A stretch of DNA of 64,000 bases from a virus. The translations under genes were made by a program, and so were the position numbers. Every line of letters begins with the position of its first letter. Position 1 is the stretch's first letter. Location: IMG/VR virus record IMGVR_UViG_3300045988_169405. One strand, given 5' to 3'. Positions 1 to 64,000 of this stretch are shown piece after piece. The notes under the pieces were generated by a model. The model was not told the origin of the DNA. It did no database searches and saw only the letters and a list, made by a program, of their open reading frames with translations.

Positions 1-14
1 AGGGGTTCCTTTCG

Positions 15-341
15 TTAGTTTTCGAGGGTCACGCTTAGCCCGCCGGTAGAATCATGGAAGCTGTCAATGATTTTCACGCGGGTGCTACGGTTCATGTTCT
101 TGGTGAACTCTTCGAGTGCTTGGATTTCTTCACCCTCGGCAACGCCGCCAATGATGAAGGTTCCATCTACGGGCTGGTTACTAGGTACGACCTGCCAGCT
201 AGTGTCGCCGGTGCGTTCAAAGTCGCCGCGCATTACGGTAATGTTCTTGAATGACACGGGGATAGTAATTTCGCTTACTTCATTACCGTTTTCGTAGGTG
301 TCGATAATGACCGCGTATGCACCGAGTGTAATGCGTGCCAT
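15..341 (-). CDS. hypothetical small protein (108 aa)
   Basis: ORF; AAGGAG RBS; promoter module directly upstream (398-452). Confidence 0.6.
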   Translation of the reverse strand: MARITLGAYAVIIDTYENGNEVSEITIPVSFKNITVMRGDFERTGDTSWQVVPSNQPVDGTFIIGGVAEGEEIQALEEFTKNMNRSTRVKIIDSFHDSTGGLSVTLEN

Positions 342-397
342 ATGGGTACTCCTTATGTGGGGTATTGCCTTATAGGGGCTAACTAATTGTTATGTAA

Positions 398-452
398 CCA
401 TTATGGCACACTCTAGTTGGGTGTGCAACTTGGAACCATGTGAAATAGGTAA
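398..452 (-). promoter_or_regulatory. conserved promoter module: TGTGA-N6-TCACA-like palindrome + TTGCAC-N17-CATAAT
   Basis: copy 1. Confidence 0.55.
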
Positions 453-519
453 CAGTACACCAAAAGACCCCCTCCAAATCACAAGATTCAGAGGGGGCAA
501 CCGAAAGGTTAGGGACTAA

Positions 520-2121
520 CTAGCTCTTGTTTTCCCACGGGAAACCAGCATCAATACCACGCTCAAGAAGCGGGATAAGCTCGAACCCCTTATCAGTCAG
601 ACCACCAAGCGACCAGCGGCGCTCCTTAGCCTCCATATGAGCCGCCTCATACCCGGCAAGGTTCCAGGTGAAGACATTCACATGCGCCGGTACATAGCGG
701 TCAAGAACCTCATCGACAGTGTACTCATCACCCCAGTACCTACGGGCATTAAGGCTCTGCTCATCACTGATAATGAGGATACGGTCATGACCATTATAAG
801 ACTCACGCAGAGCCTTAGCGGTAGCGGTACCACCACGAGCCTCCGGCATGTCATTCTCAACAACACGCAACAGGTCATTAGAGGTAATCTTAACCTTCTC
901 AACCTGAGTATCGAACGCCACAACATCAACGCGACCCTTATTCTTCAGAGCAAAGGCGGCGGCGAACATGTTAGCGGCATCCTGACGCGACAGAGAGCTA
1001 CGCTCAGAAAGGCGGCTACCCATAGAGCCGGAACGGTCAAGAAGAAGCAGGGTGCGACCCGGCAACTCCGGCACATTATCCAGCACACTATTAGCACCCG
1101 CCTGTAGTGCGGCGGCAAAATCAAGCGGCGCGTTCTTGTAAGCGGCAAGGAAGTTAATCGGCATAGTCTTCGCACGCACAATAGCTTCCTCATCACGCAA
1201 CTTACGGTTAATCTTCTCGATAGTATCGTAAGACACACCCGCGTTGCTGATACGGCTCAGGTTCATACGAAGCGCCTGGTAACCCATATGGTCAATGAGG
1301 TTATCCCAAACCTCAGCCGGGATAACACCAATAGTACCCGCAATTACCTCATGGGTAAGACGCGCATCCTTGATGATACGGTCAGCGGATTCCTTATCGG
1401 AAAGAACCTTAATCTTCTCATCCTTGGTGAGGTTCAAGAAGTCACGGCGTGCCTTCATGACGGACAGCTCTTCAAGGTTCGGCTCACGACCGTAAGCAGA
1501 ATCAATGATAGCGCCGTACAGGTTCTCACGGTACTTATCAGACGGCTTCGGGTGAACAAGGTTCACCACATCAGCAAGAGTGAAAGCACCCTTAGCCATA
1601 CGACCCTGCCACTTCAAAACACTGTTCTCAGTAACAGACCTATTCAGGGCATCAGCAATACCACGCTTCACAGCAGACGGCACCTTACGACCAAAACGAG
1701 AGAACCAATAAGCCAGGAACTCACTAGACTCATCCAGACGACCAATAGCGGCAGAAACAAGGGCACGGTTACCACCACTCAAACCAGCCTCCAGGCGCGC
1801 ATGAACAGCTTCAGCGGCAATCATTGCCGGTACAGCACGAAGACCCGCCTCCTGGCGAAGCCAACCAATCAGACCCTCAAGCCAAACATTATCGTCTGCA
1901 ACCTGCTTCACAAGACCAGCGATACGGTCAGCACGCGCGTCAGCCTTCTCATAGAACGTATCCTCATTCAGCGAAGTAACGGCGGCTAGGAACAGCTCAG
2001 CCTTCGGGGTACGCTTCCAGCCGGTACCACCCTCAAAGGTGCTGATACGCTCGCCGGTAGTGTCAATCTTATTAGTCGCCTTGTTAGCGGTCACATGGTT
2101 CTTAGTGTTGAATCGTCCCAT
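520..2121 (-). CDS. rsr: Ro60/Rsr-like protein: N-terminal TROVE-like domain + C-terminal von Willebrand A domain (MIDAS motif D-R-S-G-S: LLLDRSGSMGS)
   Basis: 533 aa; the vWA DxSxS motif is read directly; TROVE+vWA architecture and size match Ro60; candidate Y-RNA repeats lie adjacent. Confidence 0.6.
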   Translation of the reverse strand: MGRFNTKNHVTANKATNKIDTTGERISTFEGGTGWKRTPKAELFLAAVTSLNEDTFYEKADARADRIAGLVKQVADDNVWLEGLIGWLRQEAGLRAVPAMIAAEAVHARLEAGLSGGNRALVSAAIGRLDESSEFLAYWFSRFGRKVPSAVKRGIADALNRSVTENSVLKWQGRMAKGAFTLADVVNLVHPKPSDKYRENLYGAIIDSAYGREPNLEELSVMKARRDFLNLTKDEKIKVLSDKESADRIIKDARLTHEVIAGTIGVIPAEVWDNLIDHMGYQALRMNLSRISNAGVSYDTIEKINRKLRDEEAIVRAKTMPINFLAAYKNAPLDFAAALQAGANSVLDNVPELPGRTLLLLDRSGSMGSRLSERSSLSRQDAANMFAAAFALKNKGRVDVVAFDTQVEKVKITSNDLLRVVENDMPEARGGTATAKALRESYNGHDRILIISDEQSLNARRYWGDEYTVDEVLDRYVPAHVNVFTWNLAGYEAAHMEAKERRWSLGGLTDKGFELIPLLERGIDAGFPWENKS

Positions 2122-2249
2122 GATAGGGGTTCCTTCCTATAGTTACTGTTTGGGGTGGCTGGTTGATGCCCCTTATCTGTTGTGCTTGCTTGTTTTTGGG
2201 TAAAAGAAATGGGGGTGCGGAGAACCAGCCATGTCGAGGTTAGTTACTA

Positions 2250-2455
2250 GCCGACAAAGGCGACCGGTTTCGTTGCAAATTTACAGATTTGTTTGAAGTA
2301 ACTCGACAAATTCACATCCACACCCCCAAAGGGGAGCAAATATATTACACTATATTCGCTAGTGCCCGTAGCAAGTTCGACCCTGCGTGTCACCTTTCAG
2401 TGCAACACCCCCTATTGGGGTGCGGGCTTTGAAGTGTTGGAATTGTAGAGAATGG
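2250..2455 (+). ncRNA. candidate Y-RNA-like / tRNA-like ncRNA, repeat unit 1 of 3 (strand uncertain)
   Basis: tandem ~235-bp repeat; T-arm-like GCAAGTTCGACCCTGCG at ~2370; hairpin CACCCC-ctatt-GGGGTG; adjacent to the Ro60 gene. Confidence 0.35.
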
Positions 2456-2464
2456 AGCTTATCG

Positions 2465-2700
2465 AGGGTGTTTGACTAGTCTAAAGGCGACCAGTTCATG
2501 ATTCTAAGCAATTCCCAAAATTGTTGAAGTAACTCGATAATCGCGCTTCTACAATTCCAAGTGTAGCACAGGGGTTATCCCCCTGCAAGTGTTCATAACA
2601 GGTTTGACTCTGTGTGCCACCTTTCGGCGCAACACCCCCTGCGGGGTATGAACTGTTATTGTGTTGAAGGTACAGAGAATTAGTCTCAATCGAGGTTGTA
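2465..2700 (+). ncRNA. candidate Y-RNA-like / tRNA-like ncRNA, repeat unit 2 of 3
   Basis: same unit; ACAGGTTTGACTCTGTG T-arm-like; hairpin ACCCC-ctgc-GGGGT (covariation versus unit 1). Confidence 0.35.
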
Positions 2701-2704
2701 TTTA

Positions 2705-2940
2705 ACTAGCCCGCCGGTTATTAGCCAGCAGGTGATTAGTTGTTAGCAATTCCCATAATTGTTTAGAAGTAACTCGATTGAATCGCTTCTGTACTCTCAA
2801 GTTTATTATAGCAAACCTTGTTTAGGCCTGCAAGTGCCTGTAGCAGGTTCGACTCTGCGTGCTCTGAGCACCCACCCTTATGGTGGTACAGGCTCCATTG
2901 GGCTCGCGCCCCCTTGGATAGCAACCGCAAGTCTTTCAGG
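2705..2940 (+). ncRNA. candidate Y-RNA-like / tRNA-like ncRNA, repeat unit 3 of 3
   Basis: same unit; GCAGGTTCGACTCTGCG (GGTTCGA T-loop-like); hairpin CACC-cttat-GGTG. Confidence 0.35.
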
Positions 2941-3037
2941 TTTCCCTGTCGTCCTTACACATATAACTATAACGTACCTGCGTGGGGTATGCAAGTCAAA
3001 AACTAACTATTTTCGTATGGGCTTCACCACACCCCTT

Positions 3038-3388
3038 TTACTGGGTGACATATGCTTCGATTCGACCGTTGCCGCAGTGGATAATGTGAGTGTCCTTAGC
3101 CTTGACGCGGGTGTTAGTGGTGTTGGTGTACATGTTGGTGGTTGCCGCTAGGTTGTATCGGAGCCAGTGGGTAGCGTTGCCGCCCTTTTCCATGTTTCGG
3201 ATTACGGGCTTGAGGTTGCTTGAGTTGAGGCGTTCTAGGGTTGCGCGGCGGGTGATGGTGGTGGTGGGTCGCCCCTTCTTGTCATTGAGTCGGAGGGCGG
3301 TGATGGTGCCGGTCTTCTTGTCGTATTCAATGGTGATGCGCTGACTGGCTCGCTTGTTGCGGCGGCTAAAAAGCTTGAAGATGTTCAT
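3038..3388 (-). CDS. hypothetical basic protein (116 aa)
   Basis: ORF; degenerate copy of the promoter module at ~2945-3010. Confidence 0.55.
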   Translation of the reverse strand: MNIFKLFSRRNKRASQRITIEYDKKTGTITALRLNDKKGRPTTTITRRATLERLNSSNLKPVIRNMEKGGNATHWLRYNLAATTNMYTNTTNTRVKAKDTHIIHCGNGRIEAYVTQ

Positions 3389-3478
3389 TGGTGGGTTCCT
3401 TTCAGTGTGTAGTGGTTTGGGTTACCCCCCCCTATGGGTGGTTTGTGTACCCATAGGGGGAGGGGCTGGTCTTTGGGG

Positions 3479-3838
3479 TTAGGGCTTCTCTACTACTTCT
3501 GCGACCAGGTAGAAGATGCCGATGTTATCTTCTTCAACCTTGACGTTCTGGAAGCCGTATCGCTTACCGTCACCAAGCGGGTTATCTAGAGTGACTGCGA
3601 GAAGCTGGACAATAATGTTGGTTCGTGCGATTACTACCCAGGTTTCCATGTCACTATCAGTCATATTGTCGCTGTAGTATTCGACTACGGGGTTAGGGAT
3701 AGGAAGAATGAACTCGCCGTATTCCTCCCAGGTGTCAGTGTCCAGGATGGTAGCGGTTGCAATGCGCGCACCGTTGCCGTTCTTCTCGTCAAACTCGTAG
3801 GTAATGTTTGCGATAGCGTCCATGACGGTTCCTTTCAC
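3479..3838 (-). CDS. hypothetical acidic protein (119 aa)
   Basis: ORF; promoter module upstream at 3903-3960. Confidence 0.6.
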   Translation of the reverse strand: MKGTVMDAIANITYEFDEKNGNGARIATATILDTDTWEEYGEFILPIPNPVVEYYSDNMTDSDMETWVVIARTNIIVQLLAVTLDNPLGDGKRYGFQNVKVEEDNIGIFYLVAEVVEKP

Positions 3839-3902
3839 AGGTGGTGAATCCTATAGGGGTTCCTATAGGGGGTTTCAGGGTTTCCCCCTTTGCTTATGTA
3901 AC

Positions 3903-3960
3903 TATTATGCCACACTCTAGCGGGGTACGCAAGTCGAAACAATGTGAACCTGGTCACATT
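3903..3960 (-). promoter_or_regulatory. conserved promoter module (ATGTGAACCTGGTCACAT + TTGCGT-N17-CATAAT)
   Basis: copy 2. Confidence 0.6.
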
Positions 3961-3982
3961 CTATTTGTGAGTGCATAAAACC

Positions 3983-4012
3983 CCCTAGCGGAACTATTAC
4001 TAGGGGGTTTCT
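3983..4012 (-). terminator. hairpin AAACCCCCTAG...CTAGGGGGTTT followed by TTTTAT on the minus strand
   Basis: inverted repeat; downstream of the stop of 4029-4442. Confidence 0.55.
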
Positions 4013-4028
4013 AGGACTACCTATAAGG

Positions 4029-4442
4029 TTAGGCGGTTAGCTCCAGCGGCTCCGGGTCAGCGTACCGCATAACAATGTTGCCGCTGTAACGCTCAAGGTG
4101 GGTAATCTTGAACTCAAGCGGGAAAGTCTGAGCATCAACCATAAGAGCCGCAATGTCACGAAGGATAGGTGAGGTGAGCGGGAACTCTGCCTCAAACTCA
4201 TAACCGCCGGTGCTAATCGTCACAAACAGGGACTTCATGGAATTACCAACGCCGTCCGGGTCTTCGTCCTGTCGAATCTGGAAGCCGGTAGCGGTCAAGT
4301 CCTGGTCGTTGATAGTGGCAATATCTTCAGGGTCGAACTTACCGTCAAAGAAGCCGAGGATAGTGAAACCAGAAACGAAAATACTGTTTTCGTACATGAT
4401 AGAGGGGTTCTCCTTGCGATTGGAAAATCTGACATGTACCAC
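4029..4442 (-). CDS. hypothetical protein (137 aa)
   Basis: ORF followed by hairpin terminator 3983-4012. Confidence 0.6.
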   Translation of the reverse strand: MVHVRFSNRKENPSIMYENSIFVSGFTILGFFDGKFDPEDIATINDQDLTATGFQIRQDEDPDGVGNSMKSLFVTISTGGYEFEAEFPLTSPILRDIAALMVDAQTFPLEFKITHLERYSGNIVMRYADPEPLELTA

Positions 4443-4639
4443 CCGGTAGGTGAATCACCTGCTAGATATTCAAGGTGGCACCCACCCAGTATACCAGTAC
4501 TGCTGACTGGGTGCCAACCCGCGCCTGTGTGTCCCGTATCGGGGCAGGTTTAGATGTCGCATATCTTACGGCTCGTTATGGACACTCACGAGTTAGCACA
4601 ACGTGATTCAGGGCGCTCTTTTTTATTCTTCAAAAATCC

Positions 4640-5060
4640 ACCTCCAGAACCCTTATAGTCCCCGTCAGGGTAACCATCTATTAGCTATCTACAATCCACC
4701 CCCTATCTAATCCAGGGTGAACCTATATAACCTTCTCGCGCACGCGCGTAATAATCTTTATCCCCATCTATAGTCATTATGCCCCAAATACCCCGTTTTA
4801 CCCCGGTATTACAAGGAACAACCACCCCCAAGACGGGGCGGAAACTCCCAAATAGTCACCGGTAGAGCCCTTATAGTCACCCCCAAATAGTCCCCGCAAA
4901 CTCCCAAATAACCACCCCCAAAAAGCCCTAATAGTCACCCAAGGGCCCTTATAGTCACCGGGGTGCCCTGGCATTGATTGGGCGCTTCTATACCTTGCCG
5001 CTAGAGCCCTTATAGTCACCCCTGCATTGAGCTACAAGAGTCCCCTATAGTCACCGCGCC
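4640..5060. repeat. iteron-like direct repeats, (G)CCCTTATAGTCACC in at least 6 copies plus CTCCCAAATA(G/A) sub-repeats
   Basis: copies at ~4650, 4867, 4926, 4945, 5006, 5042; lies in an ~800-bp noncoding region. Confidence 0.7.
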
Positions 5061-5235
5061 ATAGAAGCCGCTCTAAGTAGCGCAAATAATGTGAAGTAAT
5101 CATGAGTCATAAACCCTAAATAATCCCCACAGTGGGCTTCCTGTACCTTCCTATAGGGTCTTTATAGGCATAGTAATACCCCCATAAGATTCAATGACCT
5201 TACGGGGGTATTACTTATAGATGGGGTGTTAGGCG

Positions 5236-6216
5236 CTACTGGTCGCTTTTCTTGATGTACTTTTGAGCTTCACTCTTGGGTACATGGAACGCAATTTTTG
5301 CGCGTCCAGCATCCCAAGCGTTCACGGCACAGCCCGTGTCACGACCTTCTACGCAGAGCGGCTGTCCATCAAAAACAGTCAGCCGAGTGCGATACAAGGG
5401 GGTGTACTCGACATACGCCTTACCAGGCTCCTGGTCTTCAATAATAAAGTACTTATCAGGCGTGTAGGTGACTTCCTGCTTAGCCGGTGATTCACCTTCC
5501 TGCACCCAAGCATATAGGGGCTTCGTAGGTTTATTGGCACTCTTGGCACTATCAAGTAGAGTATCGCTAGGGGTGCCGCCCGTGTTCTGGATTTCGTGTG
5601 CTATCTGCTGTTGCCCATTATTACTATCCAGCTCTCGTAGTGGGTACTTGATGGTCACGGTCTGGTGCGTACCATTTTCAACCTTCGTATCAGGCATTAG
5701 CTCCAACGCCTTAACATTAGGGCTTACAACGGCAAGGGTTACCAGGGCAATGCTGACAATAATCTTTAGGATTGAACTAACCATAATCTTGCCGTATTCC
5801 TTGTAGCCATATTCCCATAGGGCGTGCGGGTTTTTATGAACCCACCAATCATGGGTGAGGCGGTCGCACCCGAACAATATTTCAAAACCTTCAAAACCTG
5901 GGTCTTCCGGCACGCCTTCGGGAATGTCCTTATTGAAAAAGAACGCCGGTATGATTGCGGCAATAATTAGCCCACCAATAACGTAAGGGACAACCTGGGC
6001 ATCTAGCTTTAGAGTCACCGCAACAGCAATAAGCATGAAGATGAAACTGAAACTTTTCAGCTCTGAAGGCACAGGGTCAAAGGACGGCAGAGGCCCCTTG
6101 AAATTTCGTTCTTTGAACTCTTTAATTCCTTTGGTGAGCCGCCATGCAACTATCGCCTTATAAACTTGAAACGGAATGAAGGCAATGAGCATTAGCAACA
6201 GGAGCGTTAGGAACAT
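5236..6216 (-). CDS. membrane protein (several N-terminal TM helices + C-terminal soluble domain)
   Basis: hydrophobic segments in the translation. Confidence 0.55.
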   Translation of the reverse strand: MFLTLLLLMLIAFIPFQVYKAIVAWRLTKGIKEFKERNFKGPLPSFDPVPSELKSFSFIFMLIAVAVTLKLDAQVVPYVIGGLIIAAIIPAFFFNKDIPEGVPEDPGFEGFEILFGCDRLTHDWWVHKNPHALWEYGYKEYGKIMVSSILKIIVSIALVTLAVVSPNVKALELMPDTKVENGTHQTVTIKYPLRELDSNNGQQQIAHEIQNTGGTPSDTLLDSAKSANKPTKPLYAWVQEGESPAKQEVTYTPDKYFIIEDQEPGKAYVEYTPLYRTRLTVFDGQPLCVEGRDTGCAVNAWDAGRAKIAFHVPKSEAQKYIKKSDQ

Positions 6217-6329
6217 GATAACTATTCTTTCTGTAGGTAATGTTCACTGTCCACTATACCCGATTCGCGTAGAGTAAAGCCATGCCCCTAACCTGTTCTC
6301 CAAGTTAGGGGCATAGGGTTCTTGTTTAC

Positions 6330-8030
6330 CGGTGGGAAGGGTGCATGACTGTTGCTGAGTTTATTGATATTGCGCCCATGATTTAATATTGATAATATTA
6401 GATACATTAGCCGCAACCCAAAGACACTAGAGAGGAGGGTGCGTTGGCAAAGAACAAAACCTATAGGGCGTTTGTCGCGCGCCCAACCCATGTTCTCGAC
6501 TTGAACGGTGAGCTACTGGAAGCCGCGCCTATCATGGCTCAGCTCACTACTGAGGTTCGCGGCATTTCGTCTTACGCAACTTACGTTACCCGTAACGACA
6601 CTCAGCTTGAGGCGGGTCTGGCAACGGCTGGCACTGCCCAGCCTGCGGTTGTGGGTCGCCGCGCGGGTATCACTATGCCCGAGTTTCTTGTAACCGGCAA
6701 GTCTGGTAGGTCGCGTAAAGAATGGCTGGTTAGGTATAACGTCGTCACAGCTTTCCGTTCCTGGCAGGAACGCATCAAAGCCGTAAACGGTGAAAGTGAT
6801 AAGTATGTTTCGCAGGGCTGGAAACGCACCGTGAATGACTCGGCCCCCACGTATGGCGAGGGCACTATCAATCTCGGTGCTGTAGACCGTTGCTACGCCG
6901 TAATTGAGAACAATCCGTTTGTTGATGGTGAGATTACCCTCAAGATGGTTATCCGTGGCGCATGGTATCGCCTATTTTTCCCCTTCGATAATACCCGCTT
7001 CACTGAGGGTAAGGTCACTTTGCCACTCATCAAGGTTCAGGACGGCGCGCCCGTTTTCATTTTCTCCGTGGTGACGGATAACCCGATTGTCCAGTTCTCT
7101 GGTGACTATGTTATCGGCGTGGATGTTGGTATCAATGATTATGCTACCGTCGTGGTTCGCAATACTGTAACGGGTGAAATCACTCACCAGACGACACTCT
7201 CTCAGCGTGTCCATTCGCTCTGGAATAGTGTTCGTGCGTCTGAGCGGCAGGTGCGTCAGCTTAGAGAGAAAGCCGCCCGGTTGTTGAATGACCGCCCATA
7301 TGAGCGTCAAGCAATTATGGCGGCACTAGACGAGGCACAACTCCACCGCAAGGCGGCCTCTAGGAAGAAACGTGAACTCGCTATCCTTGCCGCCCAGGAA
7401 ATTGCTTATTTGTCGCATTTCTTTGGTAATGCTGTTGTTGCTGTTGAAGACCTCAGCTGGATTACGAATACCATGCAGAACGGCAGGTGGAACAGGGGCG
7501 CGTTCACCCAATGGCTCACCCATTACGTCAGTCAGAATGGTGGGTGGGTCGTATCTGTGAGCTCTTTTAATACGTCGCAGGTATGCCATGTGTGCGGTGT
7601 GGAAGTCACACACCCTGAACACAGGGTATCTATATGCTCTAAGCACGGCATGATGGATAGGGACGTGAACGCCGCCGCAAACATTGCGGCGCGCGCTGTA
7701 CCGAAGGTTGAGAAGGCGCGTAAGAAGCGTTCCAGGAACAGTAAGCTCCAACCGCAGGCTCCTCTGAAAACCCCGGTAGCTAGGGGCTCTTTGAAGTACC
7801 CTGGTCGTGATAGGACGAAGAACGCGCCTACACCAAAAAGGAAGAACCACTCCCAAGTTTCTAGGGAGGTGACTCTTCCTTCTAGCCCCGCTAGGGCACA
7901 AGCAAAATGCTTGGAAGCCAGCGTACTAGCGGACTGCCTCGCATACGGTGTTGCAGGGACTTCTCAAGCGGCTATCAAACAGGGAACCATAACCAAATAT
8001 AGGTTATGTAGCCCTATTTGATACAGTATT
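6330..8030 (+). mobile_element. putative IS605-family (tnpB-only) insertion; ends not precisely defined
   Basis: opposite strand to every other gene; AT-rich left flank; right end abuts the stop of 8014-9099. Confidence 0.55.
6444..8021 (+). CDS. tnpB: IS605/IS1341-family TnpB (OrfB) RuvC-like nuclease; TTG start. The long C-terminal tail is probably read-through over the omega-RNA/right-end region
   Basis: RuvC-I IGVDVGINDYATVVV, RuvC-II AVEDLSW, Zn ribbon CHVCG...CSKHG, RuvC-III DRDVNAAANIA; only plus-strand gene; AT-rich 5' flank. Confidence 0.8.
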   Translation: MAKNKTYRAFVARPTHVLDLNGELLEAAPIMAQLTTEVRGISSYATYVTRNDTQLEAGLATAGTAQPAVVGRRAGITMPEFLVTGKSGRSRKEWLVRYNVVTAFRSWQERIKAVNGESDKYVSQGWKRTVNDSAPTYGEGTINLGAVDRCYAVIENNPFVDGEITLKMVIRGAWYRLFFPFDNTRFTEGKVTLPLIKVQDGAPVFIFSVVTDNPIVQFSGDYVIGVDVGINDYATVVVRNTVTGEITHQTTLSQRVHSLWNSVRASERQVRQLREKAARLLNDRPYERQAIMAALDEAQLHRKAASRKKRELAILAAQEIAYLSHFFGNAVVAVEDLSWITNTMQNGRWNRGAFTQWLTHYVSQNGGWVVSVSSFNTSQVCHVCGVEVTHPEHRVSICSKHGMMDRDVNAAANIAARAVPKVEKARKKRSRNSKLQPQAPLKTPVARGSLKYPGRDRTKNAPTPKRKNHSQVSREVTLPSSPARAQAKCLEASVLADCLAYGVAGTSQAAIKQGTITKYRLCSPI

Positions 8031-9099
8031 GCCACAGGCTGTCAGGCTGGTTAGCCGCCAACAGCTTACCCCATGCCTTGTTTACTTCCTTGAGGTTTAC
8101 CTCTTCGGTGTTGCCGGGGGTGTGCATCTTAATGTACTTGTCGTACAGTTCGGGTGCGTCGATTCGTGCCAGTTCCCAGCCGATGCACTTGCAGGTGTTG
8201 TCGTGCTGTTCAGGGTTTCGGCAGTATCGGGTAATGCCGTCGGTGAAGGTGTGCAGTTCGTCTACACGGTTATAGATGCCCTGCATGTTCCATGCCATGC
8301 GTACCGTGCCGTAGGGGTCGGCGGCGGTGTATCCGTCCTCATCGAGTGGGTACAGGCTTTCACTGAACACGAGGGGGCTACCTTCGGTGGTTACAGCCGA
8401 GTCAGCACCAAACAGTTCGTTCTCACCATATGAGGGGTCGGACTCGATGGCGATATTACCCCCCAGGATGTAGCGCCACAGGCTTACCTTTCCGGTAATG
8501 TTTGCGGTGCCCTTGATTGTTACGCGGTCTACTTCATAGAGTCCACGCAGGTCGCTAGGGGCTTCACTGATAATGGTGACCTTGTAGAAGTACTTGACGG
8601 GGCTCGGGAGGGTCATGGTGCCGTCCAGGTATACATGCTCGAAACGCCCCTCCGGGGTGATTCCGTCACCACGGAAGAAGCACCAACCGTAGAAGGTAGT
8701 CTTGTGGGTGGTTGCCATGTTGAATCGGGTACCACCCATGAGGAATACACGGGTTTCCGGCACAGAGTCACGCTTCACATAACCGCCTACAAACTGGGTG
8801 AGGGTACGGATGGGAATAGTCACGGTCTTATCTTCATGGTTCCAGGTAACACCCTGCAAGTTATCGAAGTCTTCAAGGAAGAACAAGGGGTTGAGCTGAC
8901 GGCGCACCGTGATAGTAATCAGCTCCTTACCCGCCTGCTGAAGCTTACGAAGCTCAGGGTACAGGATAGGGTAGGGGTTAATATCATCATCGGTGGTACC
9001 GTAGCGGTAGGCATTTGCCAACTGTCCGGTGGGCGCAATATCCGCCGGGGTTAGGGGTCGCACCTCATACGGTACGGTAACGGTCTTATGTGCAGGCAT
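8014..9099 (-). CDS. hypothetical protein (361 aa)
   Basis: ORF. Confidence 0.6.
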   Translation of the reverse strand: MPAHKTVTVPYEVRPLTPADIAPTGQLANAYRYGTTDDDINPYPILYPELRKLQQAGKELITITVRRQLNPLFFLEDFDNLQGVTWNHEDKTVTIPIRTLTQFVGGYVKRDSVPETRVFLMGGTRFNMATTHKTTFYGWCFFRGDGITPEGRFEHVYLDGTMTLPSPVKYFYKVTIISEAPSDLRGLYEVDRVTIKGTANITGKVSLWRYILGGNIAIESDPSYGENELFGADSAVTTEGSPLVFSESLYPLDEDGYTAADPYGTVRMAWNMQGIYNRVDELHTFTDGITRYCRNPEQHDNTCKCIGWELARIDAPELYDKYIKMHTPGNTEEVNLKEVNKAWGKLLAANQPDSLWQYCIK

Positions 9100-9129
9100 G
9101 TTAGTTCTCCTTCGGGTGTGTGGTAGAGA

Positions 9130-9393
9130 CTAGTAGGTATCTACGGTTTCGGTAATCTTGGTGTGGTTATTGGCGGTGTTCATCTCGAACCTAAATTCCT
9201 TAATGGTTGATTTCAAGCCGTCTTCAATGGTTACGGTAGCTTCACCGATAATCGGGTTCTTTAGCTTATCGTCTTCGTTTACATAGGTGAAAACGTCACC
9301 ACAGATTAGGAAGCCCTTAATGTTGTATTCTTCGATAGCGGCTTCCTTGACAGATTCTTCGATTACCTGGTCAATGGCATTAGAGATAGTCAT
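9130..9393 (-). CDS. hypothetical protein (87 aa)
   Basis: ORF; promoter module 9463-9518. Confidence 0.55.
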   Translation of the reverse strand: MTISNAIDQVIEESVKEAAIEEYNIKGFLICGDVFTYVNEDDKLKNPIIGEATVTIEDGLKSTIKEFRFEMNTANNHTKITETVDTY

Positions 9394-9462
9394 GGGGGTA
9401 TTCCTTTTCTGTGGTGAGTAGGTATTTCCTTGTGGCGGTATCCATAACCACCATTCATATAA

Positions 9463-9518
9463 CCATTATGACACACTCTAAACCCCTATGCAAGTTAGAA
9501 TTACGTGAAATAGGTAAC
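9463..9518 (-). promoter_or_regulatory. conserved promoter module
   Basis: copy 3. Confidence 0.55.
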
Positions 9519-9540
9519 ATAAAGAATTTAGTAAAGTAAA

Positions 9541-9575
9541 ACCCCCTAGAGGAAATACCACTAGGGGGTTCTACT
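9541..9575 (-). terminator. hairpin CCCCCTAG...CTAGGGGG
   Basis: inverted repeat after the pspA stop. Confidence 0.5.
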
Positions 9576-9590
9576 TAGTGAGTCACACTA

Positions 9591-10364
9591 CTACTTCTTG
9601 TTGTTTGCCTTCAGCTTTGCAAGCTCATCATCCAGGGCGGAATCAACAGCCAGAGAGTCCAGCTCATCGAAGCCGTCCTTTACCGGGTCAGCCATAATCT
9701 CCTGACGACCCTGAAGACGTGCCTCCTCACGGGCGATACGCTCTTCCCACTCATTCATAGGCGAGCTCAGGTTAGTACCATTGACGTTGATACTCTCAGT
9801 AGCGTCAAGGATACGACCCATAGCCTCATTCGTCTTATGACGTGCCAGAAGCTCATCACGCTGGTGGTGAGCCGCCGCCAGCTTCTCACGTGCATCATTC
9901 AGCTGACCCTTCAGAGAATCAACACGCGGGGTAGCAACCTTAATCTGCTCCTCAAGCTTCTCAGCAGTCTTCTCAGCGTTAGTACGGTTCTTCAGGGCGA
10001 TACGTGCCAGACCGTCAAACTTATCAGCCTGAGCCTCAGCCTTGGTACGTGCCGGGTCACCAACCTCAAGCTTCTCAGCCTGAGCACGGAACTCATCAGC
10101 CTTATCAGAAGCCGCCTGAGCCTTAACCTGCCACTCCTGAACCTTGCCCTGTTCCTTCTTATGGTCAGACTCCATGATGCGCAGGTTGCCGATAACCTCA
10201 GCAACATTACCCTCCGCTACACGAATCTCTTCCTTGTAGTCACGGATAAGCTGGTTCAGCATCTCCTGCGGGTCTTCCGCCTTATCAATTGCGGTGTTAA
10301 TCTTTGCGCGAATGAGGTTGTTGAAACGTGCAAAAATGCTGTTCTTGTTCTGGTTCTTACCCAT
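9591..10364 (-). CDS. pspA: PspA/IM30 (phage shock protein A / Vipp1 / LiaH) family coiled-coil protein
   Basis: the N-terminus MGKNQNKNSIFARFNNLIRAKINTAIDKAEDPQEMLNQLIRDYKEEI matches the PspA N-terminal helix (MGIFSRF..INALLEKAEDPQK); ~255 aa coiled coil; start chosen at the ATG preceded by GAAAGG. Confidence 0.75.
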   Translation of the reverse strand: MGKNQNKNSIFARFNNLIRAKINTAIDKAEDPQEMLNQLIRDYKEEIRVAEGNVAEVIGNLRIMESDHKKEQGKVQEWQVKAQAASDKADEFRAQAEKLEVGDPARTKAEAQADKFDGLARIALKNRTNAEKTAEKLEEQIKVATPRVDSLKGQLNDAREKLAAAHHQRDELLARHKTNEAMGRILDATESINVNGTNLSSPMNEWEERIAREEARLQGRQEIMADPVKDGFDELDSLAVDSALDDELAKLKANNKK

Positions 10365-10625
10365 TGTGGGTTTACCTAACCTTTCGTTGGTTAATGTTGT
10401 GGAACATGATTCACGGTCGCCCATCCTGTAGGGCTTCCTGTCTTTCGTGTGACCTTTTAGGGGTCATACTCAGAATATCAGGTTCCGGGGTTAAAATCTA
10501 GTGTATTACTGTATCGTCACCGACTGTTCACCTGTTGGAGCCAACCCTGCATACAAGGGGAAGGTGCTTCTTGTCTAGGGTAAATACCTAGCCAAGTTGC
10601 GAAATACATTCACTATAAGTCTTCC

Positions 10626-10756
10626 TTATGCGGGGCGGGTCGGGTATCACTACCCGGCGGTGACCATCAAGCTAACCAAGCGGCTAACTGTATAGGCCTT
10701 GACAGTACCCGTAAAGGGCAATGTCCGTTTAACCTCTCCCGTCTCTCACAGGCGAG
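10626..10756. repeat. copy A of a ~130-bp duplicated structured element (hairpin CGGGTA-tcac-TACCCG, then GGTGACCATCAAGCT...CAATGTCCGTTTAACCTCTCCCGTCTCTCACAGGCGAGG)
   Basis: aligned by eye to copy B. Confidence 0.6.
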
Positions 10757-10823
10757 GTGTTGTACCGATTATATCATATTTTCTGTCCGGTAGCACCTAT
10801 TGGCGCTCTTACCTTGTTCAGGT

Positions 10824-11234
10824 TTATGCATTGGGTGCCTTGATGTATCGACCTGTGAGGCGGATGTGAAGCGCCAAGTTCAGTAGGTGCGAAACCATGA
10901 GCACGGTGTTGTCTGTAATGTTAGCACCTGCAAGAGCTTTGGATACCGCAAAGACGGAGGCGATAACACATGCCACCTCGAAGGCGATAGTGAAAGCGAA
11001 AATTATTGCCGCTGGGACGCGGTGATGCTTAAAAAGGTATGTCCGCCAAAGCTGAACAGCAAAGGTGTACCCAAAAGCGCTACCGATAGCTCTACAGGCG
11101 GTAGGGATGAAGATTGCCGAGGTTAGCACTAGAAGCCAGTGCATGACCTGTTCGGGGTGACTCCACATTTCCATATATGGGGGGTTCCTGTCTGATAGGT
11201 AAGGGGGGGGTGGTAGCTTGGGTTGTGCTACCAC
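10824..11234 (-). CDS. small membrane protein
   Basis: 3-4 hydrophobic helices. Confidence 0.5.
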   Translation of the reverse strand: MVAQPKLPPPPYLSDRNPPYMEMWSHPEQVMHWLLVLTSAIFIPTACRAIGSAFGYTFAVQLWRTYLFKHHRVPAAIIFAFTIAFEVACVIASVFAVSKALAGANITDNTVLMVSHLLNLALHIRLTGRYIKAPNA

Positions 11235-11258
11235 CCCCTAGCATGTTTAGTGAATCGT

Positions 11259-11828
11259 TTAGTTGTTTACGTCTCGAACGTTCACCTTGAACTCACCCTT
11301 TACGTTTACGCCGTCCTTGGGTGCAACGATGGTGATTTCACCGTTACGGTACTGTTCCTTAGTGCCGATAGCGTAGGCATAATCTACGTCTTCAACAATG
11401 ATACGCACCTTGGAGCGGGGTACGGTGTTGCTGTACAGTTCGCCTTCCTGGGTTCGCAGGGTGTAGTTTAGGTACACTTCGTAGCTAGTGTTCAGGGTGC
11501 CGTCCTGTGCCGAGCCACCGCCCACATCAGCGGTGAGCTTTCCAATCCTATTGCCAGATTGCGTATCAGTATCACTGTTGCGGTGGGGGTGCTCTTCACC
11601 AGTAAGGTGCTGACGGGTTGTAAGGTTAGCGTTGATGACCACAGCTTCCTTAGCCTTCTCAGTAGGTTCAGGGCTAGGGGTTGCACTGGTGGTAGCGGTT
11701 GCCGTTGCGGTAGTGGTTTCTTCTACCTTGTTTGCAGTATTGGTACTGGAACAGCCGGTGAGCGCGATAGCACCGATAAGAGCGGCGGCGGTCAGCTTGG
11801 AGAGCTTCATTGTTTGGGTTCCTTTCAA
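11259..11828 (-). CDS. lipoprotein (signal peptide + lipobox LTGC, T/A-rich linker)
   Basis: MKLSKLTAAALIGAIALTGCSS. Confidence 0.6.
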   Translation of the reverse strand: MKGTQTMKLSKLTAAALIGAIALTGCSSTNTANKVEETTTATATATTSATPSPEPTEKAKEAVVINANLTTRQHLTGEEHPHRNSDTDTQSGNRIGKLTADVGGGSAQDGTLNTSYEVYLNYTLRTQEGELYSNTVPRSKVRIIVEDVDYAYAIGTKEQYRNGEITIVAPKDGVNVKGEFKVNVRDVNN

Positions 11829-11856
11829 GGGGTAAGGGTTGTTATTGCTAACAGGT

Positions 11857-12108
11857 TTAGCGGGTCTGCATGGAAATGCAGGGGGTGTCTACGAACGCTT
11901 CCAGGGCGCGCTTAGGGTTTCCAGCGTCAGCGGTACGGTCAAGGTAGATAGGGTATTCCTTTACGCCGCGTGCATGGTATGCGAAAGTGCCAGGGCGCAA
12001 CTTCCAATCCTTATTATAGGTGATGATACCTACGCGCTCGTGGTTACCGTTCATGATTCGGTAAGTATCGTTTTGCACCTTCACCAAGTGGAGACCCTTG
12101 TATGCCAT
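11857..12108 (-). CDS. hypothetical protein (83 aa)
   Basis: ORF. Confidence 0.5.
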   Translation of the reverse strand: MAYKGLHLVKVQNDTYRIMNGNHERVGIITYNKDWKLRPGTFAYHARGVKEYPIYLDRTADAGNPKRALEAFVDTPCISMQTR

Positions 12109-12207
12109 TGTAACGCTTCCTTTCCGCTCTGATTAGTGGTTAGTGGTATTTGCCCCGCTAGGCGCTTAGGTGAGCACCTAGTGGGGGTTTAGGGGGCACT
12201 ATAGGGC

Positions 12208-12462
12208 TTAGTAACCCTCTTCGTCTTCATCGTATTCATAAGAACCCATGCCGTGATTTACGCAATAGGCACCCAGGGTGGCGAGCAGGTGGTCATAATT
12301 GCCACTCATGGCTTCATTGATTACCATGTCAATGTCAGCCTTATCCCAGCCGTCACGTCGAGCCTGCTGTGCGAAGCCGCCCATAAGGTTGAAGGCGTTA
12401 CCGTCCTGACCAATCATCTTGTAATTGACCTCGCAAACGGGGGTGAAATTCTCAAGAGCCAT
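12208..12462 (-). CDS. hypothetical acidic protein (84 aa)
   Basis: ORF; promoter module 12555-12612. Confidence 0.55.
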   Translation of the reverse strand: MALENFTPVCEVNYKMIGQDGNAFNLMGGFAQQARRDGWDKADIDMVINEAMSGNYDHLLATLGAYCVNHGMGSYEYDEDEEGY

Positions 12463-12554
12463 TTGGTATACTTCCTCTCTAGAAGTAGTAGTAGATATAA
12501 GGTCTAGCCATGTTTAGCTAGTACCTTTGAGGTTTCCCTCTTGCTTATGTAACC

Positions 12555-12612
12555 ATTATGGCACACTCTAAACCCCTATGCAAGCCGAAATCAAGTGAAA
12601 TAGCTCACATAG
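12555..12612 (-). promoter_or_regulatory. conserved promoter module (TTGCAT-N17-CATAAT; AGTGAAATAGCTCACA)
   Basis: copy 4. Confidence 0.6.
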
Positions 12613-12690
12613 GGGTTTATAGGGGTAAAGTGCCTTATAAATAGGGCTTCTTCTTACTCTACTTCTTCAAGAAAGCACCAAAGAACACGC

Positions 12691-13761
12691 CTATGAGATA
12701 GGTGTCAGTAGAGTATCTACAGCACGGACAATATTGCGCCCATAGTAACTATGCCGCATGTCTTCACTAATAGGAACATTGCCATGCGCTACCGTGGGCT
12801 CAATCTTTTCACCCAAATAGACAGGTGGGGCAATTCGGATAGCACACACCGTAGAAGTAGGTGCACCCGTGACATACGGTTGCTTGTTCTTACCGGCGGA
12901 AAGTGCATACACTTCATTATTAGGGGTAGTGACATAAGCGAAAGATGCTTCACTGAAACTCAAACAAAGCTTGTCCAACAAATAGGTGGATACTGCCGCA
13001 CTGCAATCTGCGTAACCATGAGGATAGCCCATATCATTATCAGTATCCGACCCAGCAGATGCAATAATAGATTCAAGAATGGTTCGATAATTCAAGTCAT
13101 GTGAGACAATCACCTTATACCCAACCATTGCCCCATACTGATTAACAAGCGCATAAGCACCACAATCACTATAGGGCGGCATCTTAGCCACGAGCCTGCC
13201 GGTTTCCACCTCTGAATCCGCGTTAGTCATAAAGTACCCCTTCGGGTCTTCGCCTTCACCATGAGGAAGTACAGCCATAGCCACATCACGCACAGTTTCC
13301 GAAAGAGCATGACCTACAGTAGTTTCACTAAGATGCCGACCACCTGAGCGTGCATAACTATACCCATGCTCACCACTCCTTAGATGCTTCGGCAAGTCAC
13401 TCAATCGGGTAGTGGTATTGAAAATACTGTATTCCTCAGCGGTATAAACGGCAACAGACTTGGCGGTTACGATACTGTAATACTTACCTTGCGGGTCTGC
13501 AACTGCTGTAACAGTGAGAGTGAATACATTGCCTTCATTGTCGATAATGTACCGCTTAGAAGTATTAGTTGGTGCTTCACTACCCGCCGGGTCATCAACG
13601 CTAACCCAGGTAAGAGGTTGCGGTGGCTTATACCCGGCGGGCGGTTCAGCCGTGATAGTCGCGATAGTTGTAGTCATCTCAGAGGTCAAGAGATTATCCA
13701 ACAGAAGCTTGAGTACTTCCTCAATAGTGACCTTGTTTTCAATATGTACAGATGCGTACAT
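12691..13761 (-). CDS. hypothetical protein (356 aa)
   Basis: ORF. Confidence 0.6.
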   Translation of the reverse strand: MYASVHIENKVTIEEVLKLLLDNLLTSEMTTTIATITAEPPAGYKPPQPLTWVSVDDPAGSEAPTNTSKRYIIDNEGNVFTLTVTAVADPQGKYYSIVTAKSVAVYTAEEYSIFNTTTRLSDLPKHLRSGEHGYSYARSGGRHLSETTVGHALSETVRDVAMAVLPHGEGEDPKGYFMTNADSEVETGRLVAKMPPYSDCGAYALVNQYGAMVGYKVIVSHDLNYRTILESIIASAGSDTDNDMGYPHGYADCSAAVSTYLLDKLCLSFSEASFAYVTTPNNEVYALSAGKNKQPYVTGAPTSTVCAIRIAPPVYLGEKIEPTVAHGNVPISEDMRHSYYGRNIVRAVDTLLTPIS

Positions 13762-13859
13762 GGCATCTCCAAAAGGGGTAGGGGTCTATAGGTTGTAAAA
13801 TAGAGTGCATGAGGGGCTACTAATTCACCCGTCATGCACTCTATCCTATCATATCCTAT

Positions 13860-14990
13860 TTACTTACGGTGCTTACCGCGAGTCAGGAAAGCATTAGAAA
13901 CAATCTTGAAGTGGGCACGGTTAGCAATTTCACGGCGGGGCTTACCGTCCTTGAAGTACCAGACGATGCCTTCGGCGGTCTGACCGGGCGCTACCTGAGA
14001 CTCTACAGAGTCAGCCTGCTCAAGGGCGGCAAAGCCGTTACCTACCCATTCAATGTCGAGTACGGGTACCCAGAGGTTCGCGTCCTTGAATAGTGCTTCG
14101 ACAGTATCGTTAGATGCGTGGAAGGCGCGGAAATCGGGCTGGTCGCCGGTAGCAAACTTGAAGGTACCCCTAATCTTGTTGCAGAAAAGTTCACCCTGTA
14201 CCCATTCACCCGGCTTGAGCTGGTCAAAAACATGGGCGTAGCGGCGGTAACCGTCAAGGTACTGCTTCCAATTCTTGCTATCCATTGCGTCTACCTTAAT
14301 GGAGCGGTCACGGTTAGCGATACGAATTTCACCGGTATCAGCATCACGCCAAACAGTCATAGAGGTGCCGTCAATCTTCTCAGTAGCATACACGTCATCT
14401 GCGGTGATGCTATCCAGGAAGTCGGTAGGGATATTCTGGACGCGCTCAGCGTCAGTCTTGGTGATGAAGTTAGGGAACGCTTCTAGACCGTAGTCACCAC
14501 CGGCAAGAATCTTCTCCTCGACATGCTTAGTGATGATGCCGTCGAAGTAGGTGTCCACCTCTTCTTGAGTAGCATCTTCACTCAAGCCTTCAAACTCAGA
14601 GACGGGCAAGATAAGACCCTGCGACAGGGTTTCACGCAGGTACATGGTGCGCAGTACTACGCCTTCAATATAGTGTCCATTGACAACGCGGGTCGCCTTC
14701 TTGCCACGGATAGGCTCAAACGCCGGGTGCTTGGTGTTGAGGATTGAGTCAATCTCAAAGTAAACACCCTTATCGCCTTCGGTCATGGTCTTGGGCGCTA
14801 CAACCCACCACAGGGTGCCTTCGGGTCGGACGGCGTGAATCTTATCTGCCGGGTTGTTACATTCCTTTACTTCTTCAATGGTGGTAATGTGTGCGAGGTG
14901 TCGGATACCGTCTACGGCGGTAGAAGTCATGATGTTTATGTTCCTTATCTTTCGGATATGCTGGGTTCCCCGTATGGTGAATAATACCAT
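13860..14990 (-). CDS. ATP-dependent RNA ligase-like covalent nucleotidyltransferase (Rnl family; N-terminal domain + NTase)
   Basis: motif I TEKIDGTS (KxDG), motif IV AEGIVWYFKDGK (EGhVhK), motif V HFKIVS; likely start at MTSTAVDG (14930). Confidence 0.5.
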   Translation of the reverse strand: MVLFTIRGTQHIRKIRNINIMTSTAVDGIRHLAHITTIEEVKECNNPADKIHAVRPEGTLWWVVAPKTMTEGDKGVYFEIDSILNTKHPAFEPIRGKKATRVVNGHYIEGVVLRTMYLRETLSQGLILPVSEFEGLSEDATQEEVDTYFDGIITKHVEEKILAGGDYGLEAFPNFITKTDAERVQNIPTDFLDSITADDVYATEKIDGTSMTVWRDADTGEIRIANRDRSIKVDAMDSKNWKQYLDGYRRYAHVFDQLKPGEWVQGELFCNKIRGTFKFATGDQPDFRAFHASNDTVEALFKDANLWVPVLDIEWVGNGFAALEQADSVESQVAPGQTAEGIVWYFKDGKPRREIANRAHFKIVSNAFLTRGKHRK

Positions 14991-15015
14991 ACGGGGAGAG
15001 GGTAAGGGCTAGGGG

Positions 15016-15342
15016 TTAGTTCATTTCAATCCTATTGTCTTTGAGGGTCAGAATACCGTCTTCAAAGTCTACCTCGCCAATATCATCAACGTTTACGCGA
15101 ATAATCTTCAGGAGAGCAAAGAAGTCGGGGTCAAAAGTCGTAAGGTCGATAGTAAATCGGGATTCCTCTACAGCCGCCACAATGTGCGCACCGAGAGTAC
15201 CATCTTCTTCCACGTGGGTATCAATGGCGATTGCCTCGGGGACAAAGCCATCAAACATGAGGTCGGAAAGCTCATCGGGGGTTTCAAAAGAGAACGAGAT
15301 ACCTTCCCATGCGATAGCGGGTACCTGAAGTTCGATAGTCAT
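15016..15342 (-). CDS. hypothetical acidic protein (108 aa)
   Basis: ORF; promoter module 15425-15480. Confidence 0.55.
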   Translation of the reverse strand: MTIELQVPAIAWEGISFSFETPDELSDLMFDGFVPEAIAIDTHVEEDGTLGAHIVAAVEESRFTIDLTTFDPDFFALLKIIRVNVDDIGEVDFEDGILTLKDNRIEMN

Positions 15343-15424
15343 TGGGTGCTTCCTTTCGGGGAGTCTACTGTAGCGGGCTTAGGCGCCTTGTGGAAGTTGT
15401 CTATCACTTCCTCGCTACATTTCT

Positions 15425-15480
15425 ATTATGGCACACCCTAACCGGGTATGCAACTCGAAATCATGTGAAATAGGTCACAC
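15425..15480 (-). promoter_or_regulatory. conserved promoter module (TGTGACCTATTTCACA; TTGCAT-N17-CATAAT)
   Basis: copy 5. Confidence 0.6.
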
Positions 15481-15499
15481 GCATAATAAAGGTACAGGA

Positions 15500-15535
15500 A
15501 GGCCCCTAGCGCACACAATCACACTAGGGGCTTCT
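15500..15535 (-). terminator. hairpin GCCCCTAG...CTAGGGGC
   Basis: inverted repeat. Confidence 0.45.
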
Positions 15536-15549
15536 TAGTTACATATGGT

Positions 15550-16143
15550 CTACCAGTTAGAAGCAAACGCAGGCAACTCACGGGCAACACTCTCAAAATC
15601 CGTACCAACAAAAGAGCCAGCACCATTCATCTTAGTATCGCCTTCCACCTTCTTATTCATAAGGCGAACAGAACCATACACCCACGCCGTATCACACACA
15701 GTACAGGAACCATCTAGACGGGATTCACCGAACACCTGCGCCTTATCGTAAACCCATGACGTGCCACCAACCCAGGTGCGCCCGTGTACCTTAGCTTCAC
15801 CATAGATGAGAGGCGAACCGTACACGAAAGCGTTACCGTACACCTGTGCCTGCTGTGCTACCTGTGCATCATCTTTAACAACAGCTGAACTATACACGAT
15901 AGCGTCATCATGAACCCAAGCGCCGTCGCCCTGCGACAGGTTGCCGATTCCTTGAATCCAGCCACCTAGAGCACCCTTCGGGGCGATAAGCTTACCGTCG
16001 CTAGTGTACACGTCTTCCAATGCGCGGATACGGTGGACAGTCACCCCGTTATCGAGTTGCTTGCTAATATCTGTTACTTCATACTTCTTACTTGCTTTAC
16101 TAGTCATAATAATTACTGTAATCTTTCTGTAAAGTAGTACCAA
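15550..16143 (-). CDS. beta-helix repeat protein (VYGxAxV repeats); paralog of 39293-40345 and of the C-terminus of 26988-28313
   Basis: repeats VYGNAFVYGSPLIYGEAKVHGRTWVGG; shares the HRIRAL/YRIKAL motif with 39293. Confidence 0.5.
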   Translation of the reverse strand: MVLLYRKITVIIMTSKASKKYEVTDISKQLDNGVTVHRIRALEDVYTSDGKLIAPKGALGGWIQGIGNLSQGDGAWVHDDAIVYSSAVVKDDAQVAQQAQVYGNAFVYGSPLIYGEAKVHGRTWVGGTSWVYDKAQVFGESRLDGSCTVCDTAWVYGSVRLMNKKVEGDTKMNGAGSFVGTDFESVARELPAFASNW

Positions 16144-16232
16144 TTTTAGATATTCCCCTGGGGTTTTATCTTACATTGGTACTACTTTTACCATCTTTCA
16201 TCTTTAGTGTTACGCCATAGAGCCTAAAATGA

Positions 16233-16760
16233 CTACTTGAGCATAACAACACTTTGGAACACCCGCTCCACCCCATGTGGACAGTGAGGGCGATAGAAGC
16301 TTGCCCCTAGTATCCTACTTGTAAAACTGGGCTTGAGTGTACTGCGGAGTTCGCCTGCAATGAGAGTTGCATCATAGTTGTAGACATAGTATGACCGCTG
16401 TTCCGTGTCTTCTACTACGGTGTAGCCACTGGATGCATGTATTGTGACGTGCACAACCGCGATAATATCTCCGTAGGCTTTCAAGCCTTCACGAACACGC
16501 CAGTTTCCGCTCCAGAGTGTCTTGAGTGTGACTGTCGGCTCTGAGGCCTGAGAGTTCCATGTGATGCGTGAAACTTCGGCACCCTTTAGCCGCACCTCTT
16601 GACGGGTGTGTGGCGAAAGCTTGTAGCGACCATTTTTGATAGCCTGTACTGCCCGTTGCCAAAAGTAAGCGTGCTGTTGCTCGGACATGCTGTGAATGTC
16701 GCCGCCGCGTGGAGAGAAATTTGATTCCATTGTCATGGAGCCTTTCATAGATAGAACCAC
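16233..16760 (-). CDS. hypothetical protein (175 aa)
   Basis: ORF. Confidence 0.55.
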   Translation of the reverse strand: MVLSMKGSMTMESNFSPRGGDIHSMSEQQHAYFWQRAVQAIKNGRYKLSPHTRQEVRLKGAEVSRITWNSQASEPTVTLKTLWSGNWRVREGLKAYGDIIAVVHVTIHASSGYTVVEDTEQRSYYVYNYDATLIAGELRSTLKPSFTSRILGASFYRPHCPHGVERVFQSVVMLK

Positions 16761-16790
16761 CCCGCATAGGCGGGTGGAATGGTTGCAATA

Positions 16791-18074
16791 TTAGCCGCCA
16801 GAGGTGCCACCGCCAGACTTGGAACCGCCACCAAAGCCACCCTTAGAGCCACCGCTAGAGGAACCACCAGACTTGGAGCCACCACCGGACGAAGAGCCAG
16901 AACCGCTATTGCTACCGCCACTCTTAGAGCCAGAGTTAGAGTTGCTACCGTTATTGGAGGAGCCACTGTTGCTACCGGACTTGCTATCACTCTTGGAGTT
17001 ATTAGAAGAGCCGTTACTGTTGCCGTTGGAGCCGCTACCGTTATTGTTCTTGTTAGCGTTATTGTTGTCGTTGTTCGGCTTGTTGTTATTGGTATCCTTA
17101 CCAGCGTTGTTATTATTACCGGTATTGCTGTTGTTGCCTGACTTGTTAGCGGCTACAGCACCTGCCGCCGCTCCAGCCGCCGCACCTGCACCTGCCGCCG
17201 CCGCCGCGTTACCACCATTATTGTTACTGGTGCCACTATTACCGCTAGAAGAGCTGTTGCTACCGTTAGAGGTACCGGAATTAGACTTAGTGCCGTTACT
17301 AGAGTTCGGCTTATAGTTGTAACGTTCAGTGGTGACTACCTTACCGTCCTTCACGCCCGCCTTAGCCTTAGCCGCACGGTAAGAATCAGCGAAAGAACCA
17401 CCGCTAGAGGGTACACCCTGATAGACGGTTCCCTTATTGGGCATACTAGTGCTACCGCCCTGCAAGGAAGAACCTACAGCGGGTACGTTACCGTTGTAGT
17501 GGCTGTTACTATAACCGTAGCCACCGCCGCCGTTATTGTTCTGACCCATCATGTATCCAATGTAGTACCAGATAAACATGCTGGTGCCACTATTACTACC
17601 GTGGGCATCACCACCGCCGCCGTTATTAATATTGATGTTAGTACCACCATTATTATTAGACGGGCTACTAGTAGGCGAAGCCGAAGGGGTAGTACTAGAA
17701 GACACGGACGGGGAAGCGCTCGCAGTTGCAGACTCAGACACGGAAGGCGACGGGGAAGGCGAAGCTGATTCGGTAGCTTCACAGCTAGTATCCTCAGCGC
17801 GGGTACCATCTTCAACCTTCTGGCATACACGGACATACTCAATGCCCTGCGTACTGAACGGAGTCTCACTAGGGGTAGGCTGAGTATTAGTCTCAGGGAC
17901 ACTACAGCCCGAGAGGATTAGAGCACCAGCACCAGCGGTAGCAATAGCCCTTAGAAGCCGGTTAGGGCGCGGGTTGTCGTCAATAGTGGGCGCGTCTTCA
18001 TTCCAGGCGTGCAGGGCGCTCTGTGCGACTTCCTGAATATCTGGAACGTTATTGTGAGATGAAGAGGTATTCAT
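16791..18074 (-). CDS. lipoprotein with a very long Ser/Gly/Asn-rich low-complexity region
   Basis: lipobox LSGC; ~300 aa of S/G/N repeats; imperfect DNA repeats 16800-17300. Confidence 0.55.
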   Translation of the reverse strand: MNTSSSHNNVPDIQEVAQSALHAWNEDAPTIDDNPRPNRLLRAIATAGAGALILSGCSVPETNTQPTPSETPFSTQGIEYVRVCQKVEDGTRAEDTSCEATESASPSPSPSVSESATASASPSVSSSTTPSASPTSSPSNNNGGTNININNGGGGDAHGSNSGTSMFIWYYIGYMMGQNNNGGGGYGYSNSHYNGNVPAVGSSLQGGSTSMPNKGTVYQGVPSSGGSFADSYRAAKAKAGVKDGKVVTTERYNYKPNSSNGTKSNSGTSNGSNSSSSGNSGTSNNNGGNAAAAAGAGAAAGAAAGAVAANKSGNNSNTGNNNNAGKDTNNNKPNNDNNNANKNNNGSGSNGNSNGSSNNSKSDSKSGSNSGSSNNGSNSNSGSKSGGSNSGSGSSSGGGSKSGGSSSGGSKGGFGGGSKSGGGTSGG

Positions 18075-18326
18075 GTATACATGGCTCCTTTAGATAAAAG
18101 ATAGGGGTGTACTAGTCACATAGTGCGACAATCTATGGAAATTATAACACACCCCCTTATCTACCGCTAATCACAGTAAATAAGGGGGTGCACCACATCT
18201 TATCCGCTACTCAGTATATCACTACTACAGGCGAAGTGCAAGATATTGAGTCCAGGTATTAGACACGAGGGCAAATAAAATGCTTTCAATACGCCACTTA
18301 CAGCAATACACCGAAAGCATGATAGG

Positions 18327-18914
18327 TTACTCGTTCACTATGGGTAGCATTGTCTCGGCACTACCAGCGGGAATATGAATAATGATGCGACTCTTCAAGA
18401 ATTGGGCATTAGATTCTTCCATATTGCCACGTACAGGGAATAGGTCGAATGGGTCATAGTAACTATTTAGAACACGTAGTTCCTTACCCGCTTCCAGGTC
18501 AGCACCCTTCACCTGGTACTCGACAATGTGTTCTATACGCGCTTCTTTATCGGTAGCTGGCAGGTCATCCTTGAGAGCTACCTCACACTCTGGCTTATTC
18601 CTTATGCGTGCAGTCTGAGTGACTAGGCTACCGTCTTTTTTACGTTCTATCCACCTGTATCGGGTGTAGGTAGCGTTAGTACGCAGATTGCTGATGGGAT
18701 AGGAGGTGTTGCCGCCTTCCAGCATGTTACCGTCAGCGTTGAGGTAATAGGTCACAGTGTGAGTGTAGAGTGCATTATCCATCTCTTCTTCACATGCCTT
18801 CTTACTCAGTTTACGCATTTCCATGATGGAGCATACTAGCGCTACTGTGCATATAAGCAAAATTATTATTAAGAACGCGCGGAAGACCGCATCGTCGAAG
18901 ATGTATTTATCCAT
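18327..18914 (-). CDS. membrane-anchored hypothetical protein
   Basis: N-terminal TM helix. Confidence 0.55.
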   Translation of the reverse strand: MDKYIFDDAVFRAFLIIILLICTVALVCSIMEMRKLSKKACEEEMDNALYTHTVTYYLNADGNMLEGGNTSYPISNLRTNATYTRYRWIERKKDGSLVTQTARIRNKPECEVALKDDLPATDKEARIEHIVEYQVKGADLEAGKELRVLNSYYDPFDLFPVRGNMEESNAQFLKSRIIIHIPAGSAETMLPIVNE

Positions 18915-18987
18915 AGGTAATCCTTACTTACTAGAGACGCAACCGGGTTACTCAATCACTAGGGGGTGCACCCTTTAGGTCTAGCGT

Positions 18988-19803
18988 TTAGTCACTGTAG
19001 TTATCTGATTCCGAGGGGGTAGTTGGCAACGAGTTTAGATACCTAAACGTTTCAACAACAGCTTCTAGCTCTTTGAGGTTATCCGCTGTAATAGGTGCCT
19101 TACCTGCATGTAGACCTGCACCCATATACACATAGAAGTCGCCGCGCCTAATCTTATAACAACTCACAGTGAACCTTGTTCCAGACGCACCCGTGAAACT
19201 AATGAGTGTATCATCCCAACCCCAATAGCCGTCTTCATCATCAATGAAAACATCATGGAAAAGACCGGGGTTAGTAGCTTCGAGTGCTTCAGTGAACTCT
19301 GTCTTCTCGAAACGGTTAGCCGGGTCACAGTGAACCCAAACCGAAACAGTATCTTCCGCTCCCTTATCACCATCATGGTACAGGTTATAGATTAGGTGGT
19401 CGCCACGGCTCCAACGTGATTTAAGGTAAGCATCAATATCTTCCCGCGTGATAGGGATACCCGACAGCTTAGCCGACTCCTCATGAAGGCGCGCCTTTTC
19501 CTGCTTCTCAGCCTCAATCTTTGCCCGTTCCTCAGCGGACATAGGCGGCAACTTCGTGTACATATCCTGTACCCTAGTTTTACCCCAGCCCATAGGCTTA
19601 CCCTCATGCAAGAGTTCCCAGAGGCTACGACCACCCCCCTGTTTCGTGGGGTGCTGTGTATTGGGCTCACGCAAATAAGTTACCTTAACCTCGACTATCC
19701 CATCATGCTCCCCTAGAACCTCAATATCCACCTTATCATTATTGGGGTGCGGCTCACTATTTGACTCTTCACCCTTTTTCTTCCAAAACATAAGCTTCCT
19801 CAA
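18988..19803 (-). CDS. hypothetical protein, tandem paralog of 19804-20352
   Basis: shared FHDV...SCYKI(R/H)RG C-terminal domain. Confidence 0.6.
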   Translation of the reverse strand: MRKLMFWKKKGEESNSEPHPNNDKVDIEVLGEHDGIVEVKVTYLREPNTQHPTKQGGGRSLWELLHEGKPMGWGKTRVQDMYTKLPPMSAEERAKIEAEKQEKARLHEESAKLSGIPITREDIDAYLKSRWSRGDHLIYNLYHDGDKGAEDTVSVWVHCDPANRFEKTEFTEALEATNPGLFHDVFIDDEDGYWGWDDTLISFTGASGTRFTVSCYKIRRGDFYVYMGAGLHAGKAPITADNLKELEAVVETFRYLNSLPTTPSESDNYSD

Positions 19804-28354: not shown

Positions 28355-28717
28355 TTAGTTGTATCGTTCCTTGTACTTTGTAACAGCCCAGGGTACTAGG
28401 TTGGAAATTAGCATCATTGCGCCCCAGCCGAAGGTGCCGGAAATGATTAGGGGGTTCCCTTCAATGACTCCATGTGCAGTGAACGCGGGTGTAACAACGA
28501 TACCCCAATAGACAGTGGCGACAGCCTGGATTGCCCCAATAATGATTGAGGTGCCGCCCTTGAATGTGGCTTCCCACACGGGACACCCTAGCCGCCACCA
28601 CACTAGAGCCACAGGCACGGCTGTGATAACCCCCGGTATCACGAAGGCTAACCATAGGGGTGCGGCACTAAAGAACCCAGTCGGGTCAGCGAACATGTTT
28701 ACAAAATCAACAAACAT
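28355..28717 (-). CDS. small membrane protein, MFVDFVNMF family
   Basis: paralog. Confidence 0.6.
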   Translation of the reverse strand: MFVDFVNMFADPTGFFSAAPLWLAFVIPGVITAVPVALVWWRLGCPVWEATFKGGTSIIIGAIQAVATVYWGIVVTPAFTAHGVIEGNPLIISGTFGWGAMMLISNLVPWAVTKYKERYN

Positions 28718-28891
28718 AGGCGGTCACCTTTTCATTCAGGATAGTATTCATTGTTTTATTGTATCAGTCCTGCGGTTTCTTTACCTAGTAGGGCTTGATT
28801 GCGTGCTGGTCATGTTTCAGGGTAAGCAAAAAGCGCCGCGAAACCCTGTAGTATTTTTGGGTTTCGCGGTGCTTCGTGCCCCTTATAGGGG

Positions 28892-29572
28892 TTATTGCTG
28901 TTCGTTGTGTAGTTCTGCCTGTCGTAGGCTTCCAGTATCCACAGGAACAGTGATACCGGACGAGGTGATGGGCGGCGGCTCTGTGGTGCGCATACGTTGC
29001 CATACGCTTAATGCTACACCTACGAGGACTAGCATGTTACCGATGATGTTGGTGTAGCTACCTACTAGGAGGTAGTAGCTGACCCAGCACGCTACATTGA
29101 GAACTGTTACGGTTTTGAGTGCTACGAAGTTTTCTAGTAGCGCCATAACGAGTCCGGTTAGCCCACCTAGTAGCGCTAGGGTGCCGGGTGACCATAAGCC
29201 CCACCCGAGGATGCCGTACTGGGTGACGGCGGCGGTACCGACTGCTACACTCATTGATGCACCACGGTAGATAGGTGATTGGACGAATGTTAGCCGGTTC
29301 TCGAATAATAGCATGATGTAGTATGCCAGGTTTACTAGGTTCATGGCTAGAACACCGGTTTGTCCTAGTAGGAATGATTGGGCGGCTGTTAGGGCACACA
29401 TTCCTAGACTGATGTTTCTGACCCAGGTGCGGTTTGCGTACCCGATAAAGAACAGTCCGGCGCTCACACCTAGACCAAGTATCTGTACAGTGATGTTTGC
29501 TGGTGCTGTCAGCATATGTTCACCTGTGTCCTTTCTGTTTGTTTGGCGGGTACGTTTTCGTGTTGTGGGCAA
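28892..29572 (-). CDS. polytopic membrane protein (likely start at MLTAP, 29515)
   Basis: 6-7 TM segments. Confidence 0.55.
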   Translation of the reverse strand: MPTTRKRTRQTNRKDTGEHMLTAPANITVQILGLGVSAGLFFIGYANRTWVRNISLGMCALTAAQSFLLGQTGVLAMNLVNLAYYIMLLFENRLTFVQSPIYRGASMSVAVGTAAVTQYGILGWGLWSPGTLALLGGLTGLVMALLENFVALKTVTVLNVACWVSYYLLVGSYTNIIGNMLVLVGVALSVWQRMRTTEPPPITSSGITVPVDTGSLRQAELHNEQQ

Positions 29573-29652
29573 AAAAGTACCCCCCCCCCGGCGAACAAAA
29601 CATTACTGTTTATTGTCCGATAAGGGAGGGGTGCTTTAGTTTGTTATTTTAG

Positions 29653-30441
29653 TTACTTGAGAGTAATCTTAGCCTTTTTGGGGTGGCGCTCATCAACCTC
29701 TACCGATTCAATAATGAAGGTGTGACCTGCAAGACCTGACGCGATAGGCTTATCTGGGGTGAGAGTAATCAGTGGTTCATCTTGGCTGTACTTACTGGGC
29801 ACACGTACAGCGATATTGTCACTAATGAAGACAATCTCTCGCTCGATGGGGTGCACTTCTGCAAGATGCTCAGCCGGGTTCTTGTCCTTGTAGTAGTAGA
29901 GCGGCGAATAGTCGTAGAGGAAGTCTTCAAATTCCCAAATGTCGCCCGTGCTGAAGTTCACGGTCACCTCAATGGGGTGTTCCGGGGTGAAAGAGGTTAC
30001 CAGGTGTCGCTTCTCTTCGGCGTACCACTTGATAGCTTCCTTAGCCTTTCGGCTCTCGTCGTGGTTTCGCGGCTCGTGGGGGCGGTTATAGCCTTTAAGT
30101 ACGACTGCTTCACCTTTCTTTGTCCAACCGTAGAGGGTGCTGTGGTCCCACCAACCCATAAGGCTGTTCTCCCACTTCTTCACGCCGTAGTCACGGTTAA
30201 GCAAGATGGTGAGTGAAGCCGCGCCGTAGGTTTCGGGGAAGTGAATATCTACGGGGTCTTCTACATAGAGGTAGCAGTCATCAAGGTAGACGGGGTCTTC
30301 ATCCTTTAGGTAGGGGTGCTTCTTGAGGTCGGCGGGTGTCATGCGACGAACCTGTCCCGTGTCGATAATGCTCTGAATCTGGTACTTCCCATAGTTCCAG
30401 GTGATGTCCCGGATGATGCGTCCTGCGTCAGTGAAACCCAT
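29653..30441 (-). CDS. hypothetical protein (262 aa)
   Basis: ORF. Confidence 0.6.
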   Translation of the reverse strand: MGFTDAGRIIRDITWNYGKYQIQSIIDTGQVRRMTPADLKKHPYLKDEDPVYLDDCYLYVEDPVDIHFPETYGAASLTILLNRDYGVKKWENSLMGWWDHSTLYGWTKKGEAVVLKGYNRPHEPRNHDESRKAKEAIKWYAEEKRHLVTSFTPEHPIEVTVNFSTGDIWEFEDFLYDYSPLYYYKDKNPAEHLAEVHPIEREIVFISDNIAVRVPSKYSQDEPLITLTPDKPIASGLAGHTFIIESVEVDERHPKKAKITLK

Positions 30442-30479
30442 GATGTATCCTTTCCTTGGAGGGGTAATTGGGGGGGGGG

Positions 30480-30947
30480 TTAGTTTATGGCTTTGGTTGC
30501 TTCTTTGAGTTTGTCGCGTCCGTAGTTGTATAGGGTGATTGAGCGGTCGAGGAAGTTTTTAGCTTCCTGGAGTCGTTTCATTTGAATGTCGTAGGTGGTT
30601 AGCTCTTCGTGTCCTTCGTAGGGGATTGCTGTGAAGTCTTCGTTGAGGGTTTGTGCTACGTCGTTTGTGAAGGCGAACCTGTGGGTGTCGATGTCGTTAG
30701 AGAGCTTAATCAGGTCAGTGTATAGTGACTGGTTGGTTTTGGCTAGGGTGCCGTCATTGATTTTCGCTTCAATGTTGATGGTGTTGAAGTTCGCATATGC
30801 CTCTGTTACGGCTTCTATACGCTTCGTGTCAAGCTCTTCTTGCTTGAGGGCGACTAGGGTACGGTCTGCTTCAAGCTGTAGCTCATATAGGGCTTCAAGC
30901 TTTACACCAATACTTGCTAGTACTTCATCCATTTCAGGGGTGTGCAT
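30480..30947 (-). CDS. hypothetical coiled-coil protein (155 aa)
   Basis: ORF; promoter module 31005-31062. Confidence 0.55.
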   Translation of the reverse strand: MHTPEMDEVLASIGVKLEALYELQLEADRTLVALKQEELDTKRIEAVTEAYANFNTINIEAKINDGTLAKTNQSLYTDLIKLSNDIDTHRFAFTNDVAQTLNEDFTAIPYEGHEELTTYDIQMKRLQEAKNFLDRSITLYNYGRDKLKEATKAIN

Positions 30948-31004
30948 TGCGTATCTTTTCCTTTCCTATAGTAACTTGGGTGTCTTACAAGAACTTCTAT
31001 AACT

Positions 31005-31062
31005 ATTATGCCACACCTTATAGGTGAGCGCAAACCTAAAACCGTGATTTATACCACACCCC
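31005..31062 (-). promoter_or_regulatory. conserved promoter module
   Basis: copy. Confidence 0.55.
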
Positions 31063-31074
31063 CATTTTGGCATG

Positions 31075-31135
31075 AAGGAAGCCCCTAACCGTAGAGCCTA
31101 TTACTCTATAGGTTAGGGGCTTATCTGTATCGGCT
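31075..31135 (-). terminator. hairpin GCCCCTAACC...GGTTAGGGGC
   Basis: inverted repeat after the flotillin stop. Confidence 0.5.
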
Positions 31136-31150
31136 CTACGCCGTTACATT

Positions 31151-32728
31151 CTAGAACTCACCATCATCTTCTGGGTCACCTAGATTCAGAGGCTCTAGAA
31201 CAGGCTCAGCTTCCTTCTTAGTATCCTTAGCGGCGTTATTGATTCCGCTACCGATAGCTCGACCGGTTACAGTTGCCTGAATCAGGTCACGAACATCAAG
31301 TCCTAGACCGGCGGTAACCTTATCCATGCTGGTCATGATGTCGCCAACCATCTGCCCGGTGTTACCTTCACCGTACATGGTAATGCTATCAACGTTATTC
31401 AGCGGCTCAGATACGGCGCGTGCAACTTCAGGTAGGACATTGACAAGCATCTCGATAACAGCGGCATCCTTCATCTTGAGCATTGCTTCCGCCTTCTTGT
31501 CTAGACCGTCTGCTTCTGCTTCAAGCTTGAGGCGTACTGCTTCTGCTTCTGCTTCACCGCGTAGGCGGATTGCGTCTGCTTCTGCTTCTGCCGTCATCTT
31601 GAGAGCTTCCGCTTCCTGCTGGCGGCGGTATGCTTCCGCTTCAGCGGTCATCTTCAGCACTTCTGCTTCCTGCTGGCGGCGGTACGCCTCAGCTTCAGAC
31701 TTCTTCATGCTCTCAAACAGTTCAGCCTGTGCGCGCTGTTCACGTGCTCGACGTTCAGTGTTCGCGGTTTCTTCAACCTCAGCAACTAGGGTCTGCTTGC
31801 GGACTTCAACTTCCTTAGCCTTGACCAGCGCTTCCTTTTCCTGTCGGACAATGTTAGCGTTAGCGCGGGCGGCTTCGGTTCGGCTTCGCTGGTTCTCGAA
31901 CTCAGTCTCGAACGCGGCTTCAGCGATTGCTCGTTCCTTCTCAGCTTCAGCTTTGAGCTGGCTCTTAGAAATTTCGAGTTCGTTCTGCCTCTTAGCGATT
32001 TCCTTATCAGCGGCGACACGTGCGTCGTTTGCGAGCTTTTCAGAGCTTGCCTGCTGTTCCTCAATCTTCTGGGTTGCGATAGCCTTAGCGGTTGCCGCTT
32101 CCTGTCGAATCTTTTCGGTATTGTCAGCACCAAGGTTGTCGATAACACCCTTATCGTCACGGACGGTCTGGATGTTGAACGCTACGATTTCTAGACCCAT
32201 TTCCTCTAGGTCGTTCGTCGCGTTTTCCTGAACCTTGTTAGCGAGCTGTTGCCTATCTTGGACGATAGCCTTCAGTTCCATTTCACCAATGATGGAGCGT
32301 AGGTGACCTTCAAGGGTTTCACGTACCGAGTCAGCGATTTCAATATCAGTCCTACCGAGGAAGTTACGGGCGGCAACCTCGAACAGTTCCTTACGGTCTA
32401 GACCGATACGTACCTTCACTTCAGCTTCAGCCTGCACGTTGATAAAGTCGTTAGTAGGGGTGCTACCGTTCGTCTTCACATCAATAGATACCATGCTTGC
32501 GGTCATGGAGTCTACACGCTCAATGAACGGGACACGCCAACCAGTCTTACCCTGTAGTACACGGATACCACGGCGACCTGAGATGACCTTCACCTCACCG
32601 GGGCTTGCCGATACGATACCTGCCATGAAGATTGCCACACCGATACCAATGATGATGAGTGCGGCTACGGCGATAATTAGTAGGTTCGCGATTTGCATTA
32701 TGTAGTTATTCTTTCTGTCATGGGACAA
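31151..32728 (-). CDS. flotillin / SPFH (band-7) domain protein: N-terminal TM, SPFH domain and a long E/A-rich coiled coil
   Basis: TM MQIANLLIIAVAALIIIGIGVAIF, then GEVKVISGRRG...; EA repeats resemble FloT/YqiK; likely start at MQIANLL (32698). Confidence 0.65.
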   Translation of the reverse strand: MSHDRKNNYIMQIANLLIIAVAALIIIGIGVAIFMAGIVSASPGEVKVISGRRGIRVLQGKTGWRVPFIERVDSMTASMVSIDVKTNGSTPTNDFINVQAEAEVKVRIGLDRKELFEVAARNFLGRTDIEIADSVRETLEGHLRSIIGEMELKAIVQDRQQLANKVQENATNDLEEMGLEIVAFNIQTVRDDKGVIDNLGADNTEKIRQEAATAKAIATQKIEEQQASSEKLANDARVAADKEIAKRQNELEISKSQLKAEAEKERAIAEAAFETEFENQRSRTEAARANANIVRQEKEALVKAKEVEVRKQTLVAEVEETANTERRAREQRAQAELFESMKKSEAEAYRRQQEAEVLKMTAEAEAYRRQQEAEALKMTAEAEADAIRLRGEAEAEAVRLKLEAEADGLDKKAEAMLKMKDAAVIEMLVNVLPEVARAVSEPLNNVDSITMYGEGNTGQMVGDIMTSMDKVTAGLGLDVRDLIQATVTGRAIGSGINNAAKDTKKEAEPVLEPLNLGDPEDDGEF

Positions 32729-32892
32729 TATAGGTTCACGGGTTGCCGCACCCTGCGGGTTCGTGTCGTGAACCGTTAGAGTGCTTGACTTGAAGGGGTT
32801 CCCGTAAACCTTGATGTTTCCCAGTGTACACGTTGCGGTGTGCGTGTATCAAATCTGTGGGCGTGTCTCATGCCCCGGCAACAAAAATAAGG

Positions 32893-32933
32893 GGCACCTA
32901 CCCGCTACTGTCAGCGAGTAGGTGCCCCTTATG
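32893..32933 (-). terminator. 12-bp stem hairpin AGGGGCACCTAC...GTAGGTGCCCCT
   Basis: inverted repeat. Confidence 0.5.
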
Positions 32934-32951
32934 TGGATGCATATTGTTCGG

Positions 32952-33398
32952 TTAGATGAAGAAATATTCTTCTACAACATGGTTAATGATTTTACCGTTC
33001 ACACCTGCGTGCTGTTCGCGATTATCGCATACCTGCTGGTCGTAGTGAGTGAACCTATGGTACGGGCGGCTATTGTTCTTGCCTGTGGGTTTACCTTCAT
33101 GCTTAGCCCACGCCTGTGTACCTTCGTACCGCCATTCAAAGCTCTCTGCGCGGTGGGTTGGCATCATCTTCATGCACGGCTTGTAGGTGCCGTCTTCGGT
33201 ACAGAACGTATGCTGTAGTGTTTCGCCGTTAAACTCTTCTACATAGTTCTGCACCTGAATAGGGGTATCGTCATTATGCTCATTGACCCGGCACGTCTTA
33301 GGGGTAATATAGGTTACCCCGGCAATGACTCCAATGACGGCGACTAGGAAGCCGGACACTAGGAAGAAGACCTTAGCCCGCTCGATTAGATTTTCCAT
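32952..33398 (-). CDS. membrane-anchored Cys-containing protein, family member 1 of 4
   Basis: shared motifs W(R)Y and C-D-x-R-E-x-H...G-x-I-x-H-x-V with 37858, 42595, 55889. Confidence 0.55.
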   Translation of the reverse strand: MENLIERAKVFFLVSGFLVAVIGVIAGVTYITPKTCRVNEHNDDTPIQVQNYVEEFNGETLQHTFCTEDGTYKPCMKMMPTHRAESFEWRYEGTQAWAKHEGKPTGKNNSRPYHRFTHYDQQVCDNREQHAGVNGKIINHVVEEYFFI

Positions 33399-33416
33399 TT
33401 CAGCTTATTCTTACGC

Positions 33417-33935
33417 CTAGTAGGAGCCACGGGATGCCATATAGCGATAAGCGGGGTGCTTTGCGGCGGATTCAATACGCTTCGCCTCACGTTCTGCTTC
33501 CTTAGGTTCACGCTGTGCGCGGTGTTCAGGCATCTCTGCGTCTAGCCAGAAGCCGGAGCCGTAGTAGCCCCAATCTTCCTCAGCGTCCGTGCCTTCAATG
33601 CTGATAACGTCATTCTTCATGTAGATAAAGATTCGGAAACCGGTATGGTGGCGCTCGTCATAATCCTCAATCTCCTCGTACTTGACGTTCATGACGGCGG
33701 CATCTAGCGGCTTATTAACATAAGATGCTGAGATTTCAGCACTACCATTACCGCAGTCACAGCCATAGTTAGGGCGAATCTTGACGGTATACCCGTTATC
33801 AAGCTCGAGGTAACTTTCGGTAAGCTTGATAATGCGGCGACCGATGAGGGCGTTCTTGAGGAACTGGTAGAACTCGCCGGAGTCGAAATTGTCTTCACTG
33901 AGGCGGGGGTACTTGTTGGTTTCCGTGGTTTCCAT
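33417..33935 (-). CDS. hypothetical protein (172 aa)
   Basis: ORF. Confidence 0.55.
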   Translation of the reverse strand: METTETNKYPRLSEDNFDSGEFYQFLKNALIGRRIIKLTESYLELDNGYTVKIRPNYGCDCGNGSAEISASYVNKPLDAAVMNVKYEEIEDYDERHHTGFRIFIYMKNDVISIEGTDAEEDWGYYGSGFWLDAEMPEHRAQREPKEAEREAKRIESAAKHPAYRYMASRGSY

Positions 33936-33972
33936 AATGGCTGGTTTCCTTTCCGTTAATGGTTACGGTGTG

Positions 33973-34770
33973 CTACTTCATCTTACTGTCGATTTCGGTA
34001 CCGATGACGTTCTTAATGATGTCTAGTACGGTGTGGGATTCTTGCCAGTCTACCCAGGTTAGTACGTCTAGGGTTGCGTAGGTGGGCAGGGTTTCGAGAA
34101 GTCCTGCAAGGTGGCTAGTAGCTTCCTTGATTTCGTTGTAGCGTTCCTTCAACTCGTCGCCGGTGAGCCATTCCTGCTGGGTTACGGGCGGCACGTTTTC
34201 TACGGGCGGGTTGGTGAGCTTGTACAGCTTTTCCAGCTCATCATCTTCGATAATGAACTCGCCCTCACCATGTTCTAGCTCACAGTTAGCGAGCGCCTTT
34301 TTAATATAAACGATTAGGGTGTTGATATTGATGTTCGCTACAGCTTCAGCTACACCCTGCCCCTTATGTTCGTAGTGGGCTAGTTCAGAGTATGCGTAGT
34401 CATGTACGGGTTCAATGAAGAAGCTGGTGCGTACAAAGTCTGGGATGTTGTGCGGGTTGCCGTACTTGTTGTGCTTGTGTGCTAGGGCGTAGTATGCGAG
34501 CACGTGTAGCTTAGCGTTGAGGGGGTTGTTTTCCACCTTGTAGTAGGTGTTGGTTACGAACGTGTAGTCGCCGTGTGTGTACCCGTCGATATGGTATTCG
34601 GCTCCCTCCCAGCCGATAATATCCTCATTGGGGACATAGTATCCGCCGTTGTTGCGGTCAATATGCAGGGTTGCACCTAGTACGTTGTACCAGTGGGCAC
34701 CGGTTGCCTTGTCGTGGTGGTAGCTTACGAGGGCGTTTACGTAGCGCTCTAGAGCGTCTTCTCGTTCCAT
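33973..34770 (-). CDS. hypothetical His/Tyr-rich protein (265 aa)
   Basis: ORF. Confidence 0.55.
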   Translation of the reverse strand: MEREDALERYVNALVSYHHDKATGAHWYNVLGATLHIDRNNGGYYVPNEDIIGWEGAEYHIDGYTHGDYTFVTNTYYKVENNPLNAKLHVLAYYALAHKHNKYGNPHNIPDFVRTSFFIEPVHDYAYSELAHYEHKGQGVAEAVANININTLIVYIKKALANCELEHGEGEFIIEDDELEKLYKLTNPPVENVPPVTQQEWLTGDELKERYNEIKEATSHLAGLLETLPTYATLDVLTWVDWQESHTVLDIIKNVIGTEIDSKMK

Positions 34771-34879
34771 GTTAGAGCCTTTCTATGGGGTGTTAGTCAT
34801 GACGGTTAGGGTGGGGTACCACGTTCTACCTAACCCCCAACCATATAGATACGGGGGTTAGGAGTTAGGTAGGTGCGCT

Positions 34880-35293
34880 TTAGAATCGAAGAATGTTGCG
34901 GTCAATAACAGAGTTGATAGTTACTGATACCCAGCCGTCTTCTTCTACAGTGAAGCTGAGGTCGGTACCGAGGTATTCGCCTTCCTTGAGTGCTTCGTGA
35001 CCGTCCAGCTGTCGAGTATCGACACTTTCAATGTAGGCGGTAACGTCCTGGGTGAGCTCTAGTGGGTCTTCAGGGTCGATAACACCTACGGGGTAGCCGT
35101 CTTCGTCGCAGAAGTCCACCATAGGAAGACCATCGTCTTCGTTATCTTCGGTCACGGCATCAATGTAAATCACATCCTTGTCCATTGCGCGCTCTGTAAG
35201 TTCTTCAACGGGAATGTTATTGACGTGCTTAAAGCTGAGCGAGAAGGTAATAGGTTCGATAGCACGCTTTTCAATCGGGGGCAGTTCAGTCAT
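34880..35293 (-). CDS. hypothetical acidic protein
   Basis: ORF. Confidence 0.55.
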   Translation of the reverse strand: MTELPPIEKRAIEPITFSLSFKHVNNIPVEELTERAMDKDVIYIDAVTEDNEDDGLPMVDFCDEDGYPVGVIDPEDPLELTQDVTAYIESVDTRQLDGHEALKEGEYLGTDLSFTVEEDGWVSVTINSVIDRNILRF

Positions 35294-35372
35294 GGGTGAT
35301 TCCTTTCAGTTGATGGGCGGGCAACCCCCGCCCACCTCATTTGGGGGCGGGGGTAAAGGGGGGGGGTACGGA

Positions 35373-35717
35373 CTAGAAGTTCAGTTCCGGGGTGATAAAG
35401 TCAATGCGGGTATCTTGGGTGGTGAAGGTAGAGTCAATATGCACGTAGTAGCGGTCACGTTCATCAATAATGACGTAAGGCTGGGTGCCCGCAGGCTGGT
35501 CACCAATAATGGTTACTTTGCTACGCGGAACGGTCACATTACGCAATTCCTGAGTTTCAGGATTAACCATAGTCATAGTGGCGGTCATCTCATAATTGGT
35601 TTCCAGAGAGGCGTTATGAACGTCCCTATCGGTGCGAGTTTCGGGGGACATCTTACCGGTAGTGTACTTGCGGGTGTGCAGGCGGGCGTAGAGCAGGTCA
35701 TAAACAGTGTTGCTCAT
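35373..35717 (-). CDS. hypothetical protein (114 aa)
   Basis: ORF; promoter module 35808-35862. Confidence 0.55.
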   Translation of the reverse strand: MSNTVYDLLYARLHTRKYTTGKMSPETRTDRDVHNASLETNYEMTATMTMVNPETQELRNVTVPRSKVTIIGDQPAGTQPYVIIDERDRYYVHIDSTFTTQDTRIDFITPELNF

Positions 35718-35807
35718 TGGTGGGCTTATCCTTTCGGTCTTTGCAACAAGGGGTAGATAATGGACTTGTTGCTAGGGTTTATCCCATCGCTACATTTCTA
35801 TTATGAC

Positions 35808-35862
35808 ACACCCATAACCCCTATGCAAGCTAGAATCATATGAAATAGCTCACATAGGGGTT
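35808..35862 (-). promoter_or_regulatory. conserved promoter module
   Basis: copy. Confidence 0.6.
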
Positions 35863-35947
35863 ATAAGGGGTAACAGCTACAAGGGGGCTAATTATGTATT
35901 GAGATTTATTGCCCAGCGCAATATACTACAACCCACCTTCCTGCCTT

Positions 35948-36385
35948 CTACCTTTGGGTAGCAGAGATGCCAAAGGTAACGTACATACTTCCGGTATCCG
36001 ATACGTAAATATCACGAATCTTGAAAGTTGGACTGAACCACCGACCCCACTTGAACTTCTTACTCACTAGTACATTAGGGTTCTTCATGGCTTCCAGGGG
36101 GGCATCAAGAATCTTCCTATTACGCATTAGAAGAGCGACTGTGTTCTTAGAGCCGTCTACAGCACCAAACCTTACACGAGCAAAAATACAGGTGTTGAAA
36201 TTACTTAGTGTGGCGTGGGCGCTTGGTTCTTCCAGCAGGGCAAGCCCCTTCATAATATCGCGGGGCATGGCAAATGGCTTGTTGCCCCGATAGACAATAT
36301 CCTCACTAATGCAATCTTTCAGCTCACTATCGCGTTTACTGCCGAGGTGTACATCATCTACACAGATAAGATTTACAACACTCAT
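35948..36385 (-). CDS. hypothetical protein, paralog of 37314-37739
   Basis: LLDAPLEAMKNPNVLVSKKFKW versus LLNAPLDALKDPTILAGKKFKR. Confidence 0.55.
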   Translation of the reverse strand: MSVVNLICVDDVHLGSKRDSELKDCISEDIVYRGNKPFAMPRDIMKGLALLEEPSAHATLSNFNTCIFARVRFGAVDGSKNTVALLMRNRKILDAPLEAMKNPNVLVSKKFKWGRWFSPTFKIRDIYVSDTGSMYVTFGISATQR

Positions 36386-36479
36386 GGTCTTACATTTCCT
36401 TCCTTGTTTGGCTTATAGGTGCATTATACATCTATAGGGGTTAGCTTGGGCTGATTACTTAGGGGTTGTTGGGGTAGGC

Positions 36480-36860
36480 TTAGTAATCGTAATAGTCTTG
36501 CGGGTCACCATAGGGGCTACCATTAGCGTCTCCGTAGTCGTCGTAATCATTGGGAACATAGTCGTCATTTTCGTCATCATAATAATTGTCGCAGTCATCA
36601 TCATCGCCATTCTCTGAGAATATGGCTAGACCAAAGAAATCATCATTGCCCCCATACCATGAATTATCGTTGTAGTAATCGTCGTAGCTGTATTCCCATT
36701 CTCCATCTTCAGCGGTTAGCTGTTCTTCCTTCTTCCAGAGAGAGGTGAACCAGCCGGTGATACTGTCTTTGATGGTGTCGATAATCTGTGCCATAGTTAG
36801 TGAACTTTCGTTAGAGGGTGTCTTGTTGCTGGCAGGCGTGTAGGTTGTACGCCTACACAC
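36480..36860 (-). CDS. hypothetical protein with an Asp/Tyr-rich acidic tail
   Basis: ORF. Confidence 0.5.
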   Translation of the reverse strand: MCRRTTYTPASNKTPSNESSLTMAQIIDTIKDSITGWFTSLWKKEEQLTAEDGEWEYSYDDYYNDNSWYGGNDDFFGLAIFSENGDDDDCDNYYDDENDDYVPNDYDDYGDANGSPYGDPQDYYDY

Positions 36861-36916
36861 TTTAGGGTAGCCCTGTGCGGGGCGCTTGACTCTACGCCCC
36901 GCACAGGGCTACTTTA

Positions 36917-37300
36917 TTACAGCTTGCGAATTGCTAGAAGTAACCCACCATACTTGGTGACATGGGTGCATTCAATAATGCCTTCTCCACCATTCTTTAG
37001 CGTAACTTTTTCCCCTAGTAGCCTATTGGGGTCAAGCATTGCGCCTGCGTCAAAGGTGCCCAGATTGTGCGTGTCGTCATACAAGGGCACCTTTCCACGG
37101 TTCACTAGACCGAATAGCACACCTGCGAAAGTGTAGCTACACCCGTGGGTGACTGAGTGTGCGCTGGTTCGCTCCAACTTTTCAACAGCTGATAGGACAT
37201 CTTCTAGGGTGTATTCATCATTGATTGGCTTACGCATTGCTTGTAGTAGCTCTCCAACCTCGCCGCTGAAGATGAAGGAATCTGAGGGTACGGTTTTCAT
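36917..37300 (-). CDS. hypothetical protein (127 aa)
   Basis: ORF. Confidence 0.5.
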   Translation of the reverse strand: MKTVPSDSFIFSGEVGELLQAMRKPINDEYTLEDVLSAVEKLERTSAHSVTHGCSYTFAGVLFGLVNRGKVPLYDDTHNLGTFDAGAMLDPNRLLGEKVTLKNGGEGIIECTHVTKYGGLLLAIRKL

Positions 37301-37313
37301 TGGTGTTTCCTTT

Positions 37314-37739
37314 CTATCGAAGGATTAGTTCGTATGCGACGTATAGGGCACCTTGTTCTGTTGCGTGTACGCCGATAATCTTAGACATACCCACGCCTTC
37401 ACGCTTAAACTTCTTGCCAGCTAGGATAGTGGGGTCTTTGAGAGCATCCAAGGGTGCGTTTAGTAGCTTACGCCCGTGGTCAATAAGTGGTACGGTCTTC
37501 AATTCGGCATTTACCACACCGAAGCCTGCAACCCTGAATGAGGGCGCTGATGGTTCGTTCCAGTAATCGACGTATGCATTATCTTCTCCAATGGCGGCAA
37601 GCCCGCGCAGGGTGTCCTTGACAGTGCAGTATTCTTCGCCGTTCTTGCGGATAATGTTGTCGCTTAGGTATGCCCTGAGTACGCCTTTCGACTTTAGGGC
37701 TAGGTTCAGTTCCCTAATGGGAATGAGGGGTGCACTCAT
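37314..37739 (-). CDS. hypothetical protein, paralog of 35948-36385
   Basis: alignment. Confidence 0.55.
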   Translation of the reverse strand: MSAPLIPIRELNLALKSKGVLRAYLSDNIIRKNGEEYCTVKDTLRGLAAIGEDNAYVDYWNEPSAPSFRVAGFGVVNAELKTVPLIDHGRKLLNAPLDALKDPTILAGKKFKREGVGMSKIIGVHATEQGALYVAYELILR

Positions 37740-37857
37740 GGTTTACGTTCCTTTACTCTTAGAGGGGGAGGGGTTTGTTCTGTAGTGGTACCCCTGGGGT
37801 GTTGGTGGCGTACCCCTAGCGCCTTTCTGATTAGCTCTAGGGGCACGCCTGCGGGGG

Positions 37858-38331
37858 TTATGCCATGTAGAAAGTGTCGCTCACGTTATGCTTGATAACC
37901 TGCCCGTCTTTGTCCTTGAAGCGTTCACGTCCATCACAGACTGCGGTGTCGCTTTCTTGGTGGAGGTAGTAAGAGTAACCGGTGCTTGACTTTTCAGGGT
38001 CACCGCTCCAGTTCGTCCAACCTTCCTCGGGGTCTGTGTACTTGTCTGCGTATCGCCACTGGTAGCTACCGCTGTGCCATTCTGAGCCGTCGTAGGGGCA
38101 TGAGCCCATAGACCCGTCAGCGTTCAGGCACGGGCGCATTTCGTGGACGCTTTCGTAGTATCCGGGGCTGTAGTTTCGGATTTCTACACGGACTTCCTGG
38201 CTGGTTTCGTTCCTGACACATGTATTGGGCTTTTCGTTGGCACTGATAATGCCAAATACGCCTAGTCCGACCACCATTGTGGTTACCGCTTTACCGATTA
38301 TGCTACCAATGGTTTCTTCTTCGTCGCTCAT
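37858..38331 (-). CDS. Cys-containing secreted/membrane-anchored protein, family member 2
   Basis: motif CDGRERFKDKDGQVIKHNV. Confidence 0.55.
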   Translation of the reverse strand: MSDEEETIGSIIGKAVTTMVVGLGVFGIISANEKPNTCVRNETSQEVRVEIRNYSPGYYESVHEMRPCLNADGSMGSCPYDGSEWHSGSYQWRYADKYTDPEEGWTNWSGDPEKSSTGYSYYLHQESDTAVCDGRERFKDKDGQVIKHNVSDTFYMA

Positions 38332-38367
38332 TAGCTTTCCTTTTCCTAGCAGGTCTATTGATGCCGT

Positions 38368-38688
38368 TTAGCCCTGAAGTTCATAGAGGCAATTAACTAC
38401 CGACTCGAAGGCGCGGATACTTGCAGGCGACCAGTCTGTGTAGTCTTCACCGTAGGTTTCACCGTCTACTACGAGGTGATTGGATTCATAGATGCACACC
38501 TCAATGTCCTGTTCATTGTCACCGAACACGAAGTGGATAATTCCAATCTGTCCACCGGCGGGTTCGCCAAGGTTACAGGAGGTGTATTCCAGGGTGTCTT
38601 CGTTGGCTTCGATGTGGTTGAAAATATCTTCAACGGTGTAGGTGCCGGGGAGGTAGATGTGTCGTTCGCGGCTGAAGAACTCGGTCAT
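38368..38688 (-). CDS. hypothetical acidic protein, tandem paralog of 38728-39096
   Basis: FSRERH..P.TYTVEDIF.HIE ... FESVVNCL shared. Confidence 0.6.
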   Translation of the reverse strand: MTEFFSRERHIYLPGTYTVEDIFNHIEANEDTLEYTSCNLGEPAGGQIGIIHFVFGDNEQDIEVCIYESNHLVVDGETYGEDYTDWSPASIRAFESVVNCLYELQG

Positions 38689-38727
38689 GGTGTCTTTCCT
38701 TTACGGTAGTGGGTCTATTGGTGGTGA

Positions 38728-39096
38728 TTATCGTTCTAGTTCCTTGAGGCAATTAACTACCGACTCAAAGGTATCGAAGCTTGCATCTGACCATTCAAGG
38801 TAATCTTCATGAATGGCATCACCGTCTACTGCGAGGCGGTTCTTAGAGTCCTTGTCCTCATAGATGTACACTTCAATCTGCTGTTCTTGGTCGCCAAACT
38901 CAAGGTTGATAATACCAATCTGGTTACCCATAGGCTCACCAATCCAGCCGTGGGTGTACTCTCGGGTGCACTCTTGAACGTTTCCGCTCTTCATGGTGTG
39001 CTCAATATGTGCGAAAATATCCTCAACGGTGTAGGTATTGGGGATGAAGACATGGCGCTCACGGCTAAACTCTTCGTTCATGAGGTCCCAGGACAT
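38728..39096 (-). CDS. hypothetical acidic protein, tandem paralog
   Basis: as above; promoter module 39172-39232. Confidence 0.6.
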   Translation of the reverse strand: MSWDLMNEEFSRERHVFIPNTYTVEDIFAHIEHTMKSGNVQECTREYTHGWIGEPMGNQIGIINLEFGDQEQQIEVYIYEDKDSKNRLAVDGDAIHEDYLEWSDASFDTFESVVNCLKELER

Positions 39097-39171
39097 AGTA
39101 TCTGTTCCTTTCAGTGAATAGTGGATAGTGAGTGGGTATCGGGGTGGTTTCCCGCTTACTTAATATACTTC

Positions 39172-39232
39172 CATTATGGCACACTCTGGCATGAGATGCA
39201 ACCTAAAACACTGTGATTTATACAATATGCCC
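39172..39232 (-). promoter_or_regulatory. conserved promoter module
   Basis: copy. Confidence 0.55.
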
Positions 39233-39235
39233 CAA

Positions 39236-39272
39236 ACATTAGACCCCCTAAAGTTTGTCCTTTAGGGGGTCT
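39236..39272 (-). terminator. hairpin GACCCCCTAAAG...CTTTAGGGGGTC
   Basis: inverted repeat. Confidence 0.5.
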
Positions 39273-39292
39273 AATATTCAATGCACTAAGTG

Positions 39293-40345
39293 CTAATCTT
39301 CAAATTCTTCAACGTCTTCTAGGGGCTTCCTGTAGTAAACGCCTAGAACCCTATTGGTTGCCGCGTATTCCAGTAGCTCATCATTGGGATTTCGTGTACT
39401 CCAGCGGGTAGCCCTGAGATAATACGATTTACGCCAATGCCTAGTAAACTTGCCCTGTCCGGGATTTACCCACGCAAGGTTACTATGGTGCTTTTCACTG
39501 TCCCTTATATGTTTCTGAAGGTCATCTGAGGCACCTTGTGACTTGTGCGATAGTTCGGTAATGTCACAGCTATCGGGGGTAATCTTCCACCCCTTATCCC
39601 TGTAACCGGTCGTAAATGCGTTGGGTGAGCCGTTGCTGTTCACTGGTTCTTCCAGTATGACATTCTCAATACTAAGTGGGGCTGATTCTACTACTAGTGC
39701 GATTGCGCCATGAATCATGGAACGGTCTTTCACAGAGATATTGCCTGCAAGATACACAGAGCCGCTAACGGTACTATCTTCAATGCGTACACCATTGGCT
39801 ACATGGGCGTTATCCATAATGACAGAACGCTTTATGATTGTTTCCCGAATTGGTGACTCATTTTCGGGTACGTCGCCCCTCAGCTTAGCTATCATGGAGT
39901 TAGTTATGTAGGTTGCATTGCCGGTCACGGTTGCAGTGTTAATAATCTTTGAATCTTCCACAAATGCGCCATGCAGTACACGCGCATAGTCCGATACATA
40001 GGATAGCCCAGTAACCACTGAGGGGAACTGCACGGTTGCTTGACCACTAACCTGCGCGTCACCTGACACTTCACCGGACACTAGCGCCATGTCACCAACC
40101 CAGCATGTCCCCTCATGACTTAGACAATCTTCACGGGATACGTACCCACCCAGGTCGCCCGCTTCCACAGAGGGTAGATTAAGGGGACGGTCAATATGAC
40201 GTAGTGCCTTAATGCGATAGTAGCGGGTCGTACCAATATCTTTATAGTCACCATGCAGGATTTCATACTTACGGTCACTATCGGCACTGTATGCTTCCTT
40301 ATGATTAAGCTTATCCTTGAGTGATTCTAGGGTCTTTTTCAGCAT
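39293..40345 (-). CDS. beta-helix repeat protein, paralog of 15550-16143
   Basis: repeats VSGEVSGDAQVSGQATV; YRIKALRHID. Confidence 0.55.
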   Translation of the reverse strand: MLKKTLESLKDKLNHKEAYSADSDRKYEILHGDYKDIGTTRYYRIKALRHIDRPLNLPSVEAGDLGGYVSREDCLSHEGTCWVGDMALVSGEVSGDAQVSGQATVQFPSVVTGLSYVSDYARVLHGAFVEDSKIINTATVTGNATYITNSMIAKLRGDVPENESPIRETIIKRSVIMDNAHVANGVRIEDSTVSGSVYLAGNISVKDRSMIHGAIALVVESAPLSIENVILEEPVNSNGSPNAFTTGYRDKGWKITPDSCDITELSHKSQGASDDLQKHIRDSEKHHSNLAWVNPGQGKFTRHWRKSYYLRATRWSTRNPNDELLEYAATNRVLGVYYRKPLEDVEEFED

Positions 40346-40632
40346 GGGCTATGACTTCCTTTCTATCTAGCCTTTAGGGGATGCTTGCGTGGTCATTGCG
40401 GCACATATTACACCTTATGTCACGTGTCAATTATAGCAAACATATATGTATTTTGACGCGCCGCCTGTCGCCCCGCAGGGGGCTTTTGTTTACCTGGGGG
40501 TAAAGTTATACTATCAACTAGTTTTAGGGCGCGAAATACCCCCTAGAGGGCTTCCAGAGGGTATCTAAGGGGATATGAGGAAGACCCGCTAGTTACCTTT
40601 AGGGGTATCTAGCGGGTCTTATGTGTCTAGCC

Positions 40633-41091
40633 TTAGTGCTCTTCGTACTCGCCTTCAATGTCCATGATTTCGTAGGAAGAGGAGGGGGACTCTTCAAGCT
40701 CAATGTCACCGAACAGGTATTCAGTCCACTCGGATACCATGTGTTCAATCTGTGCGTCTACCTTATCCTGCACTTCCTTGAGGTCAGCACCGGCGGGAAT
40801 TTCATGAGTGTACTCGAAGTAGAGCTTTCCTTCCTTGATAGCTTCACTGAAAGCTTCAAGCTCTTCACCTGCAAGGTAGTAGATAGCCTCATCAAAACCG
40901 ATAATGATACCGTCTTCGAGTTCCCATTCGACAGTTACATAGTTGCCAATGTGGGTAAACTCTTCGGTGTATACATCATCTTCAAGCTCGGTACGGTTCA
41001 GGGTTTCAAAGCGTGCCACGAGCGGGGTTGCATGACCCTCGTTCTGAATGGTCGCAAAAGCATTGCGGAGGTTAGCGATAGATGCGGTCAT
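40633..41091 (-). CDS. hypothetical acidic protein (start MTASIAN after the conserved leader)
   Basis: leader/RBS at 41092-41130. Confidence 0.6.
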   Translation of the reverse strand: MTASIANLRNAFATIQNEGHATPLVARFETLNRTELEDDVYTEEFTHIGNYVTVEWELEDGIIIGFDEAIYYLAGEELEAFSEAIKEGKLYFEYTHEIPAGADLKEVQDKVDAQIEHMVSEWTEYLFGDIELEESPSSSYEIMDIEGEYEEH

Positions 41092-41164
41092 GATGGTTAC
41101 CCTTTCGGTAGGTAGATAGATAGTGGAACTGGTATTAGGGGTAGCACCCCTTTGCTTTATATAA

Positions 41165-41222
41165 CTATTATGACACACTCTAAAACCTTACGCAAGCCAA
41201 AATCATATGAAATAGCTCACAT
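41165..41222 (-). promoter_or_regulatory. conserved promoter module
   Basis: copy. Confidence 0.6.
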
Positions 41223-41244
41223 AAGGGTTGGGCGGTATAGTGCT

Positions 41245-42483
41245 CTACCTATTAAATTCAGCAATGCCCTGCAAGCATGACCAAAGCTCAGCGTGATTCC
41301 GCTTGGACTCTTCTAAGTAGTCATTGACTTCACGCTTAATATACTCACGTGTATATTCCTCGAGCTTCTGGATACGGAAGATATTACCGACCTCATGCAA
41401 TAACCTGTCAGTTTCAACACACAGGTTTGCAAGAGTGAAGCTAGACCTCATCAAGCTCTGCTCGTAACCGCCGAGCATATTGCGCATACTATGCAATGAA
41501 TTATGCTGTCCCGTTACTAGTGCATGGTAATCTTCCACTAGTTCCAGGTCAGGGCTAGGCAAGATAGTGTACTCTGCTACGGTATCTACGGTTCCGTCTG
41601 CCCAGCCTAGCTGTAGGTCGGTCTTGTAGTGGAACTCAAGGTCACAGTCAGGCTGACAGAATGAGGGGTTACTGTCGTCATGGGTTGCTACTACGGCTAG
41701 GGTACTTTCGTCGCCTGTGTCGAGGTTCTTCAAGGTAGCGTTTTTGGTGTTGCCGCCGGTCACCTGGAAGTATTGCCAGCCGTGGCGGGTTGTAATCTGT
41801 AGAATGTCACCTACGGTAACACCCATGTCGTAGATTCCTGTGATTCCGTCCTGTAGATAGATGAACTCACAGCCCGACTCAACTTTACTTGCCCGCACTT
41901 TGCCCATGTAGGCGTTTACTTGCTCCTCATCCTGTCGTGCATGGTCATTGATAATGTCTACCGCCCACCCGGTTTCCTTGCGGTAGTTTTCGACATGCTC
42001 ATTGCTTTCTTTCTGGAAGCAACGGATAATGTCGGTCACATCCTGTTCGCTGGCTACAGTGTGCGGGTTGTTGCACCACTGATTCAGGGGCGGTACCGGC
42101 TTGTCATGCCGGGTTGCACGCCTAATATCAGCTAGTAGGTTATGCGCCTTATAGAGGTTGGCATAGTATCGGTCAATGTTCCGTTTGGCGGCTTCTTCCT
42201 TGGTGAAGTGGTTGATGATGTTCACCGGCTCTGCCTTTGAACCTTTAGGGTTACGCTTTGACCACTTATCGCTCTGGTAGAGAGTGTGGGTATAGGGGTA
42301 CCCTTCCTCTGTGGTTCCGGGGTTGTACTCTAGGGCGTATCGCCTATCCCAGTAGGGGCTATCTTTCATCATTGCGATATTGCCGCCACCGTTGGTACCT
42401 GCAATGGTGTGCATACCGTATTCGCCGGTCACAGCATGGCTAGTGATAATGATGTCGCCGGGGTTGAAGCTAATGTTAGTCAT
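41245..42483 (-). CDS. hypothetical protein (412 aa)
   Basis: ORF. Confidence 0.6.
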   Translation of the reverse strand: MTNISFNPGDIIITSHAVTGEYGMHTIAGTNGGGNIAMMKDSPYWDRRYALEYNPGTTEEGYPYTHTLYQSDKWSKRNPKGSKAEPVNIINHFTKEEAAKRNIDRYYANLYKAHNLLADIRRATRHDKPVPPLNQWCNNPHTVASEQDVTDIIRCFQKESNEHVENYRKETGWAVDIINDHARQDEEQVNAYMGKVRASKVESGCEFIYLQDGITGIYDMGVTVGDILQITTRHGWQYFQVTGGNTKNATLKNLDTGDESTLAVVATHDDSNPSFCQPDCDLEFHYKTDLQLGWADGTVDTVAEYTILPSPDLELVEDYHALVTGQHNSLHSMRNMLGGYEQSLMRSSFTLANLCVETDRLLHEVGNIFRIQKLEEYTREYIKREVNDYLEESKRNHAELWSCLQGIAEFNR

Positions 42484-42594
42484 AGGTTAAATTCCTTCTC
42501 TTAGTAGGGTTAGGGGGGGTACCCCCTCTAGGGGTGGAAGATTTCAGTGGTTTTGTGTAATCTTCGTTCCCTTAGAGGGGGTTACTGTGTGGCG

Positions 42595-43041
42595 TTAGCT
42601 ACGTACATAGAACACGGAGTATGTGTTGTGGGCTACGATTTCGCCGTCACGCGCTTTATGGTTCTCGCGACCGTCACAAATCATGTCGTCACTCTCAACG
42701 TCTAGCTTATATGCTTGGTCAAGGTTATCAACCCGCTTAGCGTCACCAACCCAGTGAGTCCACCCCTCATCAGGGTTATCATACTTACCTGCTTCACGCC
42801 AATCAAGGCCGCCGTCTTCCCAGTGCGGGTCTTGACGACTGCATACGCCTTTACCGTCTGGGCAGGTGTAGTACTCGGTACTGTACCATGTGTAGCTAGA
42901 TGAGACGTTACGAACCTCAACATTGACTCGCGTCTCATTGATGTTCACTTCACACAGGTTAGGGGCATCGCACCCGGTTAGTAGTACTATGGGTAGTGCT
43001 ACTAGGGCGGCTAGTTTCTTACGCATATGTTGCGACTCCAA
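42595..43041 (-). CDS. Cys-containing lipoprotein, family member 3
   Basis: lipobox LLTGC; motif CDGRENHKARDGEIVAHN. Confidence 0.55.
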   Translation of the reverse strand: MESQHMRKKLAALVALPIVLLTGCDAPNLCEVNINETRVNVEVRNVSSSYTWYSTEYYTCPDGKGVCSRQDPHWEDGGLDWREAGKYDNPDEGWTHWVGDAKRVDNLDQAYKLDVESDDMICDGRENHKARDGEIVAHNTYSVFYVRS

Positions 43042-43070
43042 TTCCTTCCAATAGGGGTAGGCTTAGGTGA

Positions 43071-43580
43071 CTAGTCCCAGCTGTCAATGTCTTTAAACAT
43101 TTTCCGCTGACTAATAAATTCCCTGGCAATAATCCAGATACCACCCGCAATGTTAGATGCTAGTATACACATGGAGGGGTGCCCCGTGAGTAGCATACCT
43201 ATGAACAAGCCAAATGTAACAAAGTTCGCAAAAAGACCAAATAAAGCAAGTGCTTGATTTGCTAACCAATTACAGTCCATTTCATCATCTATCATGAGGC
43301 AAACCTTGGAATCATTATTGAAGTAACCTGTCACATAACCCAACATGGCTACTCCTGGGAACCAGAAAAAATAGAGTACGGGTGCAATAAGTGCAAGCGC
43401 GAACAATTCATGAAATGAATAGTTGCCGTCACCCCCATACGTGGTCACCTCTTTGGGGCGTTCCCACCTTTTCGCTCCAGGGTTATGCAGTAGGGCCGTG
43501 TACTGGTTTACGGGCTGGTCTTTATTCTGTTGAATAATGATGTTTTCTAGGTGCTCTTGTGGGGTGAGTTTCCGGGTCAT
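43071..43580 (-). CDS. membrane protein (169 aa)
   Basis: hydrophobic helices. Confidence 0.55.
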   Translation of the reverse strand: MTRKLTPQEHLENIIIQQNKDQPVNQYTALLHNPGAKRWERPKEVTTYGGDGNYSFHELFALALIAPVLYFFWFPGVAMLGYVTGYFNNDSKVCLMIDDEMDCNWLANQALALFGLFANFVTFGLFIGMLLTGHPSMCILASNIAGGIWIIAREFISQRKMFKDIDSWD

Positions 43581-43592
43581 GGGGTGGTTCCT

Positions 43593-44534
43593 TTAGTGGC
43601 GTGCTAGTAGTTCCTTGAGGTATTCCTCATTGTCGAGGTTTTCCAGGTCTTTGTTGCTGTCCTGAATTTCGTTATATGCCTTGAGGGTTTCACGGTTGAG
43701 GTTCAGGTCGGCGGTGTCTACGTCGGGTAGTGCCTTGATGCGCTGTACGTCCTTGATGAGGGTTTTGGTTGCGGCGCTTAGGCGCTTGTTGCGTAGCGCT
43801 TCGTTGAGTTTGGTGACTGCTTCTCGACCGGCTCGAACCATTTCGGTTAGCTGTTCAAGGTTCTTCTCCTGTGCGGGGATTACCTTCTTATCTAGCATCT
43901 TTGCGGTGCTGATAAGCTCGTCCTTGTGGGCGCTGTTAGCATTGTAGCGCTGAATGTTACGTAGGGCTTCAGTAATGTCTACTAGGTCTTTGCGGCTTGC
44001 GGCTAGGGTTGCTTCGGCTTGGTAGCGTAGGGCGATGTTGATGCCGTTGGCTTTGTTGATTTTTTCGAGGTGTCGGTTTATCTTTCGGTCACTGAGCATG
44101 AGGGTTGTTCCTTTCGATTCTGGCTTTTGGGTGGTGATAGGTTCGGGGCGGACGGTGGTTTCGCCTAGCTTTTCAATGTCTAGGGCGTGTCCCGCTAGGG
44201 TCTTGTAGTATTTGGTGCGTCCTGTCCTACGCCAGCTAGAGGCGGCTTTACCGTCGCGGGCAATGTCTTTAATGGTTGCGGTCATGATGCCTTGCACCAT
44301 GTGGGGCATACGGGGGTTATTGGAACGCATAATGATAGCATCAGCGCGCTTATCCATGCAGGCTAGTAGCCAGCCTACCTCGGGGGTAATGATACGGTTT
44401 AGATTGCGTCCACTGAGTATGGGTCGCCCGTATTCTTTGCTGTTGATTTTGGTAATAAGCTCTTGTGCTTTGTCGGTCATTTGCTGTTCCTTTTCTGCTC
44501 TTACGGTAAATAGGGTGCGTATTGGTTGTATCAC
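43593..44534 (-). CDS. hypothetical protein (313 aa); contains an internal GAAAGG RBS + ATG at 44100, so possibly two products
   Basis: ORF; internal conserved RBS. Confidence 0.5.
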   Translation of the reverse strand: MIQPIRTLFTVRAEKEQQMTDKAQELITKINSKEYGRPILSGRNLNRIITPEVGWLLACMDKRADAIIMRSNNPRMPHMVQGIMTATIKDIARDGKAASSWRRTGRTKYYKTLAGHALDIEKLGETTVRPEPITTQKPESKGTTLMLSDRKINRHLEKINKANGINIALRYQAEATLAASRKDLVDITEALRNIQRYNANSAHKDELISTAKMLDKKVIPAQEKNLEQLTEMVRAGREAVTKLNEALRNKRLSAATKTLIKDVQRIKALPDVDTADLNLNRETLKAYNEIQDSNKDLENLDNEEYLKELLARH

Positions 44535-44639
44535 TCTTCGGCGCGGTTTTTTCGCCTGTCTGTGGTGATGTTATATGGGTGTGGGTTTGCCCCGCGTAAA
44601 CCTTGTGGGGGTTCATGCGGGGCGGGCGACTAATTGGGG

Positions 44640-45026
44640 TTAGTCTTCCTTGGTTGCGCCGTCAATGAAGATAATGCCTTTATCAATGTTTTCAATGGTT
44701 GCGGTCATGCCGTTCTTAGCAATGAATCGCAGGGTTTCGTATTTGGGGTTATCCTCACCTACCACGCTTACGCCGATAATGGAGCGGGTCACGCCTTCGT
44801 ATGCAATGTGGCTATCGTCGGTGTCCGTGTGGAAAGTGAAGTCAAACCAGGCGGCATCTTCGTACTCTTCACCAATCGAAATGTCTACCTTGGTAGCGGT
44901 ATTCTCAAGGATTTCCCAGAGCTCTTCGTTTTCGGTGTCGTCGGTTACATACTTATGGTTTTCGACCAGGAGAGAGGCGATTTCGGTGTTGATACCCATG
45001 TAACCGTCGAGAATGAGCTTTGCCAT
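44640..45026 (-). CDS. hypothetical acidic protein
   Basis: conserved leader at 45027-45060; promoter 45098-45160. Confidence 0.6.
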   Translation of the reverse strand: MAKLILDGYMGINTEIASLLVENHKYVTDDTENEELWEILENTATKVDISIGEEYEDAAWFDFTFHTDTDDSHIAYEGVTRSIIGVSVVGEDNPKYETLRFIAKNGMTATIENIDKGIIFIDGATKED

Positions 45027-45097
45027 GATGAGCAACCTTTCGGTAGGTAGATAGTGAACTTATCGCTAGGGGCTTTCCCCCTTGCTTATATAACTAT

Positions 45098-45160
45098 TAT
45101 GGCACAATCATAACCCCTGCGCAAGTTAAAAATCTGTGAATTAGCCCACATAGGGGTTGT
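45098..45160 (-). promoter_or_regulatory. conserved promoter module (TGTGAATTAGCCCACA)
   Basis: copy. Confidence 0.6.
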
Positions 45161-45168
45161 ATGCATAT

Positions 45169-45582
45169 TTAGGGGGTGCCACCACAAACGTCAGAGTGTT
45201 CGGGGAAATTACTAATCCAAACCCGAATCAACCCATCGAAGCAAAACTCTGGCTCTTCTACTTCGCCCAAAAGGTCAAGGGCACCCGTAACACGGTAGAT
45301 AGCATACTCAAGCTCACCAGGTTCACTGCTCCGACTAGTCAGGCGAGCGCGAATACTTTCATCATCCACCGTCAGGCGCGCCCCATTCTTGCCACAAAAG
45401 TAGAACTCCATAGGCTCCCCCTCAAACAGATACCTAGATGTAACCTCGAGGTATGCGACTTCCTTAGTTAAAACTTCTATAATGTCGCTCATGCCAACAC
45501 CCTTAACCGGGTCGATAACGAGCTTAAAAGGTAGCGGGTCATCAATATACAGAGCTGTCATGTGTAAATTTTTTCCTTCCAA
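45169..45582 (-). CDS. hypothetical protein (137 aa)
   Basis: ORF. Confidence 0.55.
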   Translation of the reverse strand: MEGKNLHMTALYIDDPLPFKLVIDPVKGVGMSDIIEVLTKEVAYLEVTSRYLFEGEPMEFYFCGKNGARLTVDDESIRARLTSRSSEPGELEYAIYRVTGALDLLGEVEEPEFCFDGLIRVWISNFPEHSDVCGGTP

Positions 45583-45681
45583 TAGTGAATCTTCAATATA
45601 CCCAGCCGGGCACCCTATATAGGGGTGTACCCCTTAGTGCTCGCAATGGTATTCTGCAAGCACTAAGGGGTATTTGGGTTT

Positions 45682-46102
45682 TTAGCGGTATTCTACCCGC
45701 TCATCGTTCCAGTATAGAGCACCGGCACAGAAGATGACACTCTGTGGTTCTTTGTCAATGTCTCGCACCCAGACACTTCCTGACACGTTGCGGTTTGCCA
45801 TGTACCCGATAAGCTTAGGGTCTTCACTGGGCACTGCAATTTCGCCGGTAATCCATTCATGCCTACCCTCAGTGTCGAGGCGTAGGTGCCACCTGTCTTC
45901 CTTGAGTAGGATTCCGTCGTAGCGATTCTTGTCTTCGTTCCGGCGAACAATGAAGCGCGCAATATAGGTGTTCTTGAACACCTGGGCGATTTCGTCGAAC
46001 GTCACCCCTTCGATAGGGTCGGGGGGTAAATTGGAAGTAGATACCGTTTGCCTCGTACTTTTCCATATAGTACTCTTCGGTGTAGTTGAGGTTGTTCTTC
46101 AT
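45682..46102 (-). pseudogene. gene split by a frameshift at a C6/G6 tract (~46012-46018): N-terminal part MKNNLNYTEEYY... (46102 down) and C-terminal part in another frame (to 45682)
   Basis: two overlapping ORFs 45682-46005 and 45869-46102 joined across the homopolymer; conserved leader precedes 46102. Confidence 0.45.
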
Positions 46103-46182
46103 GGTGTTATTCCTTTCGGTAGTTGCCCTATACCCCCTAGCTGTGTTTGGTAGCTAGGGGGCGGAGGGGGTAGGTTGGTGGT

Positions 46183-46557
46183 TTACTTGATATACTTGTC
46201 CATTACCTTCTTTGCATCGTTGTAGTTCTTCAGTTCGTCAGCTACAGCCTTCTGCCAGTACTGGATGTTGATGTCACGCGGGATAGTGTCATTATCCTTA
46301 ACGCCTTCTTCAGCTTGCCACATGCGGGTCTGTTCCAGGTATGAGATGCAGTCGATTTCGTTGTAGTGGAACTCCATATATGCCTTATCATGGAGGGTCG
46401 CCGCGTCTTCGTGGCTCATGGTGTGCAGGTTTTCGTGGCTGTACTTGAAGATTACCTCCATGTTTGCGCGGGCGGCTTCACGAATGACCTGGCACGCCTT
46501 ACGGATAGCACCGTAGGTGGTGAGGGTTTCGAGCTTGATGTCCTGTATGGTCTGCAT
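46183..46557 (-). CDS. hypothetical protein (start MQTIQDIKL)
   Basis: conserved leader; promoter 46618-46680. Confidence 0.6.
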   Translation of the reverse strand: MQTIQDIKLETLTTYGAIRKACQVIREAARANMEVIFKYSHENLHTMSHEDAATLHDKAYMEFHYNEIDCISYLEQTRMWQAEEGVKDNDTIPRDINIQYWQKAVADELKNYNDAKKVMDKYIK

Positions 46558-46617
46558 GATGGGCAACCTTTCGGTAGATAGTGAACTACTTGAGGGGATA
46601 ACCCCTCGGTACACTTC

Positions 46618-46680
46618 TATTATGGCACACTCTTAACCCCTATGCAAGCCAAATTTATATGAATTAGGTCACATAGGGGT
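46618..46680 (-). promoter_or_regulatory. conserved promoter module
   Basis: copy. Confidence 0.6.
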
Positions 46681-46701
46681 TATGTAGGTGTGGGTGTGCA
46701 G

Positions 46702-47592
46702 TTATTCAAGTTCTACCCGGTCTATTTCTTCACCGTCCGAACGTTTACCCCTGAATAGCTCATAACAGGCGAAAGGTGCGCAACCCACGATAGCAATAAG
46801 AGCCGCAACACCAAATTTTCCAGTCAAAACATAGGCACACAGGGCAACAATGAAAGGCAACAGGAACAAGAAAGTGGACAGTAGTACCGACCACCCCTTA
46901 CGCGAACGCTTCCTATCCTTACCTGGCTTGTCATTACCACCCTCCGGTTCCTTCTTAGCCTTTACAGTCTTCTTCTTATCCCCAGTGGTGAGCACTGAGT
47001 CAATACCGGGGTATTCACCGTACCCTTGGAGGACGGCTAGAAGTTCGGCGGGTGTAGGCAACGTGTCTTCTTTGCCCGTGCGTGGTAGGACGTTGAACTC
47101 TAGGATTTCTTCATAGACCCGGTATGCGTCACGAAACAAGTTAGTGTACTTGATGCCGAGGTTGTAATCTGTCTGCTTGATAAGGCACCCCTGCACGTAA
47201 CCTAGCCTTGGGGCGTTCTTGGTTCGCTTGGCGTTCTGCTGGTAGGCAACAATCTTATACTGCTTACCGCTTGCAAGGACACTATTCCATAGGAAGCTGT
47301 ACCGCTCGTTAGTACCTTTGATGGTCAGATACACGCCGTAGGGGTCGTCGGTTCCATATTCTACTACCTTGTCGGTGGTGAGTAGTTTCTGAAACGCTAC
47401 GGTGTGTAGTACGTCTTCCGTATAGGGGCTGAGGTGGTCACAGATAGGGGACACTGCTTTATCGTTAAGTTCGCCGGGGTAGGGTGCGCGGTGTGTCCAG
47501 TCTGAGGTGAGAATCTGGGTGTAGAGTGCTTCAAGGATGGTGTACTCGTTTTGGGTTACCCCGAAGAATTGGGCGAGTCCATTGTCAGTCAT
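46702..47592 (-). CDS. hypothetical protein with a C-terminal basic segment + TM helix
   Basis: ORF. Confidence 0.55.
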   Translation of the reverse strand: MTDNGLAQFFGVTQNEYTILEALYTQILTSDWTHRAPYPGELNDKAVSPICDHLSPYTEDVLHTVAFQKLLTTDKVVEYGTDDPYGVYLTIKGTNERYSFLWNSVLASGKQYKIVAYQQNAKRTKNAPRLGYVQGCLIKQTDYNLGIKYTNLFRDAYRVYEEILEFNVLPRTGKEDTLPTPAELLAVLQGYGEYPGIDSVLTTGDKKKTVKAKKEPEGGNDKPGKDRKRSRKGWSVLLSTFLFLLPFIVALCAYVLTGKFGVAALIAIVGCAPFACYELFRGKRSDGEEIDRVELE

Positions 47593-47594
47593 GG

Positions 47595-48449
47595 TTATAC
47601 CTCGATACCCTTCTCTCGAATCTTCTTAATGTCTAGTTCTAGCCCCAGTTCGTCCATCATGGTTTCACTGTCAGATGCAGGCTCTAGGGGCATGTTCTTC
47701 AGGATTTCGCTAATGGTTTCATCCTGAATGTTAGTGAATCCGTCGTCTTGGTTGCTGAAGTTGTTGACGATTGCCTGGTTCTGCTTCTCTACCTGCGCGA
47801 TTTCCTTTGCGAGGGCGTAGATATGTAGCTGGTCTTCGATAGTGTCTAGGCGCGCACGGGTGATGTTGAACGACTCGGTAAGGTCGTTGATGGTTCGCTC
47901 CGTGTTCTTGTAGGACGTTTTGCGGGCGTTAATTTCTCGCATGACACGCATCAGCTCCGGGTCATTGGCGGGCTTCTCGCTTGAGTTAATGACGTTCGCG
48001 CGGTTGATAATGTCAGCCCTGCGTGCTTCATTTGCGGCGCGGCACTCATTGAGTGATAGGGTGAGCTGTTCTAGGCGTGCTTTGTTTGCCTTATGTTCCG
48101 CTACGAGGTTGTTGTAGTTGTTGCTTACCTTGGTTTTGCGGTTGAAGATGGGCAAGGGTCGTCCTTTCAGAATAAATTTTGCTTGGTCTACGGTGATGTT
48201 TCCGTTCAGTGCGGCGTATGTGTTGATGATGAATCCGTCGAGCCCTGCAAGCTTAACATGTGGGATAGGGGTTCCGCCGGTTCGGGCGCGGTGGATTGCT
48301 TCGTTTGCTTTATTGAAAGCGTCTACGTATTCGGGTACACCACTGTTAAGGATTGTTTCACGGGCGGTTTCCGCTACGATTGCCGCCGCCGCTAGGGTTT
48401 CCTTGTTTGCGGGCGTGTAGTAGTTGTGTGCGATAGTGGCTGTGTCCAT
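47595..48449 (-). CDS. hypothetical coiled-coil protein (284 aa)
   Basis: ORF. Confidence 0.55.
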   Translation of the reverse strand: MDTATIAHNYYTPANKETLAAAAIVAETARETILNSGVPEYVDAFNKANEAIHRARTGGTPIPHVKLAGLDGFIINTYAALNGNITVDQAKFILKGRPLPIFNRKTKVSNNYNNLVAEHKANKARLEQLTLSLNECRAANEARRADIINRANVINSSEKPANDPELMRVMREINARKTSYKNTERTINDLTESFNITRARLDTIEDQLHIYALAKEIAQVEKQNQAIVNNFSNQDDGFTNIQDETISEILKNMPLEPASDSETMMDELGLELDIKKIREKGIEV

Positions 48450-48554
48450 GTTTGAGCCTTTCTTGATGGTTGCTTGGGTGGATTGTCGTACTGTTATTAT
48501 ACCCCCTCCAGGTGATTCTAGAGGGGGTATTTAGTGTTTCAGGTTGTGATTTAT

Positions 48555-48866
48555 TTAATAACGGGTACGCTCATGGTTGATGTCTACGGCGTAGTGGGTG
48601 GTGGTGATTGCGGCGACCTGTTCGGGGGTTCCGTAGAGGGCGTAGTCGATAATGTAGGGCTTATCCATCTCAGGGGCGGGTTCCTTGAACGCGAATCGGC
48701 TAGAGTCGGTGCCGCCACTGCAACCGTAGATATGCTGGGACTTAATCTTATTGCCTTCAATATACCATGCGTAAGCATTGAGGGTGACGCGCCCGCCATA
48801 AGTGGAATGGTCTTTGCCGTACACGAGGTCAAGCTTGAATACTTCCTTGAGGCCTTCGGTACCCAT
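48555..48866 (-). CDS. hypothetical protein (103 aa)
   Basis: ORF; promoter 48928-48990. Confidence 0.55.
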   Translation of the reverse strand: MGTEGLKEVFKLDLVYGKDHSTYGGRVTLNAYAWYIEGNKIKSQHIYGCSGGTDSSRFAFKEPAPEMDKPYIIDYALYGTPEQVAAITTTHYAVDINHERTRY

Positions 48867-48927
48867 GATTAGTCTCCTTATGGTAGGGGTGGTTGGTGGG
48901 TGTGTTATTCACACCTGATTACATTTT

Positions 48928-48990
48928 TATTATGACACACCGACCAAGGGTGCGCAAGTCAGAATTATGTGAAATAGACCACAAGCACAA
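48928..48990 (-). promoter_or_regulatory. conserved promoter module
   Basis: copy. Confidence 0.55.
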
Positions 48991-49052
48991 AAATTCCCCA
49001 GATAGCCCGTAAATCATCAAGCTATCTAGGGAATTTTGATTTATCGTGATGC

Positions 49053-50423
49053 CTAATCTAGGACACTAGCTGGGAGGTGAATAGTTGCACCGTAAGGCTC
49101 TTTATAGTCAATACCAACTTCCAAGGCAACCCAAGGGGTATCCAACGGATACTCTAGGTCTTCGTACTTAATCTTCGTCTTCTCAGGAAGCTCAAGAAGA
49201 CCATACTCGCCGCGCGGTAGGTACACGCCCACAACACTCTTAGCCTTACCGCCTGCATCAGGTGCGGGGCGGGGCTGAATCCAGTCTGCATACTTGCTAC
49301 CGTCTTCATTGAACGGGATAAGCGGTAGAATAATCGACCTAGAGCGGTACTGTAGCTTTTCCTTGAAGTTCTCAGGAAGACCCATAGATGAGGTGCTCCA
49401 CATTTCAGAATAATCTTTGAGGTAGGTTGCCCTATTGTACCAAGCTTCTACAGCGCTGAAGGACACAAGGGTTACAGCCATGAAAACACAGAGTCCAGTA
49501 AGTAGGAGCGGCAAAATTGCGCTACCGTAACGTTGTTCCGCGAAGGCATCTACGGTAAGCGTTAGGGCTCCACCACCAAAAAGTCCAGCGATAAGGAGTA
49601 CTACCGCGGAGCCACTAAGTGCTTTAGGGCTTAGCCTGTGCGATAGCCTATCCTTGGGCTTACCTAGTATATAGGGGCGAATATCATCCTGGTAGGTTAG
49701 GGTCTTATCCTGTAGGGTTACATTGTCCTTGGAGGGTTCTTTACCCTTTGCCTTTTCGCCAAAGGCGGCGCTGTAGTGCTTGTGGTAGTTTGTGGGTAGG
49801 TGTAGGTGCCAGTGAACGTCACGGGTGTCGTATCGCCATTCTGAGGCGTATCCTACTAGTTCCGGTTCACTACCTTCGAGTAAGTCAAAGGTGGCTTCGT
49901 AGATGTCGGCAGGGTGAATGACTAGGGTTCCTTCACCGTACTTGTCGTTCTGTACGTCTAGAACTACGTTGCCGTCTTGGCTGGTAATCCAGGGGGCTAG
50001 TGGGTTCCCGTCGGTGGGTTGTGTTGCCTTTACCTTGAAGGTAATCTTTTCCTGCGTTCCAAATAGGGCGGTATAGAGGTTCTTCGGGTACAGGTAGGGG
50101 GATGCCTCCCATTGGCAAACGTTAAGCTCTTTACTCATTTTAAAATTGAGAGTAAGACCTGTGAGGGCTACGGCACCTGAGATGATGCTGATAGCGTTTA
50201 GCGCCGTCATTACGTAGAAGTTGGTGGCTGTCAGTTCGGGGTTTAGTGCCCTGTAGGTGATAACCCCTGCAAGTGAAGCGACGAAGACGATACCGGTAAT
50301 GATGGTTACGACGTTTTCACGGTTTCGCCTGTTGGTCACCGGGTCGAGTGGTGGGGTGGTGACCTTTTCAGTCATGGTGTCGGTGTGCTTTGGTGGGTCT
50401 TTTGTGATTGGTTCGTTGCTCAA
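49053..50423 (-). CDS. polytopic membrane protein (456 aa)
   Basis: multiple TM segments. Confidence 0.6.
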   Translation of the reverse strand: MSNEPITKDPPKHTDTMTEKVTTPPLDPVTNRRNRENVVTIITGIVFVASLAGVITYRALNPELTATNFYVMTALNAISIISGAVALTGLTLNFKMSKELNVCQWEASPYLYPKNLYTALFGTQEKITFKVKATQPTDGNPLAPWITSQDGNVVLDVQNDKYGEGTLVIHPADIYEATFDLLEGSEPELVGYASEWRYDTRDVHWHLHLPTNYHKHYSAAFGEKAKGKEPSKDNVTLQDKTLTYQDDIRPYILGKPKDRLSHRLSPKALSGSAVVLLIAGLFGGGALTLTVDAFAEQRYGSAILPLLLTGLCVFMAVTLVSFSAVEAWYNRATYLKDYSEMWSTSSMGLPENFKEKLQYRSRSIILPLIPFNEDGSKYADWIQPRPAPDAGGKAKSVVGVYLPRGEYGLLELPEKTKIKYEDLEYPLDTPWVALEVGIDYKEPYGATIHLPASVLD

Positions 50424-50560
50424 TGCTTTACCTTCTTCCTGTCGGGGTTTAGGGTTGCTTGCAGGTCGCCTGGCGTTACCTTGCGTAGGTTCCAGTTTTC
50501 CCGCGTGTTTCTACTATACCATACAGTGTTCATTCTTTGGGTACTGACTGGTCATATAAG

Positions 50561-50605
50561 GCATGAAGAAACCCCCTAGCGGTGGTTTTGCTAGGGGGTT
50601 TCTTG
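50561..50605 (-). terminator. hairpin AAACCCCCTAGC...GCTAGGGGGTTT
   Basis: inverted repeat. Confidence 0.5.
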
Positions 50606-50615
50606 GTTTGTGGGG

Positions 50616-50961
50616 TTACCGCAGGTTCTCGAAGTGGGTCATGAGGTGGCGGGATTCGTTGGTGTGAAGTACGTCTAGGGGCTTGTTGGTGTCAATGTCC
50701 CAGGCGTGGATATTTACCATGTCCATTTTGGGGGTTTCGTTACTGAATCGGAGCCCTACCATAACGCCTGCGTCGAGTTCCACGGTCATGTAGTTGTCGG
50801 TTACCTTTTCGGGGTAGTAGATGTTCTGTCCGTCTGCGGCGCGCTTGTAGTTCTTGATGAAGGCTTCCAGGGCTTCCATGTCGGTTACCTGACCGGCGGG
50901 GAACTGAACAGATGCGGACTTGACGAAGGAATCGGGGGAGGTAACGTACAGGGTGTGCATG
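50616..50961 (-). CDS. hypothetical protein (start MHTLYVT)
   Basis: conserved leader; promoter 51024-51082. Confidence 0.6.
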
Positions 50962-51023
50962 GTTGGTAACCTTTCGGTAGGTAGTGGAACTAGCTTTAGG
51001 GGTTTTCCCCTTGTTGTACTTCT

Positions 51024-51082
51024 ATTATGACACACCCCTAGTCCCTATGCAAATCCAAATCATATGAAATGGGTCACATAGG
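51024..51082 (-). promoter_or_regulatory. conserved promoter module
   Basis: copy. Confidence 0.6.
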
Positions 51083-51179
51083 GGCTAGGGGTGTTTATCT
51101 ATCTACCTTTAGGGGAATCTCGCCCGCTAATCAGGGGCGAGAAATCTGTGGGGGTGCCTAGCTTCTATAGGCGGGGTGA

Positions 51180-51710
51180 CTAGGCACCTGCGGGCTCGTT
51201 GGTGAAGTAGAAATCAATGGTTTCACGATTATCTACAATGGCACCCAGGCGCATGTAGCGGTGCTTACCGGCAACCTTTTCCATTGCCGCCTCCTGCTCG
51301 TCATTGGTGGGGCGGGGGATAGTGAAGCGGGTAATGTCCATCCAGCCGTCAATGTCGGTCATGAGAGCCAGAGAGTACTCGTAGAGGTATTCCTGCTTGA
51401 GGTGACCATATACGCGCAGGGGAATTTCCTGTTCGCTGTTGAGGTTCAGGTGCTTGTGTGCGCGGTGAATGTCGTACATGTCGTTGTACAGGCTGTACAG
51501 GGGCTTCATGCACTTAAAGACCTCGAACGGTACTCGAACTACGGCAGTGTCTCCAACGGTCGAGAGCTGTTCCTCTAGGGTCTTAGCGTCTACTACTTCA
51601 TCAATAAGCTCAATGTAGTATTCACCGGCGGGGAGGTCACGCATACCGGCTTCAGTGTCGGCGTAGCGGTTTGCGAAAAAGGTCTGGTGTGCCAGGGTGC
51701 TGTTAGCCAT
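51180..51710 (-). CDS. hypothetical protein (176 aa)
   Basis: ORF. Confidence 0.55.
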   Translation of the reverse strand: MANSTLAHQTFFANRYADTEAGMRDLPAGEYYIELIDEVVDAKTLEEQLSTVGDTAVVRVPFEVFKCMKPLYSLYNDMYDIHRAHKHLNLNSEQEIPLRVYGHLKQEYLYEYSLALMTDIDGWMDITRFTIPRPTNDEQEAAMEKVAGKHRYMRLGAIVDNRETIDFYFTNEPAGA

Positions 51711-51833
51711 GTGTGGTGCTTCCTTCGTAAGTATCGGGGGCGGTTAGGGGTTATATGGGGTTGGTTGGTTAGGGTGGCTTGAGGGGGTGCTCTTGACCCC
51801 CTCAAGCTTTAGGGCTTACCGTACTGGTTGTGC

Positions 51834-52208
51834 CTAGTTGGTGGTGAAGTAGATGACGGCATCCTCGTCGGTTTCATTTACTACCATAAGAAGCATGGGG
51901 AACTCGCCGTATTCTCCATTGATAAGGAACTGACCCATAGAGCTGTCAATGTCTTCAATGGCGATAAAGTCATAGTAGGAATTAGTCTCAATGTCAAAGA
52001 TGGTAAGCTCTGCACGTACTGAATCTTCTTCACTTTCGGTATCAATCTCAACAATGCGGATTTGGGGTTCCAACATCTTTGCAAACTTACCGGTGGTTGC
52101 CATGTCGCCACACGCAATGACCTCAAGACGCTTCACGCCTTCAACCTGTCGAAGGTCAATCAGGAGGTCGTTGAGCTTACGGTCACCACGGGAAATTGCA
52201 GTAAACAT
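51834..52208 (-). CDS. hypothetical acidic protein
   Basis: ORF; promoter 52286-52345. Confidence 0.55.
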   Translation of the reverse strand: MFTAISRGDRKLNDLLIDLRQVEGVKRLEVIACGDMATTGKFAKMLEPQIRIVEIDTESEEDSVRAELTIFDIETNSYYDFIAIEDIDSSMGQFLINGEYGEFPMLLMVVNETDEDAVIYFTTN

Positions 52209-52285
52209 TAGGTATTCCTTTCGGGGAATCTATTGTAGCGGGCTTAGTGCCTTGGAAGTTATCTACCACTTCCTCGCTACACTTC

Positions 52286-52345
52286 TATTATGACACACCT
52301 TTTAGGGGTACGCAAACCGAAATAGCGTGAAATAGGTCACATAAA
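52286..52345 (-). promoter_or_regulatory. conserved promoter module
   Basis: copy. Confidence 0.55.
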
Positions 52346-52435
52346 GGTTAGGGGTAGATTAGCACGCCCCACCATATACCCCCTAGGTGACCTTTTAGGG
52401 GGTGTTCCAGGGGGTATACGGTTTACAGGGGCTAG

Positions 52436-53626
52436 TTACTCACCATGTGCCAGCTCATAGTACTCTTCAAGCTGGGCAATGTAACCATTAGCCTGCTTAA
52501 TAAGTTCACGGCGGGCGGTCTTCAACTGTGATACACGGTAGGTTGCCAGGGAAAGAATGTTAGAAATAGTGTTATTACCACGCTCATCCCACCCACTATC
52601 AATCTGACACATAGGGTGACCCCAGGTATCAACAGGGTAATTCATTTCCTTCTTAGCCTTCTTCAATGGCTCCCAAAAGGTGGTAAAGATAGCCTTTACC
52701 TGTTCGGTAAGTTCCTTACGGGCTTCAATGTCCTCAATGGATACGGCGGGGTATGCGTGTGCGGACTGGTAAAAACTTACCGTATCGCCATTGTTGAAGT
52801 GCAGGTCGGGGTGGTCATGAGAATCTACAGCCAGGTATCCTACTTCCTTACCGGTTGCCGGGTCGGTCACGTATGCGCGGCTCTCATCCATGCGGCTAAC
52901 AAGATATTCGGTACCGTCTTCAGTGATTGCGGTTCCAGTGATAAACAGGTTATCGAACGGTCGCTGAACAGTCGGATTGGTAAAGATAGCGACTTCACAG
53001 TTCGGCAGGAGGGCAACAGTATTCTCGGTAGCAAGCTGGTTAATCTTGTTACGGGCTTCCTTTGCTTCCTGAATAAGCTCATCAATCTTCTTGAGGTCTT
53101 CTTCCAGAAGGTCACGGGCAATATTGATACCGCCGCGAACAACTTCACCCATGATACCGCGCGCCGTCTCATTGTTTACAACGCTAGTTAGTGCATGGTC
53201 ATTATTCGGGACATGCTGAGCATACAGGTTATCAAACGCCTCTTCAAGGCTCTTAGGGGCATTGCGACCACCACTCCGGCACACGAAGTCACGCAAGTCT
53301 TCCTGCGCCTCAGCGCGCTCATACAGGTTAGCGGCTTCAGCTTCCTCGGTAGTGTAGTGGTAGATAGCACCGTTAGCGACGGGCACAGGGCTTCCAATCA
53401 GCATACTAGTGATAACATATTCGTCGTCATGCTTGGTAACAACGTAACGGTGCCCCCGGTCACCTACCGACACGATAAAGGCATTATCTACCTTGTTGCA
53501 GGATTCTACAACAAACAGGCGGTAACGGTACTGATAGTACAAGTCAAAAAACATAATCTCAGAGTCGAAGGTGTCAGCAATGAGAATGTCGCCGGGGTTC
53601 AGGTTTGCAAAATCAAAGGGGCGCAT
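52436..53626 (-). CDS. hypothetical protein (396 aa)
   Basis: ORF. Confidence 0.6.
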   Translation of the reverse strand: MRPFDFANLNPGDILIADTFDSEIMFFDLYYQYRYRLFVVESCNKVDNAFIVSVGDRGHRYVVTKHDDEYVITSMLIGSPVPVANGAIYHYTTEEAEAANLYERAEAQEDLRDFVCRSGGRNAPKSLEEAFDNLYAQHVPNNDHALTSVVNNETARGIMGEVVRGGINIARDLLEEDLKKIDELIQEAKEARNKINQLATENTVALLPNCEVAIFTNPTVQRPFDNLFITGTAITEDGTEYLVSRMDESRAYVTDPATGKEVGYLAVDSHDHPDLHFNNGDTVSFYQSAHAYPAVSIEDIEARKELTEQVKAIFTTFWEPLKKAKKEMNYPVDTWGHPMCQIDSGWDERGNNTISNILSLATYRVSQLKTARRELIKQANGYIAQLEEYYELAHGE

Positions 53627-53713
53627 AGTGTTCAGGGGTTCCTTTCGGGGTGGTCATTAGGGGTGTATCTCACCCCTAGAAGCTACTCTAGGGGTGAGAT
53701 AGAGATTAGGGGC

Positions 53714-54079
53714 CTAGAGGTAGGTTACCTTGCTGGATACGTGCAGGTTGATTGCCTGACCAAAATCGCGCCCCTTAGCGTCAATGTAGCGCATACCGTC
53801 GATTACGTAGTTACCGTCACAGAACATTGCGTGAACTTCGTCATCTTCGCTCATGCACTCTTCACATTCGATAACGAACTCGGCAACCTGAAGGTATCCG
53901 GTAAGGTCACCCTCGCAGGTTTCAAGGCGGGCACCGTTTCGCGAATCATAGGCGGCAAGATAATCGTCGCGCTTGACAAGCTTACCGTTTTCGCCAACGT
54001 ACTCAAACTTGAGGCTGTCGCCAATGTTCACGTCGGTGAGTACGGTCTTACCATTGGAGGGGTTGATAATGCAAGCCAT
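53714..54079 (-). CDS. hypothetical protein (start MACIINP)
   Basis: conserved leader; promoter 54144-54202. Confidence 0.6.
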   Translation of the reverse strand: MACIINPSNGKTVLTDVNIGDSLKFEYVGENGKLVKRDDYLAAYDSRNGARLETCEGDLTGYLQVAEFVIECEECMSEDDEVHAMFCDGNYVIDGMRYIDAKGRDFGQAINLHVSSKVTYL

Positions 54080-54143
54080 GATTAGCACCTTTCGGTAGAT
54101 AGTGGAACTAGCTTTAGGGGTGATTCCCTATCGCTTATATAAC

Positions 54144-54202
54144 TATTATGCCACACCCTAACCGGGTGCGCAAGTCGAAACCATGTGAACCTAGTCACAT
54201 TT
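54144..54202 (-). promoter_or_regulatory. conserved promoter module (ATGTGAACCTAGTCACAT)
   Basis: copy. Confidence 0.6.
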
Positions 54203-54215
54203 AATAACAGGGGGG

Positions 54216-54524
54216 TTACCACCCCTCAATAACGGTAGCGAGTTGCTTCTTGTATTCCTCTATGGAGTCCTTGATAGCCTGAATGTCCAGGTCTTCAATT
54301 TTGCGTATGCGAATATCAGACGACTGATACCACACAGAGAGTGCCTTGTAGTGGTTACGCTTAGCGCAAATGTCCTTATAGAGGTTTCGGGCTTCACTGG
54401 AGCGCTCTATGTTACCAATGAAACGCATGGCACCCGCAAAACCGTCGGCAACCTGAGCGAGCGTATCAAATTCTTCAACACACTTCACTAGTTCACCTAG
54501 CCTTGCTAGAAGTTCCTGAATCAC
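54216..54524 (-). CDS. hypothetical protein (102 aa)
   Basis: promoter 54592-54655. Confidence 0.55.
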   Translation of the reverse strand: MIQELLARLGELVKCVEEFDTLAQVADGFAGAMRFIGNIERSSEARNLYKDICAKRNHYKALSVWYQSSDIRIRKIEDLDIQAIKDSIEEYKKQLATVIEGW

Positions 54525-54591
54525 GGTGGGGTACCTTTCATCTAGTGGGTAATCAGGTAGGCTTTAGGGCTATTCCCTAACGCTTATGTAA

Positions 54592-54655
54592 TCATTATGG
54601 CACAACAATAACCCCTATGCAATCTGAAATACTATGAAATAGCTCACATAGGGGT
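54592..54655 (-). promoter_or_regulatory. conserved promoter module
   Basis: copy. Confidence 0.6.
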
Positions 54656-54672
54656 TATAGGCTGTTATTCCC

Positions 54673-55344
54673 CTAACGCTTAGAGTGAGTAGGAACTAGC
54701 GCATCTACAACCATGTCACTATCATTTCCTTTACCTTCGCGGCGGAAAATGTCAGAGATGATACATGGCGCACCATCAACCATGCCGCCATTAGTGTCAG
54801 TAAGCCATTCGAGAGAGTCGCCTGATGCCTGGCATGTAGTCCAGCCATAGAACAGCCGCTCCGGTTCCTGAGTGAATCCGTCATTGATAGCCGGAATCTT
54901 GAAGGTAGCACAATAGAGACGTGAAGCCGGATTCACAGCCTCCGGGTGCGTAAAATCTTCCAGAGTGAAGGTACGCATATTTGCCCAGAGGTGGAAGATA
55001 CGATGTGCATCTTCGGGTGACTGGAACTCCATATGGAAACTGACAGGCACCCACTCCACGCCTGCGATAGACGGCTCACTAGTCGCATTATGGGTCGCCC
55101 TCGCAATTTCGGCGGTACACACTTCATTGCGGCGTACACATACCTTATGGGTGTACTCTGCTAGATTCTTGACGCGCTCCAAAAGTGCACCCTGTTCCTC
55201 ACGTTTACCGGCGGCGTGCTGATTAGTTACATCACGATAGCTTTCTTCCTCAGCACGAAGGGCTAGTATAGTTTCCAGCGCTTCCTTGAGCTCTTTAATG
55301 TCATGGTCTAGTACATTAGTTAGCCAGTCAATATTTCGTTGCAT
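54673..55344 (-). CDS. hypothetical protein (223 aa)
   Basis: ORF. Confidence 0.55.
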   Translation of the reverse strand: MQRNIDWLTNVLDHDIKELKEALETILALRAEEESYRDVTNQHAAGKREEQGALLERVKNLAEYTHKVCVRRNEVCTAEIARATHNATSEPSIAGVEWVPVSFHMEFQSPEDAHRIFHLWANMRTFTLEDFTHPEAVNPASRLYCATFKIPAINDGFTQEPERLFYGWTTCQASGDSLEWLTDTNGGMVDGAPCIISDIFRREGKGNDSDMVVDALVPTHSKR

Positions 55345-55376
55345 TGGCGGGTTACCCCTTTCTGTTGTCGGTTTGG

Positions 55377-55811
55377 CTAGAAGCTCTGGTAGTAATCTAC
55401 ATCTTCGCGGGTTAGCCCGTACTTTGCTAGTAGTTCGTTTTCGGCTTCCTCGAAGGGGTTGCCGGGCATAGATGCCTTGAAGGTGTAGCTCTCCCAGTCG
55501 AAATATTCAGTGTTGCCCTCTAGGGTCATGAATCCGGTGCAGGGGTCTTCACCCTCAAGGTATGGCACCATTAGGTTTAGCTTGTAGCTGTACAGTGATT
55601 CGTAACCATCATTAACAATGGTATCGCTATCTTCGATAATGAAGCTGGATTCGGCATTAAATTCCCATGCGAGAAGAATCTTACCACCGGCGGTGCGGTA
55701 TTCCGCCATGCGTTCAGCCTTGGACTTCTCCGTACTCCATAGGGCGCTTCGGAAGGCGTGCACTTCTTCCCAGGTGCGGGTGTATTCGTATTTCTTCTGT
55801 GGAATGAACAT
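55377..55811 (-). CDS. hypothetical protein (144 aa)
   Basis: ORF. Confidence 0.55.
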   Translation of the reverse strand: MFIPQKKYEYTRTWEEVHAFRSALWSTEKSKAERMAEYRTAGGKILLAWEFNAESSFIIEDSDTIVNDGYESLYSYKLNLMVPYLEGEDPCTGFMTLEGNTEYFDWESYTFKASMPGNPFEEAENELLAKYGLTREDVDYYQSF

Positions 55812-55888
55812 TATGGGGTTCCTTTCGGGTTAGGGGTTACCCCCGCCCCCTTGGTCACGGTTAGCAACCAGGGGGGGTAGATGGGTAG

Positions 55889-56269
55889 TTAGATGTAGTA
55901 GCTTACGGATACCTGGTGGGATTCAATCTGTCCGTTCTTGTCCGCGTGCTGTGAGCGTCCGTCGCAAATCTGTACGTCGTATTCGGTGACGCGGCGGTAC
56001 GGGTGCTCATTGTCGGTTCCGGCGGGTTCACGGGTTTCCTTAGCCCAGTCTTCGGTTCCTACGTAGCGCCATTCAAAGGTTGCCGGTTCGTAGTGGTCTT
56101 CGTCCTTCCAGCACCCCTCGTAGGTGGCTTTGGTGGGGTTGAAGCACCAACCCCATTCGTGGGTGCTCCATGACCTAGACGGCTTGTAGTTTCGCGTCTC
56201 AATAGGGGTGTCGGTGGTTTGCTGGTTGATGTAACAGCGGTTGGGGATAGATTCGCGGGTGATTAGCAA
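55889..56269 (-). CDS. Cys-containing protein, family member 4
   Basis: FEWRYVGTEDW...CDGRSQHADKNGQIESHQV. Confidence 0.55.
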   Translation of the reverse strand: MLITRESIPNRCYINQQTTDTPIETRNYKPSRSWSTHEWGWCFNPTKATYEGCWKDEDHYEPATFEWRYVGTEDWAKETREPAGTDNEHPYRRVTEYDVQICDGRSQHADKNGQIESHQVSVSYYI

Positions 56270-56480
56270 GCCAGCAATGAAAATAATGAGAAGTAGAATA
56301 GGGAGCCCAAATAGTATGGCGAAGGTGATTTCATCGCTTTTGTCCGGTTCGGGGTTCTAATTCTTGCTCATGCGTGGTGTCCTTTCGTGATTCTCTATAG
56401 GGTGTGAGTCTTTGATGATGGGGTGCGCCCTAACCCCGCTACGGTGTGGGTAGCGGGGCGGACGCTAGGGTTAGCGGCTC

Positions 56481-56852
56481 TTAGAAGTCGCCCTCGTAAT
56501 CTTCGTCGGTGAGGTATGCGTGGTACTTTGCCGCGATACCTTCCAGCTGTTCCAGCTTTTCGGGGGTGAACTCGGTGCGGGTGTGCAGGTCAATGATGGA
56601 CAGTGCCATGCTACGCTTTGCGCCTTCGAGCATGAGGGCGGCAAATTCCTTTGCGCCTTCCTTGTCACCGACAGCCTCCAGGTTTGCGATAGCTTCGTTA
56701 GCCTGGCGTGCAAGGTGAAGCATAGTACCTGCAAGGCTAATGTGGTTTACCGACAGGGCATTGGGGGCGCTCAGGGCGGCGAAACCGAACTCACTAGCGT
56801 CGTCCTTGAAGGACTTGTAATCAGCAATCAGAGCCTCGAAAGTAACCGACAT
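56481..56852 (-). CDS. hypothetical protein (start MSVTFEAL)
   Basis: promoter 56926-56988. Confidence 0.55.
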   Translation of the reverse strand: MSVTFEALIADYKSFKDDASEFGFAALSAPNALSVNHISLAGTMLHLARQANEAIANLEAVGDKEGAKEFAALMLEGAKRSMALSIIDLHTRTEFTPEKLEQLEGIAAKYHAYLTDEDYEGDF

Positions 56853-56925
56853 GATAAACACCTCTCAGTAGAGAAACAATAAATAAAACCTGTAGCTTTA
56901 GGGGTTATCCCCTTGCTACATTTCT

Positions 56926-56988
56926 ATTATGACACACCCATAACCCCTTTGCAACTCGAAAACGTGTGAATTGAGTCACAAAGGGGTT
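56926..56988 (-). promoter_or_regulatory. conserved promoter module (TGTGAATTGAGTCACA)
   Basis: copy. Confidence 0.6.
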
Positions 56989-57019
56989 ATGGGTATCCCT
57001 GTAGGGGTATATGGGCACT

Positions 57020-57421
57020 TTAGGGCTTCTTACGAAGCTTAGTAATAACCTTGTAAGCAAGAGCTAATAGACCCCATGACAAGAGCACAATAATGCACAG
57101 TCCAGCCGCTACAGGGAAACCATTATCTACGCCCTTGTGTGTCAGTACCGAGAGCGATACATAACCAAGGGAAAAAAGGTAGATAGCGTTAATGGTAGCC
57201 ACAACGAAAGCCGCAATTAGTGAAACAAATGCAGAAGCAACCTCGTCCCCTGGTTCACCTTTATTGGATTCTTCGATAGCTTGCTCAACACCCTTCATTA
57301 TGCTGGCAGTAAGGACTTTCCTAAAAATACCAATGATGCCAAAAATAACAACGGTAACCCATATAGGGGAGTCCATGAAGAACTGGATGGGCTGGAAGCT
57401 GTTTAGAATATCTACAAACAT
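57020..57421 (-). CDS. small membrane protein, MFVD family
   Basis: MFVDILNSF...; paralogs. Confidence 0.55.
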   Translation of the reverse strand: MFVDILNSFQPIQFFMDSPIWVTVVIFGIIGIFRKVLTASIMKGVEQAIEESNKGEPGDEVASAFVSLIAAFVVATINAIYLFSLGYVSLSVLTHKGVDNGFPVAAGLCIIVLLSWGLLALAYKVITKLRKKP

Positions 57422-57627
57422 AACAAGTGTCTACCTTTCAGATACGGGGGTACAGCTAGTATTATACACGTACCTTTCAAGTGCTTTAAAGGTAGTTGCC
57501 CCAGGGGTCGTTCGGGTCTACGCGGTACGATTCATCATTATCTAGCGCCATTTCTTCTAGGTGCGCCTTGTATGCGTTGATTTCACGCATGACCTGTTCC
57601 TGTTTGCGGGGGCTAATGACCTGGCTG

Positions 57628-58095
57628 TTATTCACCCTTGTCATTGTCGGTAGGTACGGGGTAGAGTCCCTTGATGTCACGGTCGGTTATGGGGCGGGTG
57701 TCTTCCTCTAGGTCTGGAATGAATGATAGCGGCTCTTCTGATACGACTGCGCCGCTGTAGTATTCGCACTCTTCATAGGTGAGGGTGCTAGTGCTGGGGG
57801 TGATTCGTAGCTGATATTCGAGCTTATCCTGCTGGTCGCTTCCAGTACCACCAAAGGTGAAGCGTGCCCCAATACGTGCCATAATCTCTGTGATGCTTTC
57901 GGGTTCTACCGGTGGGTTCTCTAGGGGGTTTCCGGTAACGTCATAACCCTGGTTTGAGGGGGTGTCAGCGGGGCGGCGGGCAACGTCTCCAAGGGTGGCG
58001 AAGCCGCTCTTAACTACCATTGAACGCAGGGCAGTGCTGTTCCAGTATGCCAGTAGCTCTAGGAAGTTGTAGACCTGTCCCGCGTTATCGGTCAC
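57628..58095 (-). CDS. hypothetical protein (GTG start)
   Basis: ORF; ~260 bp upstream without an ORF, containing a G7 tract. Confidence 0.45.
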   Translation of the reverse strand: MTDNAGQVYNFLELLAYWNSTALRSMVVKSGFATLGDVARRPADTPSNQGYDVTGNPLENPPVEPESITEIMARIGARFTFGGTGSDQQDKLEYQLRITPSTSTLTYEECEYYSGAVVSEEPLSFIPDLEEDTRPITDRDIKGLYPVPTDNDKGE

Positions 58096-58355
58096 CGTGT
58101 TACCGCGCCTATAGATAACGCCTTGGTCAGTGTTAATTTCACACCCGTAGGTGCCTTCGATTGCGCCGCCGCCAAATCGGACGGGAATTAGTAGACGTAC
58201 TTTATCGCCGGTGGTAATGTCCCAGCACAGCTTAGGGGTTCCAGCTTGAGCGTATACGTATTCGGTGGGGGGGCATAGGGTTTCTTCTCTCTTTCCTGTG
58301 TGCGTACCCCCTCTAGGGGCTTCCTGGAGGGGGTACTCATTGTGTTTGTGGTCGG

Positions 58356-58676
58356 TTAGACATTGAAGTGTACGTAACCTTCTTCGGGGTCTACGTCGTA
58401 GACAGCTGACTTTTCAAACAGGTAGTACTCAGGGATTTCCTCGCCTTCGTAGCGTGCCCTAAGAGCGTCAAAGTCTTCAGTGTCTTCAGGCTGAGCGTCT
58501 ACATCGCGGCTACCGTGGTCGTTACCCAGGGTGAGGGTTAGGGTGCGGTCGTGGTCATTAAATTCAACACCCTCAACGATAAGTTCGCAACAGCCGGGGT
58601 ACTCGTAGTTGCGGTGAGGTGCAACCCCGTCGAGCTCCTCGAGGGGCATTTCAAAGGTGAAAGTAGCGAGAGACAT
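58356..58676 (-). CDS. hypothetical acidic protein
   Basis: promoter 58751-58810. Confidence 0.55.
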   Translation of the reverse strand: MSLATFTFEMPLEELDGVAPHRNYEYPGCCELIVEGVEFNDHDRTLTLTLGNDHGSRDVDAQPEDTEDFDALRARYEGEEIPEYYLFEKSAVYDVDPEEGYVHFNV

Positions 58677-58750
58677 GCTTGTAAACCTCTTTCAGTGGGT
58701 AGGTAGTGAACATGTTGCTAGGGTGTTTCCATAACGCCTTATATATATAA

Positions 58751-58810
58751 CTATTATGCCACACTATTTGGGGGTATGCAAGTTAAAATCATATGAAATA
58801 GCTCACATTA
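58751..58810 (-). promoter_or_regulatory. conserved promoter module
   Basis: copy. Confidence 0.6.
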
Positions 58811-58874
58811 CATTCGGGGTTAGCAACACCCACCCCCTAGTGACAGTTCAGCTAGGGGGGGGTATTTGCGTGAT

Positions 58875-59189
58875 TTACTGCTTTGCCTTGCGGTTGCGGA
58901 TTTCACGCTTCACAGTATTAACGAAGTGGTCTGCGGCTTCAAAGAACAACAGGGACTCATCTTCGGGACTGTAGAGGTGTACCTCATTTTCTTCTTCGTC
59001 AATGAGTGCCATGTAGTGACAGCCGTCAATCTCAACAGTCAGGCGGTCGTTAGCAATTGCAGAATCATATACGGGGAGGGTTTCATCACCGAACCACACT
59101 TCATCTTCAGAGCGACGCAGGGCGGTCGCAATATCCTTCAGGGTGAGGGTGATTTCCTCGGGGATTTCGATAATGCGGTAGTTGGTCAT
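58875..59189 (-). CDS. hypothetical protein (104 aa)
   Basis: conserved leader. Confidence 0.55.
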   Translation of the reverse strand: MTNYRIIEIPEEITLTLKDIATALRRSEDEVWFGDETLPVYDSAIANDRLTVEIDGCHYMALIDEEENEVHLYSPEDESLLFFEAADHFVNTVKREIRNRKAKQ

Positions 59190-59285
59190 GATGTCCAGCC
59201 TTTCGGTAGATAGATAGTGAACTTGTTACTAGGGGTACCCCCTCTAGGGTATTCCTAGAAGGGGGCGTACTGTATCCAGGGCGGC

Positions 59286-59612
59286 TTACATGTAAGCCTT
59301 GAGATTTACAGCCTTAAGGTGCTCGCTCACACTCTGGAGGTCGCGAACCTCGTTTAGGCGTGCTTCATAGATGCCGTCAATATCAAGCTCACGGATAGCC
59401 TCCTGGTTTTCCTTTGCATTGGCAAACATGTCACGGTAAGCGCGTCCCTCGACATAGAGCGAGATGCGGATTTCTTCACCCTTTTCAACAGCTTCAGAGA
59501 TGCCAAGCTTTTCGCCCAGGAGTGCCATGTCACCGGCGGCGTGCATCAGGCGGTCGAGCTTGAGGCTCATTTTGAACATGTCGTTTGCCTTTGCCTTGTA
59601 TGCTCTGGACAT
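59286..59612 (-). CDS. hypothetical protein (108 aa)
   Basis: promoter 59681-59738. Confidence 0.55.
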   Translation of the reverse strand: MSRAYKAKANDMFKMSLKLDRLMHAAGDMALLGEKLGISEAVEKGEEIRISLYVEGRAYRDMFANAKENQEAIRELDIDGIYEARLNEVRDLQSVSEHLKAVNLKAYM

Positions 59613-59680
59613 TTTCGGTACCCCTTTCGGTGGGTGAATAGTGGAAGTAGCTTTAGGGGTTATCCCCTTGCTATACTTCC

Positions 59681-59738
59681 ATTATGGCACACCCTAGCCT
59701 GGTGCGCAAGTCGAAACCATATGAAATGAATCACATTG
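59681..59738 (-). promoter_or_regulatory. conserved promoter module
   Basis: copy. Confidence 0.55.
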
Positions 59739-59963
59739 TGGTTTTTTAATCCAGGGCTCCACATATTTAATGCCTAGAAATTTCATTAGGTAGGCACCTG
59801 TCCACCATCTATACCCACGCCATGCATGAACTTCATATTTACTCATTCGTTTCACCTGATAACAGGGAAAGCTCTTATACGCCAGGGTGGAAGTCAAAGG
59901 TAGTATTAGGGCGGTCTTATCTAGGGGGTTCATGGTACACCTGTTCTTTCGGCAAGCAACTAC

Positions 59964-60010
59964 CCCCTCACTCTTCGTCTATCTGCGAGGTCTTTGTAAG
60001 AGTGAGGGGG
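59964..60010. terminator. 13-bp stem hairpin CCCCCTCACTCTT...AAGAGTGAGGGGG
   Basis: inverted repeat. Confidence 0.45.
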
Positions 60011-60100
60011 TGCAATGAAATTCGTTCCTATGAAACTGTCAGTCGTGTCGGGGAATAACTGACAGTTTCATTATAACTGTAACTGGATTGCTGGGCAACC

Positions 60101-61033
60101 TTAAATGTTTTCCTTATATTCCGCTACTAGGTTCGGGTCATGTAGCGGCGACTCTTCAAGGGCACTAATTGATTCCTTGATGCGTTCCTGGAAACTCTTT
60201 AGGTGTAGCTCTGTTTCTTCGAGCATGTCTAGCAGGTGACTAAGTTCGGCGTTTAGCCCGTTGTGGGTTCGCTTGAGGATTGTTTCGCCAATGTTGGAGG
60301 TGTCGCCATTGAGTCGTGCTACGTCGATTGCGTCTAGTACGTACTTGTCCATGATTTCTACGACATGGGTTTTACCAATGGTGCTAGTCAGCTGTATCGC
60401 TAGGCTGTTGAAGCTAGAGGAGTTTAGTATACCCTGTGCGTGTTCTAGTGCGGCATGGGCGGTAACATCTAGAGGTAGCACGTCGCAGAAGTGCTGAACG
60501 TTTTCTACAATGTCGGCAGGGTTGGTGATGCTATCGTATGCGTCATTCAGCGCCACAATGTAGTCAGCGTATCCTACGTTAAGTACGGCGGCTTCCTTGT
60601 ATACGGCGGTGAATACACCCTTGACAATACTATTGTCAGCGTCACTATTGAATCGCCCGTATGCGCCCGGTACACAGCCGTGAATAGGGGTAGGGTCGCC
60701 TGGATTGATGGGGGCACCTAGCGGGTATACTACAACCGCCTCACCGCCATAGGTAGGGGTTTCAGTGTCACCGTAACCTGTGGGGGTTATACTGACCTGC
60801 GGGGTTTCGTATTCGCCGGTGGTTTCGTTAAGGGCGGCGGTTAGGGTGATAATTTCGTGGTTAGTTTCGGTACTGGCTTCCAGAGTGCTGGGGGTTACCT
60901 TAGTGACCGTGAGAATGTGCGCGGTATGCACCTTTAGCTCACCCGGCTTAGGGAAGCGGGTTCCCTTGTCCTGCGGTTCGTCTTTGATGGTGACTAGGAT
61001 TCCGTCGCCTTCGTGAATGTCGTTAGGTCGCAT
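60101..61033 (-). CDS. hypothetical protein (310 aa)
   Basis: ORF. Confidence 0.6.
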   Translation of the reverse strand: MRPNDIHEGDGILVTIKDEPQDKGTRFPKPGELKVHTAHILTVTKVTPSTLEASTETNHEIITLTAALNETTGEYETPQVSITPTGYGDTETPTYGGEAVVVYPLGAPINPGDPTPIHGCVPGAYGRFNSDADNSIVKGVFTAVYKEAAVLNVGYADYIVALNDAYDSITNPADIVENVQHFCDVLPLDVTAHAALEHAQGILNSSSFNSLAIQLTSTIGKTHVVEIMDKYVLDAIDVARLNGDTSNIGETILKRTHNGLNAELSHLLDMLEETELHLKSFQERIKESISALEESPLHDPNLVAEYKENI

Positions 61034-61181
61034 AGTTGCCGTGGTTCCTTTCGGGCGTGTTTTGATTGCGTATATGCTAATACCCCCTAGCTTATCACAA
61101 TAAGGGGTATTCGTCTAGAGTTATGTGCAATATCCCCCCTATGGTGGGTAGAGTCCATAGGGGGGCGCTAGGGGGGTTGGG

Positions 61182-61700
61182 TTATTCGGTACCCAGCACT
61201 TCGTTGCCCTTCTTCTTGGCGTCTTCGTAGCGGTGCAGGAGGGTCTTAAATTCACGCTCGAAGATGCGCGCCTTCTTCTTGTGTGCGTTCAGGGCGGCGG
61301 TGAGGCGTGCTACCTTCATTTCTTCGAGGCTGGTCATGCCCTTCTCTTCGTAAGGTTCGGTAGCGAAGTCGCCACTACGGATTTCCTTAATGTCGTCGGT
61401 TGCAACCACGCGGTAGAGGTTTACACGGTTTGCGAACTTGTGGAGGTCGGTTACAAGCTGGCTGGACTCGATAGAGTGCCCCAGCTTGTCATCACTGAAA
61501 ACGTCGCTGTCGATAGCGTCCGCGAAACCCTTACCGTAAGAGCGAACCAAGGTATCCAACTGCATACGGTTCGGCTGGCGCTGGAATACATTAGCGTGCG
61601 CGCGGGCAATGATTTCCCAGTCGGTCATGCGCTTCAACGCCTCGCTACCGATACGGTCTGTGAGGGTGTTGATGGTGTCATTCAGGTTTGCGGTCTGCAT
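61182..61700 (-). CDS. hypothetical protein (172 aa)
   Basis: promoter 61770-61830. Confidence 0.55.
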   Translation of the reverse strand: MQTANLNDTINTLTDRIGSEALKRMTDWEIIARAHANVFQRQPNRMQLDTLVRSYGKGFADAIDSDVFSDDKLGHSIESSQLVTDLHKFANRVNLYRVVATDDIKEIRSGDFATEPYEEKGMTSLEEMKVARLTAALNAHKKKARIFEREFKTLLHRYEDAKKKGNEVLGTE

Positions 61701-61769
61701 GATGTCCAGCCTTCCAGTTGGTAGATAACGAACTGCACTCTAGGGGGTTTCCCTAATGCCTTATATAAC

Positions 61770-61830
61770 TATTATGGCACAATAATCACCCCCATGCAAG
61801 CCAGAACTATGTGAATTAGCCCACATAGAG
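61770..61830 (-). promoter_or_regulatory. conserved promoter module
   Basis: copy. Confidence 0.6.
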
Positions 61831-61851
61831 GTTTAGGGGGCTGGTTATGGG

Positions 61852-62232
61852 TTAGAGCAATTCCCTAGCGGCGGGCACAAACTTAGCCGTGAACGCTAGA
61901 ATCAAACCGTAACCGATAGCAAAGTTTGTGACATAAGAAGTAATTACAAGAGGGGGTGCAATGAGTATATTGCCAAGCCCAACGTAACCCAATGCCCCAA
62001 GAGTTATCGGGGTAAGGGCAACAAATGAAAGAATGGCAACCAAAAAAGCTAGGAATAGTGAAGTAAACCCAAGAAGTTTAAACTTATCCCCCGCCTTATC
62101 ATCAACCAAAAAAGCTAGGCACCCAAATAGGGCGACGACTAGACCGGGAATTACAAAAACAAGCCATGCAAGAAAATTCATGGGGAAACTTGCAGGGTGT
62201 ACAGCGCTTACAGTATCTATCAAGGTGTTCAT
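61852..62232 (-). CDS. small membrane protein, MFVD-like family
   Basis: FLAWLVFVIPGLVVALFG motif. Confidence 0.5.
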   Translation of the reverse strand: MNTLIDTVSAVHPASFPMNFLAWLVFVIPGLVVALFGCLAFLVDDKAGDKFKLLGFTSLFLAFLVAILSFVALTPITLGALGYVGLGNILIAPPLVITSYVTNFAIGYGLILAFTAKFVPAARELL

Positions 62233-62310
62233 GTGGTTATTATATACAAAAAGCCCTTATGGGTGCTAGGTATAGTACCTAACACCCATAAGGGGGGGCA
62301 TAAGAGGGTA

Positions 62311-62601
62311 TTAGCCCTGAAGCTTTTCCAGGTGCTTAATGAACGCCCGCGCTACTCCATTCGCCTGCATGTCGATAAGCTCGCCACCCTTACCCCAGCC
62401 GTATGCGGCGAGCTTGCAGTTTTCGTTATCGCCCTTGATTACCTCTACCTCCAAGGTAATATCCGAAAAATCAGTGCGAACATGGCACTCGCCAATGGAC
62501 TCGGCGGGGTTGAACTTCGACATGTGCTCTTCCAGCTTGTCAATGCCACGGATTGCACGGTTAGGAACCATGATGGTAACTTCGTGGTTTGCATTGGTCA
62601 T
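62311..62601 (-). CDS. hypothetical protein (start MTNANHEV)
   Basis: promoter 62668-62728. Confidence 0.55.
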   Translation of the reverse strand: MTNANHEVTIMVPNRAIRGIDKLEEHMSKFNPAESIGECHVRTDFSDITLEVEVIKGDNENCKLAAYGWGKGGELIDMQANGVARAFIKHLEKLQG

Positions 62602-62667
62602 GATTAGCACCTTTCGGTAGACAGTGGAACTAGCTTTAGGGGTTATCCCCTTGCTACATTTCTATTA

Positions 62668-62728
62668 TGGCACAACAATAACCCCCATGCAAGTTAAAAC
62701 CGTGTGAATTAGCTCACATAGGGGTTAG
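62668..62728 (-). promoter_or_regulatory. conserved promoter module (GTGTGAATTAGCTCACA)
   Basis: copy. Confidence 0.6.
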
Positions 62729-62919
62729 GTAGTGAGTACTGGGGGGGGAATATGGAGGGTTTGCCGCTTACTCGATAGATAACACCCCTTATAGGGCTTA
62801 GTATCCCATAGGGGGCGCTCTACGCCTCTTAGGGGGTTATATTACCCCTTGGTGTACCACTTTTACCACCTAATCACTTAGGGGGCTCTATGGGGCTTCC
62901 AGGGGCTAATGAGGGGGTA

Positions 62920-63309
62920 TTAGGGGATATTGGTTAGCTCGGGGTTGAGCACCTGATATTCCTCCCCATTTTCGGGCTTCGTGTATTTTAGGGAATAGAA
63001 GGTAATCCAACCGTCACAGGTTCGCTCTTCGTCGGTATCATCTTCTTCCATTTCCCAGCACACTTCACATTCGCGCCTGTATTCAGCGACGGTTAGGGTG
63101 CCAATAAGGTTACCGTTAGCGTCTTGCAGGGTGATGCAACCTGGGGTGGATTCGCTGACATATCCGGTCATGTAGTATGACTTGTCATCTTCATAGAAGA
63201 AGTCGAGGCGGTCGCCGGGGTTCAGGGATGGGATAGTGTCGGTCATGTAGCCGAGCTTAGCCCATTCCTTAAATTCCTGGGCGGTAGTGGTAGCGGCGTG
63301 CTTACTCAT
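62920..63309 (-). CDS. hypothetical acidic protein
   Basis: ORF. Confidence 0.55.
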   Translation of the reverse strand: MSKHAATTTAQEFKEWAKLGYMTDTIPSLNPGDRLDFFYEDDKSYYMTGYVSESTPGCITLQDANGNLIGTLTVAEYRRECEVCWEMEEDDTDEERTCDGWITFYSLKYTKPENGEEYQVLNPELTNIP

Positions 63310-63428
63310 GGTGTGGTTCCTTTCAGGGGGGGTACTGTGTTTAGGTGCTCTTGATTGCTTGTGGGTCAGGGGTTTACCCCCCCCCTTGGTTTCCCAGGGG
63401 GGGGGGGTATCTATCTACCTTTTACGGC

Positions 63429-63908
63429 TTACGCGCCGTAAAGCTTCTGCCATGCGCGGACGGCATGGTGGTGGGCGGTCACGCCGGCTTCGTAACCATT
63501 CTCAGTGAAAGCCTTGATTGCGCCTTCCTGAAGGTTTACATCACTTGCTACGCGGTCGGTGCGAATCTTGAACATTGCGAGGTGACCGTTAGCGTCCGCC
63601 GTGTTGAAGGTTGAATCTTCGATACGTGCGTTGAAGACCTTAGCGGCATCAATCAGCTCTCGACCTGCTTCTACAAGGTTATCCATGATAGCCTCTACAG
63701 CGTGTTCGGCGGTGTAGGAAGCGACGAATCGGTCGGTCTTAGTAGCGGTGGTGTAAGGAACCTGTGCCTCGGGGTCGTTCGCCATTGCCGCGTGAAGCGC
63801 CTCAGCCTTGGCTAACAGCTCTGCGCGCTTACCGTCAATCTCATTAAGAAGCTCGCGAACCTTAGCGATTGCGTTTGCCTTAGCGGATACAACGTTTGCG
63901 TTAGTCAT
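63429..63908 (-). CDS. hypothetical protein (start MTNANVV, GGAGG RBS)
   Basis: promoter 63975-64000 (partial). Confidence 0.55.
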   Translation of the reverse strand: MTNANVVSAKANAIAKVRELLNEIDGKRAELLAKAEALHAAMANDPEAQVPYTTATKTDRFVASYTAEHAVEAIMDNLVEAGRELIDAAKVFNARIEDSTFNTADANGHLAMFKIRTDRVASDVNLQEGAIKAFTENGYEAGVTAHHHAVRAWQKLYGA

Positions 63909-63974
63909 GATGAACAACCTCCAAATAGGAAAAAGGGGGAAAATCTGTAGCTCTAGGGGTTTCCCTATCGCCTT

Positions 63975-64000
63975 ATATAACTATTATGCCACACTCTAGC
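63975..64000 (-). promoter_or_regulatory. conserved promoter module (truncated by the window end)
   Basis: partial copy. Confidence 0.4.

Follow-up and report, generated by a model that had tools for sequence, protein, structure and literature searches.

The phage shock protein PspA owes its name to its induction in hosts under phage stress. In bacteria, it has been tied to SPFH and flotillin proteins: in B. subtilis, PspA reaches the membrane through recruitment by the SPFH protein YdjI (PMC8581546), and PspA is found in operons with proteins combining a transmembrane segment, a Band-7 domain and a flotillin domain (PMC11237479). Large phages, too, have PspA-like or SPFH/flotillin genes, annotated in passing. 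ORF54 of the Ralstonia jumbo phage RsoM2USA was called 'Phage shock protein A' by BLAST (PMC8504454), SPFH proteins occur in Xanthomonas phage X1 (PMC13384950), and a 'flotillin family protein' is annotated in phage csAssE-Sib and in Vibrio phage KIT04 (22-27% identity to the flotillin described below). The stretch of DNA analysed here (64,000 nt; hereafter the window) carries genes for both a PspA and a flotillin, a combination for which we found no earlier record in a single phage. Here, a phage-like element brings its own copy of PspA.

The PspA/IM30 gene (9591..10364, minus strand) encodes 257 aa; an upstream ATG at 10424 would extend the product to 277 aa, with most relatives being 255-257 aa long. 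The Pfam profile PspA_IM30 (PF04012) covers the ORF end to end (profile positions 1-218 of 220; E 4.2e-30; 105.4 bits against a curated cutoff of 33.9), and both halves of the protein align with solved PspA/Vipp1 chains (E ~1e-13). In the AlphaFold model, an N-terminal helix (residues 10-28, low pLDDT) is followed by a long hairpin (32-98 and 104-191) with a core pLDDT above 94, and Foldseek comparison of this model with the PDB returned Vipp1/PspA structures as all 12 of the 12 top matches. The predicted fold is that of an ESCRT-III-type long helical hairpin with C-terminal helices. Residues 8-25 (NSIFARFNNLIRAKINTA; hydrophobic moment 0.43) line up with alpha0 of bacterial PspAs, indicating the predicted amphipathic membrane-binding helix at the N-terminus to be kept, and the AEDP motif is retained.

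The complete PF04012 domain, N-terminal helix, AEDP motif, hairpin and C-terminal helices are features that the protein shares with bacterial PspA, LiaH and Vipp1, i.e. the IM30 family within the ESCRT-III superfamily. It departs from them in residing on a phage-like element, in a hairpin that is ~24 residues longer at its tip than in known PspA/Vipp1 and in occurring as divergent allele classes. Its scores fall below the NCBIfam equivalog cutoffs for PspA (TIGR02977, 66 bits vs 243; NF007974, 41 vs 336) and LiaH (NF045984, 30 vs 380), and it is best described as a family member that is an equivalog of neither E. coli PspA nor B. subtilis LiaH. Unlike bacterial PspA and LiaH, it is not accompanied by PspBCF or LiaIFSR partners in the window: Pfam matches among the 77 window ORFs included none of the partners or regulators PspB/C/F, LiaI/F, PspM/N and YdjG/H, nor the CesT/Tir, AAA+ and YqiJ/YuaF partners of cellular PspA-SPFH systems.

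The second gene (31151..32698, minus strand) encodes a FloT-type flotillin of 515 aa. Its ORF (31151-32728) opens with a TTG at 32728, which gives an alternative of 525 aa, but the ATG at 32698 is the likelier start because relatives measure 511-515 aa. Both the Band_7 (PF01145; E 5.8e-21, 75.8 bits vs a cutoff of 23.6) and the Flot profile (PF15975; 37 bits vs 27) matched, the NCBIfam FloT model aligned over positions 47-474 of 477, and nearly all of human flotillin-1 aligned with the protein (E 9e-47, alignment through residue 450). A hydrophobic segment of 38 residues close to the N-terminus (residues 7-44 of the 525-aa reading; Kyte-Doolittle peak 3.18) is a predicted membrane anchor, and is followed by the SPFH domain, an EA-rich coiled coil and the C-terminal Flot domain, as in B. 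subtilis FloT and the eukaryotic flotillins-1/-2. In contrast to B. subtilis FloT, the protein is phage-encoded, stays under the FloT equivalog cutoff (NF058507; 215.7 bits vs 700) and has no detected NfeD/YuaF-type partner: an NfeD/YuaF/YqiJ gene was sought by Pfam without any NfeD match among the window ORFs, and the genes flanking flotillin are without any family match. Judged by sequence, it has the architecture of FloT but is no FloT ortholog. The first-pass annotation had read the two ORFs as a PspA/IM30 with N-terminal helix and as a flotillin combining a transmembrane segment, an SPFH domain and an EA-rich coiled coil; with PF04012 and PF01145 both above their curated cutoffs, these assignments are borne out, and the similarity in both proteins reflects homology beyond generic coiled-coil composition.

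As in the B. subtilis ydjFGHI operon and the PspA-flotillin operons, one genome here retains both PspA and an SPFH/flotillin protein; the co-occurrence pointed out in the first-pass annotation extends to near-complete contigs of the clade that each carry both genes (286 kb and 310 kb). Unlike in those operons, PspA and flotillin are separated by 21 kb and belong to different transcription units. The window is punctuated by a repeated promoter element (consensus TTGCAT-N17-TGnCATAAT) present in 22 copies, with 18 exact pattern matches vs 0 expected. All copies and signals mentioned in the following are on the minus strand. The copy nearest upstream of the PspA unit is at 12555..12583, and another, just downstream of PspA (9465..9493), opens the next unit, which makes PspA the final gene of its own. 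This putative unit also comprises a predicted lipoprotein (11259..11828, minus strand), recognised from its signal peptide and LTGC lipobox and weakly matched at its N-terminus by mycobacterial lipoprotein models, and, directly upstream of PspA, a clade-specific protein whose hydrophobic segments suggest multiple membrane passes (10824..11234, minus strand). A non-coding gap of 459 nt (10365..10823) precedes PspA on its 5′ side and contains an extended -10-like sequence, TGATATAAT (10768-10776), that may act as a promoter; a consensus promoter scan made no call at this site. Flotillin looks monocistronic, given the repeated-promoter copy right after it (31005..31033). Just upstream of the gene there is a strong intrinsic-terminator-like hairpin (32887..32932; 20-bp stem plus T run), and between this terminator and the flotillin start lies a Sigma-70-like site, TTGATA-18-TACACT (32823..32852), which is a consensus match only and differs from the repeated promoter element. 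Because of the distance and the separate regulatory signals, the genomic arrangement gives no sign of co-function, and PspA and flotillin do not form a module. Nor are small membrane proteins enriched nearby, as had been proposed: a hydrophobic segment occurs in 16 of the 76 minus-strand ORFs (21%), an unremarkable share.

Given the coupling of PspA with SPFH/flotillin proteins in bacteria (PMC8581546, PMC11237479), a joint role at the membrane is plausible. On balance, we lean towards both proteins keeping the membrane of the infected cell intact over a long infection by a phage of a probable Actinomycetota host. Phage-made PspA would cover stressed areas of the cytoplasmic membrane, seal them and so hold the proton-motive force during a long infection cycle, while phage-made flotillin would scaffold or fluidise membrane domains; jointly, they would keep the host energised and prevent its lysis until the phage sets off its own lysis programme. 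Sources of stress may be genome entry, the phage's many membrane proteins, superinfection and membrane-targeting defence effectors of the host. The two proteins might cooperate in the way known for bacterial PspA and SPFH proteins, albeit from separate units. If this function holds, large phages would use borrowed ESCRT-III-family and flotillin machinery to keep the host membrane energetically sound. This would be an experimentally unexplored level of host takeover or, where abortive infection targets the membrane, of counter-defence. Two roles proposed in the first-pass annotation, protection from abortive-infection toxins and organisation of a replication site, are pure conjecture. Practical value is limited as long as a host and a cultured phage are lacking.

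PspA is very rare in, or nearly absent from, sequenced phages; tblastn detected no similarity to the window protein in any cultured phage record. Its best 80 cellular relatives are all from Actinomycetota (80/80; 39-43% identity), suggesting descent from the actinobacterial PspA clade. The closest full-length match outside the phage clade is 42-48% identical (among 1.84 billion cluster representatives, searched exhaustively), and identity to any cellular protein, among 15 billion, is only 39-48%. Within the clade, PspA has a dN/dS of 0.35-0.43 and its syntenic position is kept in a diverged relative. The gene evolves far faster than those around it, with 57-60% protein identity where neighbouring genes show 83-96%. 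Its dS is 0.70 for one relative (L009; neighbours, 0.27-0.30) and 0.024 for another (L011; neighbours, 0.19-0.39). Together with the adjoining membrane protein, it forms a divergent island of 74% DNA identity between flanks of 88-91%, with protein identities of 57-69% vs 83-96% in the flanking genes. The membrane protein is itself fast-diverging (67% identity in L009, against the same 83-96% for neighbours); its relatives, of 116-136 aa, were found only within this element, over a continuous range of 55-97% identity, and no bacterial homologue was found. At least two PspA allele classes exist in otherwise similar genomes, their divergence residing mostly at the hairpin tip, and these diverging alleles amount to a natural experiment on which PspA surfaces matter.

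Such rapid evolution fits an arms race or a host-specific interaction better than simple housekeeping, and the discordance of dS with the neighbours in both directions points to allele exchange, as is typical of conflict genes. PspA, perhaps with the adjoining variable membrane protein, might specifically neutralise membrane-depolarising proteins, either abortive-infection effectors of the host or products of competitor phages, with flotillin having a separate, general role. The divergent island, the allele classes and the continuous variation of the membrane protein speak for this counter-defence; however, the dN/dS of PspA stays below 1, PADLOC defence families gave only coiled-coil noise, and divergence at the tip could instead mean relaxed constraint there, so that we regard it as an unlikely but serious alternative. 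We give similarly modest credence to a PspA whose lengthened, fast-diversifying tip makes it an active, non-housekeeping weapon, one that either neutralises the host's membrane-depolarising abortive-infection effectors or reshapes the host membrane into a structure specific to the phage, with flotillin as its membrane scaffold; were this true, the two would constitute a virus-encoded PspA-flotillin membrane-remodelling pair in bacteria.

Rather less probable is a braking role, in which PspA would restrain the phage's own holin or membrane lesions and thereby set the time of lysis, instead of repairing incidental damage. Its position at the end of a unit shared with genes for a lipoprotein and a multi-pass membrane protein would suit such a role, and on four putatively viral IMG/VR contigs (94-361 kb) an independently acquired actinobacterial-type PspA adjoins a gene for a 1023-aa endolysin-like protein with GH25, LGFP and NlpC/P60 domains. 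However, these contigs have only PspA in common with the present element, and neither an endolysin nor a recognisable holin adjoins PspA in the window.

Each of these readings takes the element to be a phage, as the first-pass annotation did, and the circumstantial evidence supports this strongly. Sequence matches to the window come from 200-310 kb contigs of human oral metagenomes, one of them explicitly human oral, that recur across many samples (related contigs include ERZ989722 k127_43384, ERZ27282492 k141_22378 and QWCL01000005.1). It bears accessory hallmarks of a tailed huge (jumbo) phage. Between PspA and flotillin lies an array of 17 tRNA genes (20537..23659, minus strand), which supports phage identity; almost all genes are on one strand, and ~80% of the ORFs are orphans, small and densely packed. 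Matches to 14 PHROG families, some ORFs matching these only, are joined by the 22 copies of the promoter element, by terminator-promoter cassettes in repeated arrangement and by genes of RNA repair (Pnkp, RNA ligase, Ro) and nucleotide metabolism (ThyA, DHFR), of which the RNA ligase is inside the window and Pnkp, ThyA and DHFR are just outside it on the same element. The Ro-like protein is nearest to those of Arthrobacter, Streptomyces and Gordonia phages.

The opposing view, that the DNA is a bacterial chromosome, a megaplasmid or another extrachromosomal element and that PspA and flotillin are ordinary cellular genes, draws on the finding of no virion or packaging gene (capsid, portal, terminase) in ~84 kb, i.e. 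the window plus 10 kb on each side, and on a search of IMG/VR that did not find the element. It is hard to reconcile with the tRNA array, the gene content and organisation and the recurrence of the large contigs, as well as with a GC content of 0.50, compared with 0.55-0.74 at the loci of the nearest PspA relatives in Actinomycetota (0.71 for the closest oral Actinomyces context), and we consider it quite improbable. The window almost certainly belongs to the genome of a huge phage common in metagenomes of the human mouth, and we infer that its host is probably an actinomycetote.

GC and GC3 of both PspA and flotillin equal the window mean. Flotillin has the lowest dN/dS among its neighbours (0.04-0.05), in keeping with strong purifying selection. 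Composition and selection together mark both genes as long-resident and selected rather than as recent passengers. Large phages do accumulate cellular genes, but that these two were merely taken from a host and play no part in infection is highly improbable and already disfavoured by their fully ameliorated base composition, the constraint on flotillin, the retention of both genes across the clade, the distance to the closest cellular PspA donor (42-48% identity) and the recurrence of flotillin in many unrelated large viral contigs. Full-length flotillins were found on at least 67 unrelated IMG/VR viral contigs, a lower bound since the count comes from two short sequence patterns alone. The first-pass annotation had called both proteins untypical phage cargo, which stands for PspA, nearly absent as it is from sequenced phages, and not for flotillin, which is recurrent in large phages and hence is no unusual cargo. 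This recurrence speaks for a function of general use to big phages and makes the question of membrane maintenance relevant to a fair number of uncultured ones. The closest relatives of the window's flotillin, at 64% identity, reside in unrelated phage-like contigs with a GC content of 0.25, and those in GenBank phage records reach at most 43%.

Both open reading frames singled out by the first-pass annotation are present, and profile searches matched each of them to its proposed family. The PspA/IM30 gene (9591-10364, − strand) encodes a protein of 257 aa; an alternative, longer reading starting at 10424 is possible, and we prefer the 257-aa form because its relatives are mostly 255-257 aa long. 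PspA matched Pfam PspA_IM30 across the entire model (E = 4.2e-30; 105 bits, with a cutoff of 33.9), and sequence comparison with the PDB aligned it to solved PspA/Vipp1 chains in two blocks (E about 1e-13), with ~24 additional residues (95-117) lying between them. Alignment with bacterial PspAs indicated the N-terminal helix, the AEDP motif and the C-terminal helices to be conserved. The AlphaFold model (mean pLDDT 73, hairpin core >94) comprises helices at residues 10-28, 32-98, 104-191 and 202-255, and its best 12 fold matches in the PDB were all Vipp1/PspA, i.e. of the ESCRT-III superfamily.

The flotillin ORF, originally read as 31151-32728, likewise lies on the − strand. The TTG start at 32728 is less likely, since relatives measure 511-515 aa; the preferred ATG at 32698 yields a FloT-type protein of 515 aa (31151-32698) whose N-terminus is a hydrophobic stretch of 38 residues. 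Pfam returned Band_7 (E = 5.8e-21) and Flot (37 bits; cutoff 27), and the NCBIfam FloT model was covered from position 47 to 474 of 477 with 216 bits, under the 700-bit equivalog cutoff that marks orthology. Human flotillin-1 was matched over nearly its full length (E = 9e-47). Generic coiled-coil similarity as the sole basis of the two assignments is ruled out by these profile, PDB and fold matches, and PspA and flotillin are ordinary members of known families.

The window has a GC content of 0.50, with nearly all genes on the − strand; of its ~77 ORFs (≥100 aa), most lack a Pfam match. It encodes 17 tRNA genes (20537-23659), an RNA ligase, and a Ro60/TROVE-vWA protein whose best matches are in Arthrobacter, Streptomyces and Gordonia phages (31-39% identity). 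Comparison with PHROG matched 14 phage protein families, among which some are multi-copy and functionally uncharacterised. A repeated intergenic element of ~60 nt occurs in 22 copies on the − strand (e.g. 400-428, 12555-12583, 31005-33 and 62664-92). On the transcribed strand, it consists of the CRP/GlxR-like palindrome TGTGA-N6-TCACA, ~10 nt, TTGCAT, a 17-nt spacer and TGnCATAAT; a GGGG...CCCC GC hairpin usually precedes it, and in certain copies a 10-nt inverted repeat brackets the palindrome and the -35. Exact matches to the pattern numbered 18, with 0 expected. The repeat is probably the main phage promoter class, its operator serving a regulator of the CRP family or of the phage. A 201-kb contig with the label human oral metagenome encodes proteins identical to those of the window, and close relatives are found on many contigs of 257-310 kb; no close relatives of the element were found in IMG/VR. 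The tRNA array, the orphans, the PHROG matches, the promoter elements and the oral contigs together argue for a huge oral phage, with Actinomycetota as the probable host.

The 10 kb past the left window end held orphans only, and the 10 kb past the right end thymidylate synthase (ThyA) and DHFR; farther left, a related contig encodes a T4-like polynucleotide kinase-phosphatase (Pnkp). Scanning metagenome contigs with the promoter pattern gave mostly chance matches, along with ~5 kb of new sequence of the same element that codes for Pnkp as well as a multi-pass membrane protein. At the DNA level, GenBank phages yielded no megablast match to either gene region. We thus strongly infer, rather than demonstrate, that the element is a phage, because the window and the 10 kb beyond each end showed no gene for capsid, portal or terminase and the element is absent from IMG/VR.

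A word-index search with PspA retrieved alleles from the clade of this element (91-97% identical) and a single divergent one (57%); all further matches were bacterial proteins of at most 40% identity. Scanning 185,579 species genomes revealed at least 528 cellular relatives, the best 80 of which were all from Actinomycetota (Streptomyces, Microbacteriaceae, Micrococcaceae and Actinomycetaceae) at a uniform 39-43% identity; among 1.84 billion cluster representatives searched with HMMER, no full-length relative outside the phage cluster came closer than 42-48%. Actinobacterial PspAs share 55-80% identity among themselves, compared with 42-45% and 34-37% to the two phage alleles, which are 25-33% identical to other PspAs. 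Judged by these levels, the phage PspA sits on a long branch stemming from the actinobacterial PspAs. Both GC and GC3 of the gene coincide with the window mean, which marks it as an old resident, and recent acquisition from a host is ruled out by this base composition and the absence of any close donor.

Within the element, PspA diverges together with its adjoining membrane protein. In comparison with the diverged relative L009, PspA is 57-60% and the membrane protein 67% identical, whereas neighbouring genes reach 83-96%; at the DNA level, identity is 74% over 9379-10537 (PspA) and 88-91% in the flanks, delimiting a divergent island at 9379-11234 that comprises both genes. Synonymous divergence of PspA is discordant with that of its neighbours in both directions, being lower in one relative, L011 (dS 0.024; neighbours 0.19-0.39), and higher in L009 (0.70; neighbours 0.27-0.30), which argues for allele exchange between phage strains. 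With a dN/dS of 0.35-0.43, the alignments point to PspA evolution that is fast yet constrained and concentrated at the hairpin tip. The dN/dS values for the lipoprotein and the membrane protein encoded upstream of PspA were at odds with protein identity and were discarded as alignment artefacts.

The first-pass annotation had considered neither protein typical phage cargo, a view that holds for PspA and fails for flotillin. PspA on a phage is rare: the protein had no PHROG match, and tblastn against 50,697 GenBank phage records gave zero matches at E 1e-5; when the threshold was loosened or a typical PspA served as query, only two short uncultured records appeared. For the Ralstonia jumbo phage RsoM2USA, a BLAST match of ORF54 to "Phage shock protein A" is listed without comment (PMC8504454). 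In IMG/VR, PspA of actinobacterial type is carried by four contigs of 94-361 kb and GC 0.51-0.53 (UViG 3300045988_174689, _182794, _174371 and _179268); these proteins are 41-43% identical to the window PspA and 50-62% to bacterial PspAs. In the one contig examined of the four (_174689), the gene adjoins an endolysin-like gene of 1023 aa (GH25+LGFP+NlpC/P60). The four contigs share no gene with the window besides PspA, and their PspA is independent of that of the window; they may represent another lineage of large, PspA-encoding actinophages.

Flotillin, in turn, is recurrent cargo of large phages, as evident from its numerous relatives, viral contigs and GenBank records. Outside the clade of the element, the closest flotillins form a very large group at 60-64% identity, in clusters whose contigs reach hundreds of kb. 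Four phage-like contigs of GC 0.25 (e.g. GCA_003555725.1 QWCF01000133.1) encode a flotillin 64% identical to that of the window, located among many orphans between a glycyl-radical enzyme and NAMPT, close to a Pnk-RNA ligase fusion. Flotillin is the one gene these contigs have in common with the window, which points to its exchange between unrelated huge phages. Two short peptide patterns uncovered full-length flotillins, 35-44% identical to the window protein, on 67 IMG/VR viral contigs of up to 300 kb and GC 0.27-0.43, which have nothing else in common with the window. Eleven GenBank phage records match flotillin, and two carry the annotation "flotillin family protein"; in PHROG, the SPFH part of the protein has a match in phrog_200, a large family. 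The dN/dS of flotillin (0.04-0.05) is the lowest in its neighbourhood, and its base composition is ameliorated.

A stretch of 21 kb, which includes the tRNA array, separates the two genes. PspA closes a putative transcription unit that starts at the promoter element at 12555 and further comprises two small ORFs, a lipoprotein (LTGC lipobox) and a clade-specific multi-pass membrane protein; a 459-nt gap in this unit contains TGATATAAT, and the promoter element at 9465 opens the following unit. The membrane protein adjoining PspA has homologues (55% to 97% identical) in this element alone, which rules it out as a bacterial-type PspA partner. Upstream of flotillin lie a terminator with a 20-bp stem and a distinct sigma-70-like site, and downstream of it a promoter element; from this arrangement, flotillin looks monocistronic and differently regulated from PspA. 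Family searches among the window ORFs found no PspB/C/F, LiaI or NfeD partners. Membership in a defence system was rejected, as PADLOC returned SMC-like coiled-coil noise only and no family match. The supposed abundance of small membrane proteins nearby was not borne out: hydrophobic segments occur in 16 of 76 ORFs (21%), an ordinary fraction. Nor was PspA found within 6-10 kb of flotillin in 67 flotillin and four PspA viral loci.

Bacterial PspA binds and seals the stressed membrane, preserving the proton-motive force, and SPFH/flotillin proteins scaffold and fluidise membrane domains. In B. subtilis, the SPFH protein YdjI brings PspA to the membrane (PMC8581546), and operons combining PspA with TM+Band-7+flotillin proteins exist (PMC11237479). 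By supplying both proteins, the phage would preserve the integrity and energisation of the host membrane over a long infection. Such membrane upkeep is the best-supported reading, with every physiological step inferred. The fast divergence of the PspA island leaves room for a role of PspA in counter-defence or in lysis timing. That the two are passenger genes is disfavoured, as selection, amelioration and recurrence speak against it. The literature and sequence collections searched yielded no report of PspA and flotillin in one phage genome, and the literature search no paper on the function of either protein when phage-encoded. The first-pass proposal of deliberate membrane manipulation is supported in part: both families are present, and their joint presence, membrane upkeep being the favoured explanation, is a co-occurrence and no demonstrated module.

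The Ro60/TROVE-vWA protein, RNA ligase and 17 tRNAs (520-2121, 13860-14990 and 20537-23659, respectively), together with the T4-like Pnkp (2421-3956 on L206, a related contig extending left of the window), form an RNA-repair kit that suggests defence against host tRNA-cleaving nucleases. Adjoining Pnkp on L206, ~17 kb left of the window, is a very hydrophobic multi-pass membrane protein of 244 aa (1508-2242) with no PDB sequence match. Within the tRNA array, a − strand tRNA-like gene (22913-22990; Rfam tRNA 38 bits) has an 8-nt anticodon loop, its anticodon being read as 'taac' by ARAGORN, and may represent either a tRNA of the frameshift-suppressor type or a degenerate copy. The sole long + strand gene, an IS605-type TnpB with a Cas12f1-like TNB domain (6444-8021), is an insertion polymorphism: its site is empty in L011, whereas L009 carries the gene at a different site and L206 has a frameshifted copy elsewhere.

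Two paralogue families were also apparent. One comprises proteins of 126-157 aa (32952-33398, 37858-38331, 42595-43041 and 55889-56269), at least three with an N-terminal hydrophobic segment and one encoded directly upstream of flotillin. The other is beta-solenoid-like, with weak LbH/YdcK-solenoid Pfam matches (15550-16143, 25503-26516, 26988-28313 and 39293-40345); a further such paralogue just beyond the window matched phrog_5070/7964. Finally, a protein of 427 aa (16791-18074, − strand) has a very long, low-complexity, Ser/Asn/Gly-rich C-terminal half; conservation among its relatives is confined to the N-terminal part.
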